Part shown: positions 1 to 64,000 of the stretch, piece after piece
How the letters are laid out: every line of letters begins with the position of its first letter
Position numbering within the stretch: the stretch's first letter is position 1
Assembly (NCBI GenBank): GCA_964637115.1
Contig: CAZWVL010000007.1
Location: forward strand, 13,041 to 77,040
Reading direction: 5' to 3'
Origin: an uncultured Methanosarcinales archaeon
GTDB taxonomy: Archaea > Nanobdellota > Nanobdellia > Woesearchaeales > ARS49
DNA length: 64,000 nt
Made by a program: the position numbers and the translations under genes
The notes under the pieces: model-generated
Databases searched by the model: none
What the model saw: only the letters and a program-made list of their open reading frames with translations
Told to the model about the DNA's origin: nothing

Positions 1-115
1 TGAAAGGAATGACCTGAACAGAAGAACGCAAGTAAGCACGCTCAAAAACAAACTGGCCTATCGGCTCTTCTTTCATAGTAATGTACTTGCCAGTGTAAAC
101 GGTTTTCTCCCCCAT
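1..115 (-). CDS. Partial CDS (first 38 codons; continues past the left window edge), possibly Nudix/ADP-ribose pyrophosphatase-like
   Basis: Open frame MGEKTVYTGKYITMKEEPIGQFVFERAYLRSSVQVIPF runs off the edge. ATG at 115 is 23 nt from TATA 138-145. Family guess is weak, based only on N-terminal resemblance. Confidence 0.4.
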   Translation of the reverse strand, partial: MGEKTVYTGKYITMKEEPIGQFVFERAYLRSSVQVIPF

Positions 116-137
116 AAAAGAAAGCTAAGAGCTACAG

Positions 138-145
138 TATAAAAA
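138..145 (-). promoter_or_regulatory. TATA box (tataaaaa) 23 nt upstream of leaderless ATG at 115
   Basis: A/T octamer at the fixed 23-nt distance seen for at least 18 genes in this window. Confidence 0.6.
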
Positions 146-146
146 G

Positions 147-2258
147 TTACCCGCCAAACAAACTCGCAAGCCACGCAAAGAAGCGCGCGAAGATATTGGT
201 CGTAACGGGCTTTTCAACAACGGGCGGCAAGGGAGAACAACCGCAATTAATGCACTTGTAGCCAGGACCACAATCAATATCTGCCTCGCACTGCTCGCCA
301 CGCTCCAACAAATTATTGCCACAAACTGAAGGAGGAATCGGCTTGCACTTGCATCCATCACAGAAGAATCCAGCCATACAGTCAGCGGTTGCCTCGCAAT
401 CCTCACCTTGTTCTAGAAGCTTATTGCCGCACTGAGTTAATGGCGTAAACGTGCAACTCATACAGTCAGCAGCACAAGTTCCAGTTCTTCTAAACTGATC
501 AGCACAAGGACTGCCAGGAGGATCACAAAACTCAGGTTTAGTGATTAAAGCGTCGCCGCATTTAGGCGGAGCAGCGGGAACTTCAGGCTGTTTCTTCAAC
601 TTAGGATTAAAAGTAATGTAGACATTGCCCAAAGCACCGCCCCTTGATGCAGAAGCGTATGAACCTGGAACTGTCAATCTAAGATCATCATTGTCAGAAT
701 CGTGGTCCCACGTGAACAAGATACCCCACTTGGTGAGGCCCTGCTTGATGCCGGATCCAGGACTCTCCAGTTTGAACGTGTAGCCAGGAACAGTAACTTG
801 AGGCGACGGAACGTTCAGACCTGCGTATCCTGCAAAAGTCAACATTATGTCAGTAGTTTCATCGCCCATAGGCTCGTCAAACAATCTTGAAGGAGTAATC
901 ACCCTGACAGTAAATCCAGGACCAAAGTCAACTTTACTGCCTCCAGGCAAAATAAATTTCGCTTCATTGCCGCTGATAGCGCCGTTATTCGTCTGGTCCA
1001 TCGCCAAAGCATTTCCAGCGCCTACAACAAACTTATACGTGCCCTCGCCGACCAATAACTGGCCTTCCATTGTACCAGCATCAAATGTAGCGTCCTTTGT
1101 CGAGCCGGCAAGATCTTTGAAAACAATTCTGTTGTTAGTTGTATCAATGCTGTCATACTGCAAAACATTAGAAACACCATTCACGTCATCCTTGCTCATC
1201 ACGAGGAAATAATCCTGTAAATTGATGTTAGGCGCGCCAGGCGCAGCAGCTTCCACAAACACAAAATTCCTGCCCTTGTTGCCGTACATACCCGGCATTT
1301 GCGCCAACGGGATTTTATACAGTTGTCCTCTCGAATTTGCAGAGTTCATCTGCAATTCATCACCGCCTGATGTGTGCAATCGCACTTCATTGCCAGAAAT
1401 GCCGCCTGAAGGAATACCTGAAGCGGGCGCAGTGAGACCTTTATAACAAATGTCAAAGTTCGGTACAAGCATCGCAGTCGGATTCTGCAAGTACTGCCTT
1501 ACGCAATGCAAAGGAATAAGCTGCACGTCACCGCCCTGCACTGAGTCTGCCAGAGGAATGTATTGGATTGAGTAAATTGTCGGCTTGCCGCCGGACATAG
1601 TCGCCTTGATTTTAACCAAGGATTGAATGCTCTTTCCGTTAATCTTCGCGCCATTTGACTGATAATTATCATCAACAGCATTGCCGTCCATTAAGTCAAT
1701 GCTGCCAAAACCGCCAAACATTCTGAGTTCTACCCTGTTTGTTCCAGTGTTGTATTCAGCATCAACAATCGAAAAAGTTTCCCCCAATAATTTGACGTCT
1801 TCGTCAATGATGTCAGTCATCTTGCTGCCATCCAAAGAACTTCTCAAGCCGGCACCAAAATCAACCTGATACTTGAACATTCCATCACCAGAATCAAACT
1901 GGAGGAAATCACTCACCCTGTTCTGTTCATCACGGCCAAAGAGAACGTGGCCGCCAGCAAAGGTTCCAGGCTCAGAAAATCTCAATGACTGTGTGTAATC
2001 TGTTGAAACGTCTTTTGCGTAAACGTTACCGCTTCTCAATGCAGAAAGCTGAGATTCACTCAAAGCAGTAATCTCATTAGAAATGTACTCGCCAACCTCT
2101 AAATCGATAATGACTGTATCTTCAACAGGAATAGAAGGACCAGGAACATACGAGATTGCAAACGGAACAGTCTCTGGATACAAAGAGACAGAAAGCATCA
2201 TTATAGTGATGCCGAGAATGGCAATAATTGCAAGAATGCTTACTGGAACGTGCTTCAC
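147..2258 (-). CDS. Large secreted/surface protein with C-terminal tandem cysteine-rich repeats and a C-terminal hydrophobic anchor (S-layer/adhesin-like)
   Basis: 703-aa ORF. N-terminal hydrophobic segment VSILAIIAILGITIMMLSV. C-terminal repeats CGNKLLEQGEDCEATADC.. and CGNNLLERGEQCEADIDC.., then IFARFFAWLASLFGG. GTG start preceded by AAGGTGAT (Shine-Dalgarno). Confidence 0.8.
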   Translation of the reverse strand: MKHVPVSILAIIAILGITIMMLSVSLYPETVPFAISYVPGPSIPVEDTVIIDLEVGEYISNEITALSESQLSALRSGNVYAKDVSTDYTQSLRFSEPGTFAGGHVLFGRDEQNRVSDFLQFDSGDGMFKYQVDFGAGLRSSLDGSKMTDIIDEDVKLLGETFSIVDAEYNTGTNRVELRMFGGFGSIDLMDGNAVDDNYQSNGAKINGKSIQSLVKIKATMSGGKPTIYSIQYIPLADSVQGGDVQLIPLHCVRQYLQNPTAMLVPNFDICYKGLTAPASGIPSGGISGNEVRLHTSGGDELQMNSANSRGQLYKIPLAQMPGMYGNKGRNFVFVEAAAPGAPNINLQDYFLVMSKDDVNGVSNVLQYDSIDTTNNRIVFKDLAGSTKDATFDAGTMEGQLLVGEGTYKFVVGAGNALAMDQTNNGAISGNEAKFILPGGSKVDFGPGFTVRVITPSRLFDEPMGDETTDIMLTFAGYAGLNVPSPQVTVPGYTFKLESPGSGIKQGLTKWGILFTWDHDSDNDDLRLTVPGSYASASRGGALGNVYITFNPKLKKQPEVPAAPPKCGDALITKPEFCDPPGSPCADQFRRTGTCAADCMSCTFTPLTQCGNKLLEQGEDCEATADCMAGFFCDGCKCKPIPPSVCGNNLLERGEQCEADIDCGPGYKCINCGCSPLPPVVEKPVTTNIFARFFAWLASLFGG

Positions 2259-2356
2259 TCACATCACCTTTTGTCAGTGTGGAAATATGTATACTATTTA
2301 AATGCATCGATGGAGAAGGCAGGGGAATTCTTATGATTAAGAAGACTTGCTCAGTA

Positions 2357-2677
2357 TTAGCGTACCCAATCTTCTAAAGGAAGGCGTATACTGGTTAATT
2401 TCTGTTCAAGGGCGGAATATAAACTCTGTGCAAATGCTAATTCTGGTTCTGAAAGCCCACTTTCATCAACTACGAGATGCTCATCTTCGCCTCGTCTCAA
2501 CCACATTCCTACAATTCTCCGATTCGGATTATATTTCAATGTCACAGTGATGTCTTTCACTCTTGGTCTCCACGTATCATTGAAACTTCCTCTTACCTGC
2601 TCGAGAAGCGTGCGTTCTTCCTCTTTCAGAAACAGATACTCATCAGGACGAACACTCAGTAAATAACGACAGGTCAT
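2357..2677 (-). CDS. Hypothetical protein (106 aa; the ORF could extend to a TTG at 2773)
   Basis: ATG at 2677 lies 22-23 nt from the TATA-like catataaat at 2699-2707. No recognisable domain. Confidence 0.45.
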   Translation of the reverse strand: MTCRYLLSVRPDEYLFLKEEERTLLEQVRGSFNDTWRPRVKDITVTLKYNPNRRIVGMWLRRGEDEHLVVDESGLSEPELAFAQSLYSALEQKLTSIRLPLEDWVR

Positions 2678-2871
2678 AGGTTTTTTCAGTTGTGAGCACA
2701 TATAAATCTTTTGATTTAGAAAATCCTCACCTTTCCATCCACTTAACAAATATTTCTTAGAATAGCGCTTCAAATAGTAAAAAATAAGCCCAGGATTACG
2801 GGTTAATTACCCTTCGTAATCTTCCCAGTCTTCGTCCTTGAATTTCTTTTCTTCCTCTTCTTCAGGCATCT

Positions 2872-3012
2872 TTATTTCATACTCCCGGCTTTGCGAATCC
2901 ATTCTCTTGCAATCTGCTTTGCAAGCTCCTTGTCCTTGATATGAGTCTTATCAAGGATATTACTGCGTATAACATCAATCATCTTCACTCTCTTTTGCGG
3001 TGTAATAACCAA
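2872..3012 (-). CDS. Small ORF, 46 aa, basic/helical, unknown function
   Basis: TTG start 4 nt after GGGGGTGAT (SD). TATA tatttaaa at 3055-3062. Sequence VITPQKRVKMIDVIRSNILDKTHIKDKELAKQIAREWIRKAGSMK. Followed 2 nt later by a 20-codon acidic ORF (2807-2869). Confidence 0.3.
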   Translation of the reverse strand: MVITPQKRVKMIDVIRSNILDKTHIKDKELAKQIAREWIRKAGSMK

Positions 3013-3074
3013 TCTAATCACCCCCTCGTGATGAGCTTTTTTATGTCGAATAAGTATTTAAATCTTATGCACGA

Positions 3075-3452
3075 CTAACATTTGCTGGTGCACGAATTAA
3101 ACAGGATATCGCATTTAGAAACGTACGAATTGAAACAGATTTCCCTGCTCTTTGAGTATTGCAGACGGCAGTAAGCATCATCGCCTAAATTCAGGCACAA
3201 TTTCAAATCACGCCTGGCATAATTAGTGCACGTGTCAAACGGAGCCTTGTTTCTATATCTGCATTTATTGAGCTCTATAGTGCACCCGTTCATACACATC
3301 TTATTACGAGTAACGGGCACGACTGTCGACGTTGCAGAAGGCTGCACGACTTCTGCAGGTGATTCAACGACTGGCAAGTCAACAGCTTGGCCAGGCTGTT
3401 TTACAGCGCACGCTGCAAGCAATAAGAGAATTATGACTAGACCTCTTTTCAT
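3075..3452 (-). CDS. Cysteine-rich secreted lipoprotein, unknown function
   Basis: MKRGLVIILLLLAACAV lipobox-like signal; 11 Cys in the C-terminal 75 aa. ATG at 3452 is exactly 23 nt from TATA 3475-3482. Confidence 0.7.
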   Translation of the reverse strand: MKRGLVIILLLLAACAVKQPGQAVDLPVVESPAEVVQPSATSTVVPVTRNKMCMNGCTIELNKCRYRNKAPFDTCTNYARRDLKLCLNLGDDAYCRLQYSKSREICFNSYVSKCDILFNSCTSKC

Positions 3453-3474
3453 TAGAAGCACGAATAGAACACAA

Positions 3475-3482
3475 TATAAAAA
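3475..3482 (-). promoter_or_regulatory. TATA box (tataaaaa) 23 nt upstream of leaderless ATG at 3452
   Basis: Fixed-spacing rule. Confidence 0.6.
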
Positions 3483-3508
3483 TGTTAATAAAAAAAAGAA
3501 AACAGGAA

Positions 3509-3658
3509 TTACTTAGCTTTTCCGAGAATACGGAAGACTTTTGTGCCACAAGCACCACAAAGGCCCTTCATAGCACGCATACCATTCTTCATGGTGACTT
3601 CTTTTGCGTCCTTAATGGGTACTTGCTTCTTGCACTTCATGCATCTGCCTTCAACCAT
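3509..3658 (-). CDS. Small zinc-ribbon protein (DUF5679-like), 49 aa
   Basis: MVEGRCMKCKKQVPIKDAKEVTMKNGMRAMKGLCGACGTKVFRILGKAK has CxxC..CxxC. GGAGGGG SD 8 nt upstream. Below the ORF-track length cutoff. Confidence 0.65.
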   Translation of the reverse strand: MVEGRCMKCKKQVPIKDAKEVTMKNGMRAMKGLCGACGTKVFRILGKAK

Positions 3659-3742
3659 CAAAATCCCCTCCTTAGAGTGTTATAAAGCCACATAAATAGA
3701 TGTTCCAATATAAACCTTTGGTTTTCTACTAGAAATCGCTGT

Positions 3743-4339
3743 TCAGAGGTCTACAAATATGCGGTGTTTCTCTTCACCACCCAATTCGGCCAATATACGC
3801 TTCATAACGGCTTTTTCAGGGTCTGGCATGAGTTTCACACGGTCTTTAATGTCTTTGAAACTGTCAAACGGCTTTTCATCACGTTTTTCAATGATTTCCC
3901 ACATATGCTTCTTGCCCAAGCCAGGAAGGAGCTCTAATTGGTGCATACGGGTTGTTAAAGGCTGCGATTTGTTAAAAAAGTCAACAAAACGCTTCTCGTT
4001 ATTGTGAATTATGTCCTTTAGCACCATTTCCAGCTCACTTTTGGCAGTAGCAGATAGTCTTTCCATAGGCAACTTGCCAATAATGTGATGAATCTGGTCT
4101 CGCTTGCCTTCTCCTATATAGACTTCCTGCAAAGGCTGCAGGAAGACATCTTTCTTAGGAACAAGCTCCAACAAGACAAAGTGCTCTTTACCGATAGCCT
4201 GAACTATGGGAGTTTTCTTATGAGAAGGCCTTGTGTCAAACGGATAACCGTGCGGCAGGAAGTCTAACACGACTGCTTGTTCCTCCCGAACGTGATGCTC
4301 TCTGTGCTCGGGTGACTGTTCTTGATGTGTTTCTTCCAT
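3743..4339 (-). CDS. DUF655-family putative RNA/nucleotide-binding protein (OB fold plus helix-hairpin-helix)
   Basis: LDFLPHGYP.., LTTRMHQLELLPGLGKKHMWEIIEKR.. are typical of archaeal DUF655, a family commonly linked to rpoF and rpl21e. Confidence 0.8.
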   Translation of the reverse strand: MEETHQEQSPEHREHHVREEQAVVLDFLPHGYPFDTRPSHKKTPIVQAIGKEHFVLLELVPKKDVFLQPLQEVYIGEGKRDQIHHIIGKLPMERLSATAKSELEMVLKDIIHNNEKRFVDFFNKSQPLTTRMHQLELLPGLGKKHMWEIIEKRDEKPFDSFKDIKDRVKLMPDPEKAVMKRILAELGGEEKHRIFVDL

Positions 4340-4411
4340 ATCCGTTTTTGCTATCTTCTAACATTTGAATTATGAGAAAAGCAATAGCAGAGGTGTATAA
4401 ATAAGTTGTGA

Positions 4412-5509
4412 TTAACTGTCGAGACCCGGAGCTCTAACAACTCTATAAACTTCTCTTTTAAGAATGTCAAAATGATCAAAGGGATATGTTGCCTGAAGCT
4501 TCTTGAGTTTATCAAAGTCAACTTTAACTTCCGACGCTTCTGTCGGCAAGCCAAAAAGCTTTGAAGCATTTTCCCAGACTGCTGCCCGTATGTTCTCTGG
4601 AGACATGCCCCTGTTTTCAAGATACTGAATTACAGACGGCCACGCAGTGCCACAGGCTATACCAGAAGCAGGCTTGTCGCCTTTCTTATCATCAGCAGTA
4701 TGAGGGGCATGGTCGCTTTCAATAAGCGGAATACGTCCATGCAGTAAACGATTTTCCAACTGCTCACGCGTGCCTTCAGAACGCAACGGAGGATTGCACT
4801 TATACCACGCGCCAGCAGGACAATTAAGAGCTGCATCGCTATAAATAAAATGATGCGGCGTAATGCCGCAGCTCAACTTCAAAGTTCCTTGATAATTGTT
4901 GATAAAGTCAACCACATATGCAGTGCTCACGTGGCAAACGTGAAGCGTGCCCTTGAATTTAGCCGCTTCAGCCAGTTCAATCAAGTCTTTGAACGATTCA
5001 ATTTCAGCTTCTTCCGGACGACAGATGGTGCTCCACGTCTGCGGATCTTTCGGATTATATTTTTGGTCATCCATTAAAGCTTCTTTTTCGCAATGACTCA
5101 TCAGCACTTTATCATAGCCTTCTTTTGCAAGCGTCTCAATGACAGAACGCTGCTGGTCTTTGTGAATAACACTCAAATCGCCGACTGATTTGCCCATATA
5201 CCATTTCATGGCACGAATTCTATGGCTTTTATTTGTTGCTTCTACAGCACGCTTCACTTGCACAAGATCAGGAGTCAGGCCAATATTAACAAAAGTTTCC
5301 ACTTGTGTGTTTGAAGAATCAGAAATTTTCAGATATTCCAAACAGCCATCAAGCGTTGTCAAAGGCGGATCAGTATTTGGCATATATGCAAGACGGCGGA
5401 TTCCAACTGCTTCTGCCACTTGCATTGAACGTTGCAATGTTTCCTTGTGCGATTGCTTCAAATCGCGCCCGTGCCAGTGCAAATCAAAAATCGGATAAGA
5501 CATGCGCAT
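4412..5509 (-). CDS. pyrC: Dihydroorotase-like cyclic amidohydrolase
   Basis: Metal-ligand motifs DLHWHGRD, HVCHVST, ESDHAPH. 365 aa. Confidence 0.7.
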   Translation of the reverse strand: MRMSYPIFDLHWHGRDLKQSHKETLQRSMQVAEAVGIRRLAYMPNTDPPLTTLDGCLEYLKISDSSNTQVETFVNIGLTPDLVQVKRAVEATNKSHRIRAMKWYMGKSVGDLSVIHKDQQRSVIETLAKEGYDKVLMSHCEKEALMDDQKYNPKDPQTWSTICRPEEAEIESFKDLIELAEAAKFKGTLHVCHVSTAYVVDFINNYQGTLKLSCGITPHHFIYSDAALNCPAGAWYKCNPPLRSEGTREQLENRLLHGRIPLIESDHAPHTADDKKGDKPASGIACGTAWPSVIQYLENRGMSPENIRAAVWENASKLFGLPTEASEVKVDFDKLKKLQATYPFDHFDILKREVYRVVRAPGLDS

Positions 5510-5548
5510 CAGACTTACTGAATTACTTAAAAGAATTTAGCTAAATAA

Positions 5549-5890
5549 TTATACATATTCAGCAACAGTATCTGCAATCTTCTTGCAGGCTTCGGCTGTA
5601 ACGGTCACGTTATAACCCTGAAGAATTGTCTTGACATCCTTCTGATTGGAAGGCATCAAGTCAACAATCTTGTGGAAATGCATTTCACGCAATCTTGGAA
5701 CGTCAAGCTTCATCAACTTGTCAAAAAGTTCCTTGCCCTTCTTGGCATCCATAACATTCATGCTTTCCAAATAATCAACAGTCTTCTGCGCCCTGAAGCC
5801 AAGCTCTTTGTCCCTGTCTTTGATACGCTTCATTTCAGCAAATAACTCAGTTGAGTTAATTGGAGTTGTGTTCAAGATTTTTTGTGCCAT
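5549..5890 (-). CDS. rpoF: DNA-directed RNA polymerase subunit F (Rpo4)
   Basis: 113 aa, Rpb4/RpoF-like helical pattern (..FRAQKTVDYLES..KELFDKLMKL..HKIVDLMP..). Starts immediately after rpl21e. Confidence 0.8.
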   Translation of the reverse strand: MAQKILNTTPINSTELFAEMKRIKDRDKELGFRAQKTVDYLESMNVMDAKKGKELFDKLMKLDVPRLREMHFHKIVDLMPSNQKDVKTILQGYNVTVTAEACKKIADTVAEYV

Positions 5891-5891
5891 T

Positions 5892-6182
5892 TTAAAGTTT
5901 CTTCATGTGCACCGGGTGCACTATAATCATCTTTGTCTTACCGCCATCCTGGATTTCAAGCTCGTAGCAGTCGCCGCGACTACCAACAATAAAGCCAGAC
6001 TTGCCGTGGAAGCGCTGATGGTAGAGGTTCTTCTGCAATGCAGGCTCGGCTGACAAACAAGCTCTGTCACCTACCTTGTACGGCATAAAGAACTTTGTCA
6101 ACGAGATCTTGCCCTTAGAACGGGGGTGTTTTCGGAAAAGTCTTCTAGTGCCCGCCCGCGAACCACCTTTGCGCTTCGACAT
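5892..6182 (-). CDS. rpl21e: 50S ribosomal protein L21e
   Basis: MSKRKGGSRAGTRRLFRKHPRSKGKISL..YKVGD..HQRFHGKSG. ATG at 6182 is 23 nt from TATA 6205-6212. The 183-aa track ORF over-extends upstream. Confidence 0.9.
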   Translation of the reverse strand: MSKRKGGSRAGTRRLFRKHPRSKGKISLTKFFMPYKVGDRACLSAEPALQKNLYHQRFHGKSGFIVGSRGDCYELEIQDGGKTKMIIVHPVHMKKL

Positions 6183-6204
6183 GACTAAAGGGGATAGTGA
6201 AGGG

Positions 6205-6212
6205 TTTATAAA
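6205..6212 (-). promoter_or_regulatory. TATA box (tttataaa within gggtttataaaggtt) 23 nt upstream of leaderless rpl21e ATG
   Basis: Fixed spacing. The same extended motif recurs at 19713, 32775 and 51095. Confidence 0.7.
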
Positions 6213-6313
6213 GGTTACTGTGTATTCTCCACTAGCAAAAGCTTTAAATATCAGCTGAACTCTTAGCCATTCAAGAGTAAAAACAAAATAGGTGCGATGA
6301 GGTGTTGTGACAA

Positions 6314-6715
6314 ATGGGCTTTTTTTCGAAAATGAAAGATAAGTTATCCGGCCCGAAATACGAGGAGCTGGAACAAGAAACAGGATATGTTGAACTCGAG
6401 AATGATGGGGAAATTTCAAAATCAAAAGTTCTCGTAAGACCATTCATGCTGGAAGACTTTGATGATGTCAAGCCAGTGCTGGATTCTTTACGCGAAGGTT
6501 ACACGATTGCTTTAGTAAACATCCGACCGTTGAAAGACAAGGACTTGGTTGAATTGAAAAGAGCAATCAACAAGCTCAAGAAAACAACTGACGCCATTGA
6601 AGGCGAGATTGCAGGATTTGGAGACGACTTCCTCGTAATCACGCCATCATTTGCTTCAATTTACAGAAGCAAACAAATGAAAGCAGTTGAGCACGGCGCA
6701 GAAGAAGTGCAATAA
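6314..6715 (+). CDS. sepF: Cell division protein SepF (DUF552)
   Basis: ..VLVRPFMLEDFDDVKPVLDSLREGYTIALVNIRPL..LKRAINKLKKTTDAIEGEIAGFGDDFLVITP is the typical SepF core. Confidence 0.8.
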   Translation: MGFFSKMKDKLSGPKYEELEQETGYVELENDGEISKSKVLVRPFMLEDFDDVKPVLDSLREGYTIALVNIRPLKDKDLVELKRAINKLKKTTDAIEGEIAGFGDDFLVITPSFASIYRSKQMKAVEHGAEEVQ

Positions 6716-6721
6716 TAAATT

Positions 6722-7384
6722 TTATTTTCTTTCTTTTCTAGTTTCGATATGCAAATCTATACGATACTTCCACAAATCAACTTCCTCCTGAGTGCGCAAA
6801 GGCCTTTCCTGTTCCAACTGTTTCCTGAAAATTTCAGTTTCGGGACCCAATTCACCATCAACCTGGCAGATATAACTATCAACGTGACCTGCAAGATCTG
6901 TCGGTGGATACTGCACAAGTATTCCACCCCATTTATCATTCCAATCACGAAAGCCAGACATAACTGATTTTCCGTCGCCCAGTGCATACTGGAAATAAGG
7001 CATTACAAACTGCTCGCCCTTGCGAATAACACCCGGCTCATACTCCATAACGTCGCCATTGATTTCAAACTTCCAATTAGGACGAGTATAGGAGGCGATG
7101 CATTCCAAAGGCCCAGTCAGGCCATTTGCTTTTGGATCGTTCCAGATATTCACAATCCTTCCTTTTTCAGTATCATCAACTCTCATCGTAAAACCTAAAT
7201 TTGCATATTCATAACCAGCAGCAAGCGCTATTGTCTTGTCAGGCACTTGACTCAAGTCCACCATATCCAAGTTTTCCAATTTACTCATATCAATCAAAGG
7301 AGCGGTATATTCACTATTCGGAATCATTGATGCGCGCAAATGCGACATTAGCTGAAGAAAATCATGGAATCTTGCTTTGGGCAT
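6722..7384 (-). CDS. Hypothetical protein, 220 aa
   Basis: Long ORF tightly following nfi. No motif recognised. Confidence 0.65.
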   Translation of the reverse strand: MPKARFHDFLQLMSHLRASMIPNSEYTAPLIDMSKLENLDMVDLSQVPDKTIALAAGYEYANLGFTMRVDDTEKGRIVNIWNDPKANGLTGPLECIASYTRPNWKFEINGDVMEYEPGVIRKGEQFVMPYFQYALGDGKSVMSGFRDWNDKWGGILVQYPPTDLAGHVDSYICQVDGELGPETEIFRKQLEQERPLRTQEEVDLWKYRIDLHIETRKERK

Positions 7385-7386
7385 TT

Positions 7387-8115
7387 TCAGTCCTCGATGC
7401 GGGTTTCGTTTGCAACCAGTTCTTTTTCTTTCACCGGATCATCCTTGTGCTTCTCAGCCATTTTGTCAGCGAACCTGTGAGCCTGGTGCAAAGGCTCAGG
7501 CATTTTGTGCGGAGGAACAACGCATCTCTTTACAATCTCAGCGGCTGTTTCAATGCTGATAAGATTTCCTGGAGAGACGAACAAAGGATTCGCGTGTTCC
7601 TTTGTTTTTACGGTTTTGCCGACAAGTTCACCTTCATAAAATATCTGAGAGTCCTTTTCTTCGCCGACCAAAAGACTTTTTGCGACACCAATGGTTGGCT
7701 TGCCCAATTCAACACCGACAAAAGTCGCAAGACCGGCATTTAATGGATGAGCCATGCCGTGGCCGTCAACCATAATAACATCAGGATCGCATTCCAAATC
7801 AAAATAAGTCTGGCAGATAGGAGGGCCTTCCCTGAAAGCCAAAAAGCCGGGAACATAATTCATCGGAGTTTTTGTAACCAAAAATTTTCTTTCAACAACT
7901 TCAAAAGTCTTAAAGTTTAATACAACAACAGAACAAACACATTTATTGCCAAAATATGAAACGTCAAAACCGGCAATGTGCTTGATTTCGTCAATCTTAA
8001 CGCCGTCTTCTGTTCTCAGCTGTCTTGCAAACTGCTCCTGCTGATCCTTCAATTGTCCGAAACTAATGTGTGATTTCATTTTCAGGAATTGCCGCAATGT
8101 ATGCCAACTTTCCAT
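7387..8115 (-). CDS. nfi: Endonuclease V (alternative start ATG at 8079)
   Basis: GFDVSY, YVPGFLAFREGP, DGHGMAHPLNAGLATFVG, PTIGVAKSLL motifs. Confidence 0.85.
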   Translation of the reverse strand: MESWHTLRQFLKMKSHISFGQLKDQQEQFARQLRTEDGVKIDEIKHIAGFDVSYFGNKCVCSVVVLNFKTFEVVERKFLVTKTPMNYVPGFLAFREGPPICQTYFDLECDPDVIMVDGHGMAHPLNAGLATFVGVELGKPTIGVAKSLLVGEEKDSQIFYEGELVGKTVKTKEHANPLFVSPGNLISIETAAEIVKRCVVPPHKMPEPLHQAHRFADKMAEKHKDDPVKEKELVANETRIED

Positions 8116-8383
8116 ACCTGCCTTTGAACTGGATGCTCATTTTATCAGATTTCAGATAGTCAGCCATGCGGTTTAATCTGGACTCATCAGCCGAAAGAAA
8201 ACAATGCCAGTTTTCGTGCTTGAAAACAACAAGTTCGTCAATCATTCCTTCCAAAATGACATCGTCAGCTTTGACTATAATTTTTCCATCCAGGCATTTT
8301 TCTTCACTGTGTTGAAACTTGTAGACAGTAATCGCATTTGCAATCAACTGCTGCGCATTCAATATTTCAGTGTCAGTTATCAT
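8063..8383 (-). CDS. Hypothetical protein (about 106 aa)
   Basis: ORF upstream of and overlapping nfi. TATA tatataaa at 8428-8435. ATG at 8383 or GTG at 8395. Confidence 0.5.
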   Translation of the reverse strand: MITDTEILNAQQLIANAITVYKFQHSEEKCLDGKIIVKADDVILEGMIDELVVFKHENWHCFLSADESRLNRMADYLKSDKMSIQFKGRYGKLAYIAAIPENEITH

Positions 8384-8580
8384 ATCTGGACACACCCCAT
8401 TTCTTTAAGATTGGAAGACCGTTTTCATATATAAAGGTTTCGTTTGTTAGTTACTGGTGAGTGATGACATTATACGGTCGCTTTTGACACAAATGTGCCA
8501 GTATACAAAAAGGCACACTGATTTGTGTCGCCAGATATATATTTTCCAGTTGCCTACACAACATGCTTTAGTGAAGACCA

Positions 8581-9312
8581 ATGACAAAAGTGCTAACAGA
8601 CAGAGTTGAAGAAACGTACAAACTGGTGTTTGGCGACACAATTGCAGAACCAGACCGGGAAAGAATCAATTTCTTACGAGATGTTGTAACGGGCGAAGTT
8701 GACTATGAAGGCAATCGATTGCAGCTGGAAGCAGCTGACGACGTTGTAAAACAGGAAAAAAATGAATTGATAAATAAAGTTCAGAAAATAAAAGTAAAGA
8801 AAGAAAAAGACTTGATGCTGGATGAAATCGCAAGTCTTGATGACACGTTGAAAACATATGACGCAGTCAGGGCAATGCGCGAATGGTACTTGCAAGCAGA
8901 ATACAATGATAGGGACGAAGCGAAATTAAAGGCGATTTCACCGCTTCACATAGCAGGGCTCATCCAGATATGTGAATCATTCTACGACTGCCTTGAAGTG
9001 CTGCACAAGCAGCGAATCCAATCGCTAATTCAGACACTTGATGACGCCTTCAAGACAAAAAAATACCGTGACGCCGTCATCAGTTCACGCGCAGATCAAT
9101 TGCTTGCAAAAAAAGTTCCAGAGCTGACTGAAGCTGTTATAACACGAATGATTCCATACCATGACCACTTAAGAGAACTGCTCGATAAAGCAGTTGAGAC
9201 AGGCAACGAACGCGCGTTAAAACGTGCAGCTGTGCGGTTGAACGACACCGGCGTACCGAGCCTCATCAAATACGCTCAAGAACGAATGAAAACATACAAG
9301 GCACAAACATGA
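8581..9312 (+). CDS. Hypothetical helical/coiled-coil protein, 243 aa
   Basis: Long ORF. Its stop overlaps the next start (ATGA). Confidence 0.65.
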   Translation: MTKVLTDRVEETYKLVFGDTIAEPDRERINFLRDVVTGEVDYEGNRLQLEAADDVVKQEKNELINKVQKIKVKKEKDLMLDEIASLDDTLKTYDAVRAMREWYLQAEYNDRDEAKLKAISPLHIAGLIQICESFYDCLEVLHKQRIQSLIQTLDDAFKTKKYRDAVISSRADQLLAKKVPELTEAVITRMIPYHDHLRELLDKAVETGNERALKRAAVRLNDTGVPSLIKYAQERMKTYKAQT

Positions 9313-9554
9313 AAGACGCATTTGTGATGGGATTAGATGGAAAATTGGAGAAGCACGAGATTGAAGAAACAGCGGACGGAGAACTTGTGGAAAAAATGGG
9401 CCGTGGAAAGAAGATAGCCATTGCTGTTCTGCTCCTAGCAATGATAGGAGGAGGCATTAAGGCATACTTCAGCAGCCAGCCAGCACAACCGCGCACAGAA
9501 TACAGGGAAAACCAAAGCCATCAGACAGGGCAAGAATACTCCGCCAAGAAATAA
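9309..9554 (+). CDS. Small single-pass membrane protein, 81 aa
   Basis: KKIAIAVLLLAMIGGGIKAYF transmembrane segment. Translationally coupled to 8581-9312. Confidence 0.5.
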   Translation: MKDAFVMGLDGKLEKHEIEETADGELVEKMGRGKKIAIAVLLLAMIGGGIKAYFSSQPAQPRTEYRENQSHQTGQEYSAKK

Positions 9555-9555
9555 A

Positions 9556-9705
9556 TTACTTCAAAAGTGTCTTCCTTTTCTCTATAGGCATTTCTCTCAA
9601 TCTAATCTGCTCGTCCAGATGGTCGAGAATTATGTTAGTGTCTAATGTCTTTAGATCAAGAAATTTGTCTGCGAGCTTTAATTCTGGTCTAAGTTTTTTG
9701 TTCAT
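9556..9705 (-). CDS. Small hypothetical protein, 49 aa
   Basis: ATG at 9705 is exactly 23 nt from TATA tatataaa at 9728-9735, so the 64-aa track ORF is trimmed. Confidence 0.45.
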   Translation of the reverse strand: MNKKLRPELKLADKFLDLKTLDTNIILDHLDEQIRLREMPIEKRKTLLK

Positions 9706-9775
9706 ATTAGCATTAGAACAGCCGAAGTATATAAATCGTGTTATTGTCACCTTAGAGTAGTTACAGAGCGAAAGG

Positions 9776-9783
9776 TTTAAATA
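9776..9783 (+). promoter_or_regulatory. TATA box (tttaaata) 26 nt upstream of the kinase ATG at 9809
   Basis: aaggtttaaatagcc; near-leaderless geometry. Confidence 0.55.
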
Positions 9784-9808
9784 GCCACATTAATTGCCTA
9801 TTATTGAT

Positions 9809-11590
9809 ATGACTCACACATCCCTTAAAGAGCCTGATATTTTGAACAGCACAATTGACGGCTTCAAAGTATTGGAGAAAATAGGCCAGGGCAGATTCTG
9901 CAAAGTGTATAAGGTACAAAGCCCAGGCCTCAAAAACAACTTTTCAGCATTAAAAGTATTCCATCAAGGCACGCCTCTTTACCGCCAAGTAGCCCAATCA
10001 GAAGCAGAAATCCTTGACCAGTTAGACCATCCAAACATAATCAAAATACAGCACGCAAATCCTGCATCGGAATTACCCTATATGTTTGTTGAATTTGCAC
10101 CGGAAACATTACGCAACAGAATGAACAAGAAACCCAATCCATTCTACAGCTATGATACTCAAAATCCGGCCGCGGTTAACTATGAGCCCGTATTACGCTT
10201 CACTTCACAAGTCCTTGATGCACTTACACATGCCCATTCACGCGGCGTTGTACACAGAGACATCAAGCCAACCAATATTCTTGTAGGCAGAACCGGCTCT
10301 GCAAAACTCACTGACTTCAACCTTGGCAGCAAAATGACCTTAGAACAGGCAGGACTTGCAGAAGAAATTGAGACTTCTGACATTGAACTTTCAAATGTGG
10401 TTGCTTTAAGCAAAGAAAAGCTGTCGCTACAGGGCGGCACTGAAGGCTACCGTGCTCCAGAACAAATACGCGGAGAAAAAGAGATTGGACCGCGCACAGA
10501 CATCTACCAAGTTGGAGTTGTTTTATATGAAATATTAACCGGCCAATTGCCGCAGGGAAAATACAAGCCAGTATCACAGATTAATCCAGCTGTTCCGAAA
10601 GCGCTGGACGAGATAATTGGCATTGCACTTGAACCAGACCAACGTGACAGATACGTCAAGGCAGAGGACATGAAAAAAATGCTTGAGAAAGTTCTGGCTG
10701 GCGAATTAGTGCAGGGTGGCAAACGATTCGGATTTCTTGGAAAATCAAAAGCAAGCGAAATTGAAGAAGAGAAACGGCGCATCAAAAACGCACAAGAAAA
10801 TTTTGAGAAAGGGATAAGAGACACAGAGGACTCGGCGCAACGTGCGAAACGGGATGCGGATTATTCAGAACGCCAGGCATTGCAATGGAAAGAAGAAGAG
10901 GAACGCAGAAAAAAAGCAAATGAAGAGACTGCACGACAGGCTCAGGAAAAAAAGACGAAACTTGAACAAATTGTTAGCGAGTTCAGGGCGAATGCTTCTG
11001 GATTTATCGCATATTTGAGCGATGAGGGATTATTTGAAATACTGCCGGCGAAAGACGCTGGACAAAAAAAAGCAACAAAAGTCATCGATGTAGAAGTTGA
11101 ACCAACAGCAATTAAGGCATTCTTGGCATCCAGAGATGGAACGACATTCTATGTTATCAGCCAGTATCATGAAAAAGACCCGAATGACAGGCATGGCCCC
11201 TCGATAAAGAAATACAAAATCGCCAGCCTTGAATATGACGGCAAAGAAGTCAAGACAAAAAATGAAGGCAATGTTCCAAGCATGCACAAAGCATTCATAT
11301 CAGGAAACAAATTGTACATACAGACCAATGATAAAAAAGACTGGTATGCATGCGAACCTGGCAAGGACTTAGAAAAGAAAACAGCCATAATGATGGAATT
11401 TGAACGAATTCGTGAATCACCAGATGGAAAATACAAAGTAATTGATGCCCATGAAAACAGCAACATCAGCAGACAATACGGCTTCATCAAGATTACTTCA
11501 GCTAAAGGAGAAGAAATTGCAGAACTGGGTGCTGGCAGTTTCCCCTGCTGGCTTGCATCTCTGCCAGGACAAAATGAAAAAGCAAGGTGA
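9809..11590 (+). CDS. Eukaryotic-like Ser/Thr protein kinase with coiled-coil and about 200-aa C-terminal domain
   Basis: GQGRFCKVYK..ALKV, HRDIKPTNILV, DFNLG, GTEGYRAPE. E/K/R-rich segment, then an uncharacterised C-terminal region. Confidence 0.85.
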   Translation: MTHTSLKEPDILNSTIDGFKVLEKIGQGRFCKVYKVQSPGLKNNFSALKVFHQGTPLYRQVAQSEAEILDQLDHPNIIKIQHANPASELPYMFVEFAPETLRNRMNKKPNPFYSYDTQNPAAVNYEPVLRFTSQVLDALTHAHSRGVVHRDIKPTNILVGRTGSAKLTDFNLGSKMTLEQAGLAEEIETSDIELSNVVALSKEKLSLQGGTEGYRAPEQIRGEKEIGPRTDIYQVGVVLYEILTGQLPQGKYKPVSQINPAVPKALDEIIGIALEPDQRDRYVKAEDMKKMLEKVLAGELVQGGKRFGFLGKSKASEIEEEKRRIKNAQENFEKGIRDTEDSAQRAKRDADYSERQALQWKEEEERRKKANEETARQAQEKKTKLEQIVSEFRANASGFIAYLSDEGLFEILPAKDAGQKKATKVIDVEVEPTAIKAFLASRDGTTFYVISQYHEKDPNDRHGPSIKKYKIASLEYDGKEVKTKNEGNVPSMHKAFISGNKLYIQTNDKKDWYACEPGKDLEKKTAIMMEFERIRESPDGKYKVIDAHENSNISRQYGFIKITSAKGEEIAELGAGSFPCWLASLPGQNEKAR

Positions 11591-11648
11591 ACTCAGATCT
11601 TGCAATGATTCCGATGCAAATAAATATACAAACGTATTACCAACACAT

Positions 11649-11975
11649 ATGTACATTGCCAGAAAAATATATGAGGGTGTGAAAGCAATTCCGGCATCTG
11701 TTTATGAGATAGCATTTTCTGCAGGCGTGATTGCTTTTGCATCATTTATGGCAATGCGCAGCCCTTCAGAGCTTGAAAGAAAAGTTGTTGAACAAAAACC
11801 TGTTGCGCCGGCCGGAGGAGGAGGCGGAGGCTCTTACGGACCAAAAGCATGCCCGCCAATCCTGAATGGAAATTTTGGCACACTTGATTATGGCGATTTC
11901 GACAGGGAAAAAAATAATTCAATCCTGATACCTGAAAAACTCAAAGCTTCGCTCTTACAGCCTTCTCAGAAATAA
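11649..11975 (+). CDS. Small membrane-anchored hypothetical protein with a Gly6 tract (108 aa)
   Basis: ATG at 11649 is about 21-23 nt after aataaatata. TM segment IAFSAGVIAFASFMAM. The 3' end overlaps the convergent ZPR1 gene. Weak call. Confidence 0.35.
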   Translation: MYIARKIYEGVKAIPASVYEIAFSAGVIAFASFMAMRSPSELERKVVEQKPVAPAGGGGGGSYGPKACPPILNGNFGTLDYGDFDREKNNSILIPEKLKASLLQPSQK

Positions 11976-12465
11976 TTGCCGAGTTACCAGTCGGGTCTTC
12001 AATAACAATCTTGAGTTTTTCGCTTCCCCACAACACGTTCTGAAGCTTTTTCAAAAGATTCTTTGCCTTTTTCTTGTCGTCATCATCTTCAGCAGTATCG
12101 CGCAAAACTTCAATCTGCTTCTTGAACTTTTCAATGATGCCTTCAATGTTTGAAACAAAGCCCTCTGCATTAGGGCCGGGCTCAATTGAGCCTACGTGTG
12201 GAATCTTTACAATGCCTTCGCTGCTTCTTACAACTCTAACTCCAAGATCATCTTTTCCATTAACTTCAAAAGTGAACCTGCACGGCTCCTTATGCTCTGC
12301 AGCCTCAACATCAGCCTTATGATAATGACAGGCATCGCAGTGCATGCTAAAGAGAAAGATTTTGCCGAAAAAAGGAACTTCTGACTCACCTTCAGTCAGA
12401 GTAAGCTCTTTCTTCCCGCACATCGGGCACTGCTGTCCACCTAATGATTCTGTTTTATCGGGCAT
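11941..12465 (-). CDS. ZPR1-type zinc-finger protein
   Basis: CPMCGKK..(28 aa)..CDACHY plus the downstream beta-rich ZPR1 pattern. ATG at 12465 is 23 nt from TATA 12488-12495. Confidence 0.75.
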   Translation of the reverse strand: MPDKTESLGGQQCPMCGKKELTLTEGESEVPFFGKIFLFSMHCDACHYHKADVEAAEHKEPCRFTFEVNGKDDLGVRVVRSSEGIVKIPHVGSIEPGPNAEGFVSNIEGIIEKFKKQIEVLRDTAEDDDDKKKAKNLLKKLQNVLWGSEKLKIVIEDPTGNSAIISEKAVRAKL

Positions 12466-12487
12466 ACTCTTGACAAGCAGGATAAGT

Positions 12488-12495
12488 TTTAAAAA
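12488..12495 (-). promoter_or_regulatory. TATA box (tttaaaaa) 23 nt upstream of leaderless ATG at 12465
   Basis: Fixed spacing. Confidence 0.6.
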
Positions 12496-12564
12496 GCTTT
12501 CGAGGAATGGGTTCCTCGAGAACCCGCCGAAAATGAAATTTTCGGCGATGCTTTTGTAGTAACA

Positions 12565-12572
12565 TTTATAAT
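12565..12572 (+). promoter_or_regulatory. TATA box (tttataat) 23 nt upstream of leaderless ATG at 12595
   Basis: Fixed spacing. Confidence 0.6.
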
Positions 12573-12594
12573 AAGGAAAAAAGAGGAACATCGC

Positions 12595-13185
12595 ATGCCA
12601 TTAAGGTTTTCACGAAAAGAGAAGATAACTGAAGCTCCGGAACTGTTTGAACCGATAACACCCAACGACTTTGAAAAAAAGCTGGAATCATGGGAAGTTA
12701 TCACGCTAAGACTTCTACAGAATATCAGTAAAGTTCTCAAACGAACTGATGATTTTCAAATACTAGTCAAGGAAGGCACTGTGAATGGAGCGGAAATGAG
12801 GGCATACTTTGTAAATAACCTGCAGCAGCCATTGGAAGACTACCAGAAAACGATTTACGCATCTTACAAAGTATTTCTTCAGACAATCAAAGTCCAGCTG
12901 GCGAGATTTCCAGAAACAAGCGAGCTGGCAGCAGAAGCAGAAGCTGAGTTCAGATCACTTAAACATTTTGACATAAATGCACAAATAATCATATCAGTAT
13001 GCGCAAACATATTCAAACAGTCGAGCAACCTTGAAGAGCAATTGAACGGATTGCGACAAGTATTCAAAACACGCCTTTCGGAAATGCAGAAACAAATAAC
13101 CAGACAGCACGAAAATATGCACGAACTTCTTGAAAAACTACGGGCTGCAAAAGCAAAACTCGGCCAGGAATTGATCGGAGTATAA
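12595..13185 (+). CDS. Hypothetical all-helical protein, 196 aa, immediately upstream of the Rad50-like gene
   Basis: Long ORF with predicted helical/coiled-coil character. No phosphoesterase (Mre11) motifs. Confidence 0.65.
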   Translation: MPLRFSRKEKITEAPELFEPITPNDFEKKLESWEVITLRLLQNISKVLKRTDDFQILVKEGTVNGAEMRAYFVNNLQQPLEDYQKTIYASYKVFLQTIKVQLARFPETSELAAEAEAEFRSLKHFDINAQIIISVCANIFKQSSNLEEQLNGLRQVFKTRLSEMQKQITRQHENMHELLEKLRAAKAKLGQELIGV

Positions 13186-13241
13186 CTGCTCTATCTAAAT
13201 ATTTAATAATGATTAGAAAACATTCTAAGTAAAGGGTGGGT

Positions 13242-15299
13242 ATGCAGCTAGTTTCGTTAAGTCTGAGAAATGTACGCAGTTATACCGGTGTTAAGATAGA
13301 TTTTCCTACGGGAATTGTGATGCTTTCCGGAGACATTGGAAGCGGAAAAAGCACGATACTTCTGGCAATTGAATTTGCACTGTTTGGACTGCTGAGAGGG
13401 GAGTTATCAGGCAATGCATTGCTGAGAAACGGAACAAATGAAGGATTCGTAGAACTTACGTTCAAACTGGGAGAGAATACTTACGCAATCAAGAGAACGC
13501 TGGTCAGAACAAAAAAGTCTGTAGAACAGGATGCCGGATATCTTCTTGTGAATGGAGTGAAAAAAGACGCAACTGCAGTAGAACTCAAGAGCCACATACT
13601 GGATTTACTGGGCTATCCGCAGGAATTGCTCACTAAAAGCAAAAATTTCGTCTTCAGATACACAGTTTACACGCCACAAGAAGAAATGAAAAGAATCCTG
13701 ATGGAAGACAAGGAAGACAGAGTTGCAATACTGAGAAAAGTGTTCGGAGTGGACAAGTACGAACGGATAACACAGAATGCTTCAAGCTACGCAAAAGTGC
13801 TCAGAGAACAACAAAGAGCATTCAACGCATTATTGGCGGACGTTGAAGAGAAAAAGAAATTAGCAGAAGAAACAAAGAAAGAGAAAGAAGACGCCAGTGA
13901 AGAGCTGAAAGCATTGCTGCCGCAGGTCGAACAGGCAAGGACAAAAATGACAGACGCAAAAAAACAACTGATTTTGATAGAACAGCAAAGAAAACAAGCA
14001 GAAACCCTAGAAAGAGAAGTACAAGTAGCCAAGACGCAATTAATTTCAAAACAACAGCAGAACAAGCAAGTGCAAAATGACCTTGCTGCAGTAAGCCAGC
14101 AATTGCTTGCAGCACAAAAAGAACTTCCGAAACAAACAGATACAAACGGCATTACAAAAAGAACTGTTGAAATAAATCAGCTTGTTGTGGACAAGGAAAA
14201 ACAGATAAGACAAGCAACAGTAAAGATAGCTGAACTAAGCACGCTCAAAAAACAATCGGCAGACACTACACAAAAAATCTCTGTTCTTGCACAATGCCCC
14301 ACATGCCTGCAGAACGTCACATCTGACCACAAACACGCAATCATCAGCACAGAACAGAAAAAAATGCAGGAATTAGACACACACCTCGAACAACACACAA
14401 TTCTAATCAGGAAATCAGAACAAGACCTATTGCAGTTCAAGAAAGAACTTGAGCAGCTAAGACAGCAGGAAAAAGAAGCAGCAGTTGTAAAAATAAAAAT
14501 ACAACACGCAGAAGAATTGGCAAAGAGAAAAATTGGTCTTGAAATGCATGTTACGACAAGTACTGCAGATATACAAATCACGAACGGAAAAATAGCACAA
14601 TTGGAACAACAATTTGCGCCGTTGAAAGACATTAATACTATTTATGATAAATTAAGAGAACAAACAGAAACGTTTTCAGCACAAGAGAGAACATTCAGCA
14701 TACAGCATTCAACTCTATTCCAGAAAGAACAGCATCTAGCAAGGACGCTATTGTTACTAGAGCAGGAATTAGAGAGAAAACAGAAAACAAGGAAGCAACT
14801 GGAAAAAACACAGCACGTCCACCAATGGGTAACGGACTACTTCGTGCCCTTAATGGACGTAATGGAAAAGCACGTCATGGCCAAAATTCATCACGAATTT
14901 GACGCACTTTTCCAGCAATGGTTCGGAATGCTGGTAGAAGATATTATGACTGCAAGACTGGATGAGACATTCACGCCAATCATACAGCAAAATGGATACG
15001 ATACTGAAGTTGAACATCTTTCTGGAGGCGAAAGAACAGCGTGTGCACTTGCGTATAGATTGGCATTGAATAAGACAATAAATTCGCTCATAAATTCCAT
15101 CAAGACAAAAGATTTACTGATACTGGATGAACCAACAGACGGATTCTCAGCAGAACAACTGGACAGGATGAGAGATGTTCTTGAACAATTGCACTTGAGG
15201 CAGATACTGATCGTCAGCCACGAACAAAAAATAGAAAGCTTTGCAGACAGGGTAATAAGAGTCTCGAAAGCAGAACACGCGAGCCAGATAAGTTTTTAA
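13242..15299 (+). CDS. rad50: Rad50/SbcC-like SMC ATPase with zinc hook (GTG at 13236 is an alternative start)
   Basis: Walker A GDIGSGKST, long coiled coil, central CPTC hook, signature LSGGERTA, Walker B LLILDEPT, D-loop/His SHEQ. Confidence 0.85.
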   Translation: MQLVSLSLRNVRSYTGVKIDFPTGIVMLSGDIGSGKSTILLAIEFALFGLLRGELSGNALLRNGTNEGFVELTFKLGENTYAIKRTLVRTKKSVEQDAGYLLVNGVKKDATAVELKSHILDLLGYPQELLTKSKNFVFRYTVYTPQEEMKRILMEDKEDRVAILRKVFGVDKYERITQNASSYAKVLREQQRAFNALLADVEEKKKLAEETKKEKEDASEELKALLPQVEQARTKMTDAKKQLILIEQQRKQAETLEREVQVAKTQLISKQQQNKQVQNDLAAVSQQLLAAQKELPKQTDTNGITKRTVEINQLVVDKEKQIRQATVKIAELSTLKKQSADTTQKISVLAQCPTCLQNVTSDHKHAIISTEQKKMQELDTHLEQHTILIRKSEQDLLQFKKELEQLRQQEKEAAVVKIKIQHAEELAKRKIGLEMHVTTSTADIQITNGKIAQLEQQFAPLKDINTIYDKLREQTETFSAQERTFSIQHSTLFQKEQHLARTLLLLEQELERKQKTRKQLEKTQHVHQWVTDYFVPLMDVMEKHVMAKIHHEFDALFQQWFGMLVEDIMTARLDETFTPIIQQNGYDTEVEHLSGGERTACALAYRLALNKTINSLINSIKTKDLLILDEPTDGFSAEQLDRMRDVLEQLHLRQILIVSHEQKIESFADRVIRVSKAEHASQISF

Positions 15300-15322
15300 C
15301 ATAGCAGATTTTCTTCCAACAC

Positions 15323-15823
15323 ATGTTCCACCACTGGATAGCGCTTGCATTCTTTGCGCTGTTCGCGCTTGCAGGAGTTGTGCTGACAATCGCAGGAATT
15401 GGAGGCACGTTTCTTGTTTTAGCAGGAGCGCTCATTTACAATCTAATCACCTGGTCAATGACTGTTTCAGGCACTACACTATTGTGGCTTTTGGGACTAG
15501 CCGTTCTTGGAGAAGTACTGGAATGGTTGTTTACACTTATCGGCGTAAAAGCAGGAGTTTCAAAATGCGGAATAATAGGCACGGTCATAGGAGCAATCAT
15601 TGGAGCGATGCTATTGAGCATAATCCCAATAATCGGAACAATCATAGGATTCTTCTTAGGAGCCATTGTCGGAGCATTTGTTGGAGAATATCTGCACACA
15701 AAACACGCAAAGAAAGCCTGGAAAGCAGCAAAGGCAGCATTCTTAGGAAGAGTATTGGCAAGCCTGAGCAAATTTATTCTTGCAGTAATACAGATAGTTA
15801 TTGTGGTGAGAGAAGTTTTCTAA
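15323..15823 (+). CDS. DUF456-like small polytopic membrane protein
   Basis: Four hydrophobic segments and Gly-rich GxxxG stretches (IGAIIGAMLLSIIPIIGTIIGFFLGAIVGAFVG). Confidence 0.65.
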   Translation: MFHHWIALAFFALFALAGVVLTIAGIGGTFLVLAGALIYNLITWSMTVSGTTLLWLLGLAVLGEVLEWLFTLIGVKAGVSKCGIIGTVIGAIIGAMLLSIIPIIGTIIGFFLGAIVGAFVGEYLHTKHAKKAWKAAKAAFLGRVLASLSKFILAVIQIVIVVREVF

Positions 15824-16558
15824 TTATTTCGGCAATTCAAGTGTGTAAACAGTATCTTCCACGTGCTTTTTCCACTCAAAAAGCTTTGCTCTTGGGTCGT
15901 CTGCAGGATACGGACGGTGCAGGCACTTTACAAAAGTATTTGCGACAGTCTTGAAGCCCTTTGCCCTTGCGTCAACAAAAAAAGCCATGTCCTCGCCGCC
16001 AGTTGCAGAATTATCAAAAGTGCGGAAAGAAATTTCCTTCAAAACTTTCTTTGAGATTAATGTGCAGCCAAGGCCGGCAGCGCCGATTTCCAAAACTTGC
16101 TGCTTGGCAGCACCTTCATAAGTGTATAATTGGCACTGACCATTGCCGATATCTTTGAACAAGACTGGCGCGACAACCGGCTTGCCATCAATCTGGAAAA
16201 CACTCAAATAGGCACCGGCAACAACATCATACTTGGTTGCCAGCAACGCTTCTAATGTCCTTGGATGAATCAAGACATCGCTGTCAAGAAACAAAAGATA
16301 ATCATAATCGTTCTTCAAAGCGTGGTCGCGAATGTAATTCCTGCCGTTCACAATCTTTTCAATTCTGGTTTTGGCGGGCTTCGGGTCTTCAACAGCTTTC
16401 CAGTTCTTGGAGCGGATTAAAGCAGCGTAAGCTGATTCACCGTTATTAACTACAAAGAGAATATCTGCCTTGACTGTCTGCCTGCCCAGACATTGAAGAA
16501 ATTCATCAAGACAATAACGCTGCTTGCCATAAGTCACGATGCCGATAAGGACTTTCAT
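15824..16558 (-). CDS. Family 2 glycosyltransferase
   Basis: IGIVTYGK.., FVVNNG, LFLDSDV (DxD). ATG at 16558 chosen over the upstream TTG. Confidence 0.8.
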   Translation of the reverse strand: MKVLIGIVTYGKQRYCLDEFLQCLGRQTVKADILFVVNNGESAYAALIRSKNWKAVEDPKPAKTRIEKIVNGRNYIRDHALKNDYDYLLFLDSDVLIHPRTLEALLATKYDVVAGAYLSVFQIDGKPVVAPVLFKDIGNGQCQLYTYEGAAKQQVLEIGAAGLGCTLISKKVLKEISFRTFDNSATGGEDMAFFVDARAKGFKTVANTFVKCLHRPYPADDPRAKLFEWKKHVEDTVYTLELPK

Positions 16559-16721
16559 GCAGAATGCTTTCAATGACAGGGTTTTAATCTTTTCGTTCAG
16601 CTTTAGTTACTAGACTGGAGTAATTTAATAATTATCTTCAATATGGAAAATAATTACTTTTCGTCAAAAAATTTAAATACACAACACCATAGAGAAAATA
16701 AATCAAAAAGGGGAGTATTGG

Positions 16722-18812
16722 ATGGGGCGCATACAAAAAGTCAGGAAAAGGGACGGCAGCACAGAGCAATTCCAGCCAGGAAAAATAGAAATAGCGGTTG
16801 GAAAAGCACTTGCTTCCGTAGGCAGAAAAGACAAAGGCCTGTCAAAGAAATTAGCTGCACAAGTAGTCAAGGAACTAGAAAAACATTTTACCTTGAAAGT
16901 AATTCCCGCAGTGGAAGACATACAAGACATTGTTGAAGAAGTCTTGCTGAAGAACAGACTAACGGACGTTGCAAAATCATTCATCATCTACCGAGCGCAG
17001 CACAAAGAAATCAGGGAATTCAAAACATTTCTTGGCGTACGCGATGAATTAAAATTAACACCAAACGCGATAAAAGTCCTTGCATCGCGCTACTTATTAC
17101 GCGATGAAAAAGGCAACATCACAGAAACACCTGCGCGGCTTTTTAGAAGAGTAGCAAAAGCAGTTGCGGCAGCGGATGCCCTTTACAAGAAAGGCGCTTT
17201 GAAAAGAACAGAAGAAGAATTTTATTCAATTCTCTCAAATCTGGAGTTTATACCAAACACTCCAACATTAATGAATGCGGGAGCGCCAGTAGGGCAGCTA
17301 AGCGCGTGCTTTGTTCTTCCAGTAGGCGATTCACTCGTAGAGATATTTGATGCGCTAAAGTACACGGCCCAAATCCAGCAGAGTGGTGGAGGCACTGGAT
17401 TTTCATTCTCACACTTAAGACCTAGAGGCGACATAGTCAAAAGCACAAAAGGCGTCGCTTCAGGACCAATAAGCTTCATGCGCGTATTTGACATGACAAC
17501 AGAAATATTGAAGCAGGGTGGAAAAAGAAGAGGAGCCAATATGGGAATTCTAAAGTGCGATCACCCGGACATTATTGATTTCATCACAGCAAAAAGCAGG
17601 GAAGACATGCTCCAAAACTTCAACATCTCGGTAGCTGCAACTGATTCCTTTATGGAAGCAGTGCAGAAAGGACACGAATATGACTTGGTTAATCCGCACA
17701 CCAAACAAAAAGTCAAACGCGTAAACGCTGCAGAAATATTTGATTTAATCGTCGCGAACGCCTGGCGAACAGGAGACCCAGGAATGATATTCATCGACGA
17801 GATAAACAGAAAGAATCCGACGGCAGCAACAGGACTAATTGAAAGCACAAATCCGTGCGGAGAACAGCCACTGCATCCATACGAAAGCTGCAATCTTGGG
17901 TCCATTAATCTGACAAACATGCTCAAGAACGGCAAAATGGACTGGGACAAATTCAAACAAACAATACACACTGCCGTGCACTTTTTAGATAACGTAATTG
18001 ACGTCAACAAGTATCCTCTGCCTCAAATTGAGATGGTTACAAAGGCAAACAGGCGCATTGGTCTTGGAGTAATGGGCTTTGCAGAGCTCTTGATAAACAT
18101 TGGAATACCATACGATTCAGACAAAGCAACACAATTTGGAGACAAGTTGATGAAATTCCTGAACGATGAATCCAGAAAGGCAAGTAATAAGCTCGGCGAA
18201 GAACGAGGAAGCTTCCCCAACTTTGAAAGAAGCACGTGGAAAGGAAAGTTCAAGGCAACACGCAATGCAACAGTAACAACCATTGCGCCAACCGGAACTA
18301 TTTCCATAATTGCAGGAGCAACATCAGGCATTGAACCATTATTTGCCGTTACTTTTGTACGCGACGTTCTTGAAGGGACGCATCTGCTGGAAGTAAATCC
18401 ATCATTTGAAAAGATTGCACGCAAAAGAGGCTTTTACTCAAAGTCATTAATGATGAAAATAGCCAAAACAGGCAAAGTTACCGGCTTAAAAGAAGTTCCA
18501 AGAGATGTTCAAAGATTGTTCAAGACAGCGCTTGAAATAAAACCAGAAACACACGTCAAAATGCAGGCAGCATTCCAAAAATTCTGCGACAACGCAGTCA
18601 GCAAGACAATCAACCTGCCAGCCACTGCAACGCCACAAGACATCAAGAAAGCATATTTGCTTGCCTACAAATTAAAGTGCAAAGGAATTACAGTTTACAG
18701 ATACGGCAGCAAAAAAGAGCAAGTTCTCTATATCGGCAAAGCGCCTGAAGAAATTGTTTCAGCCAAATCAGAATATGCCGGCGGGCATGTTTGTTTGGAG
18801 TGCATGTTCTAA
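16722..18812 (+). CDS. nrdJ: Class II (adenosylcobalamin-dependent) ribonucleotide reductase with N-terminal ATP-cone
   Basis: ATP-cone (KVRKRDGSTEQF..), TNPCGEQPL active-site loop, C-terminal Cys pair CLEC. TATA tttaaata at 16672-16679. Confidence 0.9.
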   Translation: MGRIQKVRKRDGSTEQFQPGKIEIAVGKALASVGRKDKGLSKKLAAQVVKELEKHFTLKVIPAVEDIQDIVEEVLLKNRLTDVAKSFIIYRAQHKEIREFKTFLGVRDELKLTPNAIKVLASRYLLRDEKGNITETPARLFRRVAKAVAAADALYKKGALKRTEEEFYSILSNLEFIPNTPTLMNAGAPVGQLSACFVLPVGDSLVEIFDALKYTAQIQQSGGGTGFSFSHLRPRGDIVKSTKGVASGPISFMRVFDMTTEILKQGGKRRGANMGILKCDHPDIIDFITAKSREDMLQNFNISVAATDSFMEAVQKGHEYDLVNPHTKQKVKRVNAAEIFDLIVANAWRTGDPGMIFIDEINRKNPTAATGLIESTNPCGEQPLHPYESCNLGSINLTNMLKNGKMDWDKFKQTIHTAVHFLDNVIDVNKYPLPQIEMVTKANRRIGLGVMGFAELLINIGIPYDSDKATQFGDKLMKFLNDESRKASNKLGEERGSFPNFERSTWKGKFKATRNATVTTIAPTGTISIIAGATSGIEPLFAVTFVRDVLEGTHLLEVNPSFEKIARKRGFYSKSLMMKIAKTGKVTGLKEVPRDVQRLFKTALEIKPETHVKMQAAFQKFCDNAVSKTINLPATATPQDIKKAYLLAYKLKCKGITVYRYGSKKEQVLYIGKAPEEIVSAKSEYAGGHVCLECMF

Positions 18813-18844
18813 AAGACCGTCTTAGAGGGTAGGGGTTTCTCACT

Positions 18845-19429
18845 CTACTTAGCCAATGGCTTCTTAGCAATGATGTCAGCAACTTCAGCGGTTCCGCCTA
18901 CCGCAAGATTTGCTTTCCTTTCCTCATAATGTAAAATCTCCCAATTTGTGTATGCTTGTTTCAGTTCGTTGTGAGCAAATACTTTCTTCTGGTCCTCGAA
19001 AGGCTTCGACGTGAAAGCGGTTACCACATTGATACCACCCGGAACCGTATGTTGTTTCATTGCATGAATTGCACGGGTAGCATCTTCAGGAGAGAGTACG
19101 TGTAAAACATTAACGCAGATGATGCAGTCAAATTGTTTGCTCCACTCGTACCGTTCAAGCGTTCCGACCTGAACATCTACCGATAATCCTTCTGCATTTG
19201 CTTGCGCTTGCAAATCCTTTAGCGGTTCAGCAGCAGGATCAAGCGCAATAACCTTGAATCCGTTGCGTGCCAGAAAGAGGGCATTGCGACCGGTAAATGC
19301 TCCAATGTCGAGCGCGTGAGGTACCTCTCGCGAGGGTTTCCAAAGCTTGAGCGCTTCCACAACGAGTGCACTGGGATCGGTTCCGAAAAGGCGACCTTTC
19401 TCGGCAAAGGTTTTGTTCCATGAATTCAT
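18845..19429 (-). CDS. SAM-dependent methyltransferase (TehB-like)
   Basis: ALDIGAFTGRNALFLARNGFKVIALD motif I. ATG at 19429 is 23 nt from TATA 19452-19459. Confidence 0.8.
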   Translation of the reverse strand: MNSWNKTFAEKGRLFGTDPSALVVEALKLWKPSREVPHALDIGAFTGRNALFLARNGFKVIALDPAAEPLKDLQAQANAEGLSVDVQVGTLERYEWSKQFDCIICVNVLHVLSPEDATRAIHAMKQHTVPGGINVVTAFTSKPFEDQKKVFAHNELKQAYTNWEILHYEERKANLAVGGTAEVADIIAKKPLAK

Positions 19430-19451
19430 GTATTGCTTGAAACGAATACGG

Positions 19452-19459
19452 TATAAAAG
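19452..19459 (-). promoter_or_regulatory. TATA box (tataaaag) 23 nt upstream of leaderless ATG at 19429
   Basis: Fixed spacing. Confidence 0.6.
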
Positions 19460-19522
19460 AGTTCACCTTTTCGGGCGGTTCTCATCATGCTTCATTCAAA
19501 CATTAAATCGAATATTTAGAAA

Positions 19523-19690
19523 CTATTCCTCTTCCTTTCCTTCTTCACTCATCACTTCCTCTTCGTAATCCTTGTGCTCCTCATCGTGGTGCTCCTTGTG
19601 CGCTTCCTTCTCGCGCTTTTCTATCTCTTCCCAGAGCTCCTGGACTTCCTTAGAGTGCTTCTTGTGATCTTTAGGAGATTCTTCGTGCAT
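19523..19690 (-). CDS. Small His/Glu/Lys-rich acidic protein, 55 aa
   Basis: MHEESPKDHKKHSKEVQELWEEIEKREKEAHKEHHDEEHKDYEEEVMSEEGKEEE. ATG at 19690 is 23 nt from TATA 19713-19720, which lies inside the longer track ORF. Confidence 0.5.
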   Translation of the reverse strand: MHEESPKDHKKHSKEVQELWEEIEKREKEAHKEHHDEEHKDYEEEVMSEEGKEEE

Positions 19691-19712
19691 AGGGCATATT
19701 TCGCAAACTTGA

Positions 19713-19720
19713 TTTATAAA
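19713..19720. promoter_or_regulatory. Palindromic TATA box (tttataaa) between divergent genes 19523-19690 and 19808-22450
   Basis: 23 nt from ATG 19690 on the minus side. On the plus side the predicted TSS is about 19743, upstream of the large orphan ORF. Confidence 0.6.
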
Positions 19721-19807
19721 GGTTGCTAAAGGCATATTACTCAAAATAAATTGACTCAACTAACGTCGAGAAAAAGCATATTGGGAAGGGGGCATTTTGA
19801 GTCAAGT

Positions 19808-22450
19808 ATGAGCAGCAAAAAAACAATCGGGGACCAGAATACGGTCATTGGAAAGAACATCAACAGAAAGGTAGTGCCATTTGCGAAAAAGCACCCTGAC
19901 TCGGCAGAAGCACACTTTCTCAAATTAATACAAGCCGAGAAGGCAAAAGCGCGAATAAGAGGCCCCATAAAAAGCATAGAATTGGACTTTGATGAAAAAC
20001 CGGATTCAACAGAGAAAAAAGAAAACAACTGCGTAAACTGCATAGCAGGCATAAAGTACATGCGCAAAGTTGACATTTATGTCAACGATAAAAAACTGAA
20101 TTTTGGCGAGACAGGAACGATGATGGGCGAAGACTGTTTCACAATAACATCAGGACTCTGCCAGGCGCTTCCAGACAAGAACTACAAGCCAAGAGTAATT
20201 GAGCCTAAAGAGCACCGAAGGAACGTTGACAAGGCCGCAAAAGCAAAAATCCCCCTCGAAAATCTTTCAAACAAAGTTGTAGCAAGCTTGAGAGAGCAAG
20301 GATACGACCTCACACAAAGAATACGAGCAGACTTAGCAGACGGAATACAGGAACAAATAATGGCTGGAGAGTTCAGCGGATTGCAAAAAGAACTCGACCC
20401 AGGAAGATTTTTGGACGTATATGATTGGGCATCAGCACAACCAAACACAGACAAAAGAATCATAAAAACCGTTACCCTGCTCGCCACAAACCCAGAAAGC
20501 GTAAGGCCGAAAGACATGGCAGACCTTGTTCTATACGAATGGCAGACAAGACTTTGGACAACAAGCGGAGAACTGGGAGGACTAAAGGAAGACATACACT
20601 ACCTCGCAACACTTTCAAAGAATAAACCAGACAGCCCTGTAATAAAAGAATACGGCAAAGTTGACCTTGAAAAGAAACTTGACCCTATCAGAGTCTGGGA
20701 CAGAGCAACCTGGGAAGAGCTAACTCTCAGAGATGTTATTGGAGATACTCCTGAAGAATTGAAAGCAAAATCAAAAGATGAGCAAAACAAAGGCAAACCT
20801 GCAATAAGCAAAGCACAAGCAAGATCAGTAAAGTACGCAGTGTCTGGGCTAAGAGAAAGAAGAATATTCCACAATAGAGAAATAGTCAGACAATACTGTC
20901 CCAGCCTGGACGAATTTGCAGACCTTCTCGAAAATGTTGAAAAACGATACAACAAAGAAAAAGCAGACTACTCTGCAGCAAAAAAAGCACGCATAAAAGA
21001 ACCAGCAGGCAGTTGGAATTCAACATACAAGAAACTAGCTCCATTCTTTAGCCTAAAAGAAGAAGTCTACAAGACCAGAGCAAGACCAACACTAAGGCAA
21101 ATCATACTTGACTACGTCTTCATGAAAGATGCAGACAAAGTAGTACGCGACTTGCTGGTAGAAGGAAGAAAACTGCAATTGAAAGATGAATCCATAATTG
21201 GACAAAAATACAGCACAGTGCAAGAGGCAGCCGACAAGATCTACAACAAAATTGAGAAGCCAGCCGAACGCCTGCAGAAATTCGATGAAGACCTCGACAA
21301 ACTGCTCAATGGAGCAATAGAGTTTGATGAGAAAGTGGATGGCAAAAAAATAAAGCGCGTCACTCGCAAAACACAGAATAGATTCAATGACGCGGGAATT
21401 AGCCAGCAAACCGTTCGAAAACTGATTGCAGAAGTGCGAGAATCTGCCAGCGCCGGACTCGTGCCCACCAAATACATACAACCAAACGACGAAAAGAACA
21501 GTTTGCTAGAACGCGCGCTCAAGATAACAACAAACTATGAAAAAGACGACGGCAGCACTGCACAAAAAATTGGCTATTTAAGACAGCTGGAGAATGAGCT
21601 GGACGTCAAAATAGTAGACGTAAAAGCTGACGACGGCAGAACATCCCGAAAGAAAGCAGATGCAAAATTCAGTGCAAAAGCATACGAAGGCAAGAAATAC
21701 TTCAGCACTGCACAAAAAGAAGCGGTAAACAATGTACATGACATGCTGAACACAGAAATCAGAGAATTAAACATTCCGCAAGCCAAAAGAGCAGTGCAGG
21801 AAGTAGAGCAGTTCTACGAAAAACACAAAGTTTACTCAGACGTCTGGTTTAGAAAAGAAGAACTGTTCAGCCATGGAGCATCAATAAGATACAAGCCTTT
21901 CAAACAGTGCATCGAAATGGCTGAAGAAGTACAGAAATTCGGCAAAGGCGATGAAAGCAAGTACGTAAGGATGAATCAAAGACTGAGAGAAAGAATTGCA
22001 GGCCTGAAAAACCACGTAGCTGTTCCAAAAAACATCGATGAAGTTCTGGCAGGCGACAATGTACTGCTTACGAGAAAACTTGTAAGCGACATAGATACAA
22101 GATACAAAGCAATAGCAGAACGCGTAATAATTGAAGGCGCTGAAAAGTACCAAAACCCGAACATGCGCTATTTCGACATTATAGTGATGCGAAGAGATAT
22201 AGACGACGACAAAGAAGACCACAGGATAAGATCAGCATACGGACCAAAAAGAAACGACAATAAGCCGCTGCTTAAATGGGCAGATCCAGAGGACGGAATC
22301 CGCAGATTCAGCAACATGACCGTAGAGCCACACCCCAGTTGGGGAACATGGTACGGCAGAGGAAGACCACGAGACTACGTGGAAAAATTATGCGCCAAAG
22401 CAGAAGCCGAGAGAGGAGTATATCTCAAAATAGTCAATGCGCGCAGATAA
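19808..22450 (+). CDS. Large highly charged orphan protein (880 aa from ATG 19808; the ORF is open from TTG 19751)
   Basis: Uninterrupted 2.7-kb ORF. No signal peptide, TM segment or catalytic motif recognised. K/E/R/D-rich. Confidence 0.8.
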   Translation: MSSKKTIGDQNTVIGKNINRKVVPFAKKHPDSAEAHFLKLIQAEKAKARIRGPIKSIELDFDEKPDSTEKKENNCVNCIAGIKYMRKVDIYVNDKKLNFGETGTMMGEDCFTITSGLCQALPDKNYKPRVIEPKEHRRNVDKAAKAKIPLENLSNKVVASLREQGYDLTQRIRADLADGIQEQIMAGEFSGLQKELDPGRFLDVYDWASAQPNTDKRIIKTVTLLATNPESVRPKDMADLVLYEWQTRLWTTSGELGGLKEDIHYLATLSKNKPDSPVIKEYGKVDLEKKLDPIRVWDRATWEELTLRDVIGDTPEELKAKSKDEQNKGKPAISKAQARSVKYAVSGLRERRIFHNREIVRQYCPSLDEFADLLENVEKRYNKEKADYSAAKKARIKEPAGSWNSTYKKLAPFFSLKEEVYKTRARPTLRQIILDYVFMKDADKVVRDLLVEGRKLQLKDESIIGQKYSTVQEAADKIYNKIEKPAERLQKFDEDLDKLLNGAIEFDEKVDGKKIKRVTRKTQNRFNDAGISQQTVRKLIAEVRESASAGLVPTKYIQPNDEKNSLLERALKITTNYEKDDGSTAQKIGYLRQLENELDVKIVDVKADDGRTSRKKADAKFSAKAYEGKKYFSTAQKEAVNNVHDMLNTEIRELNIPQAKRAVQEVEQFYEKHKVYSDVWFRKEELFSHGASIRYKPFKQCIEMAEEVQKFGKGDESKYVRMNQRLRERIAGLKNHVAVPKNIDEVLAGDNVLLTRKLVSDIDTRYKAIAERVIIEGAEKYQNPNMRYFDIIVMRRDIDDDKEDHRIRSAYGPKRNDNKPLLKWADPEDGIRRFSNMTVEPHPSWGTWYGRGRPRDYVEKLCAKAEAERGVYLKIVNARR

Positions 22451-22460
22451 GTCGCAGGAT

Positions 22461-22468
22461 ATTTAAAC
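22461..22468 (+). promoter_or_regulatory. TATA-like box (atttaaac) 23 nt upstream of ATG at 22491
   Basis: Fixed spacing. Confidence 0.5.
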
Positions 22469-22490
22469 TTCTTTTACTTTTATTTTAAAA

Positions 22491-23231
22491 ATGTTTGGCG
22501 CAGTGAAGAGAACATTGTGTGAAATAGTTCTTGCAGGATTTGCAATATTGCCAATCGGATGCGGAGCAATACAATCCGAATCTGTTCCAGGACAGCAAGC
22601 CGAGCAGCAGACCAAGTCTGTCATAAAACAAACAATCGATTACTTTGTAAACAAAGAATTCGCTAAGGCGCAAGGACTTCTGGAACAGAGATGGGACTAT
22701 CTCGGCAAAGAATACCGGGCCAAACTAGAAGTGGCTCAGAAGACGCCAAGCATTTTTGTTCCAGTTCCCCAGCTAACGCCAAGCGAAGAAGCGCTGCTGG
22801 CACTCTCATATTCAATGAACAACCATTACGACAAGGCAGAATCACGCTTTACCAGCCTAATGACGCATTTCAAAAACCAGCCTGTTGAAACCATAGCAGA
22901 TATAGAAAACAACCTCCATCACTTCTTTAAAACAGCGCAGTATGAGCGCGCAGAAAAAATAGCTGTCAGTTCCACAGGATTGTTCCCAAGAATGAACGCA
23001 GTCGTAGGCTTCCTAAAGCTAGGAAAAAGAGACTATGAAGGAGCACTCACTTACTTTGGGCGAGCAGTGCCAAACTTTGAAGAAAGCACAGTCAAAGAAT
23101 ACCGCGCAGCTTTTGAAAAACTGCTGATAGAAGGATGCAAAATACAGCATCCTGACGTTACAGAATATGCAAAGATACTCAGCGAATTGTACAGGGTCAA
23201 AGGAAAAGAACCTGAGAAAAACGCGCCTTAA
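22491..23231 (+). CDS. Putative lipoprotein with TPR-like helical repeats
   Basis: Signal plus lipobox-like FAILPIGC. Helical repeats with Y/A/L spacing. Confidence 0.65.
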   Translation: MFGAVKRTLCEIVLAGFAILPIGCGAIQSESVPGQQAEQQTKSVIKQTIDYFVNKEFAKAQGLLEQRWDYLGKEYRAKLEVAQKTPSIFVPVPQLTPSEEALLALSYSMNNHYDKAESRFTSLMTHFKNQPVETIADIENNLHHFFKTAQYERAEKIAVSSTGLFPRMNAVVGFLKLGKRDYEGALTYFGRAVPNFEESTVKEYRAAFEKLLIEGCKIQHPDVTEYAKILSELYRVKGKEPEKNAP

Positions 23232-23824
23232 CGAGAAGAATCTGCCTGTCTTTCTATTTCTCCCTTCTTCATAATAGCCAAAGACTTAGGATCAAGCCTG
23301 AAAGCGCAGAGAATTTCGTCAGCAAGAGCTTCCTGAACTGAAGTCTTCTTGTTAAAACACCTGTCATAAGCGCCCTGGATGAAATATCTTAATGCAACAT
23401 CAACCCTTCTTTGAGGAGCACAATCGGTTGCCTTAGGATAACGAGCGCCACCATATTCAATCGTGACAATCTCCTCACGAGGAGCAGCGTTCTCCAAAGC
23501 CTTGACAAACACCGCAACAGGATTTTGTTTTATTTTCTGCTCGATAATCTTGAAAGCGTCCATAACAATGTTGTAAGCAAGCGCGCTCTTGCCAGTATTG
23601 TGGCCGGAACTTCTCAAATGCTTCTTGCCCTTGTGGCCCGGAATCATAACCTTGTTAATCAAACGCTCAACAATAAAAGTTCTTGACTTGTAGAATTTCT
23701 TGCCAGCATATCTTGCGCCGGTCTTCGGAACAAATCTTGCATCAAGAGTAATGTATCTCTGCAAACCCAGGTCATCAACCTTGATGCCTTCAGTCGTCCA
23801 CTTGTTAAAAACAAGAACAGTCAT
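23228..23824 (-). CDS. rps7: 30S ribosomal protein S7 (uS7)
   Basis: LFNKW..DLGLQRYI..PGHKGKKH..NAAPREE..RYP; conserved operon position. Confidence 0.95.
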   Translation of the reverse strand: MTVLVFNKWTTEGIKVDDLGLQRYITLDARFVPKTGARYAGKKFYKSRTFIVERLINKVMIPGHKGKKHLRSSGHNTGKSALAYNIVMDAFKIIEQKIKQNPVAVFVKALENAAPREEIVTIEYGGARYPKATDCAPQRRVDVALRYFIQGAYDRCFNKKTSVQEALADEILCAFRLDPKSLAIMKKGEIERQADSSR

Positions 23825-23825
23825 T

Positions 23826-24263
23826 TTACTTTCTCGCCTTCTCTATCTTGCCCTTCAACAGGGCATCCAAACTTTGATCATTAACCTTGATAACCTGCCA
23901 GCGAATGCCAGGAATATCTCCTTTTGATTTTCCCTGACAGCCGCCAATGCGCTCAATAATAACCTCATCGTGCTCATCAATCAACTTCTGAGCGCCGTCC
24001 TTTGGCATGAACACGCCAACCTGCCTGCCATTCTTGACCAATTGAACACGACAACACTTCCTCATTGCAGAGTTAGGCTGCTTTGCTTCAACCTGGAACT
24101 TTTCAATCACAATACCCTTGGCCTGCGCAGCACCCTCCAACGGGTCTGCCTTCTTTGCAAGTTGAAGAACACGTCTGATATAGTTTCCATCGTGCCATCT
24201 GCCAAAATGCCTGCGTCTCTTCAACGCCTTTCCAGTGTTCAAACCATTTGATTTATTGCTCAT
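23826..24263 (-). CDS. rps12: 30S ribosomal protein S12 (uS12)
   Basis: ..[33 protein letters not shown]. Confidence 0.95.
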
Positions 24264-24673
24264 ACAACTCTCAATTCCTTAATCGGAAAGTACCTCTGCA
24301 CAATCGCTTCGGACAAGCGAAGATTAGAGGCCCCACGACCTATCAGCAAGCCACGGGTTTTTAAATCTTTCGCAGCCAAAAAGAGGGTGGAATCCTCCAA
24401 TTTTGCCTCTTTCAACTCCAATGGAGCCACGACATTCTTCACAAATTGAATAACGTCAGTATGATATTCAACAATTTTAACACGCTTCTTTAATTTGAAT
24501 TCAAGATTGCGAACGTGCTGGCCGCCCCTGCCAATAGCCTTCGCAATCTCGCCCTCGTGGACGATAAAAATAACCTGCTCATCTCCAGGCACGCAGTCCT
24601 TAACATGGGCGCCGGTCAACTGTTCGAACAAAACGATTGTCTGCAACGTATTAGTATCAAGAACTATCTTCAT
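24260..24673 (-). CDS. nusA: Archaeal NusA-like transcription termination/antitermination factor (two KH domains)
   Basis: 137 aa; [11 protein letters not shown] and [11 protein letters not shown] GxxG KH motifs; position between rpl30e and rps12. Confidence 0.9.
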
Positions 24674-24951
24674 GCGCTAACGCCAACAACAGAAACAGCA
24701 AATGGCTTTTTGCATATGACACCTATTTCATCATTGCTCTGCACGAGCTCAACACATTCAACATTGCCAACCTTGCACAATTGCTCGATGTCAGCCTTTG
24801 ATTCTGGTTCGCAGTTTGATGACAGGTAAACCTTCTTTATTTTGCCCTGACGCAACATTTTAACCGTAACATCAGCCCCCAAAACAGCTTTCTTTGATTC
24901 CAAAACCTTCTTCAGCTCAGAAACAATTTCTGCAACAACTTTCTTCACCAT
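24670..24951 (-). CDS. rpl30e: 50S ribosomal protein L30e
   Basis: 93 aa, L7Ae/L30e-like pattern; conserved position after rpoA2. Confidence 0.85.
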   Translation of the reverse strand: MVKKVVAEIVSELKKVLESKKAVLGADVTVKMLRQGKIKKVYLSSNCEPESKADIEQLCKVGNVECVELVQSNDEIGVICKKPFAVSVVGVSA

Positions 24952-24952
24952 A

Positions 24953-26095
24953 TTACTTCTTCACCTTGGTAATTTTTGTAATCAAACCCGGCAAACCAGT
25001 ACCGACAGGAACAGCCTGGTTAAGCATAACGTTCTCAACAACGCTGTTAAGCATATCAACCTCTCCTTTCAATGCAGCATTAATAACGTGCTTGATAGGA
25101 GTTTCAAATGACGCTCTTGCAAGAACAGAAGCTTTCTCGCTGACAACACCATAACGGGTGATGCCCTTAATCTCGCCGCTCACAGTCATAGTATCAGCAA
25201 CAAGCATAATGTGACGGATGTCAACGTTAAGTCCTTGGGTCTCAATAACCTTGAAAACTTCGTCCATAATGGCCTGCCTGGCAGCCTCGACGCCCAAAAC
25301 TTCTGAAATCTCATAAATGTCATTAGTTGAAGTTCTCTCAGTATCAACAAAGTCAAGCTCGAAAACCTTCTTCAGGTTGCTTCCTGCAGTAATGATGATG
25401 AACTCGTCCTTTCTTTTGACAGGCAAAATCTGGGTAACACCCTTAATGCCCTTGATGTAAACATCCTTCGCCTTTTCCTTCAAGCGATACAAAGCATTCA
25501 AACCTTTTTCCTCTTCCTTGCCCTTAAGCTTCAAAGTAATAACACCAGCATCATACTTGACAGAGGCCTCTGAAGACAAACCCTTCTCAACAGCCTTTGA
25601 AACAATAGCACCAGTAAGCTCAAGCTCCTTCAACTTCTCAGAATCAAGCTTGAGTTCAATCTTCAAATCAACAATGTTCATACTATACTCTGTAACAAAC
25701 TCACCAAGCTTCGTTTCCTTGATCTCCAAAGCAATCTGCTTAATGTCCTTCCCCTTGTTGTACGGAGCTTTCAGGAAAATCTCCATTTGAGGAGTAGTAA
25801 TTGACTTTCTACCATCAAGAATCTCAATAATTCTCGGCAGACCCATTGTGACGTTCATTTCCGCAACACCCGCGAAGTGGAAAGTGTTCAAAGTCATCTG
25901 CGTGCCAGGTTCGCCAATACTCTCAGCTCCAACAAGACCAACAGCCTCGCCTGCATCGATCTTGGCAGCTTCATACTCTTCCAAAACTTTCTTGGCAACC
26001 TTCTTTATCTTGCCGGCAGGACAATTTTCCTCGATTTCCTTCAATAGGCTTGGAGTGAGCTTGCCTTCATATTCCTCAAGATCTTTGTGCACCAT
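24953..26095 (-). CDS. rpoA2: DNA-directed RNA polymerase subunit A'' (Rpo1C)
   Basis: [28 protein letters not shown].. and the C-terminal conserved region. Confidence 0.95.
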
Positions 26096-26103
26096 TTTCC
26101 ACC

Positions 26104-28833
26104 TTAGTCAGTTGTTTTAATTATGCGCTTAACGTCAATCTTGCCGCTCTCAGAACGCGCAACATCAACACCGTCTTCACCGTATGCAAACTGGATGATT
26201 CTGCCATTTGCATCACGAACCGTGCCGTCATATTCAACACGCAAGTCCTGCATTGCGTTTGCCAAACGACGGTAAAGATAACCGGACTTTGGCGTACGCA
26301 AAGCAGTGTCCATAAGAGCGTCTCTTCCGGTAATTGCGTGGAAGAAAAACTCCTTAGGATTAATGCCGTGTTTGAAACCGTGAATGATAAAGCCGCGTGC
26401 TTCAGGCGACAAGTCATTGCGCTTGAAACAGCTCAATGTTCTCTCCCTATAGCCCTTCTCGATACGCTTTCCACGCATAGCCTGCTGGCCAACACAGGCA
26501 CTCATCTGAATAAGAGAAGTAATACTGCCTCGCGCGCCAGACAAAATCATGACAGCAGCCATGTTCGAATCATTTACGAAACCTTTGATAACCTGACCGC
26601 AAGCGTTACGCGCCTTGTTCAAGCGCTCCAAGATTTTCAGCTCCAAAGTTTCCCTCATTGTTCTGCCCGGGAACACTTCCAACTGCTTATTCTTGTAACT
26701 CTCAATCATAGCTGCAGCATCTTCCTCGGCCTGCTGCAAAAGCTGGTCAATCTGCTCGCGCGCTTCCTGCGGCAAGTCCTCATCAGCAATACCTGTAGAG
26801 AATCCGCGCTGCAGCAAATACTCAATACCCAAGCGGAAAATCTGATGGATAATCTTGATCGTCTTGGAAGGACCGTATTCCTTGTGCAAACTTCGCAACA
26901 GCAAACCCTCGCCTTCACCACCGATGGCCTTGGTGTCAATAACACCTTCCATCAGCGTGCCATTCTTGATAACAACCAATTCCCCAGTTCGCGAGTGGCC
27001 TTCATAGTTGAAGCCCTCAGGCAATAATGCGCTGAAAATTTCTCTTCCAGTAACTTTCTTCTTTGAACCAATCTTTCCAAAGTCATTGATGCCAACAGCA
27101 GCCAGCAGCATGGATGCCTGCTCGCCTGTCAATTCACCGTGCTTTGTAAGCAAATAATTTCCGCTGATTGCATCCTGAATGCAGCCAATGACTGAAAGAC
27201 CATACCTTGGCGAAATCAATTGTGTTTGAACTTCCATCAAAATCTCGGCTTCTGCCCTTGATTCCTCAGTCTGAGGAATGTGGAGGTTCATTTCGTCACC
27301 GTCAAAGTCTGCGTTGTAAGGGTTACAGACAGCAGGATTAAGCCTTAATGTTCTGCCCGGCAAGACTTTTACTTTGTGACACATCATGCTCATCCTGTGC
27401 AATGAAGGTTGTCTGTTGAAAATAGCGACATCGCCGTCCATCAAATGGCGCTCTACAACGTAACCAGGCTGCAATTCTTCCAAAGCAGCCTCCTTTGTTT
27501 CCTCAGTAATCTTTTTCTTCTTGCCATCAGGCCTGACAACATAATTAGCGCCCGGATAAACGCCAGGACCGTTGGATACAAACTTCTTCAAATAAACCAT
27601 GTTCCATTCATTGACAGTTTCCGGAACAGTGAGCTTCATAGCAATAATCTTCGGAACACCAACCTCATTCAATGCAAGCATCGGGTCAGGCGAAATGACT
27701 GTTCTTGCACAGAAGTTTGTTCTCTTACCAGCAAGGTTATGACGGATACGGCCTTCCTTGCTCTTAATACGCTCGGTAATCGTCTTCAAAGGCTGACCAG
27801 AACGGTGTCTGGCAGGAGGAAGCTGCGCAATACTGTTGTCAAAGAAAGTTGTAACGTGATACTGCAACAAGTCCCACAAGTCCTCAATGATAATCTCCGG
27901 CGCACCAGCATTAATGTTTTCGAACAACCTCTGATTTATACGAACGATGTCACCTAACTTGTGCGTAAGATCGTCCTCAGAACGTTCACCAGATTCAAGA
28001 GTGATGGATGGCCTGACTGTGACAGGAGGAATCGGAAGAACTGTCAAAATCATCCATTCCGGCCTTGCAGTCTTGGAATTCAGACCAAATAATTCAGAAT
28101 CTTCATCTGAAATCTTTTCCAGGCGTGCCCTGATTTCTATAGGAGAAATACGCTTATCGCCTTCTATATATGTAGTCGGCTTCTCGATAGTAATCTTTGA
28201 CTGCTTTGCCTTGCAATGAGGACACTTGCCACCAGTCTTTGAAGAATCAATCAAAGCCTTAACTGCCAAACGCCTTGCTTCAGGGCCTTCCTCTACCTCA
28301 ATCCTGTCCAAATGGGCTTTTGCTTTTGCCAATTTCTCAGGAGCAATCATCAACTTTCCGCATTCACGGCAGGAAGTTTTCAACAACAAATGAATAATTC
28401 TGACAAACTTAACGTGAATGACTGAACGCGCCAGTTCAATGTAACCAAAGTGGCCAATGCATTCCTTCAACTTACTGCCACAAGTCTTGCATCTCAAACC
28501 AGGGTCAATGACGCCCAAACGGACGTCCATAAGTCCACCATCAACAGGATAACCTTCCTTATCATACAATTCTGGAGTCACGATCTTGGCAGACGCCATC
28601 TTCTTGACCATCTTAGGAGAAAGAACACCGAAAACTACACTAGCAACCTGCTTGAAAACATAATGCTGGATTGCTTCCATCCGCTCTCTTGAAAACTGCT
28701 CTTTCTCAATTTTCTCTTCCTTTGGAGCTTCAGCTACCTTTTCAGCAGCTTTTTCAGCTACAATTTCCGCTTTCACTTCTTCAGCCGCAGGGGCTTCAGT
28801 TGTTACCGCTTCTTCCTTTTTCTTGCGTGGCAT
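26104..28833 (-). CDS. rpoA1: DNA-directed RNA polymerase subunit A' (Rpo1N) with about 55-aa low-complexity N-terminal extension
   Basis: Zn-ribbon [28 protein letters not shown] catalytic motif. ATG at 28833 preceded by GAGGAA. Confidence 0.95.
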
Positions 28834-28837
28834 AGTG

Positions 28838-28865
28838 TTCCTCAATACTTATTCTTCAACTGCAA
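28838..28865. repeat. 28-bp perfect direct repeat, copy 1 (3' end of the small ORF plus SD of rpoA1)
   Basis: ttcctcaatacttattcttcaactgcaa is identical to 28994-29021. Confidence 0.95.
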
Positions 28866-28985
28866 ACTTTCGGAAAGTTTGATCAAATCGCTCCTTGTCT
28901 CGGCTCGAGAAACATTCCATCCGCTGTTTTCTTCGAAAACAGGTTTAATACTTTTCTCTCGCCTCGACAATGTCGCGAAACTCAT
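28842..28985 (-). CDS. 47-codon ORF between rpoB1 and rpoA1 (may not be coding)
   Basis: MSFATLSRREKSIKPVFEENSGWNVSRAETRSDLIKLSESLQLKNKY. The last 7 codons and the stop are the duplicated rpoB1 terminus. GAGGAA SD upstream. Confidence 0.3.
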   Translation of the reverse strand: MSFATLSRREKSIKPVFEENSGWNVSRAETRSDLIKLSESLQLKNKY

Positions 28986-28993
28986 GTTTTTGT

Positions 28994-29021
28994 TTCCTCA
29001 ATACTTATTCTTCAACTGCAA
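28994..29021. repeat. 28-bp perfect direct repeat, copy 2 (authentic 3' end of rpoB1 plus downstream SD)
   Basis: Identical to 28838-28865; the copies are offset by 156 bp. Confidence 0.95.
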
Positions 29022-30800
29022 TCTTGGATAAATACCCAAGCTCTTGAACTCGTCCAAGATAAGCTTGAACGCGTATGAAATTTCAATGTCAGAGATTTCA
29101 ACATTTTCTCCGCAAATCGGACAATATCTTTTGTCCTTGAACTGGTCGTAAATGGCAATCATACCACAACCTTCGCAGACCGGCACAACAGTCTTGTCAG
29201 AATCAAAACGTTCTTTCAAGAGCAATGATGCGCCGTGCGCGACAAAAGTATCCTTCTCCATTTCACCCAATCTCAAACCGCCTTCCTTTGCACGACCTTC
29301 AGTCGGCTGTCTTGTAAGCAATTGGATTGGACCTCGTGCACGCGAGTGAATCTTGTTCGCAACCATGTGCTTCAACTTCAAATAGTACATGTTGCCAACG
29401 TAAATCTTCGCTTCAAACATTTCGCCACTCATACCGTTGTACATCGTCTCATTACCGGCTTCGTTAAAGCCCAACGAGGCAAGCGCTTTCCTGATTTCAA
29501 CTTCAGGCTCGCCGCTGAAAGTAGTGCCGTCGATAATCCTGCCGCCCAAAGCAGCAGTTTTTCCGCCAATCAATTCAATCAAGTGTGAAATAGTCATACG
29601 CGAAGGAATACCGTGAGGCGAGAAAATAAGGTCCGGCATAATACCTGATGCAGTAAAAGGCATATTTGATTCAGGCACGATAAGACCAACAACTCCCTTT
29701 TGACCGTGGCGTGAAACAAACTTGTCGCCAATCTCCGGAATTCTTTGATCTCTCATTCTGACCTGGACCAATTTGTTGCCTTCCTCGTTTTCAGTCAAAA
29801 CAACAAAGTCAACAACGCCCTCTTCACCGTGTCTAAGAGAGATAGATGATTCACGCCTGATGTTTGATGCTAAACTATATTCCTCGAGATTTGAGAGGAA
29901 TCTTGGCGGAGAAGTTTTCCCAATAATAACGTCCTCTTCTTTCACTTTAGCTTCCGGATAAACAATACCGTCGCCTTCGAGGAATCTGTAATCTCTTTCT
30001 GACTTGTAGCCCTTGACGTCCTTGTCTGGAATGCAGACAGAGTCCATAAGGCCTCCTGAATAACGAAGTTCCTCGCTGACTGCTGGCCTAAAGTAAGTGC
30101 TTCTGCCAAAGCCTCGCTCGATAGAACCCTTATTGATAATGACTGCGTCTTCCATATTATAACCCTTGTAGCTCATGATCGCAACAACAATATTTTGACC
30201 GCTTGGGTGCGCGCTGTACTCGGACAATTCGTGCATCATTGTTTGCACTAAAGGCATCTGAGGATAATGCAGCAAGCTAACATCCATGTCCATCCTGACA
30301 GGGAAGTTTTGAGAATAAAGACCAATAGACTGCTTCAAGTTTCTTGAACCAATAATCAAACGAGCAGACTGAATATAGTCGCCATAAGGAATAAGAGCGG
30401 TGACAATGCCCAGCATAGCCAAAGGAGAAATTTCCAAGTGCGTGTACTCTTGAGTCAAGTCCTGATCTGAGAACGCGATAAGACAGTTTTCCTCTTCAGC
30501 TGCATCAATGAACTCAATGACGCCCTGATCGATAAGGTCAGACCAAGTTATTTCTCCCTTCTGCAATTGCTTGACGTGCTTATCAGTCAAGGCCGGCATG
30601 CCTTCATTGACAACAATCAAAGGCCTTCTGCATCGGCCTCTAGAACTCTCAACACGCACTTCATCAAGAACTTCATCATAATAAACGTTAACGTTAGTTG
30701 ATAAAGCGCCAGAACGTCTGTCTGTTCTAACTTTCTTAGCATATTCCTGACCATTATCAACATCGCCTACAAACTTGCCGTTCAGGTAAACTTCACTCAT
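28998..30800 (-). CDS. rpoB1: DNA-directed RNA polymerase subunit B' (Rpo2C, C-terminal part of B)
   Basis: ..SRHGQKGVVG.., PDLIFSPHGIPSRMTISHL, C-terminal Zn ribbon CEGCG..CPICG. Confidence 0.95.
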   Translation of the reverse strand: MSEVYLNGKFVGDVDNGQEYAKKVRTDRRSGALSTNVNVYYDEVLDEVRVESSRGRCRRPLIVVNEGMPALTDKHVKQLQKGEITWSDLIDQGVIEFIDAAEEENCLIAFSDQDLTQEYTHLEISPLAMLGIVTALIPYGDYIQSARLIIGSRNLKQSIGLYSQNFPVRMDMDVSLLHYPQMPLVQTMMHELSEYSAHPSGQNIVVAIMSYKGYNMEDAVIINKGSIERGFGRSTYFRPAVSEELRYSGGLMDSVCIPDKDVKGYKSERDYRFLEGDGIVYPEAKVKEEDVIIGKTSPPRFLSNLEEYSLASNIRRESSISLRHGEEGVVDFVVLTENEEGNKLVQVRMRDQRIPEIGDKFVSRHGQKGVVGLIVPESNMPFTASGIMPDLIFSPHGIPSRMTISHLIELIGGKTAALGGRIIDGTTFSGEPEVEIRKALASLGFNEAGNETMYNGMSGEMFEAKIYVGNMYYLKLKHMVANKIHSRARGPIQLLTRQPTEGRAKEGGLRLGEMEKDTFVAHGASLLLKERFDSDKTVVPVCEGCGMIAIYDQFKDKRYCPICGENVEISDIEISYAFKLILDEFKSLGIYPRLQLKNKY

Positions 30801-32284
30801 TTCTGCACCGCCCTGAGACCAGATGCCTTCAATTGCTTCAAAACATCATCTTCAGGCAAGTCCTTGCTGACAGTTGCCAGCATGCTGAAATTCTTTCTTA
30901 GACCAATATTAGTACCTTCAGGTGTTTCGGATGGGCACAACCTGCCCAAATGAGTAGCGTGCAATTCTCTTGCTTCAAAGTTTTCCTGAGATGCGCTCAA
31001 AGGAGAAACAACTCTCTGCAAATGTGAAAGAGTATTCAGGAAGTTCAGCCTCTGAATTCTTTGCGAAACACCCTTTCTTCCACCGACCCAGTTGCCGGTA
31101 GCCATTGCGCTGTAAATTCTACTTGTTAAGAGCTTGTCACGGATAATGACTTTAATGCTTGGGAACTTGCCACGCTTCACAATCCTTTGGAAGTTGTACA
31201 ACAAGTCGCCTATAAGAACTTTCAAGTTCATCCTGAACAAATCAGCCAAAAGATCGCCTGACATCTTAATGCGCTTGTTCATATAATGGTCTTTGTCATC
31301 CAACGGCGCTTCTCCTCTTGCTACAATAATATACTTCTTGAGCATCTTGCACAAGTTCTGCGCCTTTGCCAAGCGGTCTTCTTTCTTTGCACCTATGTGA
31401 GGCAACAAGTACTTGTCAATAAGCTCAATCATCCTTTCCAAACGAATTTCCCTCGTCTGGGTGATGCCTATGAGCTTTGCAATCCTGTCCATAGAATCAT
31501 CCGAGTTTTTGACATCAACAAATTCAAACAAATTGATAAGCACTTCATCAAACTGGCGGTCTTTGCTGATGGCCTGCATGATTTCCTCATCCTTGATGAG
31601 GCTCAATGCCTTGATGACGAGAATAATCGGAACACGCTTTACCCTGGTAAAGCTCAAATAATAAATGCCATCCTTCATCTTTTCTACAGTGTGCGGAATC
31701 TTGTAAGAGCCTTGTTCAGAGAACAGCTTGCCCACGAATTCAGTAACACCGCCTGATTCCTCATCCACCAAGAACCTGTTAGCGCCCAAATCTTCAATGT
31801 TCACGAGAACTCTTTCCGTGCCATTGATGATGAAATAGCCGCCCGGCTCGTTAGGATCTTCGCCCTTTTCAATCAATTCCTGATTTGAAAGTTTGTTCAG
31901 GTGACAGTAATTGCTGTGCAGCATAATCGGCAGGCTGCCGATCTGAGTAGTAAAGGATTCTCTCTGCACTTCATTAACGTGCGCTGAAACTTCAATAAAG
32001 ATAGGAGCAGCATAAGACAACTTTCTCAATCTTGCTTCTGCCGGGTAAATGCTCCTCTTGGAACCATCAGCTTCTGTTATTTCCGGCTTCGTCACCCAAA
32101 TCTTGTCTAGGCGGATTTTGAAGCTTTCCACGTTTGGAGGAATGATTGTAGGCTCGATTTCCTTGTTTTCTTCAAGAACATTATTGAGCTCCTTTTCAGC
32201 AAAATGATTGAAGCTCTCAATGTTAGACTTAACAAAACTGTTTTCCTCAAAAAACTTCTTGATGAGAGTTTTTGCTACAGTCAT
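30797..32284 (-). CDS. rpoB2: DNA-directed RNA polymerase subunit B'' (Rpo2N, N-terminal part of B)
   Basis: N-terminal Rpb2 domains (..GGYFIINGTERV.., ..SHLQRVVSPL..THLGRLCPSETPEG..). 4-nt overlap with rpoB1. Confidence 0.95.
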   Translation of the reverse strand: MTVAKTLIKKFFEENSFVKSNIESFNHFAEKELNNVLEENKEIEPTIIPPNVESFKIRLDKIWVTKPEITEADGSKRSIYPAEARLRKLSYAAPIFIEVSAHVNEVQRESFTTQIGSLPIMLHSNYCHLNKLSNQELIEKGEDPNEPGGYFIINGTERVLVNIEDLGANRFLVDEESGGVTEFVGKLFSEQGSYKIPHTVEKMKDGIYYLSFTRVKRVPIILVIKALSLIKDEEIMQAISKDRQFDEVLINLFEFVDVKNSDDSMDRIAKLIGITQTREIRLERMIELIDKYLLPHIGAKKEDRLAKAQNLCKMLKKYIIVARGEAPLDDKDHYMNKRIKMSGDLLADLFRMNLKVLIGDLLYNFQRIVKRGKFPSIKVIIRDKLLTSRIYSAMATGNWVGGRKGVSQRIQRLNFLNTLSHLQRVVSPLSASQENFEARELHATHLGRLCPSETPEGTNIGLRKNFSMLATVSKDLPEDDVLKQLKASGLRAVQK

Positions 32285-32520
32285 GCCACCACCCGTCTAT
32301 AAAAGTGAGTATATCCCGCAGTCGGACTCTTTCGTGAAATCTTGATGATATCGCCATCTTTCACGTCAAGATGCTGGATTGAAGGATCGGTCTTGAAAAT
32401 TCTCGGAAGATTAGGAAGTTCAATTGAGTATTTCTCAAAAAGCTCTTTCATCTCTTTCTCCGAGAGCTTTGCGTGCTTAGGTACAAGCTCGTGTTTTGTA
32501 ACATCAAATTTTGCTGCCAT
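32281..32520 (-). CDS. rpoH: DNA-directed RNA polymerase subunit H (Rpo5)
   Basis: 79 aa, ..HELVPKH..L..EE..L..PRI...DP....L..K.GDIIKI.R.S.TAG....YR.V. Confidence 0.9.
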   Translation of the reverse strand: MAAKFDVTKHELVPKHAKLSEKEMKELFEKYSIELPNLPRIFKTDPSIQHLDVKDGDIIKISRKSPTAGYTHFYRRVVA

Positions 32521-32532
32521 TTTTCAGTATAA

Positions 32533-32649
32533 CGGGCCGGACGGGAATGTCAACCATGGGCAGGAAGCCCATGACTTTTGAACCCGTGACCATCCGCTTT
32601 CTCTCTTGCGATAAAAGGCGGATGCTCTACCAGACTGAGCTACCGGCCC
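32533..32649 (-). tRNA. tRNA-Lys (anticodon UUU) with two introns: 13 nt at 37/38 and about 30 nt in the T-loop
   Basis: Minus strand reads GGGCCGG-TA-GCTC-AGTCTGGTA-GAGC-A-TCCGC-CTTTTA[TCGCAAGAGAGAA]A-GCGGA-TGGTC-ACGGG-TTCA..[..GTCATGGGCTTCCTGCCCATGGTTGAC..]..T-CCCGT-CCGGCCC-G. All four stems pair. No encoded CCA. Confidence 0.8.
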
Positions 32650-32774
32650 TTGATTGTGCTTCACTCGAATAGCGATATCCGTATAGTCTGGTATGAATGT
32701 GAAAGAATTTTGAGATTTTTGACCCCATTGTGCGCACTACCCTGTAACAATAGAACCTGAGGGAAAGGAGGGGG

Positions 32775-32782
32775 TTTATAAA
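32775..32782 (-). promoter_or_regulatory. Strong TATA box (ggggtttataaaggtta), same extended motif as the rpl21e promoter, about 126 nt upstream of tRNA-Lys
   Basis: It is the only strong TATA between the glycosyltransferase stop (32881) and tRNA-Lys/rpoH. Predicted TSS is about 32752. Confidence 0.5.
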
Positions 32783-32880
32783 GGTTACGGTTTTTAAGGG
32801 CGTTATACATAGGGGGCAGATAATTCTAAACCCTTTTTTGTGCAAAATTGCCGGGGTTGGCTTGAGGAGTATCTTAGTGC

Positions 32881-33969
32881 TCAAACGTCGGCACGCGTAA
32901 ATGCTTGATACGCTTCCTCGATAAAATTCTTTATTTTCTTTTTAAATAATTTCCGATCAAAACGGATAGCGTTTTTTCTGCAATCTTCGGCTGAAAATCT
33001 CATTCGTTCAAACTTGAGAACGGCTTTCGCTAATTCTCCTGCTGTTTGCTCATGGAAAAAATGTCCTGTTTTGCCTTCAGTAACAGTCTCTAATAGTCCT
33101 CCTTTGGCGTATGCGACAACCGGCCTGCCGCAGGCCTGGGTTTCTAAAGGAGTTATACCAAAATCTTCTTCACCCGGAAATATGAGCGCCTTGCATCTCC
33201 TATAATAATCTCTGACTTCATTGTCAGGCAATCTTCCCAAAAACTTGATATTCGCATGAGCCATGTTTTTCAAACGAGACGCTTCAGGTCCATCTCCGAT
33301 AATTATTAGCTGTTTTCCAAGGTGATTAAACGCCTTAACGGCAAGGTCTATTCTTTTTTGAAGCTGAAGTCGAGAAACAATAAGGTAAAAGTCCTCTGCC
33401 TTGCCTTTCGGAGTGAAAAAATCAACATCGACAGGTGGGTAAATAACAGTCGAATCCTGGTGATAGTGTTCTTTGATACTATTTTGGGTATTCTTTGAGT
33501 TGGCAATAAAATAATCAACGTTTTTTGTTTGCCGAAGATCCCATTTTTTTAGTCGTGAAAGCGTCCATTTAACCAGCGGACGGATGACCGGATTCATCCT
33601 ACTTAGATACGTCTTGGGCATTGTGTATACAAATCTCATAGGGGTATGGCAATAACAAATGTGGCAAGTCCGAGGAGGTTTGTTAATGTTCTTAGAAAAA
33701 GCTGCTGAACTGCTCAAAATCATATCGAAGTCTGACAAATCCAGACTTTCTGTTGCCCGTGGATACAGCGGAAGATACACGTAATGGTTTTTTCTTGAAA
33801 AAGGGAGCTTTTGAGCGAAACTTGTCCTGATTTTTGCGTCTGGAAAATATTGCTTTTTGTGGATCAAGGTGAAAATTGGCGCTTGAGGGTAGAGTTCATG
33901 GAATATCTCCAAAACTCTTTCACCGCCGCCAAATCCAGTCAGGAAATCATGTACTAGAGCGAGTTTCAT
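32881..33969 (-). CDS. Family 4 (GT-B) glycosyltransferase
   Basis: C-terminal EEDFGITPLETQACGRPVVA (E-x7-E-like) motif. Confidence 0.85.
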   Translation of the reverse strand: MKLALVHDFLTGFGGGERVLEIFHELYPQAPIFTLIHKKQYFPDAKIRTSFAQKLPFSRKNHYVYLPLYPRATESLDLSDFDMILSSSAAFSKNINKPPRTCHICYCHTPMRFVYTMPKTYLSRMNPVIRPLVKWTLSRLKKWDLRQTKNVDYFIANSKNTQNSIKEHYHQDSTVIYPPVDVDFFTPKGKAEDFYLIVSRLQLQKRIDLAVKAFNHLGKQLIIIGDGPEASRLKNMAHANIKFLGRLPDNEVRDYYRRCKALIFPGEEDFGITPLETQACGRPVVAYAKGGLLETVTEGKTGHFFHEQTAGELAKAVLKFERMRFSAEDCRKNAIRFDRKLFKKKIKNFIEEAYQAFTRADV

Positions 33970-33999
33970 GTTGGAAGGTGTTTTTGTGTTGTAAATTTT

Positions 34000-35583
34000 T
34001 TATTTGGCCAGATCATTTTCTAATTCAACATAATTATAGTAGATTATAAAGGGAATTGCCATTACTGTGGCGAATATAAAATGCAGCCCATGATGGAAAA
34101 AATAGTCAAAAAGATTATTGATTGAAAAGGCTAAAAAGCTAGCGAAGGATGCCAACACCAAAGGAATTTTCCTAAGCTTCAAACAGCAAATTATGAATAA
34201 AAACATTATAGACAAAAACAAAAGCAAGACAAACACCCCTCCTTCCAACCCGATCTGCAAATAAAGATTATGAATATGACTCTTAGAAAACTCCTTACCC
34301 AATCCATACATTATTATCATCGATTCATAATTTCCAGGCCCGATTCCAAACCAAAGGTGGTTTTTAATCATGAGCAAAGCAGTTCGATATGCTTTAAACC
34401 TCGCCGAAACGCCAATATCTGCTGCAGAGAATTCCGCCTCCTGAAATGCGCCCGAGGGTGTTGTTCCGGAAGATGCTTCTTCTGGAACTTGAACTAAACT
34501 CACACCACTCGCTTCTATATTCTTTTGCACATCAAAGCCGAAACGATTTGTTAGTGTTCCATTTAGAATAAATGGACTAACTGCGATAAACAAAAACAAG
34601 AACGCAAAAGCTACCTTCATTCTCATTTGTTTATTGCCTTTTACAATATGATATGCCGAAAGTAAAAGAAAAACAATACTAAATGACAATATTGAAGCTC
34701 TTGAAACTGATGAGAATAATGCGGCAAAGCATATTAGAAAAGCTAATGAGAGAAAAAAATATTTCATCATGTTTTTCTGATGAAAAGACAATACCAGAAT
34801 GAAAGGCAGGACTAAGTTCAGAAATCCTCCCAAAAGATTAGGTTGATCGAGCGTTCCATATCCTCTGATAAAATCATCATTTACGACATACTCAAGTTCA
34901 ATATTCACAGGATTCGTTATACCAAAAAAATGCTGGTGCATTGCCAAAACTGAATTAAGAACTGCAAAAATAATCAGCCACTTAATAGCTCTCTTTACAT
35001 CAAACTTCCCTAAGAGCATCAACATAGAGATGAGACCAAAAAACTCTATCATGTGTATCAAAAAGCGGCTATTTGAAGAGAATGTTTTTTCCAAGGCCAA
35101 AAAAGGGCTCTGAAAAACCGATAAAAAATAAAAAATGCTAGTCAAAGTCACAAATGTGAGAAAAAAGATTATTGCTGTAAAAGTTGTCCAGAATAATGGC
35201 TTGTCTTTAACTTTGAAATATTTCTTTCTAAATAGAAACGCGATATAAAGACCCAACATAACAGGTAAATTGACAATATATGCCAAAAATATACTTTTGT
35301 TTAAAATCAGGATATTTTTATTAACGCCAAATACCGCAAAAAAAATAACAATAATCACGCCATTTTCAACCTTCAAAAGAGTCAGGATGAAAATAAGAAT
35401 AAGAAAAGGTATGAAAGAATACAAGTTGAGCGGAGACAATATAATAAATATTGAATAAAGAATGGCGGCAATAAATTGCAGTTCATTCAAATTAATTTTT
35501 GTTAGCAATGAATTTATCCAATTTTTTTCATCGCATAAGTTTAAAGGATGAACCTTATTATACCCCGCTTGTGAATCTCCCAT
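34000..35583 (-). CDS. O-antigen ligase/polymerase-like (Wzy-type) polytopic membrane protein
   Basis: 527 aa, at least 10 TM segments with a large loop (..GVSLVQVPEEASSGTT..) before the last TM block. Confidence 0.65.
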   Translation of the reverse strand: MGDSQAGYNKVHPLNLCDEKNWINSLLTKINLNELQFIAAILYSIFIILSPLNLYSFIPFLILIFILTLLKVENGVIIVIFFAVFGVNKNILILNKSIFLAYIVNLPVMLGLYIAFLFRKKYFKVKDKPLFWTTFTAIIFFLTFVTLTSIFYFLSVFQSPFLALEKTFSSNSRFLIHMIEFFGLISMLMLLGKFDVKRAIKWLIIFAVLNSVLAMHQHFFGITNPVNIELEYVVNDDFIRGYGTLDQPNLLGGFLNLVLPFILVLSFHQKNMMKYFFLSLAFLICFAALFSSVSRASILSFSIVFLLLSAYHIVKGNKQMRMKVAFAFLFLFIAVSPFILNGTLTNRFGFDVQKNIEASGVSLVQVPEEASSGTTPSGAFQEAEFSAADIGVSARFKAYRTALLMIKNHLWFGIGPGNYESMIIMYGLGKEFSKSHIHNLYLQIGLEGGVFVLLLFLSIMFLFIICCLKLRKIPLVLASFASFLAFSINNLFDYFFHHGLHFIFATVMAIPFIIYYNYVELENDLAK

Positions 35584-35627
35584 ATTTTTAAATAGAAAAA
35601 TGTAAGCTTAAATATTTATCGGGGCAC

Positions 35628-36848
35628 TCATCTGATCAATGCCTTCGCCTTGGAACAATACACTATAAACAAAAGAATCTGCGTGCCTACTGTGGCAATA
35701 GCAGCACCAATGAAGCTATATCGGGGAATCAGCAACAGATTCAATACAATGCCTACCAGAGCGCCGAAGCCCGCTGCCTTCACCACGAATTTTTGCTCAT
35801 TGACTGCAATAACGAAATAGCTGACGATTGTTGAAAAAGAAAGAACGAAGAAAGACCAAACGAGTATTTGCAGTACGGGAACGGATTTGTCAAATTCTGG
35901 TCCGTATAATGTTTTAATGAGCAAGGGCGAAGCGATAAAAATTGCTATGCTTACCAATCCTCCAAGAAGAAGCGACGCCCAAAAAATCTTTTTAAAAACC
36001 TTTTTCAGCGCAATCTGGCGCTGATGCAGGGAAGTAAATCTGGGCAAAACCGCTTTAACCAGCACCAGGGGAATAATGCCCAAAGCAAGTACAATCTGAT
36101 TTGGTGCGCTAAACAAGCCAACAGCCTCCTCGGTTTTCATAATTCCAAGCAAAATCGTTGCTATCCTTTCACTAACTAGCGTGAAAGCAACGATAAAGAA
36201 AAAAGGCAGACCCTCCCTTAAAAAGATCTTCCACTTCTCGATATTAACCAAGAGCTTCGTCTTGCCGAATCTTCTCAAATAATAAATTGTGACAAAAAGA
36301 CCAATCAGGGAGGCGAGCAAATAGAAAAAGAATATTTTTTCCACACTAATGGTGCCCAAGATCGTGCCAAAGATAGCAATCATTGCAATTATGAAAAAGA
36401 GTGATTTCTCGACGATTTTTGCAATAGCCTCAAACTTTAACTGCTCATAAGCCCTGAATATCACTTTCAAACTTTCATCGATCATATCTATGCTAACAAA
36501 AATACCAGCCAGGACGATTGCCAGAATGCTCTTTTTGAGAATAAACCCGACTATGATCATGAGAACTATTACTCCTGCAGCCAGGAAAAATTTTAACGAA
36601 AGAATGTTTTCCAGATATTCTCTTTTCAGCTTTTTATTCTGTGCAATGTTTTTCAGATAGGCAAAAGGAATGCCAAAATCTATCAGCATGCCAAACAGCA
36701 AAGCGTATGCGAAAGTGAAAGAGTACAAGCCGAATTTTTCAACACCCAACGCTCTTGCGAAGAGAACCGTGAGTATGAACATCAACACCTTTGCAAAACC
36801 TTCTGCAAAGAGCATGTATGCTGAGTTTCTTATAATGCGCTTAAGCAT
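35628..36848 (-). CDS. Wzx-like oligosaccharide flippase (MOP superfamily)
   Basis: 406 aa, about 12 TM. N-terminal NSAYMLFAEGFAKVLMFILTVLFARALGVEKFG is typical of polysaccharide biosynthesis/flippase proteins. Confidence 0.75.
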   Translation of the reverse strand: MLKRIIRNSAYMLFAEGFAKVLMFILTVLFARALGVEKFGLYSFTFAYALLFGMLIDFGIPFAYLKNIAQNKKLKREYLENILSLKFFLAAGVIVLMIIVGFILKKSILAIVLAGIFVSIDMIDESLKVIFRAYEQLKFEAIAKIVEKSLFFIIAMIAIFGTILGTISVEKIFFFYLLASLIGLFVTIYYLRRFGKTKLLVNIEKWKIFLREGLPFFFIVAFTLVSERIATILLGIMKTEEAVGLFSAPNQIVLALGIIPLVLVKAVLPRFTSLHQRQIALKKVFKKIFWASLLLGGLVSIAIFIASPLLIKTLYGPEFDKSVPVLQILVWSFFVLSFSTIVSYFVIAVNEQKFVVKAAGFGALVGIVLNLLLIPRYSFIGAAIATVGTQILLFIVYCSKAKALIR

Positions 36849-37971
36849 AGAATTCCTTGTAAACTCCCAATGTTTCTAGAGCTGCTTTCTGCCAGCTAAA
36901 TCTTTTTGCTTGAATTAATCCCTTTTCTATCATTTGTTTTCTTAATTTATCATTTGTCAGGACACTCTTCATGGCACTGGCCAATTCGTTGACATCATTA
37001 GGATTTACCCTTATTGCAGCGTCTCCTGCAACTTCAGGTAATGAGGAAACATTGCTTGTGATAACCGGACAGCCGCAAGCCATTGCTTCCAGAACCGGGA
37101 GCCCAAAGCCCTCATGCAAGCTGGGAAAAACAAAAGCTTCTGCACCATTATAATAGAATTTCACCTCAGAATGATCAACGGGTCCGATAAAGCTCACATC
37201 GCCTTGCAAATTGAATTTTTCAATTGAATCGAAGACCTCGTCTGAACGCCAGCCTTTGCTGCCCGCAATAATGAATTTTTCTCGAATCTTATGCTCTTTT
37301 TTCAGCTTTGCGTATGCCTCAATTATTCTCGTGACATTTTTTCTCGGCTCTATTGTACCAACAAAAAAGATAAAAGGAAAATCGATTTTCCTTTTTTTTA
37401 GAAAAACGTCAACCGTTTTCCTATTAAGAGGGTTGAAAAGATCACTAGCAGCTTCATAAATAACAGAAATTTGCTTCGGGGGGATTTTAAAATACTTAAT
37501 CATGCCTTCTTTTACCGATTCAGAAACAGCAATTATTTTTTTGGCCCGTTTCACAGAAATTTTCGTGAGTAAATTGTGATAAAGATTTCTTTTCGAATCA
37601 CGAGTTTCTTGAGATTTTATAGGCACTAAATCATGCATCGTTACAATTGCCTTCACAGGACAAAAAAGAGGAAGAATATTCATGCCTGAATGAAAAAGAT
37701 CAATCTTATATCTCAACAGCAAGATGGGAAGAATCAGTTGCTCCCAAAATACTCTTATTTGAGGATTCACCGTATTAATTCTTGATTGAATAAAATGGAA
37801 ATTTTTCTTGTGCACGAAATGTTTGAAAGTATTATTTACGAAAATAAAATACTCATTCTGCGAATCTATTTTCGCAAGTTCATCAATCAAATTATAAAGA
37901 TACGTACTGACGCCTGTGTTTCGAGGCGACTTACCCAATAGGAGCAATTGTGCGTTAATTCCAATGCGCAT
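36841..37971 (-). CDS. Family 4 (GT-B) glycosyltransferase
   Basis: [31 protein letters not shown]-like ttatttaa at 37994-38001, 23-24 nt upstream of the ATG. Confidence 0.85.
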
Positions 37972-38043
37972 TATTCATCAAGATAAAAGGTGTTTATTTA
38001 AACTTTTGTTTAACTAATAATTGCAATCCTATGCGGAGACAGA

Positions 38044-39387
38044 CTATTTTCTAAAAATAATCATTGGAATAGTTTTAAGAATTATTTTAATATCAAAAGG
38101 TAATGACCAGTTTTCTATATAATAAAGGTCGTATCTAATTCTTTCCTTCAGGGAAGTGTTTCCTCGGTAACCGTTGACTGCTGCCCAACCAGTCAATCCT
38201 GCCTTAATATTCAACCTTTCGAGGTATTTGGGGACTTTTGTTTCAAAATCTCTGACAAAAACAGGTCGCTCTGGTCTCGGTCCAACAACGCTCAGGTCTC
38301 CATTTAATACGTTAACAAGTTGGGGTAATTCATCTAGATATGTTTTCCTCATGAAACTTCCCAGTCGCGTGCACTTTTGTCTGTCGTGACTCCACATAGC
38401 ACCCGTTTTGCCTTCAGCTTTGTCGACCATGGATCTGAATTTGTATAAAGTGAAAAATTTGTTCCCTTCTGTCACTCTTTTTTGCTTGTATATTATTGGG
38501 CCTTGTGAATCAAGTTTAATTGCGATTGCCAAAAGAATAAGAAAGGGAGAGACAATAATGAGCAATAAGCTTGCTACAACAACATCAAAAGCACGCTTTA
38601 AAACAAGGTTAAATCCTTTCAAAGGGGTTTTAACTGTTAGCAGTGGAATTCCTTTTATTGTGTTGAGGTCGATTTTTGTGATGATGTCAAGCACGTCAGG
38701 AACTATTTTATAGGTTATTTTTTTGCCGCAGGCGGAGATTATCTGCAGGATTTTTTCGTGATCATTGGGACCAAAAGCGAGTACCAGTTCGTCTATTTTC
38801 CTATTATCAATTATGCTTTTTAATTCGTTCAAATCTTTTATTGATGAATGCTTGCTATTTATGAAATCAACAATTTTATATTGCGGAAGATCTCCTATTT
38901 TCTCATGTATTTTTCTAGCAAAGACTTTATCCCCGATGATAAGCACTCGTTGAACGCCAATCCCGCGCATGAATAAATATTTGTTCACTGCATTGACCGC
39001 TTTACTCGAGATAAAAACAACTAAAATAGAGAGAATAAAAGCAATAACAACAACCAATCTCGAATAAGATTCTGCTCTATACAGAAAGGTGGTGGATAAA
39101 AGGATCAAAAAGCACAGACTCAGGGCCTTTACCACATTAAAAAAATCGATATTCGCGGATTCATAAACATTCATGAGCTTAAAGACAACCACGCTGACAA
39201 CCGTAACTACTATCATCGCCCTTAAATAAATTGAAAATGCAGGGATTTCGCTCGTCAATGGAATTAAAGGGGTATAGAATCTGATAAAGTACGCCAGCGT
39301 AAAAGCAAGATTTATGCTTAGAATATCTACTATAAAAAGAAGAAATTTTGAAATCCATTCGTAATCCTTTTGCCACCTGTATTTCAT
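38044..39387 (-). CDS. Polyprenyl-phosphate hexose-1-phosphate transferase (bacterial sugar transferase, WbaP/EpsL-like)
   Basis: N-terminal TM block, then KRAFDVVVASLLLIIVSPFLILLAIAIKLDSQGPIIYKQKRV..YKFRSM..DELPQLVNVLNGDLSVVGPRPERP. Confidence 0.85.
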   Translation of the reverse strand: MKYRWQKDYEWISKFLLFIVDILSINLAFTLAYFIRFYTPLIPLTSEIPAFSIYLRAMIVVTVVSVVVFKLMNVYESANIDFFNVVKALSLCFLILLSTTFLYRAESYSRLVVVIAFILSILVVFISSKAVNAVNKYLFMRGIGVQRVLIIGDKVFARKIHEKIGDLPQYKIVDFINSKHSSIKDLNELKSIIDNRKIDELVLAFGPNDHEKILQIISACGKKITYKIVPDVLDIITKIDLNTIKGIPLLTVKTPLKGFNLVLKRAFDVVVASLLLIIVSPFLILLAIAIKLDSQGPIIYKQKRVTEGNKFFTLYKFRSMVDKAEGKTGAMWSHDRQKCTRLGSFMRKTYLDELPQLVNVLNGDLSVVGPRPERPVFVRDFETKVPKYLERLNIKAGLTGWAAVNGYRGNTSLKERIRYDLYYIENWSLPFDIKIILKTIPMIIFRK

Positions 39388-39492
39388 TTTGTGTAGCTAC
39401 CAAATGCTTTCGAAAGCCTTATTCTACATAAATGTTGGCTAAGCGCAGAATCCGCTTCTTTGTTTTAAAGGTATTGGTAGTTAAGAGAAGAA

Positions 39493-39526
39493 AAAATTAA
39501 AAGTTAAAATAAAAAAAATAAAAAAA
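39493..39526 (-). terminator. Oligo-T (minus-strand) terminator region downstream of Cys-rich paralog 1, with a 19-nt block duplicated at 40135-40153
   Basis: Plus strand aaaaaattaaaagttaaaa(t)aaaaaaaataaaaaaatta. The same aaaaaattaaaagttaaaa block lies 3' of paralog 2. Confidence 0.5.
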
Positions 39527-40111
39527 TTATAGACCTTTGCCGCACATTTCCTTCAAACAGGCCTCCCCATTCTGTTCGCAGCCCTGTATGCACGCGGCGT
39601 TACCTGGGTTAATAATGTTGCAGCTGGTTATGCAATGTCCTTTAAAAATATTACAAAAGTGTGCACAGTCTCCAGGAGTGTCGCAAATGACATCTTTTGT
39701 AACGGTGCATATCAGTTTGGAGAAGTGTCCTGGGTCCTCTTCACATGTGCGCGTAGCTATGCTTGGAAGAACATACCAAGTAACACCAGTCACCTTGCAA
39801 GGCAAAGGTGGAGCTACAGCTCCACACTTACCTCTTGCTTTCGAGGCCCATGTTGTAATAGCAGAATCACAAAGTGAGTTCATAATGGCATTCGTATTTA
39901 AGTTCCCATGGGCTGCACAATTGCTAGGACTTGTGAAAGACCTGTCCTTTATTACTGTCAAGCCGGGGTCTGCACTTACGAAGCACGGGCCTAGTACGGA
40001 ATTCGAATTAGGCGGAGGAGCTTGTTGCGCCATAGATGCTATAGCAAGAACAAGCGCAAAAATAGTTGCTATAACAGAAATTGATAATCCTATTCTACCT
40101 TTTGTATCCAT
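39527..40111 (-). CDS. Secreted 16-cysteine protein, paralog 1 (194 aa)
   Basis: MDTKGRIGLSISVIATIFALVLAIASMA signal/anchor. Conserved CEEDPGHFSKLICTV and four CxxxC-type pairs. ATG preceded by AAAGGTGAT. Confidence 0.75.
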   Translation of the reverse strand: MDTKGRIGLSISVIATIFALVLAIASMAQQAPPPNSNSVLGPCFVSADPGLTVIKDRSFTSPSNCAAHGNLNTNAIMNSLCDSAITTWASKARGKCGAVAPPLPCKVTGVTWYVLPSIATRTCEEDPGHFSKLICTVTKDVICDTPGDCAHFCNIFKGHCITSCNIINPGNAACIQGCEQNGEACLKEMCGKGL

Positions 40112-40162
40112 TATTATCACCTTTTTTTACGATAAAAAATTAAAAGTTAAAAAAGAAAAAAA

Positions 40163-40765
40163 TTATGGGTCTGCGCAGGCCATCTTGCATCGCATTTCCT
40201 CGGCTACACAGGCTTGTTTGCAGGCTGCATTGTCCGTACCACAAAATTCATCGCAGGACGCTTTAAAAACGGTTGTGCACGTCTTTTGACAGTCTCCAGG
40301 AGGTGCGCAAATTGCGTTAGCTTTAACTGTACATATCAGTTTGCTGAAGTGCCCTGGATCCTCTTCGCAAGAGCGTACTTGCGAACCTTCTGCAAGCCTC
40401 CATGAAACTGCACTCATCTTACAAGGCGAAAACGGTTTAGTTTCGCCGATAAACGGCGGAGGCAGTACAATCGCCGCGCACTTATTTTTTGTTAGAGCGA
40501 ACCAATCTGTAAGAGCACGCTCGCAAAGTCTATTCATAATTGCATTCGTATTCAAGTTTCCATGCGCTGCACAAGTACTAGGAGTTGTAAAACTTTGATC
40601 TCTTATTACTGTTTGATCTGCGGTCACTACTACAAAACAACCTTTTAGAAACGTCTCCGCGAAGTCAGGCGGGGTTACAATAGTTGCCGATGCCATCGCC
40701 ATAACAAGCGAAAGCGCAGTTGCGATAACGGCAATAGCCAATCCTATTCGACCTTTAGTATCCAT
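40163..40765 (-). CDS. Secreted 16-cysteine protein, paralog 2 (200 aa)
   Basis: MDTKGRIGLAIAVIATALSLVMAMASA.. Same Cys spacing as paralog 1. ATG at 40765 preceded by AAAGGTGAT; the track ORF over-extends. Confidence 0.75.
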   Translation of the reverse strand: MDTKGRIGLAIAVIATALSLVMAMASATIVTPPDFAETFLKGCFVVVTADQTVIRDQSFTTPSTCAAHGNLNTNAIMNRLCERALTDWFALTKNKCAAIVLPPPFIGETKPFSPCKMSAVSWRLAEGSQVRSCEEDPGHFSKLICTVKANAICAPPGDCQKTCTTVFKASCDEFCGTDNAACKQACVAEEMRCKMACADP

Positions 40766-40887
40766 TATTATCACCTTTTTCTTTTTTGGAACTGAAAAGT
40801 AGTTATTAATAATCTCAGTATTTAAACTTTTCTGTTTTACATTCGTACCAAAACATTTAAATATAAGAAGATTATCGTTATTCACAG

Positions 40888-41406
40888 GTGGTTAAAATCG
40901 GCTTAAGAAAGAACTTGGTTATCGGAGGGCTTCTGGCAATTCTTGGGTGCTCGGAAAAAAAGGAACCATACACTCCTCCCACGCCGGAAAAACCAGCAAA
41001 TCAGGAAAAAAGCACCGAAAAAACTCAGCCTCCTCTACAACCAAGCAGACTTGAAAAGTATGAACAACCTACACAAACACGTCAAGCTTATGAGATTGTT
41101 TATTTTTATGACACGAATAAGATAGAAAAGCATGGCGAAGGCGTTGAGGGTGATCCAGAACTCTCCCTACTCTGCCATAACTACGGCTTTTCTCTGTTCA
41201 CTATTGCTTCTAATGCTGAGCTTGCCAAAAAGGAATTTAAACTAGCCGATAAGCCAGTGATCATGATTTGCAAAGATATTATCGAGCTTGAACGATTTTT
41301 AGTAACAGACAGGCAGCAACTTGCTAGCCGCCTTGAGCAGGAGTTACGGTACCATAGTGGAAAAGGTACGCCTCCAGCAGGATGCAAGGATTATCAGAAG
41401 AAATAA
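40888..41406 (+). CDS. Putative lipoprotein, Pro/Gln/Thr-rich linker plus about 100-aa globular domain
   Basis: GTG start 25 nt after TATA tttaaata (40856-40863). LLAILGC lipobox. Confidence 0.6.
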   Translation: MVKIGLRKNLVIGGLLAILGCSEKKEPYTPPTPEKPANQEKSTEKTQPPLQPSRLEKYEQPTQTRQAYEIVYFYDTNKIEKHGEGVEGDPELSLLCHNYGFSLFTIASNAELAKKEFKLADKPVIMICKDIIELERFLVTDRQQLASRLEQELRYHSGKGTPPAGCKDYQKK

Positions 41407-41409
41407 CTG

Positions 41410-43089
41410 TTAAATCTCTTTTTTAACCTCATAAATGAAATATCCTGTTACATTGCTCTGCACTTCCTTAAGATATACACAATCGAGAGCTTTTTGTGAA
41501 ATAAGAAGTTTAGGCTTGTACCGCTCAACCCAGTCCAACCCCTGCTCGCACGAAGGTGACTCAAAAAATCTGTCCGCTTCCCCTGATAATTCCGCACCAC
41601 CCATCCAGTGAACAACAACAGAATTATTAGTTATGGGAATGGCGGAACTGAACCTCGGATTAGCCAGTATCCTCTGGCCGGAATAATGAATTTTCAGCCA
41701 ATCGAGCATCTCGTAATCCTTGTCGTCCACAATATAATCAAAAAGCGGGGGGAAATTGGCACGAAGTTGGAAGCCAAAAATCAATGCGAGGAGTACGCCT
41801 GCGATTAATATAAAGACGTACTTCTTCTTTATTTTATGCCTGAGAATTCCAAGAAGATGACTAAAACCTATACTGCCGATGAAAATAGCGAACAAAAGGA
41901 CCAGATATATCAGTCTCTCCGGCCTAATTAGGTAAGAATATTTGATTATGGAACTAATTAAAAAACCTACAAGTGAAAAAATGAAAAAGAATGATAAAAT
42001 TTTTTGATGCTTCTCCCCAAGTATAATATACAATCCAAACAGTCCACAAATAGCGAGTGGAATTCCAATGAGAAAATAATTTATGTTGTGGTACGGAAAC
42101 TCTAATCGCCAGAAATTGGACAAAATTGTTTCTTTAATACCGCCCTTCCAGAACCAGCTCAAGAAGACTGCAGCAGATACGGCCAAGAGTCCAATAAAAA
42201 AAGCGCAGAAAACCTTCCAGTCCTTTTTCATGTTATAAACAACATAAGGCAAGGAAACGACAAGAATGTACGCAGCAGCGCTCCCATGCAGCGTGAATGC
42301 GATGAAGATAAAAATACCCGCAAGAATCAGATAATTCGCACTTCTTTCAGTAAGCCATTTGTGCATGAGAAGAAGAAAGAGGAAGCAGAGTATGAGTGAA
42401 ACTGTGAAAGGGACTGCCAGAATCAATCCCAGTATCAAAGAATTGCCCGGGATAGTGGCAGACAGAACCATGGCCAAAAGACTCGTCCAGAAATTCTTAG
42501 TCAGTTCATAAATAAACACAAAAATCACGAGGGCAGTGATAATACCGAACAATGCTGGCAGGAACTTGTAATCGAGCAACGGATCCATCTTAGTTAGCAG
42601 GAAAATGCTGGCAAGAAGCGCAGGAAATCCGGTCTTTGCATCGCAGTCATAAATATCATTATATGGATTTATACAGAGCTTACCAGTTTCTGTTATCTTA
42701 TACGCATGGTTCATGTAAAAGTATTCGGTGACGTGCAAAGGAAACCTATATGTGAAATGAGGAGAATAAATCAGAAAAAATACGACAATAACACCACTGA
42801 GAAGAAAAATGATCTTTTTAACCTCGAATTTTGGCACATCAACTAGCTTGTATCTTTTTGAAACAAAAAGGGACATAATTGTCAGCAGGGATCCTGCGAA
42901 CAATGCTAATTTTACCGTAAAGCCATTGATTACATAAAAATTAAGCAACAATCCAGTTAAAACCAAAAAAGAAATAGAAAGCCCCAGCCCACAAACCACC
43001 CGTTCAAGAAAATCCTGCTTTTTGAAGAAGAAAAAAGTCAGCAAGTATCCAGTTACTAATAATATAACAATCCACAATAAACCCGGCAT
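41410..43089 (-). CDS. Large polytopic membrane protein with C-terminal soluble domain (possible GT-C-type glycosyltransferase)
   Basis: 559 aa, at least 12 TM segments followed by about 110 non-hydrophobic residues. The GT-C idea rests on architecture only; no WWDYG motif seen. Confidence 0.75.
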   Translation of the reverse strand: MPGLLWIVILLVTGYLLTFFFFKKQDFLERVVCGLGLSISFLVLTGLLLNFYVINGFTVKLALFAGSLLTIMSLFVSKRYKLVDVPKFEVKKIIFLLSGVIVVFFLIYSPHFTYRFPLHVTEYFYMNHAYKITETGKLCINPYNDIYDCDAKTGFPALLASIFLLTKMDPLLDYKFLPALFGIITALVIFVFIYELTKNFWTSLLAMVLSATIPGNSLILGLILAVPFTVSLILCFLFLLLMHKWLTERSANYLILAGIFIFIAFTLHGSAAAYILVVSLPYVVYNMKKDWKVFCAFFIGLLAVSAAVFLSWFWKGGIKETILSNFWRLEFPYHNINYFLIGIPLAICGLFGLYIILGEKHQKILSFFFIFSLVGFLISSIIKYSYLIRPERLIYLVLLFAIFIGSIGFSHLLGILRHKIKKKYVFILIAGVLLALIFGFQLRANFPPLFDYIVDDKDYEMLDWLKIHYSGQRILANPRFSSAIPITNNSVVVHWMGGAELSGEADRFFESPSCEQGLDWVERYKPKLLISQKALDCVYLKEVQSNVTGYFIYEVKKEI

Positions 43090-43168
43090 AGTGAGCGAAA
43101 AAGTTGCCGGTGCTTTAAAAGTTTCTATTAAGCGCTAGGCTGAATTTTATAAAATTAAGAGAAAAAAA

Positions 43169-43756
43169 TCAGGGGTCTATACACGTGTCAATGCATGCTC
43201 CCATATCAGACACGCACTTCTGCCTGCAAGGCGCGTTATCATCGCCACACGTTGACAAGCAAATTTTCTTGATACGCTCACAGTCTTTCACACAGTCACG
43301 CATATGCGAACATATCGGCGTATCTTTGGTTGTGCATGTGAGTTTGACTATGTGCCCTGGATCAACCACGTCGCACTTGCGCGTATCAGCCAGACCACTC
43401 CTAATAAAAATGGTTGCCCATGGCGAATTGATTGTGCACGCTCTTTCTCCGGAAACAGTCACGCATGATTTCTTTGCCTGGCTTATCCAAGATTCCTGCG
43501 TTTCCTTACATAGCGTATTCAATCTCGCATCCGTCTGCAACTGAGCTGCAGAAGGACAGGGACCAGCAACCGTAACGTCCTTTACGACAGTAATATCCGT
43601 TATTACAGCATTTGCTGCTTCACATTTTGCAATTGAAGAATCGGGCGCGGGAGCTGCCACAGCTGTTTCCGCACCTATGCTTGCAAAGGCAACAAACAGC
43701 GAAATAATCGTTGCTATAAGAGCGATTCCAAGTCCTATCCTCGCTTTTACGTCCAT
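43169..43756 (-). CDS. Secreted 16-cysteine protein, paralog 3 (195 aa, more divergent)
   Basis: MDVKARIGLGIALIATIISLFVAFASIGA.., CDVVDPGHIVKLTCTT. Same 16-Cys spacing. GAGGTGAT SD. Confidence 0.75.
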   Translation of the reverse strand: MDVKARIGLGIALIATIISLFVAFASIGAETAVAAPAPDSSIAKCEAANAVITDITVVKDVTVAGPCPSAAQLQTDARLNTLCKETQESWISQAKKSCVTVSGERACTINSPWATIFIRSGLADTRKCDVVDPGHIVKLTCTTKDTPICSHMRDCVKDCERIKKICLSTCGDDNAPCRQKCVSDMGACIDTCIDP

Positions 43757-43878
43757 CAGAATCACCTCTTTATTGTACCCTTAAGTGCGCGCCTATTTAA
43801 AAAATTTTCCATTATACTGCTGGCACATCGCCCTTGAACACGCGAAGCTTTTTATTCAAAAGAAATTCCTGACCTACC

Positions 43879-44547
43879 ATGAGCACAAACAAAAAACACC
43901 CATTTTCCCAACACCATCTCTATCTGCTAATTCTCAGCATTTTTTTATTCTGTTTTTTTGCCAAAATAACTGAAGATGTCATGAATAATGGGTTCTTTAC
44001 TAAATTTGATTCGTTGGTGAGTACGAAAATAGTTTTGCTCTGGAATCCTGTGCTTACAAAAATAATGGTGTTCATCACAAATATCGCCAGCACTCCTAGT
44101 TTGTTCATTCTTTCACTCACGTTTTTGGGCGTGCTCGCATACAAGAGAAAATGGCGTGATTCCTTGCTCTTGATATGTGCACTGGCTGGCACACGGATAT
44201 TGGAGCTGCTTACAAAATTCATGGTCCACAGAGCGCGACCGGAGAATGCATTGATTGAAGTTTCTAACTACAGTTTTCCAAGCGGGCATGCAGCAATGTC
44301 AATCGTTTTCTTTTCACTGCTTATCTATTCATTTAAGGACGACATCAAAAATAAAATGTTCAAGAATTTTTTTATAACCGCTAATGTATTCTTATTCATA
44401 TTGATAGGATTCAGCAGGATTTACCTTAATGTCCACTGGTTGAGCGACGTGCTGGCAGGATTTGCCCTCGGGTCATTCTGGCTCACCTTAATGATCCTGA
44501 CTTTTCAATCAGTAATTGCTCTCGCAAAAAAGACTTTCCCTTCCTGA
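43879..44547 (+). CDS. PAP2-family (polyprenyl-diphosphate-type) phosphatase
   Basis: KFMVHRARP, PSGHA, SRIYLNVHWLSDV: the three PAP2 motifs. Confidence 0.85.
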   Translation: MSTNKKHPFSQHHLYLLILSIFLFCFFAKITEDVMNNGFFTKFDSLVSTKIVLLWNPVLTKIMVFITNIASTPSLFILSLTFLGVLAYKRKWRDSLLLICALAGTRILELLTKFMVHRARPENALIEVSNYSFPSGHAAMSIVFFSLLIYSFKDDIKNKMFKNFFITANVFLFILIGFSRIYLNVHWLSDVLAGFALGSFWLTLMILTFQSVIALAKKTFPS

Positions 44548-44560
44548 AAAACTGGAAAAC

Positions 44561-44604
44561 GGCTCCTTCTTGTTTGCCGGTCTAAATCTTGAAATACGCC
44601 GAGG
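44561..44604. repeat. 44-nt copy (36/44 identical, ungapped) of the tRNA-Asp 3' end plus its downstream flank
   Basis: ggctccttcttgtttgccggtctaaatcttgaaatacgccgagg versus 46153-46196 agctccttttcgattgccagtctaaatcctgaaaaacgccgggg. Confidence 0.8.
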
Positions 44605-45108
44605 CTACTTCAAAAGCTCCTTAGCCTTTTGCAGATAGAACAGGTCCCTTTTAACTATAAACTTGCCATTATACTCATCGGGCCTTTCGTTCTTAAGCAG
44701 CTCTATTGCTTTATCAATTGACACCCAAACAAGTTTAGCCCCTTCTTCAATTTCTTCCTGAGTAAATTCCGGCTTGCCTTCCTTGACAACCTCTGCAAGA
44801 AAACAATGCGACGTTTGAACCATATCCTCGTGCGTGCGGTGCTCAATAATCTCACCCAGTTCACCAATCACACGAACAGAACAACCAGTTTCCTCCTTGA
44901 TTTCCCTGGCAAGCGCATCAGGAATGCTCTCGCCGGAATCAACACCGCCACCTGGCAGCTTATGGTATTTGTGTTTGCTAATATGAAGCAAAGCGATAAG
45001 ACCCTTATTCATCATAACTGCCCTGGCAGCAGTTCTAGGAATATGCTTAGAATCCTCTTTTGGCTTCACACCAACATCAACATCACTGAGTTCAAGAATG
45101 GTTTTCAT
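44605..45108 (-). CDS. Nudix hydrolase
   Basis: Nudix box GGGVDSGESIPDALAREIKEETG. Confidence 0.85.
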   Translation of the reverse strand: MKTILELSDVDVGVKPKEDSKHIPRTAARAVMMNKGLIALLHISKHKYHKLPGGGVDSGESIPDALAREIKEETGCSVRVIGELGEIIEHRTHEDMVQTSHCFLAEVVKEGKPEFTQEEIEEGAKLVWVSIDKAIELLKNERPDEYNGKFIVKRDLFYLQKAKELLK

Positions 45109-45114
45109 AAAATT

Positions 45115-45134
45115 AAAACGCCGGGGCCGGGATT
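45115..45134. repeat. 20-nt exact copy of the 3' terminal 16 nt of tRNA-Asp plus 4 nt of trailer
   Basis: aaaacgccggggccgggatt is identical to 46185-46204. Confidence 0.9.
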
Positions 45135-45208
45135 ACTTGCGAAGTGCGCTTCGCAAGTTGCTCGGAAATCCAAAGGATTTCCGACATGAACCCGAGGGTT
45201 CAAATCCC
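45129..45208. other. 80-nt element predicted to form a four-way junction (closing stem plus three perfect hairpins); strand and function unknown
   Basis: GGGATT(45129-34)/AATCCC(45203-08); ACTTGCGAAG-tgcg-CTTCGCAAGT (45135-58); CGGAAATCC-aaa-GGATTTCCG (45163-83); TGAACC-cgag-GGTTCA (45187-45202). Confidence 0.6.
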
Positions 45209-45347
45209 CTTCACAAAATAGTGCAAGAGCTTCGCTCGAAACATACGCCGTTGTGTTTACTGTTCTGGCTTTTTAATCTTTCTGGATGAGCCGTGCATTA
45301 CAATTTCATTACATATCTCAAAAAGCGGGCAAACACCCTAAGAAAAG

Positions 45348-45734
45348 GTGAAGAGTTTTGCGATTAAGTTTGGCAATATTTATAAAGAAAATCATTTTTA
45401 TGAGTTTTCAATGGGACGTCTCGTAAAAACTCAGGATTGGGAGAGCCGAGCGATTGTAAGTTTTTTGGGCGGATACAGCATAACACAACAAGCTTTTAAG
45501 GCAGACTTTGAAACAAAGCGAGGAAAATTTTACGTGCTTATTTGGGCAGATCTAGACCGACATGAAATGGTTATTAATGATCGTTATAATATAGAAGCGT
45601 TGCAAAAGGCGTGCAGTCAAAATGCGTTTGTACTGATTTCTGAATTGTTCCCGAAGGGAAGCAAAATAATAACTTCGTATAATGAGATTAATGATGTTTT
45701 GGCAAAAATTGCAGATATCATAAAAGAAGAATGA
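45348..45734 (+). CDS. Hypothetical protein, 128 aa (GTG start; start uncertain)
   Basis: ORF with ordinary composition. No motif and no clear TATA at the standard distance. Confidence 0.45.
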   Translation: MKSFAIKFGNIYKENHFYEFSMGRLVKTQDWESRAIVSFLGGYSITQQAFKADFETKRGKFYVLIWADLDRHEMVINDRYNIEALQKACSQNAFVLISELFPKGSKIITSYNEINDVLAKIADIIKEE

Positions 45735-45985
45735 TTGCTCATACAACCTTTAGGAACAATTCCGGATTGCTTGCCAGGCTTATCATGGATATGCGATATT
45801 AACCTAATAACCTCTAGTTTGTTGAGGGGTGTTCTACAGGTCCAATTTTTACTGTTCTTACCAAGCTTAGTTTTTTCTTAAAAATTTGCGCGAACCGGTA
45901 CAAATCCTGAAAAGAATTTTACTTTCATTTTATTTATAAATGAAAGTTGTTGCCGGTTCAAATCCTGTTTTGCAAGGATAGATTT

Positions 45986-46099
45986 ATGAATTTCGCTCAC
46001 AACTTGCTTTCCGAAATTGCCAGAATGGTGCTGAGAGGCGCTATTCCGGCAAAAACAATGCAAGAAAGTGATTTGGCTAAAATTTTGAGAAAAAAATGA
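45986..46099 (+). CDS. Possible small ORF, 37 aa
   Basis: MNFAHNLLSEIARMVLRGAIPAKTMQESDLAKILRKK, 46 nt downstream of the palindromic TATA 45933-45940. Preferred over the antisense 124-aa track ORF on composition only. Confidence 0.2.
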   Translation: MNFAHNLLSEIARMVLRGAIPAKTMQESDLAKILRKK

Positions 46100-46188
46100 C
46101 AAGAAAAACAAGCTCAGAAAAGACTTTTTTCTTACCTGAACGGCCGGCAAACAGCTCCTTTTCGATTGCCAGTCTAAATCCTGAAAAA

Positions 46189-46261
46189 CGCCGGGGCCGG
46201 GATTTGAACCCGGGTTGCAAGCGCGACAGGCTCGCGTGCTAGACCACTGCACTACCCCGGC
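46189..46261 (-). tRNA. tRNA-Asp (anticodon GUC), intron-less
   Basis: GCCGGGG-TA-GTGC-AGTGGTCTA-GCAC-G-CGAGC-CTGTCGC-GCTTG-CAAC-CCGGG-TTCAAAT-CCCGG-CCCCGGC-G, followed by TTTTT. Confidence 0.9.
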
Positions 46262-46287
46262 AGCAGTTTTGAGAGGGAAACACGTGG

Positions 46288-46295
46288 TTTATAAA
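46288..46295 (-). promoter_or_regulatory. TATA box (tttataaa) 27 nt upstream of the tRNA-Asp 5' end
   Basis: Implies a TSS about 4 nt before the mature 5' end. Confidence 0.65.
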
Positions 46296-46331
46296 TGTTA
46301 TGCGAGAATAATATACTGAAGAAAAGAGAAA

Positions 46332-46790
46332 TTACTCTGCGAACTCGTCTTCCAGATAAGCGAATCTGCAGGACGGGTCTGGCTCGACATCATCGGCAGG
46401 AACACGCACGGGCTGTTTGCTGGTTAGTCTCTTCCTCTCCACTGACTGCGGGTCATTCAAATAATTAACAATTCTTCTCATAGCGGTTTCTGAACCGCCC
46501 TCCACAGAAACCTGGTCTCCATTGCCTAACATGACCTTCGCGTGGTAGCCATACCTGCCGCCATAATTTATCGTCAATGTGGCCTCTGCAAGCGTACCAA
46601 CATTCGTTGCTTTCACGCTCAACACGCTGCCCTTAGTAGATTCTTCAACAATGCAGCCTAAATCATCTGACTTTTCCATAATGCCCAAAAATGCAGCAAT
46701 GCTTCCGCACGAAACGTTATTTTTCGGCTTTAACAAGCGCCCTTCTTTTGAGAAATCGTACGTTACAGTATCCAACCCAGTTATGCTCAT
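46332..46790 (-). CDS. Hypothetical protein, 152 aa
   Basis: ATG at 46790 is 6 nt after AGGTGA. No motif recognised. Confidence 0.6.
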   Translation of the reverse strand: MSITGLDTVTYDFSKEGRLLKPKNNVSCGSIAAFLGIMEKSDDLGCIVEESTKGSVLSVKATNVGTLAEATLTINYGGRYGYHAKVMLGNGDQVSVEGGSETAMRRIVNYLNDPQSVERKRLTSKQPVRVPADDVEPDPSCRFAYLEDEFAE

Positions 46791-46849
46791 CTTCACTCAC
46801 CTAATACCGTCGATAAAAAGTTATTATTTAAAAGCTTTATGACAGGAAA

Positions 46850-47683
46850 TTATATGGTTTTTAAAACAACTTTTGTAGACAACATACCGCACGCGGCATT
46901 CTTGTCAATGCCTTTTGTTGTTCTAATTATAGTCTTGTAGCCAGCATCAATTAACGTCTGTTTGAATGCCTTTGCAGACTCTTCTGACGGTCTTGTAAAT
47001 GAAATTCCTGTGACAGGATTGTATTGAATTAAATTAATAACTGTGTGTTTGAACGGCCTCAAAAGTTCTGCCAATTCTTTCGCATGCTCGATTTTATCAT
47101 TAACACCTGCTAGCAAGACATACTCTATCATTAGCGGACCGTGTTTTGAGAATGGGAAGTCCTTGCAGGCATCAAGCACTTCTTTAATCGAGTATTTTGC
47201 ATTTAATGGCACTATTTTGCTTCTTAGTTCGTCATTGGGAGCGTGCAGTGATAATGCCAGCTGGCACTGAGTATCTTTTCCCAATTGTCTGATTTTGTCC
47301 GGAATCCCGACGGTGGAAACAGTAATCTTTTGCCAGCTATAAGACTGTTTTCTGAACTCATTGACTGCCTTCACAACATTATCATAATTGTGCAACGGCT
47401 CGCCCATGCCCATAAAGACAATATTTGTAATCTTTTGCTCTGAGACGGACTGCATTAATGATAATTGGCCGACAATTTCTTCTGCTGACAAATGCTTCGA
47501 AAAACCCATTAATCCTGTTGCGCAGAAAGAACATTTCATTGCGCAGCCCACTTGAGAAGAAATGCAAGCACACAAAGTCCTTTTATGAGAAATAAGAACA
47601 CTTTCAACCTTTTTGCCGTCGGCTAATTCAATCAGGAATTTGCGGGTGCCGTCTGCGGATTTGACTTCGGAAGCGATATGCAT
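46850..47683 (-). CDS. Radical SAM RNA methyltransferase of the RlmN/Cfr family, lacking the usual N-terminal domain
   Basis: GCAMKCSFCATG (CxxxCxxC), MGMGEPLHNY, ALSLHAPNDELR, NAACGML. ATG at 47683 is 23 nt from TATA 47706-47713. Confidence 0.8.
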   Translation of the reverse strand: MHIASEVKSADGTRKFLIELADGKKVESVLISHKRTLCACISSQVGCAMKCSFCATGLMGFSKHLSAEEIVGQLSLMQSVSEQKITNIVFMGMGEPLHNYDNVVKAVNEFRKQSYSWQKITVSTVGIPDKIRQLGKDTQCQLALSLHAPNDELRSKIVPLNAKYSIKEVLDACKDFPFSKHGPLMIEYVLLAGVNDKIEHAKELAELLRPFKHTVINLIQYNPVTGISFTRPSEESAKAFKQTLIDAGYKTIIRTTKGIDKNAACGMLSTKVVLKTI

Positions 47684-47705
47684 ATGATAAATTCGAGAAC
47701 AAGAC

Positions 47706-47713
47706 TATAAATT
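47706..47713 (-). promoter_or_regulatory. TATA box (tataaatt) 23 nt upstream of leaderless ATG at 47683
   Basis: Fixed spacing. Confidence 0.6.
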
Positions 47714-47715
47714 AC

Positions 47716-48519
47716 TTACTTCTTTTGCTTAACCAGATAAGTCAATTGTCCTCCAGAAGAACTTTCAAACTGCTCATACGTACCACAGCCGGTAGAAGTT
47801 TCATTTTGACCTGAACGGTATATGCGTTCAGCATCCACAAAATTAGCAAGAGGCCGCAACACGCCATCGTCGTGTTTCTGAACAGGCAGTTTGCCACTGA
47901 TCAACAAATCATTCATAACTTGGCAATAGCCCCAGGAGAATTTGAGATTTTTAGCATTAATTTCTTTCAGCGACACTGCAACAATCTTACTTCCCCACTT
48001 CAAATTATCAGTAGTTAATTTTCCGTCAAATTCCACTATCAAATCCACAAGACTGCCAAACTCACCCTCAGATAACTGCTTTGTGAAAATAGTTGACCCA
48101 TACTTCAACGGATCTCTTGTAATCGGCGGATGAACAGTCATAAGATAATCAGCCGCGTGCTTCATGCCATCTAGAAAAACAGGAACAACTTGCTTTATTC
48201 TTGCAATACTGCCTGAATCATATTTTTTAACAACATCGGGTTCGCTCGCTATAAACTTCTCACCAAGCAAATCATTCAATGACTCAGGAGCTTCGTATGC
48301 CTTCCAGAATTCCTCAGAAATCTCGCGCCTTGCAGTATCCTCGGGAGAAAAATCATCATGAACGCCTTTTTCGCGATTGCCGCCTGCAAAATTTAGTCCG
48401 TTATCAAAGAAGGGAGCCTTATATTTAGCGTCCTTTTGCTCTAAAATAAAAGTAAGCCCATCCTTTGGATGGACAAAAAATGGTAATACCCCCGCACTAT
48501 GATGATTCACTGTATGCAT
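47716..48519 (-). CDS. Hypothetical protein, 267 aa, with a degenerate Nudix-box-like segment
   Basis: ..GGNREKGVHDDFSPEDTARREISEEF.. only loosely fits the Nudix box. ATG at 48519 is 23 nt from TATA 48542-48549. Confidence 0.6.
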   Translation of the reverse strand: MHTVNHHSAGVLPFFVHPKDGLTFILEQKDAKYKAPFFDNGLNFAGGNREKGVHDDFSPEDTARREISEEFWKAYEAPESLNDLLGEKFIASEPDVVKKYDSGSIARIKQVVPVFLDGMKHAADYLMTVHPPITRDPLKYGSTIFTKQLSEGEFGSLVDLIVEFDGKLTTDNLKWGSKIVAVSLKEINAKNLKFSWGYCQVMNDLLISGKLPVQKHDDGVLRPLANFVDAERIYRSGQNETSTGCGTYEQFESSSGGQLTYLVKQKK

Positions 48520-48541
48520 ACGCTTCTCGTCGAGGAATTAG

Positions 48542-48549
48542 TATAAAAA
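48542..48549 (-). promoter_or_regulatory. TATA box (tataaaaa) 23 nt upstream of leaderless ATG at 48519
   Basis: Fixed spacing. Confidence 0.6.
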
Positions 48550-48556
48550 TATTTCG

Positions 48557-49969
48557 CTACTTAAGTTCGCCAAATGCTATAGCATAAGTCGCTGCATAGG
48601 GACCAAGCACAATTGCCTGATTGGAAACAGCGTGCAGTGTTTTTTGCGCCATTTTCTCGTACTTGGGCTCTTTGGAGATTTCTGCAAGCATTTTCAACAC
48701 TAAAGCTGCAAATGCGTTATCCTCAACATTCTTCCTGCGCTCTTTCAGTTTTCCAACAGCATCTTTCGATGCAAGAACGTCATAAAATCCGCCGTTTTTC
48801 CTGTCATAGAACTTCTCCATTGCCTTTGCAACAATAAGCGCTTTTGTTTTCCATTCCAATCTATTTGTAACTTTAAACGCACGCACCAATGCAGCGAGCA
48901 AACACATATTATCCTTAAACAAGAACAACGGCTTTTCCGACGGATAACTGTGCGCCACACCACCACGCAAGTTCATCTTGTACAATGACTCGAGCAATTT
49001 CAGCCCAATATCGTTATATTTTTTATCCAATGTTCCTGCTTCGAACAATGCCATAGCCATTGCGACATTTGCATACGTGTAAATGGTTTTGTCAATAAAC
49101 GGCTGTTCGTGGCGCATACGCTCAGTCAATGGCAGCTTACAATACTGCTCATCAGCATCCTGACTACCATAAAACACGCCCTTATCGTGGTCGTACATCA
49201 CAGTGAAAAGCCAGAAAATCGTCTTATTGACCGCAGTCAGGTATTCCTTCCTGTCAAAAAACCTGCACGCATAGAAATAACAAGACAATATTCTAGCATT
49301 ATCCTCCAGCATCTTCTCAAAATGAGGAATAGTCCAATTCTGCCCGGTTGCGTATCTGTAGAAACCGCCGCCAACGTGGTCAAATATTTCACCATCAAGC
49401 ATTTTCTTGAAAGTAAAATCAAGCATCTTTTTCGCTTCGGTATCCTTATGCTTCATCACGCGCCAAATTAAATATTCAAGAATTTCAGGATGAGGAAACT
49501 TCGGCTCAAGACCAAAACCGCCATTGACTGGATCGTAATATGACTTTACAATAGTATAGAACTGCTGTTCATCAAATTCAACAGGCATTTCCTTCACTAT
49601 TTTCTTCTTTGAAGGCTTGTACTTCTTCGAACGACTGATAGCATCTTCCAGAAAATGAACCATATGCTCAGGAGGAACGTAAGTAGCCGCAGAAACAATT
49701 TCACCGTCAGCTGCAAGAATAGCAGTTGTCGGCCAGCCGCCGACGTTATAACGGTCGTTAATGTCAGGACGCAAATCCGTGTCAACGCGAATTGGAATAA
49801 AGTTTTTGCTTATGAATTCGATAATTTCCTTATTGGAATAAGTTAACCTGTCCATAGTGTGACACCAATGGCACCAGCGAGCAGAAATCCCAAGCAAAAC
49901 GGGCTTTTTCTCCTTCTTTGCTCTCAAAAAAGCAGCCTTGCTCCATTCCTGCCAGTTCAATCCTTCCAT
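48557..49969 (-). CDS. Thioredoxin-domain (DUF255/YyaL-like) protein with alpha/alpha-toroid C-terminal region
   Basis: KPVLLGISARWCHWCHTMD.. is the DUF255 signature. 470 aa. Confidence 0.75.
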   Translation of the reverse strand: MEGLNWQEWSKAAFLRAKKEKKPVLLGISARWCHWCHTMDRLTYSNKEIIEFISKNFIPIRVDTDLRPDINDRYNVGGWPTTAILAADGEIVSAATYVPPEHMVHFLEDAISRSKKYKPSKKKIVKEMPVEFDEQQFYTIVKSYYDPVNGGFGLEPKFPHPEILEYLIWRVMKHKDTEAKKMLDFTFKKMLDGEIFDHVGGGFYRYATGQNWTIPHFEKMLEDNARILSCYFYACRFFDRKEYLTAVNKTIFWLFTVMYDHDKGVFYGSQDADEQYCKLPLTERMRHEQPFIDKTIYTYANVAMAMALFEAGTLDKKYNDIGLKLLESLYKMNLRGGVAHSYPSEKPLFLFKDNMCLLAALVRAFKVTNRLEWKTKALIVAKAMEKFYDRKNGGFYDVLASKDAVGKLKERRKNVEDNAFAALVLKMLAEISKEPKYEKMAQKTLHAVSNQAIVLGPYAATYAIAFGELK

Positions 49970-51072
49970 AAGAACTTGTCCAACTTGCTTCTTGCCTTTT
50001 CGCGCTCTTTTTGATGCTGCGCGAGGAACTTAGCTATTTTATCAATCGCAATCTCTTTCAACTCAGAAGTCAACAACTTTCCAGACTTATAATCATCATA
50101 AATCTTTGCCAGCTTCTTGTCATCAGGCTCAAGACCATAACGCAGCATCTGGAAAGCAACATCAACATCAGGATTGCCGCCAAGCTTTCTGTGCTCCTCA
50201 ACAGTCTCCCTGCCTCCTGAAAACGCATACTTCTTGATTTTCCTTGCAGTCTCTTCAGGCGAATCAGTCAAAGCAATAAATGACATTGGGTCGGAAGACG
50301 ACATCTTGCCGCCTTTCAAGCCAGGCTGGAACAAATGATAAGTTGAGCTCAATTGTATGAATTTGAAAGTTTTCTGGCGCGCAGCAATATCACGAGCCAG
50401 ACGCAAATGAGGATCCTGGTCAACTCCCACAGGAACAACGGTAGGAATGGGACCTTCAAACTCGGGCAGCTGCGGATGCAGCATATCAGACGCCTGCAAT
50501 AATGAAGAAGCCATCTTAGCAGGAGAAATCTCGCCATAAACCGCCTTGAATTCATTAAAAGTAGCGTTGCGCGCAAGCATTTCTGCCAAAGAGTAATATG
50601 CACAAGATTTCTTCCCATCTTTAGAACGCTTTGACTGGAAGTAAAAATCACAATTCTTCGGCTCAAGACCAAGCGCAACATAGTTCAGCAAATATTCCTC
50701 AACAGCAGTTTTGTGCAGCTCAGCCATGTCAGGAGTGCGCGTGTTGAAAGCTTCAATGTCAGCAACAGCAACATATAATTTAGCGCCAAGCTGCTGATAG
50801 AAAATCATCTGGTCAGCAACCATCTTATGTCCAAAGTGGAACTTGCCAGAAGGCATCAAGCCAGTCATCATCACAAACGGCTGCTTTTTCTGCACAGCTT
50901 CCACAATTCTTCCAAAATCGCGCTGGGCGAAAATGATATTTCTTCTAAACAGAACATTGTCAAACTGCTTCGGCAGCTCGGGCATATGCTTCAACCCAAA
51001 CTCGTGGATTAAACGGTCATAATCAACACTGCCCTTAACTTCCCACGGCGTAATCACCTGCTTTTCGGCCAT
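49957..51072 (-). CDS. trpS: Tryptophanyl-tRNA synthetase (archaeal/eukaryotic type)
   Basis: VITPWEVKGSVDYDRLIHEFG, PSGKFHFGH (HIGH-like), KMSSSDP (KMSKS-like). ATG 23 nt from TATA 51095-51102. Confidence 0.9.
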   Translation of the reverse strand: MAEKQVITPWEVKGSVDYDRLIHEFGLKHMPELPKQFDNVLFRRNIIFAQRDFGRIVEAVQKKQPFVMMTGLMPSGKFHFGHKMVADQMIFYQQLGAKLYVAVADIEAFNTRTPDMAELHKTAVEEYLLNYVALGLEPKNCDFYFQSKRSKDGKKSCAYYSLAEMLARNATFNEFKAVYGEISPAKMASSLLQASDMLHPQLPEFEGPIPTVVPVGVDQDPHLRLARDIAARQKTFKFIQLSSTYHLFQPGLKGGKMSSSDPMSFIALTDSPEETARKIKKYAFSGGRETVEEHRKLGGNPDVDVAFQMLRYGLEPDDKKLAKIYDDYKSGKLLTSELKEIAIDKIAKFLAQHQKEREKARSKLDKFLWKD

Positions 51073-51094
51073 ACGAATAAGAGATTATTAAGAG

Positions 51095-51102
51095 TTTTAA
51101 AA
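51095..51102 (-). promoter_or_regulatory. TATA box (ttttaaaa, followed by ggtt) 23 nt upstream of leaderless trpS ATG
   Basis: Fixed spacing. Confidence 0.6.
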
Positions 51103-51137
51103 GGTTGCTATAAGCACGAGTTTTACTGAGAGAAAAG

Positions 51138-51812
51138 TCAAGATTTTTTGAAAGGCTGACAAAGTTCTTCGTATAATGGAGCCCAAAGGAATCCAAGGAA
51201 AAAACCAAAAACAACTTCTTCCAACGGCAGGTTAGCAATCAAAATACCGCTGAGTGCACTGAGATTCCATGTATTTGCAATCCAGCCAGGCGACAAAAAA
51301 TCAATCAAGGCCAAGGATAATGCATAAAAAACGCCAAATACGGCACCTCCAACTAACATGTGCCTTTGCAACTCAGGATAAACAATAAATGCAGTCAGCC
51401 CGCCTGCAAACATTGCAATTAAGAGAGGGTAAATAGTATTCCAGCCCAAAGGTGCCAGAAAAATAAAGGAAAAAAGCGCGACCAAAAGAGGAAGACAACG
51501 GCAGAAAGGATGACATTGCTTCGTAACTGCGGGCATCTTCTTTTTGAACAATCCTTCATATGCAAATGAAGCCAACCCTCCAAGGAAAAAACACCATGCA
51601 AAACTTTCAATAGCGACATGATATTTCAAGCCAAAATCAAAAAGAGTTTGAGGAGCCCAATAGCTCGGAATGAAATACATTTCAGTAATTCCAATGGGCA
51701 GAGCGAGCAAACTGCTCCAAAGCATTTTAATACGAAGCTGACTGTTTGATACAAATGCAACCAACCACAGGATTCCAATCGAAACATCCCACAGGAAATA
51801 CTCATAAGCCAT
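51138..51812 (-). CDS. Membrane protein with two lycopene-cyclase-type (CrtYc/Yd-like) domains, 224 aa
   Basis: Two repeats, ending ..VAIESFAWCFFLGG.. and ..NLPLEEVVFGFFLGF.. ATG is 5 nt after the stop of the FNR-like gene. Confidence 0.55.
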   Translation of the reverse strand: MAYEYFLWDVSIGILWLVAFVSNSQLRIKMLWSSLLALPIGITEMYFIPSYWAPQTLFDFGLKYHVAIESFAWCFFLGGLASFAYEGLFKKKMPAVTKQCHPFCRCLPLLVALFSFIFLAPLGWNTIYPLLIAMFAGGLTAFIVYPELQRHMLVGGAVFGVFYALSLALIDFLSPGWIANTWNLSALSGILIANLPLEEVVFGFFLGFLWAPLYEELCQPFKKS

Positions 51813-51817
51813 TCCAA

Positions 51818-52492
51818 TCACTCCCACTTATCCAAGAAAATATGCTCTTTCGGCTGACCAAGCTCAATTAATTTCTTCTCAACCTGCTCAACCATACTTG
51901 GAGGGCCGCACAAGTATACTTGATATCCTTTTTTGAAATACTTTTGTAAAAATGACTGCACTCTGCCGCGTTCACCTTCCCATTGTGGGAACTGATCCAG
52001 TGTAATTGTCGGAACCATCTTAAACTTTCCCTTCAAACTCTCAAATTCCTTTCTATAGATAAAATCTGAAGGCGTTTTTATGCTATAAATTAAGAGAACT
52101 TCCTTATTTTCTTTAAGCGCTTGATGAATCATAGGCCTAAAAGGAGCAATGCCTGTGCCGCCTGCGATAAAGAGATACTTTTCTGACGGTCTAAGCCAGA
52201 ACATTCCATACGGACCGTCGATATGGACAACGCTTCCTTCCTTCAAGTCCTGCAAGTGCGCACTAAGACCTTGGCCACGGGCAATGCACAATTCAACGTA
52301 ATCATCTTCCGGACACGACGCAATGGAAAAAGCTCTTCTCAACGGCTTGTTATTCGCGCCAATAAAATCATCACAATAAACACCAATCCACTGGCCTGGG
52401 CGGAATGGCATCTTGTCTGGCAAGGACAATCTCACCAACCGCACCTTAGGAGTTTCCTGAAGCACCTCTTTTACAGTTGCATCAACTTTCAT
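51818..52492 (-). CDS. FNR-like FAD/NAD(P)H oxidoreductase, 224 aa
   Basis: RRAFSIAS (RxYS-type FAD site), GGTGIAPFRPM, LCGPPSM. ATG at 52492 is 23 nt from TATA 52515-52522. Confidence 0.8.
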   Translation of the reverse strand: MKVDATVKEVLQETPKVRLVRLSLPDKMPFRPGQWIGVYCDDFIGANNKPLRRAFSIASCPEDDYVELCIARGQGLSAHLQDLKEGSVVHIDGPYGMFWLRPSEKYLFIAGGTGIAPFRPMIHQALKENKEVLLIYSIKTPSDFIYRKEFESLKGKFKMVPTITLDQFPQWEGERGRVQSFLQKYFKKGYQVYLCGPPSMVEQVEKKLIELGQPKEHIFLDKWE

Positions 52493-52514
52493 GGCACAAA
52501 AAACAGAAGACAAG

Positions 52515-52522
52515 TTTATAAA
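52515..52522. promoter_or_regulatory. Single palindromic TATA box (tttataaa) exactly 23 nt from both divergent leaderless start codons (52492 minus, 52545 plus)
   Basis: Counted directly: 52515-52492=23 and 52545-52522=23. Confidence 0.7.
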
Positions 52523-52544
52523 TGATTCTCTGAATTGCTCTCTT

Positions 52545-52865
52545 ATGCAATACATTTTAATTGCCACATCGCTACTCTTTATCGCGATTCTTCTTGAATA
52601 CATTTTCCGTGAAAAACTCTTTCATTCACTAAAAGAAAGGATAATCTGGGCAATGATTTTGCTCATAGTAGGAACAATATGGGACACTTACGCAGTAATC
52701 AATAATCATTGGGTGTTCCCAGGAAATGGAGTTATTGGAATAAACATAGGAATAGTGCCACTTGAAGAATACTTATGGTTTCTAATCGTCCCATACTTTT
52801 GCTTGACAGTCTACAAAACAACTCACATAATTTTTGACAAGAGGCGCACATGGAAGAAACACTGA
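52545..52865 (+). CDS. Lycopene-cyclase-domain protein (CrtYc-like), 106 aa
   Basis: ..WDTYAVINNHWVFPGNGVIGINIGIVPLEEYLWFLIVPY.., 3 TM segments. Confidence 0.6.
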   Translation: MQYILIATSLLFIAILLEYIFREKLFHSLKERIIWAMILLIVGTIWDTYAVINNHWVFPGNGVIGINIGIVPLEEYLWFLIVPYFCLTVYKTTHIIFDKRRTWKKH

Positions 52866-53152
52866 TTATAATAACCATGGCTGCCATAGCAATAACACTG
52901 CAAATAGTGTACCGAAAAAAACTTTACCACACGTGGAGAGAACGAATTACGGCAGCAGGCATAATATTCATAGTCCTAATACCCTGGGAATTTTATGCCC
53001 AAAAGTCAGGAATGTGGGTATTTCCAGGTCCGGGAATGATTGGCGTTCGTTTGTTCGGCTCACCCATCGAAGTTATAATCTTTTACATAATCGCGCCATA
53101 CTCCATATTTGTCCTATTTGAAACATTACACATATGGATGGACAAAAAATGA
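52850..53152 (+). CDS. Lycopene-cyclase-domain protein (CrtYd-like), 100 aa
   Basis: ..WEFYAQKSGMWVFPGPGMIGVRLFGSPIEVIIFYIIAPY.., a paralog of the preceding gene with a 16-nt overlap. Confidence 0.6.
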   Translation: MEETLIIITMAAIAITLQIVYRKKLYHTWRERITAAGIIFIVLIPWEFYAQKSGMWVFPGPGMIGVRLFGSPIEVIIFYIIAPYSIFVLFETLHIWMDKK

Positions 53153-53616
53153 CAGAAACAGCAACATTCGGCGCAGGATGCTTCTGGCACGTGGAAGAAG
53201 CATTCAGAGAAATAAAAGGAGTTGTGAAAACAGAAGTCGGCTATATGGGCGGCACGATGAAAAATCCTACATATGAAGATGTTTGTACTGATGAAACCGG
53301 CCACGCTGAAGTGGTGCAGGTGGAATTTGATCCAAAAATCGTTTCTTATGAGAAGTTGCTGGAAGTCTTCTGGAGCATACACGACCCGACTCAAAAGAAC
53401 AGACAAGGGCCTGATGAAGGAACACAATATAGGTCAGCAATATTTTACCATTCAGAAGAACAGAAAAAAGCAGCTGAAAAATCATTGAGAGAAATACAAA
53501 AAAAGTATAAAGAGAAAATAGCGACAGAAATAGTCAAAGCAAACACGTTCTACCGCGCAGAAGAATACCACCAGAAGTATTTGATGAAAAAAGGATTAAA
53601 GACGTGCGGGATTTAG
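53149..53616 (+). CDS. msrA: Peptide methionine-S-sulfoxide reductase MsrA
   Basis: ATFGAGCFWHVEEAF, GYMGG, HAEVVQVEFDP, YHQKYL. ATGA start/stop overlap with 52850-53152. Confidence 0.9.
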   Translation: MTETATFGAGCFWHVEEAFREIKGVVKTEVGYMGGTMKNPTYEDVCTDETGHAEVVQVEFDPKIVSYEKLLEVFWSIHDPTQKNRQGPDEGTQYRSAIFYHSEEQKKAAEKSLREIQKKYKEKIATEIVKANTFYRAEEYHQKYLMKKGLKTCGI

Positions 53617-53897
53617 TTCATAGAATGATCCAAGCGCGCCGTAACAAGAAACGCAAGATTACATTTGCCCTTGGCAGTTTCAACAACACCAGTAAACTTC
53701 TGACCGGTAAAACAACCAAGCAAACCGCTCTTTCCATCAGTCTTAATGACTGCCTCGTAGTCGGGCCTGACAATCTTTTTCTGCTTTTCATGTTTAACAT
53801 ACATTTCAACAGCCGCTTCAACTAGGTACAAGCGCTCCTCAAAAGGAATCCTCATTGGAGCAACCAAAAAAGCGTAGTCCCACCCATCATCTAGCAT
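53613..53897 (-). CDS. Hypothetical protein, 94 aa
   Basis: ATG at 53897 is 24 nt from tatataaa (53921-53928). Confidence 0.55.
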   Translation of the reverse strand: MLDDGWDYAFLVAPMRIPFEERLYLVEAAVEMYVKHEKQKKIVRPDYEAVIKTDGKSGLLGCFTGQKFTGVVETAKGKCNLAFLVTARLDHSMN

Positions 53898-53930
53898 TTT
53901 ATCGACGAGAAAAGAAGAACTATATAAACC

Positions 53931-55037
53931 TTATCTGCACGTCTTACACTTCTTCAGCACGCGCTCCTTCGCAATCTTCTCAGCTGCAACACGCGGAATG
54001 ACCTTATCTTTCTTTGCACGTTCTAGAACCAACTGAGTATTTTTTGTGATTTTTTCTGCAACTGTCTTGAACATCTGCTTTTCAGTGCCACCTATGTATT
54101 CGATATAACTACTAATGACGCCTCCTGCATTTGCGACAAAATCAGGCACGATAAGAACACCTTTCTTTGCCAAAGCTTCCTCACACTCAACAGACATCGG
54201 AATATTGCTGCCCTCAATGATTAATTTAGCCTTAATCTTTGGCACGTCTGCTATCTTAACAAGATCGGGAATGGCCGCAGTTACCAATATGTCGCAACTA
54301 GTGTAGATAAGATCGTGGGTAGGCAGAACTGTGCCGCCATAAGCAGTAACAGTGCCCTTTGACTTCTTTACTCCGCGCAATTTCTTAGCATCAATACCTT
54401 TCGGAACAACAAGAGCGCCTTTGCTGTCTGAAATAGCGACAAGCTTGGCGCCTGCTTCTGACATGTACTTAACAACAAACTCACCGACATTGCCATAACC
54501 CTCAACAGCATACGTCGCTTTCTTAATGTCCTTGCCTTGATGCTTTAATGCAACCTTAATCGCGTGGAAAACACCCCAGCCAGTAGAACCAAGCTCGTGA
54601 GGCAAACCGCCAAGCTTTTTCGGCTTACCAGTGCTTGCTTTCATATCACCATTTGCTTTAGCAAACACTTCCATCTCGTGCTCAGTAGTATTAATGTCAG
54701 GCCCGGCACAATAATACTGAGGACAAATGCCTTTCAACAACCTTGAAAAAGCAGAAATCCATTCATCCTTCTGCTTTGAAGACATCTTATGAGGCTCACC
54801 AATAATGCCTGCCTTGGCGCCGCCAAACGGCAAGCCAGCCATAGAATTCTTCCACGTCATAGTTCTAGCAAGACGGAAAACTTCTTCCTTGCTGACAGTA
54901 GGGGTAAAGCGAATGCCGCCCTTGCCAGGACCAAGAGCAGTATTGTCAATAACGAGAACACCACGCATTCCTAACTTCGGATGATAAACCTCAATAACTC
55001 TCTCAGGACCAAAATCATCAAACAACTCTTTTTCCAT
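53931..55037 (-). CDS. Glu/Leu/Phe/Val dehydrogenase-family enzyme (short form, 368 aa)
   Basis: GPGKGGIRF, GGAKAGI, GYGNVG Rossmann. ATG at 55037 is 23 nt from gttataaa (55060-55067). Confidence 0.85.
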   Translation of the reverse strand: MEKELFDDFGPERVIEVYHPKLGMRGVLVIDNTALGPGKGGIRFTPTVSKEEVFRLARTMTWKNSMAGLPFGGAKAGIIGEPHKMSSKQKDEWISAFSRLLKGICPQYYCAGPDINTTEHEMEVFAKANGDMKASTGKPKKLGGLPHELGSTGWGVFHAIKVALKHQGKDIKKATYAVEGYGNVGEFVVKYMSEAGAKLVAISDSKGALVVPKGIDAKKLRGVKKSKGTVTAYGGTVLPTHDLIYTSCDILVTAAIPDLVKIADVPKIKAKLIIEGSNIPMSVECEEALAKKGVLIVPDFVANAGGVISSYIEYIGGTEKQMFKTVAEKITKNTQLVLERAKKDKVIPRVAAEKIAKERVLKKCKTCR

Positions 55038-55059
55038 ACACACAACCTATTTTTCAACT

Positions 55060-55067
55060 GTTATAAA
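55060..55067 (-). promoter_or_regulatory. TATA box (gttataaa) 23 nt upstream of leaderless ATG at 55037
   Basis: Fixed spacing; identical octamer at 55380-55387. Confidence 0.6.
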
Positions 55068-55075
55068 ACTTTTGC

Positions 55076-55357
55076 TCAAACCAGCTTTTCGCCAGTATCT
55101 GCATCATAAATGTGAATGACCTGCACCGGACAAACTTCAGCAGCATCCTTGTTCAAAGCAAGAACATTCTTGCCCTCTTTTGACAGCTGGCTTTCCTTAA
55201 CTATTAAAACCTGATTGCCATTCTCATCAGTCTTGCTTCCAGCAAGATCTGCCTTGCCGTCCTCATTCATAATCCAAAATTCAGGGGCAACGGCAGCACA
55301 AGCAGCAGCACCGATACAGTTCTTCCTGTCAAATACTATACGATAAGTCTTTTCCAT
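55076..55357 (-). CDS. Small mono-cluster ferredoxin
   Basis: CIGAAACAAVAP.. and ..VCPVQVI Cys ligands. ATG 23 nt from gttataaa (55380-55387). Confidence 0.65.
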   Translation of the reverse strand: MEKTYRIVFDRKNCIGAAACAAVAPEFWIMNEDGKADLAGSKTDENGNQVLIVKESQLSKEGKNVLALNKDAAEVCPVQVIHIYDADTGEKLV

Positions 55358-55379
55358 TAAGAAAACGGCTTACATCCCA

Positions 55380-55387
55380 GTTATAAA
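55380..55387 (-). promoter_or_regulatory. TATA box (gttataaa) 23 nt upstream of leaderless ATG at 55357
   Basis: Fixed spacing. Confidence 0.6.
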
Positions 55388-55389
55388 TT

Positions 55390-55806
55390 TTACGAAAATA
55401 ACTCATCAACATCAACAATCGGCTGCCTGTTCTCATAACCGGCCTCACAGTCGTGCCAGTAACGAATCTTTTCCTCACCAAGCTGCCAGCACAAGAAAGC
55501 CTCACTGCCATTCATCTTGAAAGGAAAATCAACCAAACCATCATCAATATCCTTAACGATAACACCAAACTCGTTCAAACCCTCAATAACCCTGTAAAAC
55601 TGATAGTACAACTTGTGGAACATCTTATTCGCCTTCACCTGCTCTGTAACAAAATAATGGAAACCCTCATCGCTGCTGACTTCAAGAACAACCTCATTTG
55701 TCTCCAGCAGCCAGGCAATCCTGTCACGCAAACGCTGAGCTTTCTTCATCAGCTTTTCTACCACCGGCACTGCCTTGTCCGCCTCATCAATGGTAAAGTA
55801 TCTCAC
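55390..55806 (-). CDS. DUF2203-like protein
   Basis: MRYFTIDEADKAVPVVEKLM..GVIVKDIDDGLVDFP..LCWQLGE..YWH pattern. Confidence 0.6.
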   Translation of the reverse strand: MRYFTIDEADKAVPVVEKLMKKAQRLRDRIAWLLETNEVVLEVSSDEGFHYFVTEQVKANKMFHKLYYQFYRVIEGLNEFGVIVKDIDDGLVDFPFKMNGSEAFLCWQLGEEKIRYWHDCEAGYENRQPIVDVDELFS

Positions 55807-56120
55807 GCTTCCACCGGCAAGTTTGATTCACTCCATTCGGCAATCCCGCCTTGATAATCTTTCACCTTAAAGCCCAATTTCGATAATTTCTCAGCAGCGT
55901 AACCGGACAACGGACACGCGTATCCGCCGCAATACACAACTACAAGTTTTGACTTGTCCAACTTCTTCGCCTCTTTATCAATCACATCTGTAGGTAAGCT
56001 CTTTGCCCCTTTAATATGTTTCGAAAGATAACTGGCATACTGACGTACATCAAACAAAATGAAATCCCTCTTTTCATCCAGCATCTTCTTCAATGCCTCT
56101 TTTGTTATCTTTTCATACAT
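55803..56120 (-). CDS. Single-domain rhodanese (sulfurtransferase-like)
   Basis: ..FILFDVR.., active-site loop VVYCGGYACPLS. Confidence 0.75.
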   Translation of the reverse strand: MYEKITKEALKKMLDEKRDFILFDVRQYASYLSKHIKGAKSLPTDVIDKEAKKLDKSKLVVVYCGGYACPLSGYAAEKLSKLGFKVKDYQGGIAEWSESNLPVEA

Positions 56121-57594
56121 TTTCTAACGCGTGAATCAACAACCTAACACCAAAACCGGTGCCGCCTTTACGAATGTATTCCGCATCTATTTCAGACCAG
56201 CTCACACCAGCAATATCAATATGCGCCCACGGAGTCTTGTTTACAAATGCAGCCAAGAATACGCCGCCCATAATAGCTCCAGCAGATCTTGGAATCTTCC
56301 CTACATTCAGCACATCAGCAATATCAGACTTGACCTGCTCGTGATATTCAGGATAGAACGGGAACGGCCAAAGCCTTTCCCCAGTCGCATTGCCAGACTT
56401 GATCAAATGGTCAATAAGCTTGTCATCCTTGCCCATCACGCCCGCACATACACTGCCCAAAGCAACGCGGACTGCACCTGTTAATGTTGCCAAGTCAACC
56501 ATTGCATCCGGCTTTATATTCTTCTCAGTATAAGACAAAGCATCAGACAAGATGACACGGCCTTCAGCGTCAGTGTTCTCAATCTCAATTGTCTTGCCGT
56601 TGTAGGCTGTTACAACATCACCCGGCTTGTATGCGTCCATGCCCAACATATTCTCTGTTGCGGCAAAAACTCCGACGACGTGAACTTTCAGCTTCAGCAG
56701 GGCTGCAGCCTTCACTGTTGCGAGCACAGTTGCAGCACCAGCCATGTCCTCCTTCATCGTAAGCATTGCGTCAGCAGGCTTGATATCCAAGCCTCCACTG
56801 TCAAAAGTAATTCCCTTTCCAACCAATGCGACTTTTTTCTTTCCGCCGCCGTTGTATTCCATGATAACGAATCTGGGCTCGTTAACGCTGCCCCGATTAA
56901 CGGCGAGCAGCGCAGTTAATCCGATTTTTTCAATTGCTTTTTTATCGTAAACAGTAACTTTCACGCCGAGCTTTTCCAGCCTCTTTGCTTCCCGAGCAAG
57001 ATCATCAGGCTTCATATTGCTTGCAGGCTCATTTACCAAATCTCTGACCAGATTTGCGCATTCGCCCAGAACTGTGCCCTTGTAAACATTTTCTTTGACG
57101 TCATCGCCCACCAATGTAACCTGAGAAATCTTCTTGATTTTTTCTTTGTCAACAGTCCTATACTTGATATATTGATATGCACCTAAAACGCTGCCTTCAG
57201 AAACAGCCTGCGCTCTTTCCTGACGCGTTGTCTTTGCAAGGTCAAGATTGTGCAACGTGGTAGAATATTCCGTAATACCGCAGAAGTCTCTTGCAATGCG
57301 AGCGCTCAGGCCGGCAGCACGCCTTAATATTTCCAAAGTCACTTCTTCCTTCTTGCCAAGCCCCAGAAGCAGGATGTTCTTTGCAGGAATCTTGTCCAAA
57401 GTGGAAACAAGCCTGAACTGCTGCCACTCTCCCTCAAATTCTTTTCCCTTAATTGCATGCGCTATCGCGCCGTGCAGTTTTTCATCAACTGCCTTAAGTT
57501 CTGCCGGCAGTTTTTCAGCAGGAGAAAACAAACCAACAACAATTAACTCTGTTTTGAAAGAATCAAGCTTTGCATCAACAACACGAACTTCCAT
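56113..57594 (-). CDS. pepA: Leucyl aminopeptidase (M17)
   Basis: VGKGITFDSGG, NTDAEGRV. ATG at 57594 is 23 nt from tatttata (57617-57624); the track ORF over-extends by 18 codons. Confidence 0.9.
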   Translation of the reverse strand: MEVRVVDAKLDSFKTELIVVGLFSPAEKLPAELKAVDEKLHGAIAHAIKGKEFEGEWQQFRLVSTLDKIPAKNILLLGLGKKEEVTLEILRRAAGLSARIARDFCGITEYSTTLHNLDLAKTTRQERAQAVSEGSVLGAYQYIKYRTVDKEKIKKISQVTLVGDDVKENVYKGTVLGECANLVRDLVNEPASNMKPDDLAREAKRLEKLGVKVTVYDKKAIEKIGLTALLAVNRGSVNEPRFVIMEYNGGGKKKVALVGKGITFDSGGLDIKPADAMLTMKEDMAGAATVLATVKAAALLKLKVHVVGVFAATENMLGMDAYKPGDVVTAYNGKTIEIENTDAEGRVILSDALSYTEKNIKPDAMVDLATLTGAVRVALGSVCAGVMGKDDKLIDHLIKSGNATGERLWPFPFYPEYHEQVKSDIADVLNVGKIPRSAGAIMGGVFLAAFVNKTPWAHIDIAGVSWSEIDAEYIRKGGTGFGVRLLIHALENV

Positions 57595-57616
57595 GCAAAA
57601 AGATTTTTGTTGAATG

Positions 57617-57624
57617 TATTTATA
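57617..57624 (-). promoter_or_regulatory. TATA box (tatttata) 23 nt upstream of leaderless pepA ATG
   Basis: Fixed spacing. Confidence 0.6.
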
Positions 57625-57686
57625 AGTCTTTTGTTGTATGCCGCTCATGTTTTCACAAAGAGATTAAAAACAATAGATTTATTGTA

Positions 57687-58439
57687 CTATTCCCTGTCAG
57701 CAATCCTCCATAAGTGCTCAAAATGACTACGGTATGTTTCAGCAATTCCCATGTTCTCGATCATGATTGCAGTAACGGGCGTACCCCAGGAAACAATCAC
57801 GACTTTGTTGCCGTAGATAAACGTGTTTGTTGGGTTAAACTGCTTTTCTTCTAGAAAACGATAACGAGTCGCATGTGCAACTTCTTTTCCGAACATAAAA
57901 ACGCTTTTTTTCTTGACGGTAATGACTCGTTCATGAATTTTTTTGTTTCGTAAATCCCGGAAATACTGTTTCATAAATATGGAAAGGGCTTCCTCATATT
58001 TGGCGTCATCAATTCCAGTTATGAGCACCTCTTTCTTAGCTGTTTTGATGATGTCTTTAAGAAGATATTTCAGTCCCTCTGCCCCCTTGAATACTTCTAC
58101 TCTTGTGTCTTCGCGTGGTGATAAAGTGAAGGCTTGAAGTTCAGGCAAAATTTTTTCAACTTCCTGCTCTTGTAATTCTACTTCCCTCTTTTTATCTTCT
58201 AAGTATTGCCTGATTTTTTCCGGAGAGGAGGCCTGAAAGTACTTCTTTGCACCCTTGTATACATGCGTTACGAGACCTTTGTCCATCAACTGCTCAAGCT
58301 TGTCGTACACATGCACGCGGTATATGCCTGTCTTTTGACCAATATCATATGCAGTGCTTGCCCCTATCTTGAGTAGCGCGAGATAGATTTTGATCTCATT
58401 CTCTGTGAAACCAATCTTCTTAAGAATGCTCGTGTCCAT
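57687..58439 (-). CDS. trmB: TrmB-family transcriptional regulator
   Basis: LKKIGFTENEIKIYLALLKIGASTAYDIGQKTGIYRVHVYDKLEQLMDKGLV winged helix. TATA tttataaa at 58463-58470, 24 nt upstream. Confidence 0.85.
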   Translation of the reverse strand: MDTSILKKIGFTENEIKIYLALLKIGASTAYDIGQKTGIYRVHVYDKLEQLMDKGLVTHVYKGAKKYFQASSPEKIRQYLEDKKREVELQEQEVEKILPELQAFTLSPREDTRVEVFKGAEGLKYLLKDIIKTAKKEVLITGIDDAKYEEALSIFMKQYFRDLRNKKIHERVITVKKKSVFMFGKEVAHATRYRFLEEKQFNPTNTFIYGNKVVIVSWGTPVTAIMIENMGIAETYRSHFEHLWRIADRE

Positions 58440-58542
58440 TCAACAAGTCACATTTTCCACCTTTTATAAACTTTTCGTACCAAATTAGTGCGACAAGAGT
58501 TATTATATTGCGACAATTAATTACTACTTCTAAGAGATAACT

Positions 58543-59262
58543 ATGGCAACGCAACAATATGACGGACTTATGGACCGACTGCAGACGGCTATGATGAACG
58601 ATTACGTTGCGGTCCATCAAGGCAAAAACCCACTGTCGATAACTCTCTCAAACATTTCGACAAACCAACTCGCATATCAGCTAGGGCAATACGTCCTGTT
58701 TCCTCGATACATTGTTCTGTTTCTCAGCGCAGCACAGGAAAAGGCAGAGAAGGCAGGATGGGCTGATGTCGCAAGTGAACTCGAGCGCAACATAGGCCAA
58801 GAACTCGGAAGCGAGACTAATCATAAGCCGCATTATGATTTGCTTGTCGAGGGACTCAACGAACGTCTTGGGATTGATTTGCGCAGTGTAAAACCATCAA
58901 GCGCAACAATACAATTCACCGATAACATGCTCCATGCGGCACGTTCCGAAGAGGCCGCTTATGCGCTCGGCAGCACTTATGCAACTGAATGTTCAGCAGT
59001 GCCAGAACTGAGGATTGTAGTCAGGGCAGTAAAGGAACTCTTCAAGAGAAAAGAGTCTGCGGAACTAGGCCCGGCATTGACAGTGTTTTTTAGAAAACAC
59101 CTGGGGGACTGGGAACCAAGCCACGAAGGCCTTTTGCGAGAAAGCCTAACTGATTACCTTACACCAAATCAATATGCCCTATTCGAGCAGGGATTCCGCC
59201 AAGTAATGTCAACGATGGATTATTGGTGGAAGGGGATTTACGAAGAAAGCCTCACAAAATAA
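58543..59262 (+). CDS. Hypothetical helical protein, possibly heme-oxygenase-like/iron-containing redox enzyme fold
   Basis: 239 aa, all-helical, E..H-containing segments (ELERNIGQELGSETNHKPHYDLL). Fold assignment is tentative. Confidence 0.5.
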   Translation: MATQQYDGLMDRLQTAMMNDYVAVHQGKNPLSITLSNISTNQLAYQLGQYVLFPRYIVLFLSAAQEKAEKAGWADVASELERNIGQELGSETNHKPHYDLLVEGLNERLGIDLRSVKPSSATIQFTDNMLHAARSEEAAYALGSTYATECSAVPELRIVVRAVKELFKRKESAELGPALTVFFRKHLGDWEPSHEGLLRESLTDYLTPNQYALFEQGFRQVMSTMDYWWKGIYEESLTK

Positions 59263-59291
59263 CTATCAGATAACTCCTGCTAACCAGAATC

Positions 59292-60122
59292 TCACAACTT
59301 CTGCCACGCGCGCTGCAAAAACAGCGCATCCTCTTCAATGTTCGGACTTTCAGTAATAACAACGCCCTTAATCTTGAACTCTTTCCACGCTTTCAGCATA
59401 TCTTTCCAGTTAAAATCGGAATCCTTGAAGTTCAAATGGTTCTTCTCGCCTTTTGGACCATAATTAATGCCGCAGCACTGAATGTGCATGTTGTCCAAAG
59501 CTTCCCTGCCAAGACCATTTTCTATTTGAGAAAGAATATCCCTGAACTCTTCCAAGGTGTTGTTCTTGCCATTGTATCTGGCGTGCAAATGCCCAAAATC
59601 AATGCACGGCAGAACTTGCTCGACTTCCTGTGAAAGTTTAATGCATTCCTGCAAATCACCCCACTGTGTTTCCTTACCGGTTGTCTCAGGCCTAATCCAT
59701 ATTTTAACACCTTCGTCTTGAAGTTTTTTAACAACGTCTTTCACACCATGCGTTACTATCTCGTGGACTTTTTCCTTTGGCCTGCCAAGATAATAGCCCA
59801 TATGCCACGTAATGCTGTAACCGCCGCACTCGTGCATACGCCTGGCAGCAGAAAGCATCCTGTTAATGGAAGCGTGCAATTTTTCAACTTCCAGTGCCGC
59901 TAAATTAACATAATATTGACCGTGACAAGTGAGAACAACATTCAATTCTTCAGCAACTTTCTTGATTTCAGGAGCAAGCTTTTCATTCACGTGCACGTTC
60001 TGCACAAATTCAAACTCCATTGCGTCAAGACCGAGCTTGCGAACTTGCTTGATGCCATTCATAGTATCACGAGGCTGCGTTGACATCGGAATGCCTGGAC
60101 TGCCGAAGATAAGAGATTTCAT
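59292..60122 (-). CDS. nfo: Endonuclease IV-like AP endonuclease (xylose isomerase-like TIM barrel)
   Basis: LTCHGQYYVNL, ITWHMGYY, RPETTGK, IDFGHLHAR, ITESP. Confidence 0.75.
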   Translation of the reverse strand: MKSLIFGSPGIPMSTQPRDTMNGIKQVRKLGLDAMEFEFVQNVHVNEKLAPEIKKVAEELNVVLTCHGQYYVNLAALEVEKLHASINRMLSAARRMHECGGYSITWHMGYYLGRPKEKVHEIVTHGVKDVVKKLQDEGVKIWIRPETTGKETQWGDLQECIKLSQEVEQVLPCIDFGHLHARYNGKNNTLEEFRDILSQIENGLGREALDNMHIQCCGINYGPKGEKNHLNFKDSDFNWKDMLKAWKEFKIKGVVITESPNIEEDALFLQRAWQKL

Positions 60123-60784
60123 TTTTTCCTCACATCTCTAGATACTGCAATAAATGATGCGATTGCCGTCAGCAGCGCAAAATGACAGAGTATTGAGGAT
60201 GCACGAATACCGAGTGCTGGAAAGATGGCTATAACAAGAATCGTTGGCAGAGTCATGGCCAGCACTGCAATTGTCAGCCACACGCAAACCATTTTCCTGT
60301 TTTTGTCTTTTGTGCTATACAATTCGACTAACAATAAATACGTAATCAGAAAGATAAAACTAATGTAATACGCTGAATAAATAACTCCTGCTGCATTATG
60401 CGAAAAAATAGTGAGTATTGTGACAAAGATCGTTTCGCATTTTCCCTGCACGACAAACGGACGGGTGATTAATGCCACCAATGCGAACACAACAGGAAGA
60501 CCATACACCAGCTCGGAATGCACTTTTTTCCGCAAATACGCAAGCACTGCACCCAGACCTAACGCAGGCAGGAAATTATAGCCAATAAACGCGGCGGTCC
60601 CCCAGAGTTCAGCATGATTTGTCATGCACAGCATAAATTCAGAGAATTGATAGAAGCCGAGCAGGAACAAAACGCACGCGAAATAAGGAGCAAGAATGGA
60701 CTTTCTAAACTTGTATAAAACAATAACCGCCAGCACCCACTCAATAAGAGCAGTTGTCAGTGAAACGGCAGGCGTGAAACACAT
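60119..60784 (-). CDS. Polytopic membrane protein, unknown function
   Basis: 221 aa, about 7 hydrophobic segments; 4-nt overlap with nfo. Confidence 0.65.
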   Translation of the reverse strand: MCFTPAVSLTTALIEWVLAVIVLYKFRKSILAPYFACVLFLLGFYQFSEFMLCMTNHAELWGTAAFIGYNFLPALGLGAVLAYLRKKVHSELVYGLPVVFALVALITRPFVVQGKCETIFVTILTIFSHNAAGVIYSAYYISFIFLITYLLLVELYSTKDKNRKMVCVWLTIAVLAMTLPTILVIAIFPALGIRASSILCHFALLTAIASFIAVSRDVRKK

Positions 60785-60807
60785 GCATCTATCTTAAGAG
60801 AACGGTC

Positions 60808-61245
60808 TTAAATACTTTGCTTAATGGCATCAATATCATCCACGCACAGCCACGCAGCCATATTGCCAAAGCCTTTTTTGCTAATGTTAAATGGATTGGT
60901 TTTCTGAGCGTTTTTCAAGAATATCAGCATACAATAACGCTTGTTCTTGAAAAGTTCATAGAATTTGCCAATATCACTGACATTAATACCGTCAGCACCG
61001 CCATATTTGTCAAGAATTTCCTTCACTGCAGCAGGTGTAAGTTCTGAAAACTGCAAAACTTTCTCGACTTCTGTCTTTATCGTAACAGGCTCGCCAGAAT
61101 TCTTGAAAAAAACTACTTCTCCAGGCTTAATCTTATTCCAAGGAGCTGCTTTATTCTTATACCATCTTGACTCGATCTTTTTCTCGCCAGAAAGAATTTT
61201 CTTAGTAAGCTTCCACTCTTTTTTCATAATGGCAACGTGGTGCAT
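60808..61245 (-). CDS. ASCH-domain (PUA-like) protein
   Basis: ..KKEWKLTKKILSGEKKIESRW..PGEVVFFK.. Its start directly abuts the kinase stop. Confidence 0.65.
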   Translation of the reverse strand: MHHVAIMKKEWKLTKKILSGEKKIESRWYKNKAAPWNKIKPGEVVFFKNSGEPVTIKTEVEKVLQFSELTPAAVKEILDKYGGADGINVSDIGKFYELFKNKRYCMLIFLKNAQKTNPFNISKKGFGNMAAWLCVDDIDAIKQSI

Positions 61246-63654
61246 TTACTTGCCTAATTCTTCAAGTCTTTTCCTATCGTAACTCATGCGGACTTGCAAA
61301 TAAAACCTTTCATTTGGCTTATCATCCTTTTCACGGAAATGTTCAATCAATGACTTCAGGCAAGCGTACTTTTCTTTAATGTCATCCTTTCCAACACCGC
61401 GCTTCCAGATCTCGACCTGCACGTCTTCCCTGAAGAAATCAAGAGACGTCTTCAGTTCATCATATTTGGGCCCAATATTTTCACGAGGGAGATTTCCAAA
61501 TTTCTTGCTGATGTCTGCAATGTTTGTATTGAAATAATCTATACGCTCCTGTGAAAGAGAACGAATGCTTGTCTCCTCAGTTTGAGAATCATCTGTTGGC
61601 AATGCTTTTGAACGTTCTTCAATCAAGCCACCAGTACTTATTATGAGCTGCTCCAATATGCTGATATCCAGCGTTTTGGACTTCAATGCTTCCTGATATG
61701 TTGCAGCAAGTTTTCCGCATTCATCTTTCTTTCCCGAAGGGAACAACGGATTTTCAGACTGCTTCAGCATATCGCCAGACAGCTTCAACATATTGTAAAA
61801 GTCTCCTTCTTTCTCTGCATTTTTGTAAGAATTGTTGTTCTTGGTGTAAGTGATGAAGACTTTAAAACCTTCAACATATTTAGCACAATCGCCTTCTTTT
61901 GGCAGCACGGCGCCCAAAATTTTAGCATTTTCATATTGCTTTTCAGCAGCATCAACATCTTTTTCAACCAAACCAGCGCCTTCCTCAAGAATAGATTCTA
62001 TTGTATCCTCAAAGCGCTTGGTCAATGAGGTCAATTTTGTTTTTGATACATTCGGCACTTTAGCATGATCAATCTTAGTATAGAATTCTACAGCATCAGA
62101 AAGTCTTTTCTCATCCAATGCCTTATTTGCATTTACGAGCATCTCTTCATACTGCTGTTCAGTCAATCTTGATTCGAAATGATTCTTCCGCTCCTGAATA
62201 ACATTCACTCCACTGGCGGCCCACGACTTGTAATCATCAATCTCCTGCAAGGGAATAATTAACGGAATGATTACCGACTGGCCGCTACGCTGAGCTATAT
62301 CCATCTGAGCATACACGCCGCTTAAATGATCAAGCGCTTCTTTGTACAATGCTTCTCGCGAATCATCTGCACAGGGAAGCTCGTCTGCCAATGCAGTTAG
62401 CGCCAGTCCGAGGCGGTAAGTTTTCTCAAACTTTTCACTTGATTTACCGAGATCTTCTTTTATTTCCGCAACAGTCCTCTGCAGCTTCTGCACATAAGCA
62501 TCTTGCTCTCCTTTTTCTTCAGGAGTAAGTTCACGTTCCCTCACCTGGTTCTTTTTAATACGATCCTCAAGACGAGGGATAAGCATGGAGAACGATGGAC
62601 GCTCATCAAGTTTCTTTCCCCATAACACACGCGCAATGTCTTCCTCATATTTATCGTTCACGCGGCCCATTTTTTTGCGAATTCCATCAATCGATGCTTT
62701 ATCCTTTACTGGATCCAAGCCAGATGTTAAGTCCTTAAAGCCCTCATCAATTGCCTCGTTCAGCAATAACTCGTGAGTGATCTGATCATTCATACGAATG
62801 CTAATTGTTCTCAACTGCTCTTCAAGCGGCTTTAGAACGGTTGTGTGGCGCTGTTCCCTTGGCCTTGTCCTGGAATGCACGGCATAAGCAGTGCACGCCC
62901 AAGAATAGATATCAGATTTTGGGCCAACGTCCTTAGCATCGGCTGCCTGTTCAGGTGACATATAATCAGCAGTGCCGAGAACATCTCTGTTCTGAGTTAC
63001 GCTTTCTCTGGATTCATCAACAATCTTGGCAAGACCGAAATCAATCAGATAAAGGTGCAAAGGTTCTGTTTGCACGATAATATTATCTGGCTTAACGTCG
63101 CGATGCAAAATCTGCAGCTTGCCATCAGTACTGTGAGCATAATTCAAAGCTTTTGCAATCTGGAGCAAACCTTGTGCACTTTGCTCAAGACTTAAATGGA
63201 TTTTTCCAAGAGTTGGAGCTGCTTTGCCATCCTTGCCTTTGACAAATTTGTTAATAATATAGGGAGTTCCTTCGTCATTACCGGTTGCAATTATTTCAAC
63301 AATATGAGGATGGTGCAGAGCAGCTGTGGCCTTTGCGTCTTCTTCAAATCGCCTCAGTGTGCTCTCGCTTTTCATGTGCTGCAGCTGAAGAATTTTTACC
63401 ACTACTTCCTCACTGTCTAAAACGCCATGATAAACTTCGCTCATTCCTCCCCTACCAATGAACTCATCTATGTGCGCGCCGCCGACCGTATGCCCAATAA
63501 GTGAGGCCTTATGCTTGGTCGTTATAGGCTCAATATTGCTTTTCCTTCGCACATCTGTAGGAGTATCACTACTAAGAACTGTATCATCGACTCCACTCAC
63601 TTCATGGTCTGATTCCTCTGGCATATTGTCTTCTCCCAGAATTCCCCGCTTCAC
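61246..63654 (-). CDS. Eukaryotic-like Ser/Thr protein kinase with about 480-aa helical C-terminal region (GTG 63654; alternative ATG 63624)
   Basis: GRGGMSEVY, VVKIL, HRDVKPDNIIV, DFGLAK, GTADYMSPEQ. GTG is 23 nt from TATA 63677-63684. Confidence 0.85.
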   Translation of the reverse strand: MKRGILGEDNMPEESDHEVSGVDDTVLSSDTPTDVRRKSNIEPITTKHKASLIGHTVGGAHIDEFIGRGGMSEVYHGVLDSEEVVVKILQLQHMKSESTLRRFEEDAKATAALHHPHIVEIIATGNDEGTPYIINKFVKGKDGKAAPTLGKIHLSLEQSAQGLLQIAKALNYAHSTDGKLQILHRDVKPDNIIVQTEPLHLYLIDFGLAKIVDESRESVTQNRDVLGTADYMSPEQAADAKDVGPKSDIYSWACTAYAVHSRTRPREQRHTTVLKPLEEQLRTISIRMNDQITHELLLNEAIDEGFKDLTSGLDPVKDKASIDGIRKKMGRVNDKYEEDIARVLWGKKLDERPSFSMLIPRLEDRIKKNQVRERELTPEEKGEQDAYVQKLQRTVAEIKEDLGKSSEKFEKTYRLGLALTALADELPCADDSREALYKEALDHLSGVYAQMDIAQRSGQSVIIPLIIPLQEIDDYKSWAASGVNVIQERKNHFESRLTEQQYEEMLVNANKALDEKRLSDAVEFYTKIDHAKVPNVSKTKLTSLTKRFEDTIESILEEGAGLVEKDVDAAEKQYENAKILGAVLPKEGDCAKYVEGFKVFITYTKNNNSYKNAEKEGDFYNMLKLSGDMLKQSENPLFPSGKKDECGKLAATYQEALKSKTLDISILEQLIISTGGLIEERSKALPTDDSQTEETSIRSLSQERIDYFNTNIADISKKFGNLPRENIGPKYDELKTSLDFFREDVQVEIWKRGVGKDDIKEKYACLKSLIEHFREKDDKPNERFYLQVRMSYDRKRLEELGK

Positions 63655-63676
63655 TCTATAGTGACAAAGTTTGACC

Positions 63677-63684
63677 TATTTATA
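63677..63684 (-). promoter_or_regulatory. TATA box (tatttata) 23 nt upstream of the kinase operon start, flanked by two TTTGACC repeats
   Basis: gTTTGACCtatttatatatctTTTGACCaaacc. Confidence 0.6.
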
Positions 63685-63732
63685 TATCTTTTGACCAAAC
63701 CTTTGTCAAAAGGTTTGATCTAAAACACTCAA

Positions 63733-63751
63733 GTGGGGTCTGCGACCCCAC
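63733..63751 (-). terminator. GC-rich hairpin (GTGGGGTC-tgc-GACCCCAC) downstream of the IscA-like gene
   Basis: Perfect 8-bp stem, 32 nt after the stop codon at 63783, followed on the minus strand by a T-containing stretch. Confidence 0.5.
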
Positions 63752-63782
63752 GACATACTGCTTATGCTACGCACTAAATGAC

Positions 63783-64000
63783 TTACCCGAAGCTCTTTCC
63801 GCAGCCGCAGTTCTGCTTGGCAGTAGGGTTATTTACCTTAAAGCCAGACTCATTCAAGCTATCAACATAGTCAATTTCAGCTCCCCTGAGCATGTTCAAG
63901 CTGTCAGGGTCGATGAACAATTTAACACCCTTGTCCTCAAACACAATGTCGGTCTTTTCAGGAGTTTTTTCAAAGTTCATCTGATAAACAAAGCCAGAAC
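63783..64000 (-). CDS. iscA: HesB/IscA-family Fe-S cluster insertion protein (partial; N-terminus beyond the right edge)
   Basis: ..SGFVYQMNF.. and C-terminal NCGCGKSFG. The frame remains open to position 64000. Confidence 0.8.
   Translation of the reverse strand, partial: SGFVYQMNFEKTPEKTDIVFEDKGVKLFIDPDSLNMLRGAEIDYVDSLNESGFKVNNPTAKQNCGCGKSFG

Follow-up and report, generated by a model that had tools for sequence, protein, structure and literature searches.

Three paralogous genes for cysteine-rich proteins, all on the minus strand, were found where the original prediction had placed them in the window (the whole stretch of 64,000 nucleotides that was analysed), at positions 39527-40111 (paralog 1), 40163-40765 (paralog 2) and 43169-43756 (paralog 3). 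Counted from their ATG starts, they encode 194, 200 and 195 amino acids, respectively, with paralog 1 standing second in the tandem pair. The BLASTP E-values among the paralogs (1e-25 to 1e-58) are far past chance, and paralog 1 shares 52% identity with paralog 2 and 36% with paralog 3. All three proteins show the expected near-identical N-terminus, in which MD(T/V)K(G/A)RIGL leads into a hydrophobic stretch, and exactly 16 cysteines each; 15 cysteine columns align strictly, but the first cysteine of paralog 3 is shifted two columns from its proposed match. Similarly, the common core motif reads RTCEEDPGHFSKLICTV in paralog 1 and RSCEEDPGHFSKLICTV in paralog 2, but RKCDVVDPGHIVKLTCTT in paralog 3, with one additional residue ahead of DPGH. 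The flanks of the tandem pair are duplicated, with AAAGGTGATAATAATG as SD region and the 19-nt sequence TTTTAACTTTTAATTTTTT past the stop codon in both genes, a run of seven T lies directly 3' of the stop codon in all three genes, and the SD and ATG context of paralog 2 is common to all homologs. The window also encodes a split RpoB, RpoA' and Rad50 of archaeal, DPANN type, and its RpoB'' is 70-96% identical to those of Woesearchaeota/Nanoarchaeia MAGs.

Paralog 1 is absent from the public protein calls, and a plus-strand ORF of 250 amino acids (39537-40289) is called in its place; paralog 2 is called as the 240-amino acid protein P0001, whose start at 40885, forty codons further upstream, is probably too early, and P0003 is a near-identical variant of paralog 3. 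The idea that the antisense ORF is the true gene and the cysteine-rich frames are accidental, in agreement with the choice of the gene callers in three assemblies, was rejected with near certainty. Ten divergent homologs keep the minus-strand frame and its fixed cysteine framework, and the frame has a conserved SD and ATG as well as the T-run past the stop. In a strain variant of paralog 1, four of the nine substitutions fall on third positions of the minus-strand frame and are synonymous, the omega values of the cysteine-rich genes are 0.22-0.45, as under purifying selection, and the antisense ORF is split into shorter pieces in the related locus L001.

The 16 cysteines had been taken as invariant, and the framework is indeed kept in homologs at 22-50% identity, but the wider family has 12, 14, 16 or 18 cysteines, an even number in every member. 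The last eight are arranged with mirror symmetry as C-3-C-6-C-3-C, a loop and C-3-C-6-C-3(4)-C. Homolog P0012 is without exactly cysteines 2 and 7 of these eight, and P0004 without exactly cysteines 3-6; such mirror-image paired losses support a C-terminal alpha-hairpin with a four-rung disulfide ladder. An AF2 model that is moderate overall (mean pLDDT 67, 9 input sequences) showed an alpha/beta core (residues 45-100 and 119-143) with pLDDT >90, and a helix-turn-helix at residues 146-167 and 172-190. The earlier suggestion that the four CxxxC pairs staple a helical hairpin is thus supported by the mirror symmetry, the paired losses and the helix-turn-helix of the model. Behind an N-terminal export signal or anchor and a short Pro/Ser-rich stalk, the proteins would therefore carry an alpha/beta domain with eight cysteines and the DPGH motif at a beta-turn, followed by the helical hairpin, in which cysteines 1-8, 2-7, 3-6 and 4-5 of the last eight would form the ladder.

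Alternatively, the cysteine-rich proteins could be extracytoplasmic metal-binding or redox proteins whose CxxxC pairs and conserved histidine bind a metal (Zn, Fe or Cu) or carry electrons. The 16 cysteines and the conserved G-H/Y motif would suit such a function, the joint loss of cysteines 3-6 in P0004 might be the loss of a four-cysteine metal site, and many Woesearchaeota inhabit anoxic settings. However, the loss of only cysteines 2 and 7 in P0012 would leave a half-site, whereas with disulfides a complete ladder of three rungs would remain, and the histidine of DPGH is replaced by tyrosine in four family members. No CxxCH, CxxC or ferredoxin-type motifs were found in the proteins, cofactor biogenesis genes are absent nearby, and the two membrane-associated partner proteins described below each have one invariant cysteine pair in an outside domain, pointing to an oxidising compartment. 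We consider a metal or redox function highly improbable.

The failure to recognise a known family extended to the searches performed here, since the cysteine-rich proteins gave no match in Pfam, NCBIfam, PHROG or PDB sequences and no significant match in fold searches. Homologs amount to about eight representatives (P0001-P0007 and P0012) among 1.84 billion proteins and to 2-5 matches among 5.8e9 clusters. The cysteine-rich proteins are an orphan, previously undescribed family predicted to be exported.

The mean pairwise identity within the family is 58% in the N-terminus (residues 1-26) and 28% in the mature part, or 21% without the cysteine columns. The codon of Arg6 differs by member (AGA, CGA, AGG or CGT), and therefore selection acts on the peptide. 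K4, [G/A]5, I7 and G8 are invariant immediately ahead of the hydrophobic domain, and a small-x-small motif at residues 26-29, present in every member, fits signal peptidase I. N-x-S/T sequons occur once in 9 family proteins, versus 11.4 +/- 3.0 expected when the related sequences are treated as independent, a depletion that fits an exported protein avoiding N-glycosylation. Judging from the sequence, the 26 N-terminal residues (M-D-x-K-[G/A]-R-I-G-L plus the hydrophobic helix), conserved at the protein level, would act as an export signal or anchor that leaves the ectodomain outside the membrane, the helix being either uncleaved or cut prepilin-style after G/A5; alternatively, cleavage by signal peptidase I near residue 28 would free the ectodomain. 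The description of the proteins as secreted agrees with an export signal-like N-terminus, but instead of an ordinary cleaved signal the N-terminus may be an anchor or a signal of class III (prepilin-type), and therefore "secreted" may mean membrane-anchored or displayed.

The same N-terminus raised the question of whether the cysteine-rich proteins are type IV pilin-like. A prepilin peptidase of the PibD/ArlK type would cleave after G/A5, the hydrophobic helix would be the scaffold of a pilus-like or "bindosome-like" structure or a membrane stalk, and the variable cysteine-rich domain would be its exposed tip. Both this proposal and the surface module that we favour have the proteins exported and surface-displayed, but the former also specifies how they would be processed and assembled. 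The invariant K4, [G/A]5, I7 and G8 fit a class III signal, whose position -2 is charged in archaea and whose position -1 is G/A/S, both ahead of the H-domain (PMC4371748). In further agreement, archaellins almost always have Gly at +3 and leaders of only 3-5 residues are still cleaved (PMC10117864), and non-pilin surface proteins also bear class III signals (PMC2910488). The conservation of the N-terminus at the peptide level also favours it, and the Haloferax PilA1-6 paralogs likewise have a conserved H-domain and divergent C-terminal parts and are unlinked to pilB/pilC. In contrast, an Arg at +1 is unusual for a class III signal, a Pro-rich linker lies directly behind the hydrophobic helix where pilins and archaellins have a long continuous alpha-1 helix, and the small-x-small motif suits signal peptidase I. 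Moreover, the Pfam pilin, archaellin and Class_IIIsignal families gave no match at E<=1, and pilB, pilC or pibD were not seen in any locus or among the scanned window ORFs. We regard a pilin-like nature as possible but rather unlikely.

The predicted lipoprotein neighbour was confirmed as a lipobox protein of 172 amino acids (40888-41406, plus strand; GGLLAILG-C motif), encoded divergently from paralog 2 and without match in family searches, with a Pro/Thr/Glu/Lys-rich stalk followed by a domain of about 100 amino acids with two invariant cysteines. The polytopic membrane protein (41410-43089, minus strand) has, as expected, 559 amino acids and about 13 hydrophobic helices, and it ends in a small extracytoplasmic domain with two invariant cysteines. 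Its AF2 model (pTM 0.75) matched in Foldseek AftA (3e-8), STT3A (1e-7) and AglB (4e-7), as well as DPY19, PglB and ALG12, with probability 1.00 and TM values of 0.5-0.6, and homologs gave weak Pfam matches to PMT, PMT_2, DUF6541 and PTPS_related. The first-loop motif, PxHxDE[WY] in homologs, is PLHVTEY in the window protein, with Thr at the Asp position, a point against the explanation favoured below. A modifier or an exporter had been proposed; the GT-C glycosyltransferase fold indicates a modifier and not an exporter.

The GT-C gene adjoins the cysteine-rich genes in the window, L001, L007, L009 and L011/L012, as in every relative with enough flank, and the lipoprotein gene lies beside them in the window, L001, L006, L007 and L012. 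Relatives retain the three-part neighbourhood. The cluster in the window borders both the polysaccharide cassette and the PAP2 phosphatase, as had been noted. The gene for an initiating phosphoglycosyl transferase (Bac_transf; 38044-39387, minus strand), missing here in L001 and L007, is followed by a four-gene glycan assembly cassette (32881-37971, minus strand) encoding a GT4 (36841-37971), a Wzx-type flippase (35628-36848), a Wzy_C protein (34000-35583) and a second GT4 (32881-33969), and the PAP2 phosphatase (43879-44547, plus strand) is a candidate for polyprenyl-diphosphate recycling. The phosphoglycosyl transferase, GT4, Wzx, Wzy_C and PAP2 proteins could supply lipid-linked sugars, on which the GT-C enzyme would act at the membrane's outer face, most plausibly to O-glycosylate the stalks of the cysteine-rich proteins and/or of the conserved lipoprotein. 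Surface-glycan decoration is the alternative; the distant GT-C homologs P0017 and P0019 lie in glycan loci without cysteine-rich neighbours, and the enzyme may therefore serve a glycan pathway rather than modify the cysteine-rich proteins.

The whole cluster and the Wzx/Wzy cassette lie in a strain-specific island of about 12.3 kb (32806-45118), situated between tRNA-Asp and tRNA-Lys/rpoH, whose first gene encodes a NUDIX hydrolase (44605-45108, minus strand). A 16-nt direct repeat of the tRNA-Asp 3' end, AATCCCGGCCCCGGCG (45119-45134, minus strand; two exact copies versus 0.12 expected), forms an att-like boundary, and tRNA-Asp(GTC) (46188-46262, minus strand) is the conserved anchor of this insertion hot-spot. 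Close relatives have 0.5-1.2 kb or a different cargo at this position, and there tRNA-Asp lies immediately ahead of tRNA-Lys, rpoH and rpoB''.

The island is a mosaic of 25-50%-identical alleles within flanks of approximately 100% identity. The window and L001 share 93.5% nucleotide identity throughout the GT-C and lipoprotein genes and as far as nt 65 of paralog 2, beyond which identity collapses; one recombination breakpoint falls where the signal-coding region ends. The conserved block has a dS of 0.12-0.18, and values past it are >0.5 or saturated. L001 and L007, which stem from one sample, have flanks of approximately 100% identity, yet their GT-C proteins are 51% identical; compared with the window, both loci differ strongly in the lipoprotein (93% versus 40% identity) and in the cysteine-rich genes. 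The divergent intergenic region (40766-40887) and the 5' signal-coding ends of the lipoprotein gene and paralog 2 are more conserved between loci than the parts coding for the mature domains, and a T-rich 3' flank of about 60 nt (39460-39522, minus strand), 90-92% identical in L001 and L007, is where the variable cassette ends on its 3' side. Deeply divergent alleles may thus be swapped via homologous recombination anchored at the signal-coding 5' end and this 3' flank, as one would predict if viruses, or the host or partner cell on which DPANN archaea depend, exerted diversifying selection on surface structures. The mosaic structure suggests such selection, although omega is <1 wherever estimable.

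In agreement with the cell-surface module originally proposed, both the glycan cassette and the hypervariable, mosaic nature of the island suit a function in the cell envelope; cell-cell interaction, the other proposal, is a possible role. On balance, we favour somewhat the view that the trio is an exported, disulfide-locked orphan family in a strain-variable envelope module of a Woesearchaeota (DPANN) archaeon, its members being strain-variable and possibly O-glycosylated surface proteins; together with their neighbours, the genes, which lie in a swappable island of this tiny archaeon, resemble a strain-variable kit for the cell surface.

The conserved signal, variable mature part and fixed cysteine framework also recall conotoxins and defensins, and the variation might reflect an arms race if the proteins were secreted as toxins or as antimicrobial effectors, either archaeocin-like or directed at the host, with the lipoprotein as immunity or helper factor. 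The tandem arrangement of paralogs that have strong SD sites and T-run terminators, and the unrelated cysteine-rich domain found behind the same N-terminus in L011, would fit this idea, which we nevertheless judge improbable. Unlike cognate immunity pairs, a lipoprotein 93% identical lies beside cysteine-rich genes only 48-64% identical; the locus lacks a dedicated exporter, a protease and any immunity-like small membrane protein, and the constant partners are glycosylation rather than secretion genes. Finally, with 170 mature residues and a stalk, the protein resembles one that is displayed rather than a peptide that diffuses away.

Three paralogous open reading frames lie on the minus strand of the window at 39527-40111 (p1), 40163-40765 (p2) and 43169-43756 (p3), as the original prediction had placed them, and the encoded proteins of 194, 200 and 195 residues were each found to contain exactly 16 cysteines when the translations were counted. 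p1 has 52% identity to p2 and 36% to p3, and BLASTP comparisons among the three gave E values of 1e-25 to 1e-58. The shared traits that had been read from the DNA, i.e. the common N-terminus MD(T/V)K(G/A)RIGL followed by a hydrophobic stretch, the DPGH core and C-terminal CxxxC motifs of all three proteins, and the duplicated SD region AAAGGTGATAATAATG and 19-nt 3' flank of the tandem pair p1/p2, are all present, and a T7 run directly follows the stop codon in p1, p2 and p3. In the public gene calls, p1 was missed and an antisense ORF was annotated in its place, so that p1 is missing from the protein database, and the start of p2 (public protein P0001) was set forty codons too early. That the Cys-rich frames are not genes is scarcely conceivable, because the minus frame is kept in ten divergent homologs with a conserved SD and ATG, its omega values are 0.2-0.45, and 4 of the 9 substitutions that distinguish a strain variant (locus L005) from p1 are synonymous third-position changes in this frame. 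The minus-strand frame is, thus, the coding one. Because standard gene callers miss or mis-start such genes, the family is under-counted in databases.

The window is archaeal, since it encodes a split RpoB, RpoA' and Rad50, and its RpoB'' is 70-96% identical to those of Woesearchaeota/Nanoarchaeia (DPANN) MAGs; bacterial promoter and terminator scans were uninformative, the host being an archaeon. The proposal that the Cys-rich proteins belong to no known family was borne out by profile, PDB-sequence and fold searches. No relevant family was found at E<=1 in Pfam-A, NCBIfam and PHROGs, the PDB profile search returned nothing below E=0.38, and Foldseek gave no significant match to the AF2 model (best E=0.17 in PDB and 0.058 in BFVD); likenesses to the LPP20, HP1454 and DUF74 folds (E values of 0.16-1.4) were non-significant and were discarded. 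A profile search of 1.84 billion representatives recovered only eight true members (P0001-P0007 and P0012), and word-indexed searches of 5.8 billion clusters gave 2 and 5 matches. Four giant proteins from the profile search (P0008-P0011) were rejected as spurious, being Bacteroidota-type T9SS proteins with an hhalign probability of 1.8%. Motif and BLAST searches of 80 rpoB''-anchored Woesearchaeota loci, which were used for synteny only, and a search of viral contigs revealed no family member, and a degenerate DNA pattern combining the SD region and the N-terminus found only four metagenomic contigs, all from one already-known JGI sample. All family members come from a handful of samples, and the literature searched for DPANN Cys-rich surface proteins or for the sample accessions yielded nothing useful.

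The sixteen cysteines had been predicted to be invariant. The framework is retained in the family alignment among homologs 22-51% identical to p1, but the number itself is not, since family members contain 12, 14, 16 or 18 cysteines, always an even number. The last eight are arranged with mirror symmetry (C-3-C-6-C-3-C, loop, C-3-C-6-C-3-C), such that the mirror pairs among Cys 155/159/166/170 and 177/181/188/192 of p3 each sum to 347. Within these eight, the lost residues are precisely Cys 2 and Cys 7 in P0012, and precisely Cys 3, 4, 5 and 6 in P0004, which are the predicted partners in an antiparallel ladder 1-8, 2-7, 3-6, 4-5. The AF2 model (9-sequence alignment, mean pLDDT 67) shows a transmembrane-like helix at 7-26 followed by a Pro-rich linker of low confidence, an alpha/beta core modeled with confidence (beta-hairpin 45-59, helix 75-98 and beta-hairpin 119-143) that places DPGH at a turn, and a helix-turn-helix at 146-167 and 172-190. 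The earlier idea that the CxxxC pairs form a disulfide-stapled helical hairpin fits the mirror symmetry, the paired losses and the predicted helix-turn-helix. A metal or redox protein appears improbable, the pattern of loss in P0012 favoring disulfides over four-Cys metal sites.

The nearest known counterparts are helical hairpins of the twin Cx3C or CHCH type, as in the small Tim proteins and Cox17-type proteins, and CS-alpha/alpha toxins such as kappa-KTx. As in these proteins, the Cx3C motifs of the Cys-rich family would sit on two antiparallel helices and be paired across the hairpin, and P0004 corresponds exactly to the minimal twin-Cx3C version. Judged by the spacing and the AF2 model, the twin Cx3C pattern occurs fourfold, with predicted disulfides. 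The Cys-rich hairpin differs, however, in having four rungs rather than two, in its attachment to an eight-Cys alpha/beta domain and in belonging to a probably exported archaeal protein. No sequence or fold match to the twin Cx3C, Tim or CHCH families was found, and the match to the kappa-KTx-type structure 2ndd (E=1.9) was non-significant; the resemblance is one of analogy, not homology.

The N-terminal segment is more conserved than the rest of the protein. Mean pairwise identity is 58% over residues 1-26 and 28% over the remainder, or 21% when the Cys columns are removed; K4, R6, I7 and G8 do not vary, and all 10 members have G or A at position 5. The codons used for this segment differ between members, which indicates that the peptide itself is under selection. 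Moreover, the same N-terminus (MNIKARIGISVAVIAT...) precedes an unrelated domain in a 189-aa protein encoded at L011 807-1373 (+), between the genes for a Cys-rich family member and a second GT-C paralog. This protein also contains 16 cysteines, in an unrelated pattern, so that the signal module serves more than one type of ectodomain. The segment is compatible with a Sec signal or anchor, a reading suggested by a small-x-small motif near residues 26-29 in every Cys-rich member. It is likewise compatible with an archaeal class III (prepilin-type) signal, for which archaellins, Haloferax PilA1-6 and the Sulfolobus bindosome sugar-binding proteins provide the comparison; a pilin-like assembly built on such a signal is possible but doubtful. 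The class III rule calls for a charged residue at -2 and G, A or S at -1 immediately before the H-domain (PMC4371748), and the Cys-rich members present K4 at -2 and G/A5 at -1 before the hydrophobic domain. They also share with archaellins, in which nearly every +3 residue is Gly and even 3-5-residue leaders undergo processing (PMC10117864), both the +3 Gly and the short leader, and they resemble PilA1-6, which have a common H-domain, divergent C-terminal domains and no linkage to assembly genes (PMC4371748), in combining one H-domain with divergent C-terminal domains. In contrast, the +1 residue is Arg, the AF2 model shows a Pro-rich, low-confidence break after helix 7-26 instead of a continuous long helix into the globular domain, no Pfam pilin or archaellin domain was matched, and none of the assembly genes pilB, pilC and pibD was seen in any compared locus. 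Both readings of the N-terminus would put the Cys-rich domain outside the cell.

The 559-aa membrane protein encoded at 41410-43089 (-), between p3 and the tandem pair, has a predicted GT-C glycosyltransferase fold. With the AF2 model (pTM 0.75) as query, Foldseek returned AftA (E=3e-8), STT3A (1e-7) and AglB (4e-7), followed by DPY19, PglB, ALG12, AftB and Pmt4; all 22 PDB matches at E<=1e-3 were GT-C enzymes (TM 0.47-0.60, probability 1.00). The modeled fold is, therefore, like that of the AftA/AftB/Emb, STT3/AglB/PglB, DPY19, PMT and ALG enzymes. At the sequence level, the homologs gave weak matches to four GT-C Pfam families, the window protein scored 16.8 bits against PMT (below the 22.7 gathering cut-off), and one homolog, P0018, has a precomputed PF13231 match and a PMT_2 match at E=4.7e-7. 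The WWDxG motif, searched as W[WY]DxG, is absent from the window protein and from the homologs P0013-P0019, and the enzyme is thus not of the AglB/STT3/PglB type. The first outside loop after core TM1, where the homologs carry PxHxDE[WY], bears an acidic residue (E122, invariant across 7 homologs) that may correspond to the one in known GT-C enzymes. As in those enzymes, a C-terminal outside domain is present, here with two invariant Cys, and the gene lies within a lipid-linked glycan locus. The protein departs from those enzymes in its three extra N-terminal helices and in the replacement of the first-loop Asp of the DE pair by Thr, a change that it shares with its L001 ortholog. When the genome contigs of GTDB species representatives were searched with this protein no relative was found, indicating that the island of this lineage is absent from them.

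The divergent gene at 40888-41406 (+) encodes a 172-aa protein that is predicted to be lipidated: an n-region and an h-region precede [LVI][ASTVI][GAS]-C near residue 20, and the lipobox GGL[LV]AILG(A)-C-S is invariant in 5 homologs. A stalk rich in Pro, Thr, Glu and Lys leads to a domain of about 100 aa with two invariant Cys, and the protein matches no known family. N-x-S/T sequons are not depleted in the lipoprotein; in the Cys-rich family they are strongly depleted, with 1 observed against 11.4 +/- 3.0 expected, related sequences being treated as independent.

The suspected three-part neighborhood of Cys-rich, GT-C and lipoprotein genes indeed recurs in relatives. Wherever the flanking sequence was long enough, a GT-C gene adjoins the Cys-rich genes, encoding 559 aa in the window and L001, 571 aa in L007 and a 380-aa PMT_2-like protein in L009, and in L011/L012 one copy lies upstream and a second, 558-aa paralog downstream. 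In the window, L001, L006, L007 and L012 the divergent neighbor is the lipoprotein gene. GT-C homologs of greater distance lie either on a virus-like contig or in glycan loci that lack Cys-rich genes, and the GT-C enzyme may, therefore, belong primarily to the glycan pathway. The virus-like contig (L093, ENA ERZ27254756, 40.9 kb) carries at 6001-7545 the homolog P0016, 28% identical to the window enzyme, alongside numerous short unannotated ORFs on one strand, an HNH endonuclease and DUF5131, and it looks like a virus or mobile element carrying a surface glycosyltransferase. A Hel308/Ski2-like helicase ORF flanks the module in L001 (493-1143 (-), 216 aa of the N-terminal part, possibly truncated), L002, L007 and L008; the window has no such copy, so that the genomic surroundings of the module differ there.

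Close relatives have, in succession, rlmN, orf154, tRNA-Asp, a short element, tRNA-Lys, rpoH and rpoB'', and the window contains an insertion of about 12.3 kb (about 32806-45118) between the short element and tRNA-Lys. It comprises, in order, NUDIX, PAP2, p3, the GT-C gene, the lipoprotein gene, p2 and p1, and then Bac_transf, GT4, Wzx, Wzy_C and GT4. As expected of a tRNA-associated island, the segment is an insertion by synteny with L013-L016, a tRNA gene is adjacent, and the tRNA 3' end is directly repeated, an exact 16-nt repeat of the tRNA-Asp 3' end directly preceding the island start. No integrase gene is present, and any distal repeat would be a degenerate one.

The cargo at this hot-spot differs in other relatives. 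In three other Woesearchaeota loci (L020 2923-10000, L017 6774-8570 and L019 3012-5321) this cargo is unrelated, with ORFs that by eye are aminotransferase-like, Lrp/AsnC-like, PIN-like, acetyltransferase-like and kinase-like. Beside the island, about 1 kb (45135-46188) lies between two exact direct repeats, 16 nt each, of the tRNA-Asp 3' end (45119-45134 and 46189-46204) and holds a sole 128-aa ORF (45348-45734 (+)) without a family match; the two repeats are only about 110 nt apart in L013, and the segment resembles a minor remnant of integration at this hot-spot. A conserved element of about 90 nt downstream of tRNA-Asp (window 45125-45215 (-), L013 3690-3785) ends in the tRNA-Asp 3' repeat and contains the T-arm-like GGATTTGAACCC, and was recognized by neither ARAGORN nor Rfam. 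In the window tRNA-Lys(UUU) gene (about 32545-32649 (-)), the anticodon loop is enlarged by a 14-nt insertion, and a second insertion lies in the T-arm region; the gene was missed by ARAGORN and scored 23.9 bits, under the Rfam threshold. The L013 ortholog is without the anticodon-loop insertion.

The alleles within the island are mosaic. Between the window and L001, nucleotide identity is 93.5% from the GT-C gene through the lipoprotein gene and the intergenic region into the first 65 nt of p2, and it collapses past this point; dS is 0.12-0.18 in the conserved block, and for the Cys-rich and GT4 genes it exceeds 0.5 or is saturated. One metagenome yielded both L001 and L007, and their flanks, including the first 40 helicase residues, are about 100% identical, but nucleotide identity between them drops to 55-77% over the GT-C and lipoprotein genes and remains low throughout the Cys-rich genes, with conserved blocks at the signal-coding 5' region (79-82%) and, behind the array, at its 3' flank of approximately 60 nt (97%). 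The proteins of the window and L007 are 51% (GT-C), 40% (lipoprotein) and about 24-29% (Cys-rich) identical. A first description as fast-evolving Cys-rich genes beside slow neighbors was replaced by that of a recombination mosaic because dS is discontinuous too. The pattern is, thus, one of allele replacement by recombination, not simply of fast evolution.

Strain-variable cell-envelope islands such as the O-antigen and capsule loci have been described in other prokaryotes, and a variable surface glycan/protein island is, as such, an already known kind of system. The locus shares with surface-antigen loci the mosaic of replaced alleles, and with replacement islands a Wzx/Wzy-type cassette at a tRNA-flanked hot-spot and near-identical flanks around alleles only 25-60% identical, with several recombination breakpoints. 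Unlike in those islands, the variable unit also contains an orphan Cys-rich array, together with a lipoprotein and a dedicated GT-C enzyme; the 5' end of the array, which encodes the signal, acts as a recombination anchor, and the host is a DPANN archaeon. What is new is the Cys-rich family with its predicted four-rung ladder hairpin, the conserved class-III-like N-terminus serving as recombination anchor, and the fixed association of this family, in a DPANN archaeon, with a lipoprotein and a GT-C enzyme.

The best-supported account of the locus is an accessory, strain-variable cell-envelope module. The Cys-rich proteins would be exported, disulfide-locked ectodomains on a short stalk, and the GT-C enzyme would use lipid-linked sugars from the adjacent cassette and plausibly O-glycosylate the stalks of the Cys-rich proteins or of the lipoprotein; viruses or host-cell recognition might drive the variation. 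Of this picture, the family with its Cys framework, the GT-C fold, the linkage, the island and the mosaicism are supported directly by the analysis, whereas the topology, the disulfides, the target of glycosylation and the biological role are deduced. This account partly overlaps with the pilin-like assembly. Conserved signals, hypervariable mature regions, fixed Cys scaffolds and strain polymorphism are likewise found in the conotoxin/defensin-type superfamilies and in the polymorphic Cys-rich recognition receptors of the Myxococcus TraA type; the Cys-rich family differs from them in lacking homology and in its omega below 1 where measurable, and a secreted toxin seems unlikely. A bolder version of the envelope-module account, to which we give a small though somewhat better chance than to a toxin, is a polymorphic DPANN surface-recognition system, in which prepilin-processed, ladder-stiffened proteins, O-glycosylated by the GT-C enzyme, would be displayed and ectodomain cassettes swapped via the signal-coding sequence; its alleles would then set the host cells to which the episymbiont attaches, or the viruses that attach to it.

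DPANN archaea live attached to other cells, and to our knowledge almost nothing is known of the surface molecules that mediate this contact, or of their variation. The locus is a concrete and compact candidate for such molecules, comprising an orphan family whose clear disulfide architecture can be tested, a conserved lipoprotein with a dedicated GT-C glycosyltransferase, and a population-level signature of allele swapping, its reach being limited by a very narrow known distribution (a few samples, one clade). Elsewhere in the window, two large ORFs at 147-2258 (-) and 19751-22450 (+), of 703 and 899 aa, match nothing in Pfam or NCBIfam, and two eukaryotic-type Ser/Thr protein kinase genes (9794-11590 (+) and 61246-63654 (-)) occur within this single 64-kb stretch of a small DPANN genome.

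Follow-up and report, generated by a model that had tools for sequence, protein, structure and literature searches.

Within the window analysed here, a stretch of 64,000 nt taken from one strand of an uncultured archaeal genome, positions 45129-45208 fold into a compact four-way junction, and the question raised by the locus is whether this structure belongs to an RNA gene, is what remains of a tRNA gene, or arises from repeated DNA. The host genome (G000), which we take to belong to the Woesearchaeota (DPANN), is a small metagenome-assembled archaeal genome with tRNA introns. As set out in a preliminary description of the locus, GGGATT (45129-34) pairs with AATCCC (45203-08) as a closing helix and encloses three hairpins (45135-58, 45163-83, and 45187-45202), and all of these helices and coordinates were confirmed. 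In RNAfold predictions for 45129-45208 the junction is both the minimum free energy and the centroid structure of either strand, with energies of -42 kcal/mol (plus) and -43 kcal/mol (minus), corresponding to z = -6.8 and -7.7, and none of 200 dinucleotide shuffles folded as stably. The predicted structure additionally pairs 2 bp (TG/CA) across the 4- and 3-nt linkers. On the minus strand the junction runs directly into AATCCCGGCCCCGGCG-TTTT, which repeats the end of tRNA-Asp(GUC) exactly over 20 nt, and the corresponding repeat AAAACGCCGGGGCCGGGATT is found at 45115-45134 and 46185-46204. The minus-strand reading offered earlier, a tRNA-Asp T-arm and 3' end (TCGGG-TTCA / AAT-CCCGG-CCCCGGC-G) with a T-loop interrupted by a 52-nt insertion, is accurate, and the distance from the T-run (45118-45115) to the ATG of the Nudix gene (45108) is 6 nt rather than the 8 nt first counted. 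The junction is real and non-random, and it is a composite of repeats rather than a dedicated RNA gene. We consider it probable that it is the single-stranded folding product of two nested repeated pieces of DNA and not an RNA gene.

All parts of the locus lie on the minus strand and are described here in that direction. The arrangement is anchored by an intact tRNA-Asp(GUC) gene (46188-46262; ARAGORN; Rfam RF00005, 65 bits), the last 16 nt of which, together with TTTT, form the first copy of the repeat (46185-46204). Directly behind it an insert of about 945 nt, designated E1 (45242-46187), separates the tRNA from a hairpin module of 107 nt (45241-45135). The 5' spacer of the module (45209-45241) resembles, by sequence comparison, that of a tRNA-Pro module on contig C21. 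Next comes a 13-nt inverted copy of the tRNA-Asp T-arm (45196-45208), with the minus-strand sequence GGGATTTGAACCC as the reverse complement of GGGTTCAAATCCC in the tRNA, and this copy supplies one strand of the closing helix and one strand of hairpin 1. A direct copy of the T-arm 5' half, TCGGGTTCA, extends up to A57 (45187-45195); the T-stem 5' strand of this spare copy is TCGGG, not CCGGG. Two further hairpins follow, namely hp2 (45159-45186; TGTCGGAAAT-CCTTTGG-ATTTCCGAGCA), which is dispersed and conserved in sequence, and hp3 (45135-45158; ACTTGCGAAG-CGCA-CTTCGCAAGT), in which the base ACTTG..CAAGT is conserved and the interior is variable. The second copy of the tRNA-Asp 3' end (45115-45134) comprises the T-loop AAT, the 3' strands of the T-stem and acceptor stem, the discriminator, and TTTT. 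A Nudix hydrolase gene (44605-45108; Pfam PF00293, E = 1.9e-16) is a neighbour outside the module, and it is followed by a third, older remnant (44521-44605) consisting of GCCTCGGCG and then an E1-type left end (repeat D2, 74-80% identity). The 9 nt of GCCTCGGCG are spelled like the tRNA-Asp 3' end of the congener G357 and unlike that of their own genome. The order is tRNA-Asp, E1, module, 20-nt copy, Nudix gene, and remnant. None of the sequencing runs listed as containing the sequence is an RNA run. The arrangement was checked in metagenome contigs from four DNA runs of two sediment studies; the module and the Nudix gene are contiguous in one 12.5-kb contig with 0 differences, and no excision product or empty-site joint skipping the module was found in the contigs of the four runs.

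The explanation favoured here involves two layers. The first is a T-arm foldback at the far border of the DNA inserted behind the intact tRNA-Asp, made up of the 13-nt inverted T-arm copy followed by a direct T-arm and tRNA 3' end, the latter representing a duplicated or displaced target. The second is a gene-less 52-nt two-hairpin unit situated between A57 and A58 of the spare T-loop. The inverted copy pairs with both halves of the split T-arm to form the closing helix and hairpin 1, and the unit contributes hairpins 2 and 3. There are hardly any unpaired bases at the junction because the inverted copy pairs with both T-arm halves and the unit adds two hairpins of its own.

Several of the readings suggested earlier treat the junction as RNA. 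That of a tRNA-like non-coding RNA is unsupported because there is no Rfam match on either strand; scans of the window and of 44400-46400, at gathering score and with E <= 10 admitted, gave no match at 45100-45250 in either orientation to a tRNA or any other family beyond a single marginal one, HIV-1 DIS on hp3 (E ~7). The suggestion of a disrupted or split tRNA 3' half lost its support because a 5' partner is lacking both nearby and elsewhere in the genome. As had been remarked for the immediate surroundings, no matching 5' acceptor strand is present, and nothing within 600 nt upstream on the minus strand pairs with CCCCGGC. The motif GCCGGGG has 21 sites in the genome and continues into a D-arm only at the real tRNA-Asp, and no second tRNA-Asp 5' part is present in the 1.27-Mb, 98%-complete genome. 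An acceptor stem built from 5' and 3' ends, as in a tRNA, does not exist at 45129-45208. A split tRNA 3' half of the Nanoarchaeum or Caldivirga type was rejected, as the sequence preceding the 3' piece consists of self-complementary hairpins and there is no 5' half, and a permuted tRNA was rejected on account of the missing 5' half in the genome.

A related proposal, that the locus is the relic of a second tRNA-Asp gene with a T-loop intron, or of the 3' half of a split tRNA, and has since lost the 5' part, draws on the presence of genuine T-loop introns in this genome. The tRNA-Lys(UUU) gene (window ~32545-32649, minus strand), missed by both ARAGORN and Rfam, contains an intron near 37/38 and a second in the T-loop (ending GGTTGAC), the latter being kept in the congeners G357 and G387 with a changed sequence. 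A tRNA-Leu gene, also missed by standard tools (G000 C1:41458-41575, plus strand), has a 32-nt T-loop intron of similar style (..CCGAAAGGTTGAC/AAT). The comparison with the tRNA-Lys intron made in the preliminary description was thus right in that the T-loop intron is real, but its site is 1-2 nt off in the loop and its sequence is unrelated. The true T-loop introns are 28-32 nt long, end in GGTTGAC, and share nothing with hp2 or hp3. The T-arm half at our locus is preceded by an inverted T-arm rather than by tRNA sequence, the 5' half is found nowhere in the genome, and G357 has a single tRNA-Asp with an empty site. On inspection of the folds, no bulge-helix-bulge could be drawn at TTCA/TGTC or CAAGT/AAT; the unit junctions lie at helix ends, without 3-nt bulges around a 4-bp helix. 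Removal of the insert at 45129-45208 leaves only a T-arm and a 3' end, which is not what an archaeal tRNA intron leaves behind.

A further observation in favour of such a relic comes from two other loci, in the genome G127 and at the metagenome locus L166, where a complete tRNA-Ser gene is split at TTCA^AAT by hp2 and hp3, the same position as in the spare tRNA-Asp T-loop. In both cases the loop of hp3 holds an entire, intact tRNA-Ser gene with the same anticodon as the split gene and a different acceptor stem. Once the insert (167 nt or 156 nt) is taken out, ARAGORN recognises a full tRNA, and because a whole tRNA results, the inserts at G127 and L166 may be removed by RNA splicing. L166 also contains two further stranded 3' fragments, each preceded by an hp3 end. 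For the tRNA-Asp locus, taken together with the evidence above, descent from an intron-containing or split second tRNA-Asp gene is extremely improbable.

The layout of the tRNA-Asp module, on which the reading as nested repeats depends, recurs behind other tRNAs. On contig C21 an intact tRNA-Pro(UGG) is followed by a spacer, an inverted T-arm, a T-arm 5' half, hp2, hp3, and AAT with the tRNA 3' end, with the sequence CCGGATTTGAACC, TC, GGTTCA, TGTCGGAAAT.., ..ACTCGCGAAG-CATG-CTTCGCAAGT, and AATCCGGGCAGCCCCA-TTTT. The layout was sought in metagenome contigs by pattern matching, in 400 genomes of the order, and with a covariance model trained on eight members. Further examples were found at tRNA-Pro in the congener G357 and at L148, at tRNA-Ser(CGA) in L154, at tRNA-Ser(GCU) in L160 and L162, at tRNA-Glu in L151, and at tRNA-Arg in L147 and G045, and with different inner hairpins at tRNA-Ser in G108 and G028. 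The junction fold recurs in most of these members, the ..GGTTCA junction is common to every member of the family, and the Pro, Ser, and Glu modules have an analogous inverted copy that matches their own tRNA. The hp2-hp3 unit occupies one loop position in at least seven tRNA species, of which the T-loop is the only shared part. A 16-mer search of the 400 genomes yielded true T-loop members only in G357 and G127 and a lone hp2 in G145; a match in G132 lay within coding sequence and was left out. A 14-mer scan of wider genome contigs gave only chance matches in bacteria.

Covariation, which had been proposed earlier as a check on homologous loci, was detected in the alignment of eight members. 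There, 91.6% of cells are paired as compared with 81% in shuffles, and the covariation score of 0.242 (0.074 in shuffles) was reached by none of 500 shuffles and fell to at most 0.062 in a slid control with partners shifted by 1-3 columns. Ten pairs have double-sided changes, located in hp2 and hp3; these include five of the ten hp3 pairs, and the hp2 stem shows swaps of G:C/A:T and of T:A/C:G/G:C at two positions. In the closing helix and hairpin 1, one strand is the inverted copy of the other, so that pairing there is a consequence of the inverted duplication and provides no evidence of selection. The stems covary and belong to a repeat family, and the structure has therefore been kept or regenerated, though not as a unique RNA gene.

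These compensatory stem changes, along with the very stable minus-strand fold, could also be expected of a functional structured RNA that would be transcribed from a TATA-like box, GATTAAAAAG, and would either serve the Nudix mRNA as its 5' leader or form a small tRNA-like RNA with GGCG-UUUU at its end. The box driving a lipoprotein gene on contig C2 is promoter-like and at the present locus points into the module, and a T-run follows the copy of the tRNA end. The plus-strand fold is equally good, however, no Rfam family matches, and the acceptor 3' strand has no partner. A leader specific to the Nudix gene, as suggested in the preliminary description, is not supported because equivalent modules precede unrelated genes at other loci (glucose/sorbosone dehydrogenase in L154, and others) or no gene at all, and the orientation of family members to neighbouring genes is not consistent. 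Clustering of proteins around 14 loci revealed no family recurring beside the modules; recurrent "ORFs" only overlap tRNAs. A function of the junction as a structured RNA is, on this evidence, decidedly unlikely.

The second of the proposed layers, the two-hairpin unit, is dispersed. The 52-nt unit (TGTCGGAAAT..ATTTCCGAGCA followed by ACTTG..CAAGT) lies exactly at TTCA^AAT of the spare T-loop. The strict hp2 pattern TGTC-N-GAAA-N..N-TTTC-N-GAGCA has 16 copies in the genome, and after almost every one comes another perfect hairpin, a variable one; copies are present in relatives and metagenomes as well. The preliminary description had named identical palindromes scattered as repeats as an observation that would refute it, and for the middle hairpin, a dispersed family of at least 16 copies in this genome, this proved to be so. 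Most copies of hp2 lie between genes, without a fixed orientation relative to their neighbours, and no hp2 hairpin with a large cargo loop was found. The junction covariance model gave 20 hits in this genome at E <= 1 and reached E <= 1e-4 in 21 of the 151 genomes sampled from the order, a count that includes an uninspected match in the unpublished G132, on which no other claim rests. At G000 C8:5265-5359 a 55-nt two-hairpin unit is present in an intergenic site that aligns uninterrupted in G357 and G387, and the unit therefore represents an insertion/deletion polymorphism within the genus. A sub-family of the form ccatCGGAAAT-N4-5-ATTTCCGaggtttt (G000 C2:64266, C3:10633, C3:40601, C9:26927, and C9:27168) consists of a hairpin and a T-run and is terminator-like; the CGGAAAT/ATTTCCG stem is common to hp2.

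The first layer, the foldback, occurs in uninterrupted form behind tRNA-Pro in G159, where a 15-bp hairpin is formed by an inverted T-arm and a direct T-arm with 3' end, with no unit between them. Behind tRNA-Pro an inverted-T-arm-like motif, xGGATTTGAAC, is found in all six genomes of the family, which points to long retention at that locus and not to recurrent insertion, and so to an old age of some foldbacks. Inverted-target closing helices were seen at the tRNA modules and perhaps in an insert within a glycosyltransferase gene (GCTCAT/ATGAGC); none was found in a cassette of the rpo operon.

Duplication of the target accompanies these modules. Behind at least six tRNAs of the genome, 47-1050 nt of hairpin-rich DNA separate the tRNA from a 13-20-nt repeat of its own 3' end, which mostly begins at the AAT of the T-loop. 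In other genomes the tRNA-Asp site is empty behind a single tRNA-Asp (the congener G357), contains a different 70-nt hairpin module and a 15-nt duplicate (the congener G387), or contains a 58-nt module with a ~33-nt duplicate, 15 nt of which are trailer (G043). The duplicates follow the acceptor-stem spelling of each genome (GGGG, GAAG, or GAGG). Outside tRNA genes, a 161-nt insert with five hairpins, two of them of hp2 type, lies just inside the start of a glycosyltransferase gene (C8:~45630-45830; L003); it is absent in both congeners, and a 33-nt duplication of the gene start keeps the ORF intact. In the rpo operon the target duplication is 28 nt. The tRNA-Asp duplicates in G387 and G043, as against the empty site in G357, and the L003 insert resemble insertion with long target duplication, with no mobility gene; the 20-nt duplication at the 45129 locus is shorter than the 30-bp threshold applied elsewhere (PMC2853133).

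Direct repeats of this kind are also what would be expected of an attR-type scar, left by a plasmid or virus that integrated into the 3' end of tRNA-Asp through a tyrosine or SSV-type integrase, with the hairpins as attP arm or core sites and the 20-nt repeat as the att core. The region 45129-45208 is indeed att-like because it borders the DNA inserted behind tRNA-Asp; on the far side of that DNA the tRNA 3' end is directly repeated from the T-loop on (exact over 20 nt), the site is empty in G357, and TCGGG in place of CCGGG in the copy is a difference that an element-derived arm might show. Repeats of tRNA fragments around integrated elements of archaea are well known (PMC3293823; PMC2853133). 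To this extent the earlier suggestion of a recombination (att arm) site stands; the recombinase it calls for was not found. No match to the tyrosine-recombinase family PF00589, the one recombinase family covered by the search, and hence no XerA-type enzyme, was detected in the whole 98%-complete genome, and the same family was recovered in 14 of 14 reference genomes used as a control. Cargo-less modules of 47-185 nt stand behind at least six different tRNAs of the genome, and hp2-hp3 units are also found at non-tRNA sites. Integrases normally need 15-50 nt of att identity, whereas hp2-hp3 units occur at a single loop position in tRNA species that share only the T-loop, and the repeat follows the acceptor-stem spelling of each host. 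An integrase scar is accordingly regarded as unlikely.

Transposases were likewise sought. Y1 transposase and TnpB (PF01797, PF07282), the only transposase families covered by the search, had no match in G000. Y1 genes are present in three of five copy-rich relatives (G069, G117, and G075), and in these three genomes no hp2 or hp3 lies within 1.5 kb of them. A link to IS200/IS605 is not supported on either ground. In the absence of a match to any of the three families searched (PF00589, PF01797, PF07282), it might be supposed that no mobile element is involved and that replication produced the hairpin-rich inserts and their duplicated targets at palindromes, the T-arm among them, by switching templates or by fold-back synthesis. 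The duplications are long and differ in length (14-33 nt at tRNAs, 33 nt at the gene start, and 28 nt in the rpo operon) and inverted target copies are present, both in keeping with such a process, which would nevertheless leave unexplained a 28-nt hairpin of the same sequence in 20 families of the order and the units with a foreign tRNA allele. Template switching without any element is therefore judged very unlikely. A finding that counts against a mobile-element view is the strong divergence of hp3 from copy to copy, which a recent mobile burst would not usually leave; this divergence fits long-term structural selection, and hence function, equally well.

On a larger scale the junction lies about 1 kb into a strain-specific island. 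In G357, tRNA-Asp is followed after ~200 nt by tRNA-Lys(UUU) and rpoH, and in G000 13.4 kb (46187 to ~32798), including the Nudix and PAP2 genes, separate tRNA-Asp from tRNA-Lys. No clean copy of the tRNA end was found at the distal island border. A tandem cassette array with one tRNA-end copy per gene was rejected, as the island contains only two good copies and one 9-nt remnant. The ends of E1 recur behind a second, different tRNA, tRNA-Ser(GGA) on contig C2 (C2:153400-155022); by blastn, window 45814-46213 is 91% identical over 400 nt to C2 153771-153374, and window 45242-45353 is 96% identical to C2 155022-154911. The middle of E1 differs, encoding a 128-aa ORF here and a 355-aa ORF on C2, which are unrelated to each other and have no Pfam match. 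The motif CCRGTNYAAATCYTG occurs four times within the inserts behind tRNA-Asp (44577-44591, 45895-45909, 45953-45967, and 46169-46183) and is T-arm-like on the plus strand, thus inverted relative to tRNA-Asp. At the right end of E1 the TATA-like box lies ~30 nt before 45244, and on C2 that box lies ~30 nt upstream of the ATG of a lipoprotein gene (glucose/sorbosone dehydrogenase). The stretch shared with E1 on C2 ends in ..ACGGCGT-ATG, a tRNA-Ser end remnant followed by the start codon of the lipoprotein gene.

How the nested repeats came to lie in T-loops can be addressed with less assurance. The unit family would represent small insertion elements of this archaeal order (Woesearchaeota, DPANN), part of which lands in tRNA T-loops, and versions carrying a replacement tRNA in hp3 would be able to split a working tRNA gene. 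Insertion of a tRNA-less unit into a working tRNA gene would presumably be lethal, such that tRNA-less units would survive only in spare T-arm copies and their survival would reflect selection. The units probably move as DNA, and the folded hairpins or the junction, probably in single-stranded DNA, may be recognised by a putative enzyme supplied in trans. The ends of IS608 and the attC sites of integrons are recognised as folded single strands. As a tentative and rather doubtful extension, the hp2-hp3 units could form a T-loop-homing class of Woesearchaeota, moved in trans by a putative enzyme that recognises single-stranded hairpins or the four-way junction, with full copies bringing a replacement tRNA, and together with the foldbacks they could make tRNA 3' ends the assembly points of strain-variable islands without an integrase.

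Each of several known systems shares some features with the modules. Integrative elements that target tRNA genes leave repeats of tRNA fragments, an archaeal case being that at tRNA-Thr of Caldiarchaeum (Sugahara et al., 2012; PMC3293823). As with these elements, module DNA lies beside an intact tRNA and is bounded by a partial tRNA copy, and relatives show incoming DNA that supplies a working tRNA and leaves fragments of the old one stranded, with a stack of them at L166. The modules differ in that no recombinase gene (PF00589) was found in or near them or in the genome, in that inserts are as small as ~50-190 nt (~160 nt for the units in split tRNAs), and in that one family occupies a single loop position of many tRNAs with a border that includes an inverted target copy. 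Palindrome-associated transposable elements (PATE), which are relatives of IS200/IS605, and MITE and REP sequences serve as a second comparison (PMC3119063; PMC3733652). The hp2-hp3 units are similarly short, gene-less, two-hairpin elements, mostly intergenic, with many dispersed copies, conserved ends, and presence or absence at orthologous sites of close relatives. Unlike them, the units have neither a Y1 transposase nor TnpB in the genome nor one linked in relatives, they lack the GTAG/CGTC heads of REPs, their hp3 sequence is almost fully variable yet forms a perfect hairpin, and one subfamily is T-loop-specific and can carry a tRNA.

Insertion with long target duplication was described for bacterial restriction-modification genes with repeats of 30-400 bp, as recounted by a later study (Nobusato et al., 2000, as cited by Furuta et al., 2010; PMC2853133), and no archaeal case passed the screen reported there (PMC2853133). 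Long and variable direct duplication, lack of a recognisable mobility gene, and an interrupted gene that stays intact are shared with the present modules; here, in contrast, hairpins or small islands make up the cargo, and a fixed point in the T-loop marks where the duplication begins. Non-canonical tRNA introns, including some in the T-loop, and intron transposition are known in archaea (PMC4090602; PMC4033280). The modules likewise interrupt the T-loop, with related inserts at an equal position of different tRNAs, but no bulge-helix-bulge was found, the interrupted copy has no tRNA 5' part, and the real T-loop introns of this genome are unrelated. Like integron attC sites, the modules are imperfect palindromes at gene-cassette borders that would act as folded single strands; unlike them, they come with no IntI-type integrase and no R/L boxes, and rather than one site per cassette there are only two good copies and one remnant in the 13.4-kb island. 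No description of the hp2-hp3 family was found in the open literature searched, and the T-loop two-hairpin layout behind DPANN tRNA genes seems to be previously undescribed.

DPANN archaea have tiny genomes and few recognisable mobile-element genes. Even so, a strain-specific island of 13.4 kb occupies the tRNA-Asp site of G000, and many of its tRNAs and gene ends have hairpin inserts. If the proposal is true, a gene-less hairpin family that lands in T-loops, sometimes with a spare tRNA, would explain the seeding of such islands and also the breaks at tRNA genes in metagenome assemblies of these organisms. What the modules yield, pieces of tRNAs and folds resembling a cloverleaf, can pass for novel RNA genes or for split tRNAs. 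Assemblies do seem to break at tRNA-linked repeats. Six of 54 contig ends (C2, C8, C10, C18, C21, and C23) lie within ~100 nt of a tRNA gene, and on C3 a 100-N gap follows tRNA-Ser(CGA) directly before a copy of its 3' end. A second module family was noted behind tRNA-Asp in G387 (L136) and behind the tRNA-Pro module of L148; it has the stem-enclosed form ..GGGGTTCRAA-GGGGNC..GNCCCC-TTGGTAT.. and resembles a T-arm with a hairpin like that of a T-loop intron.
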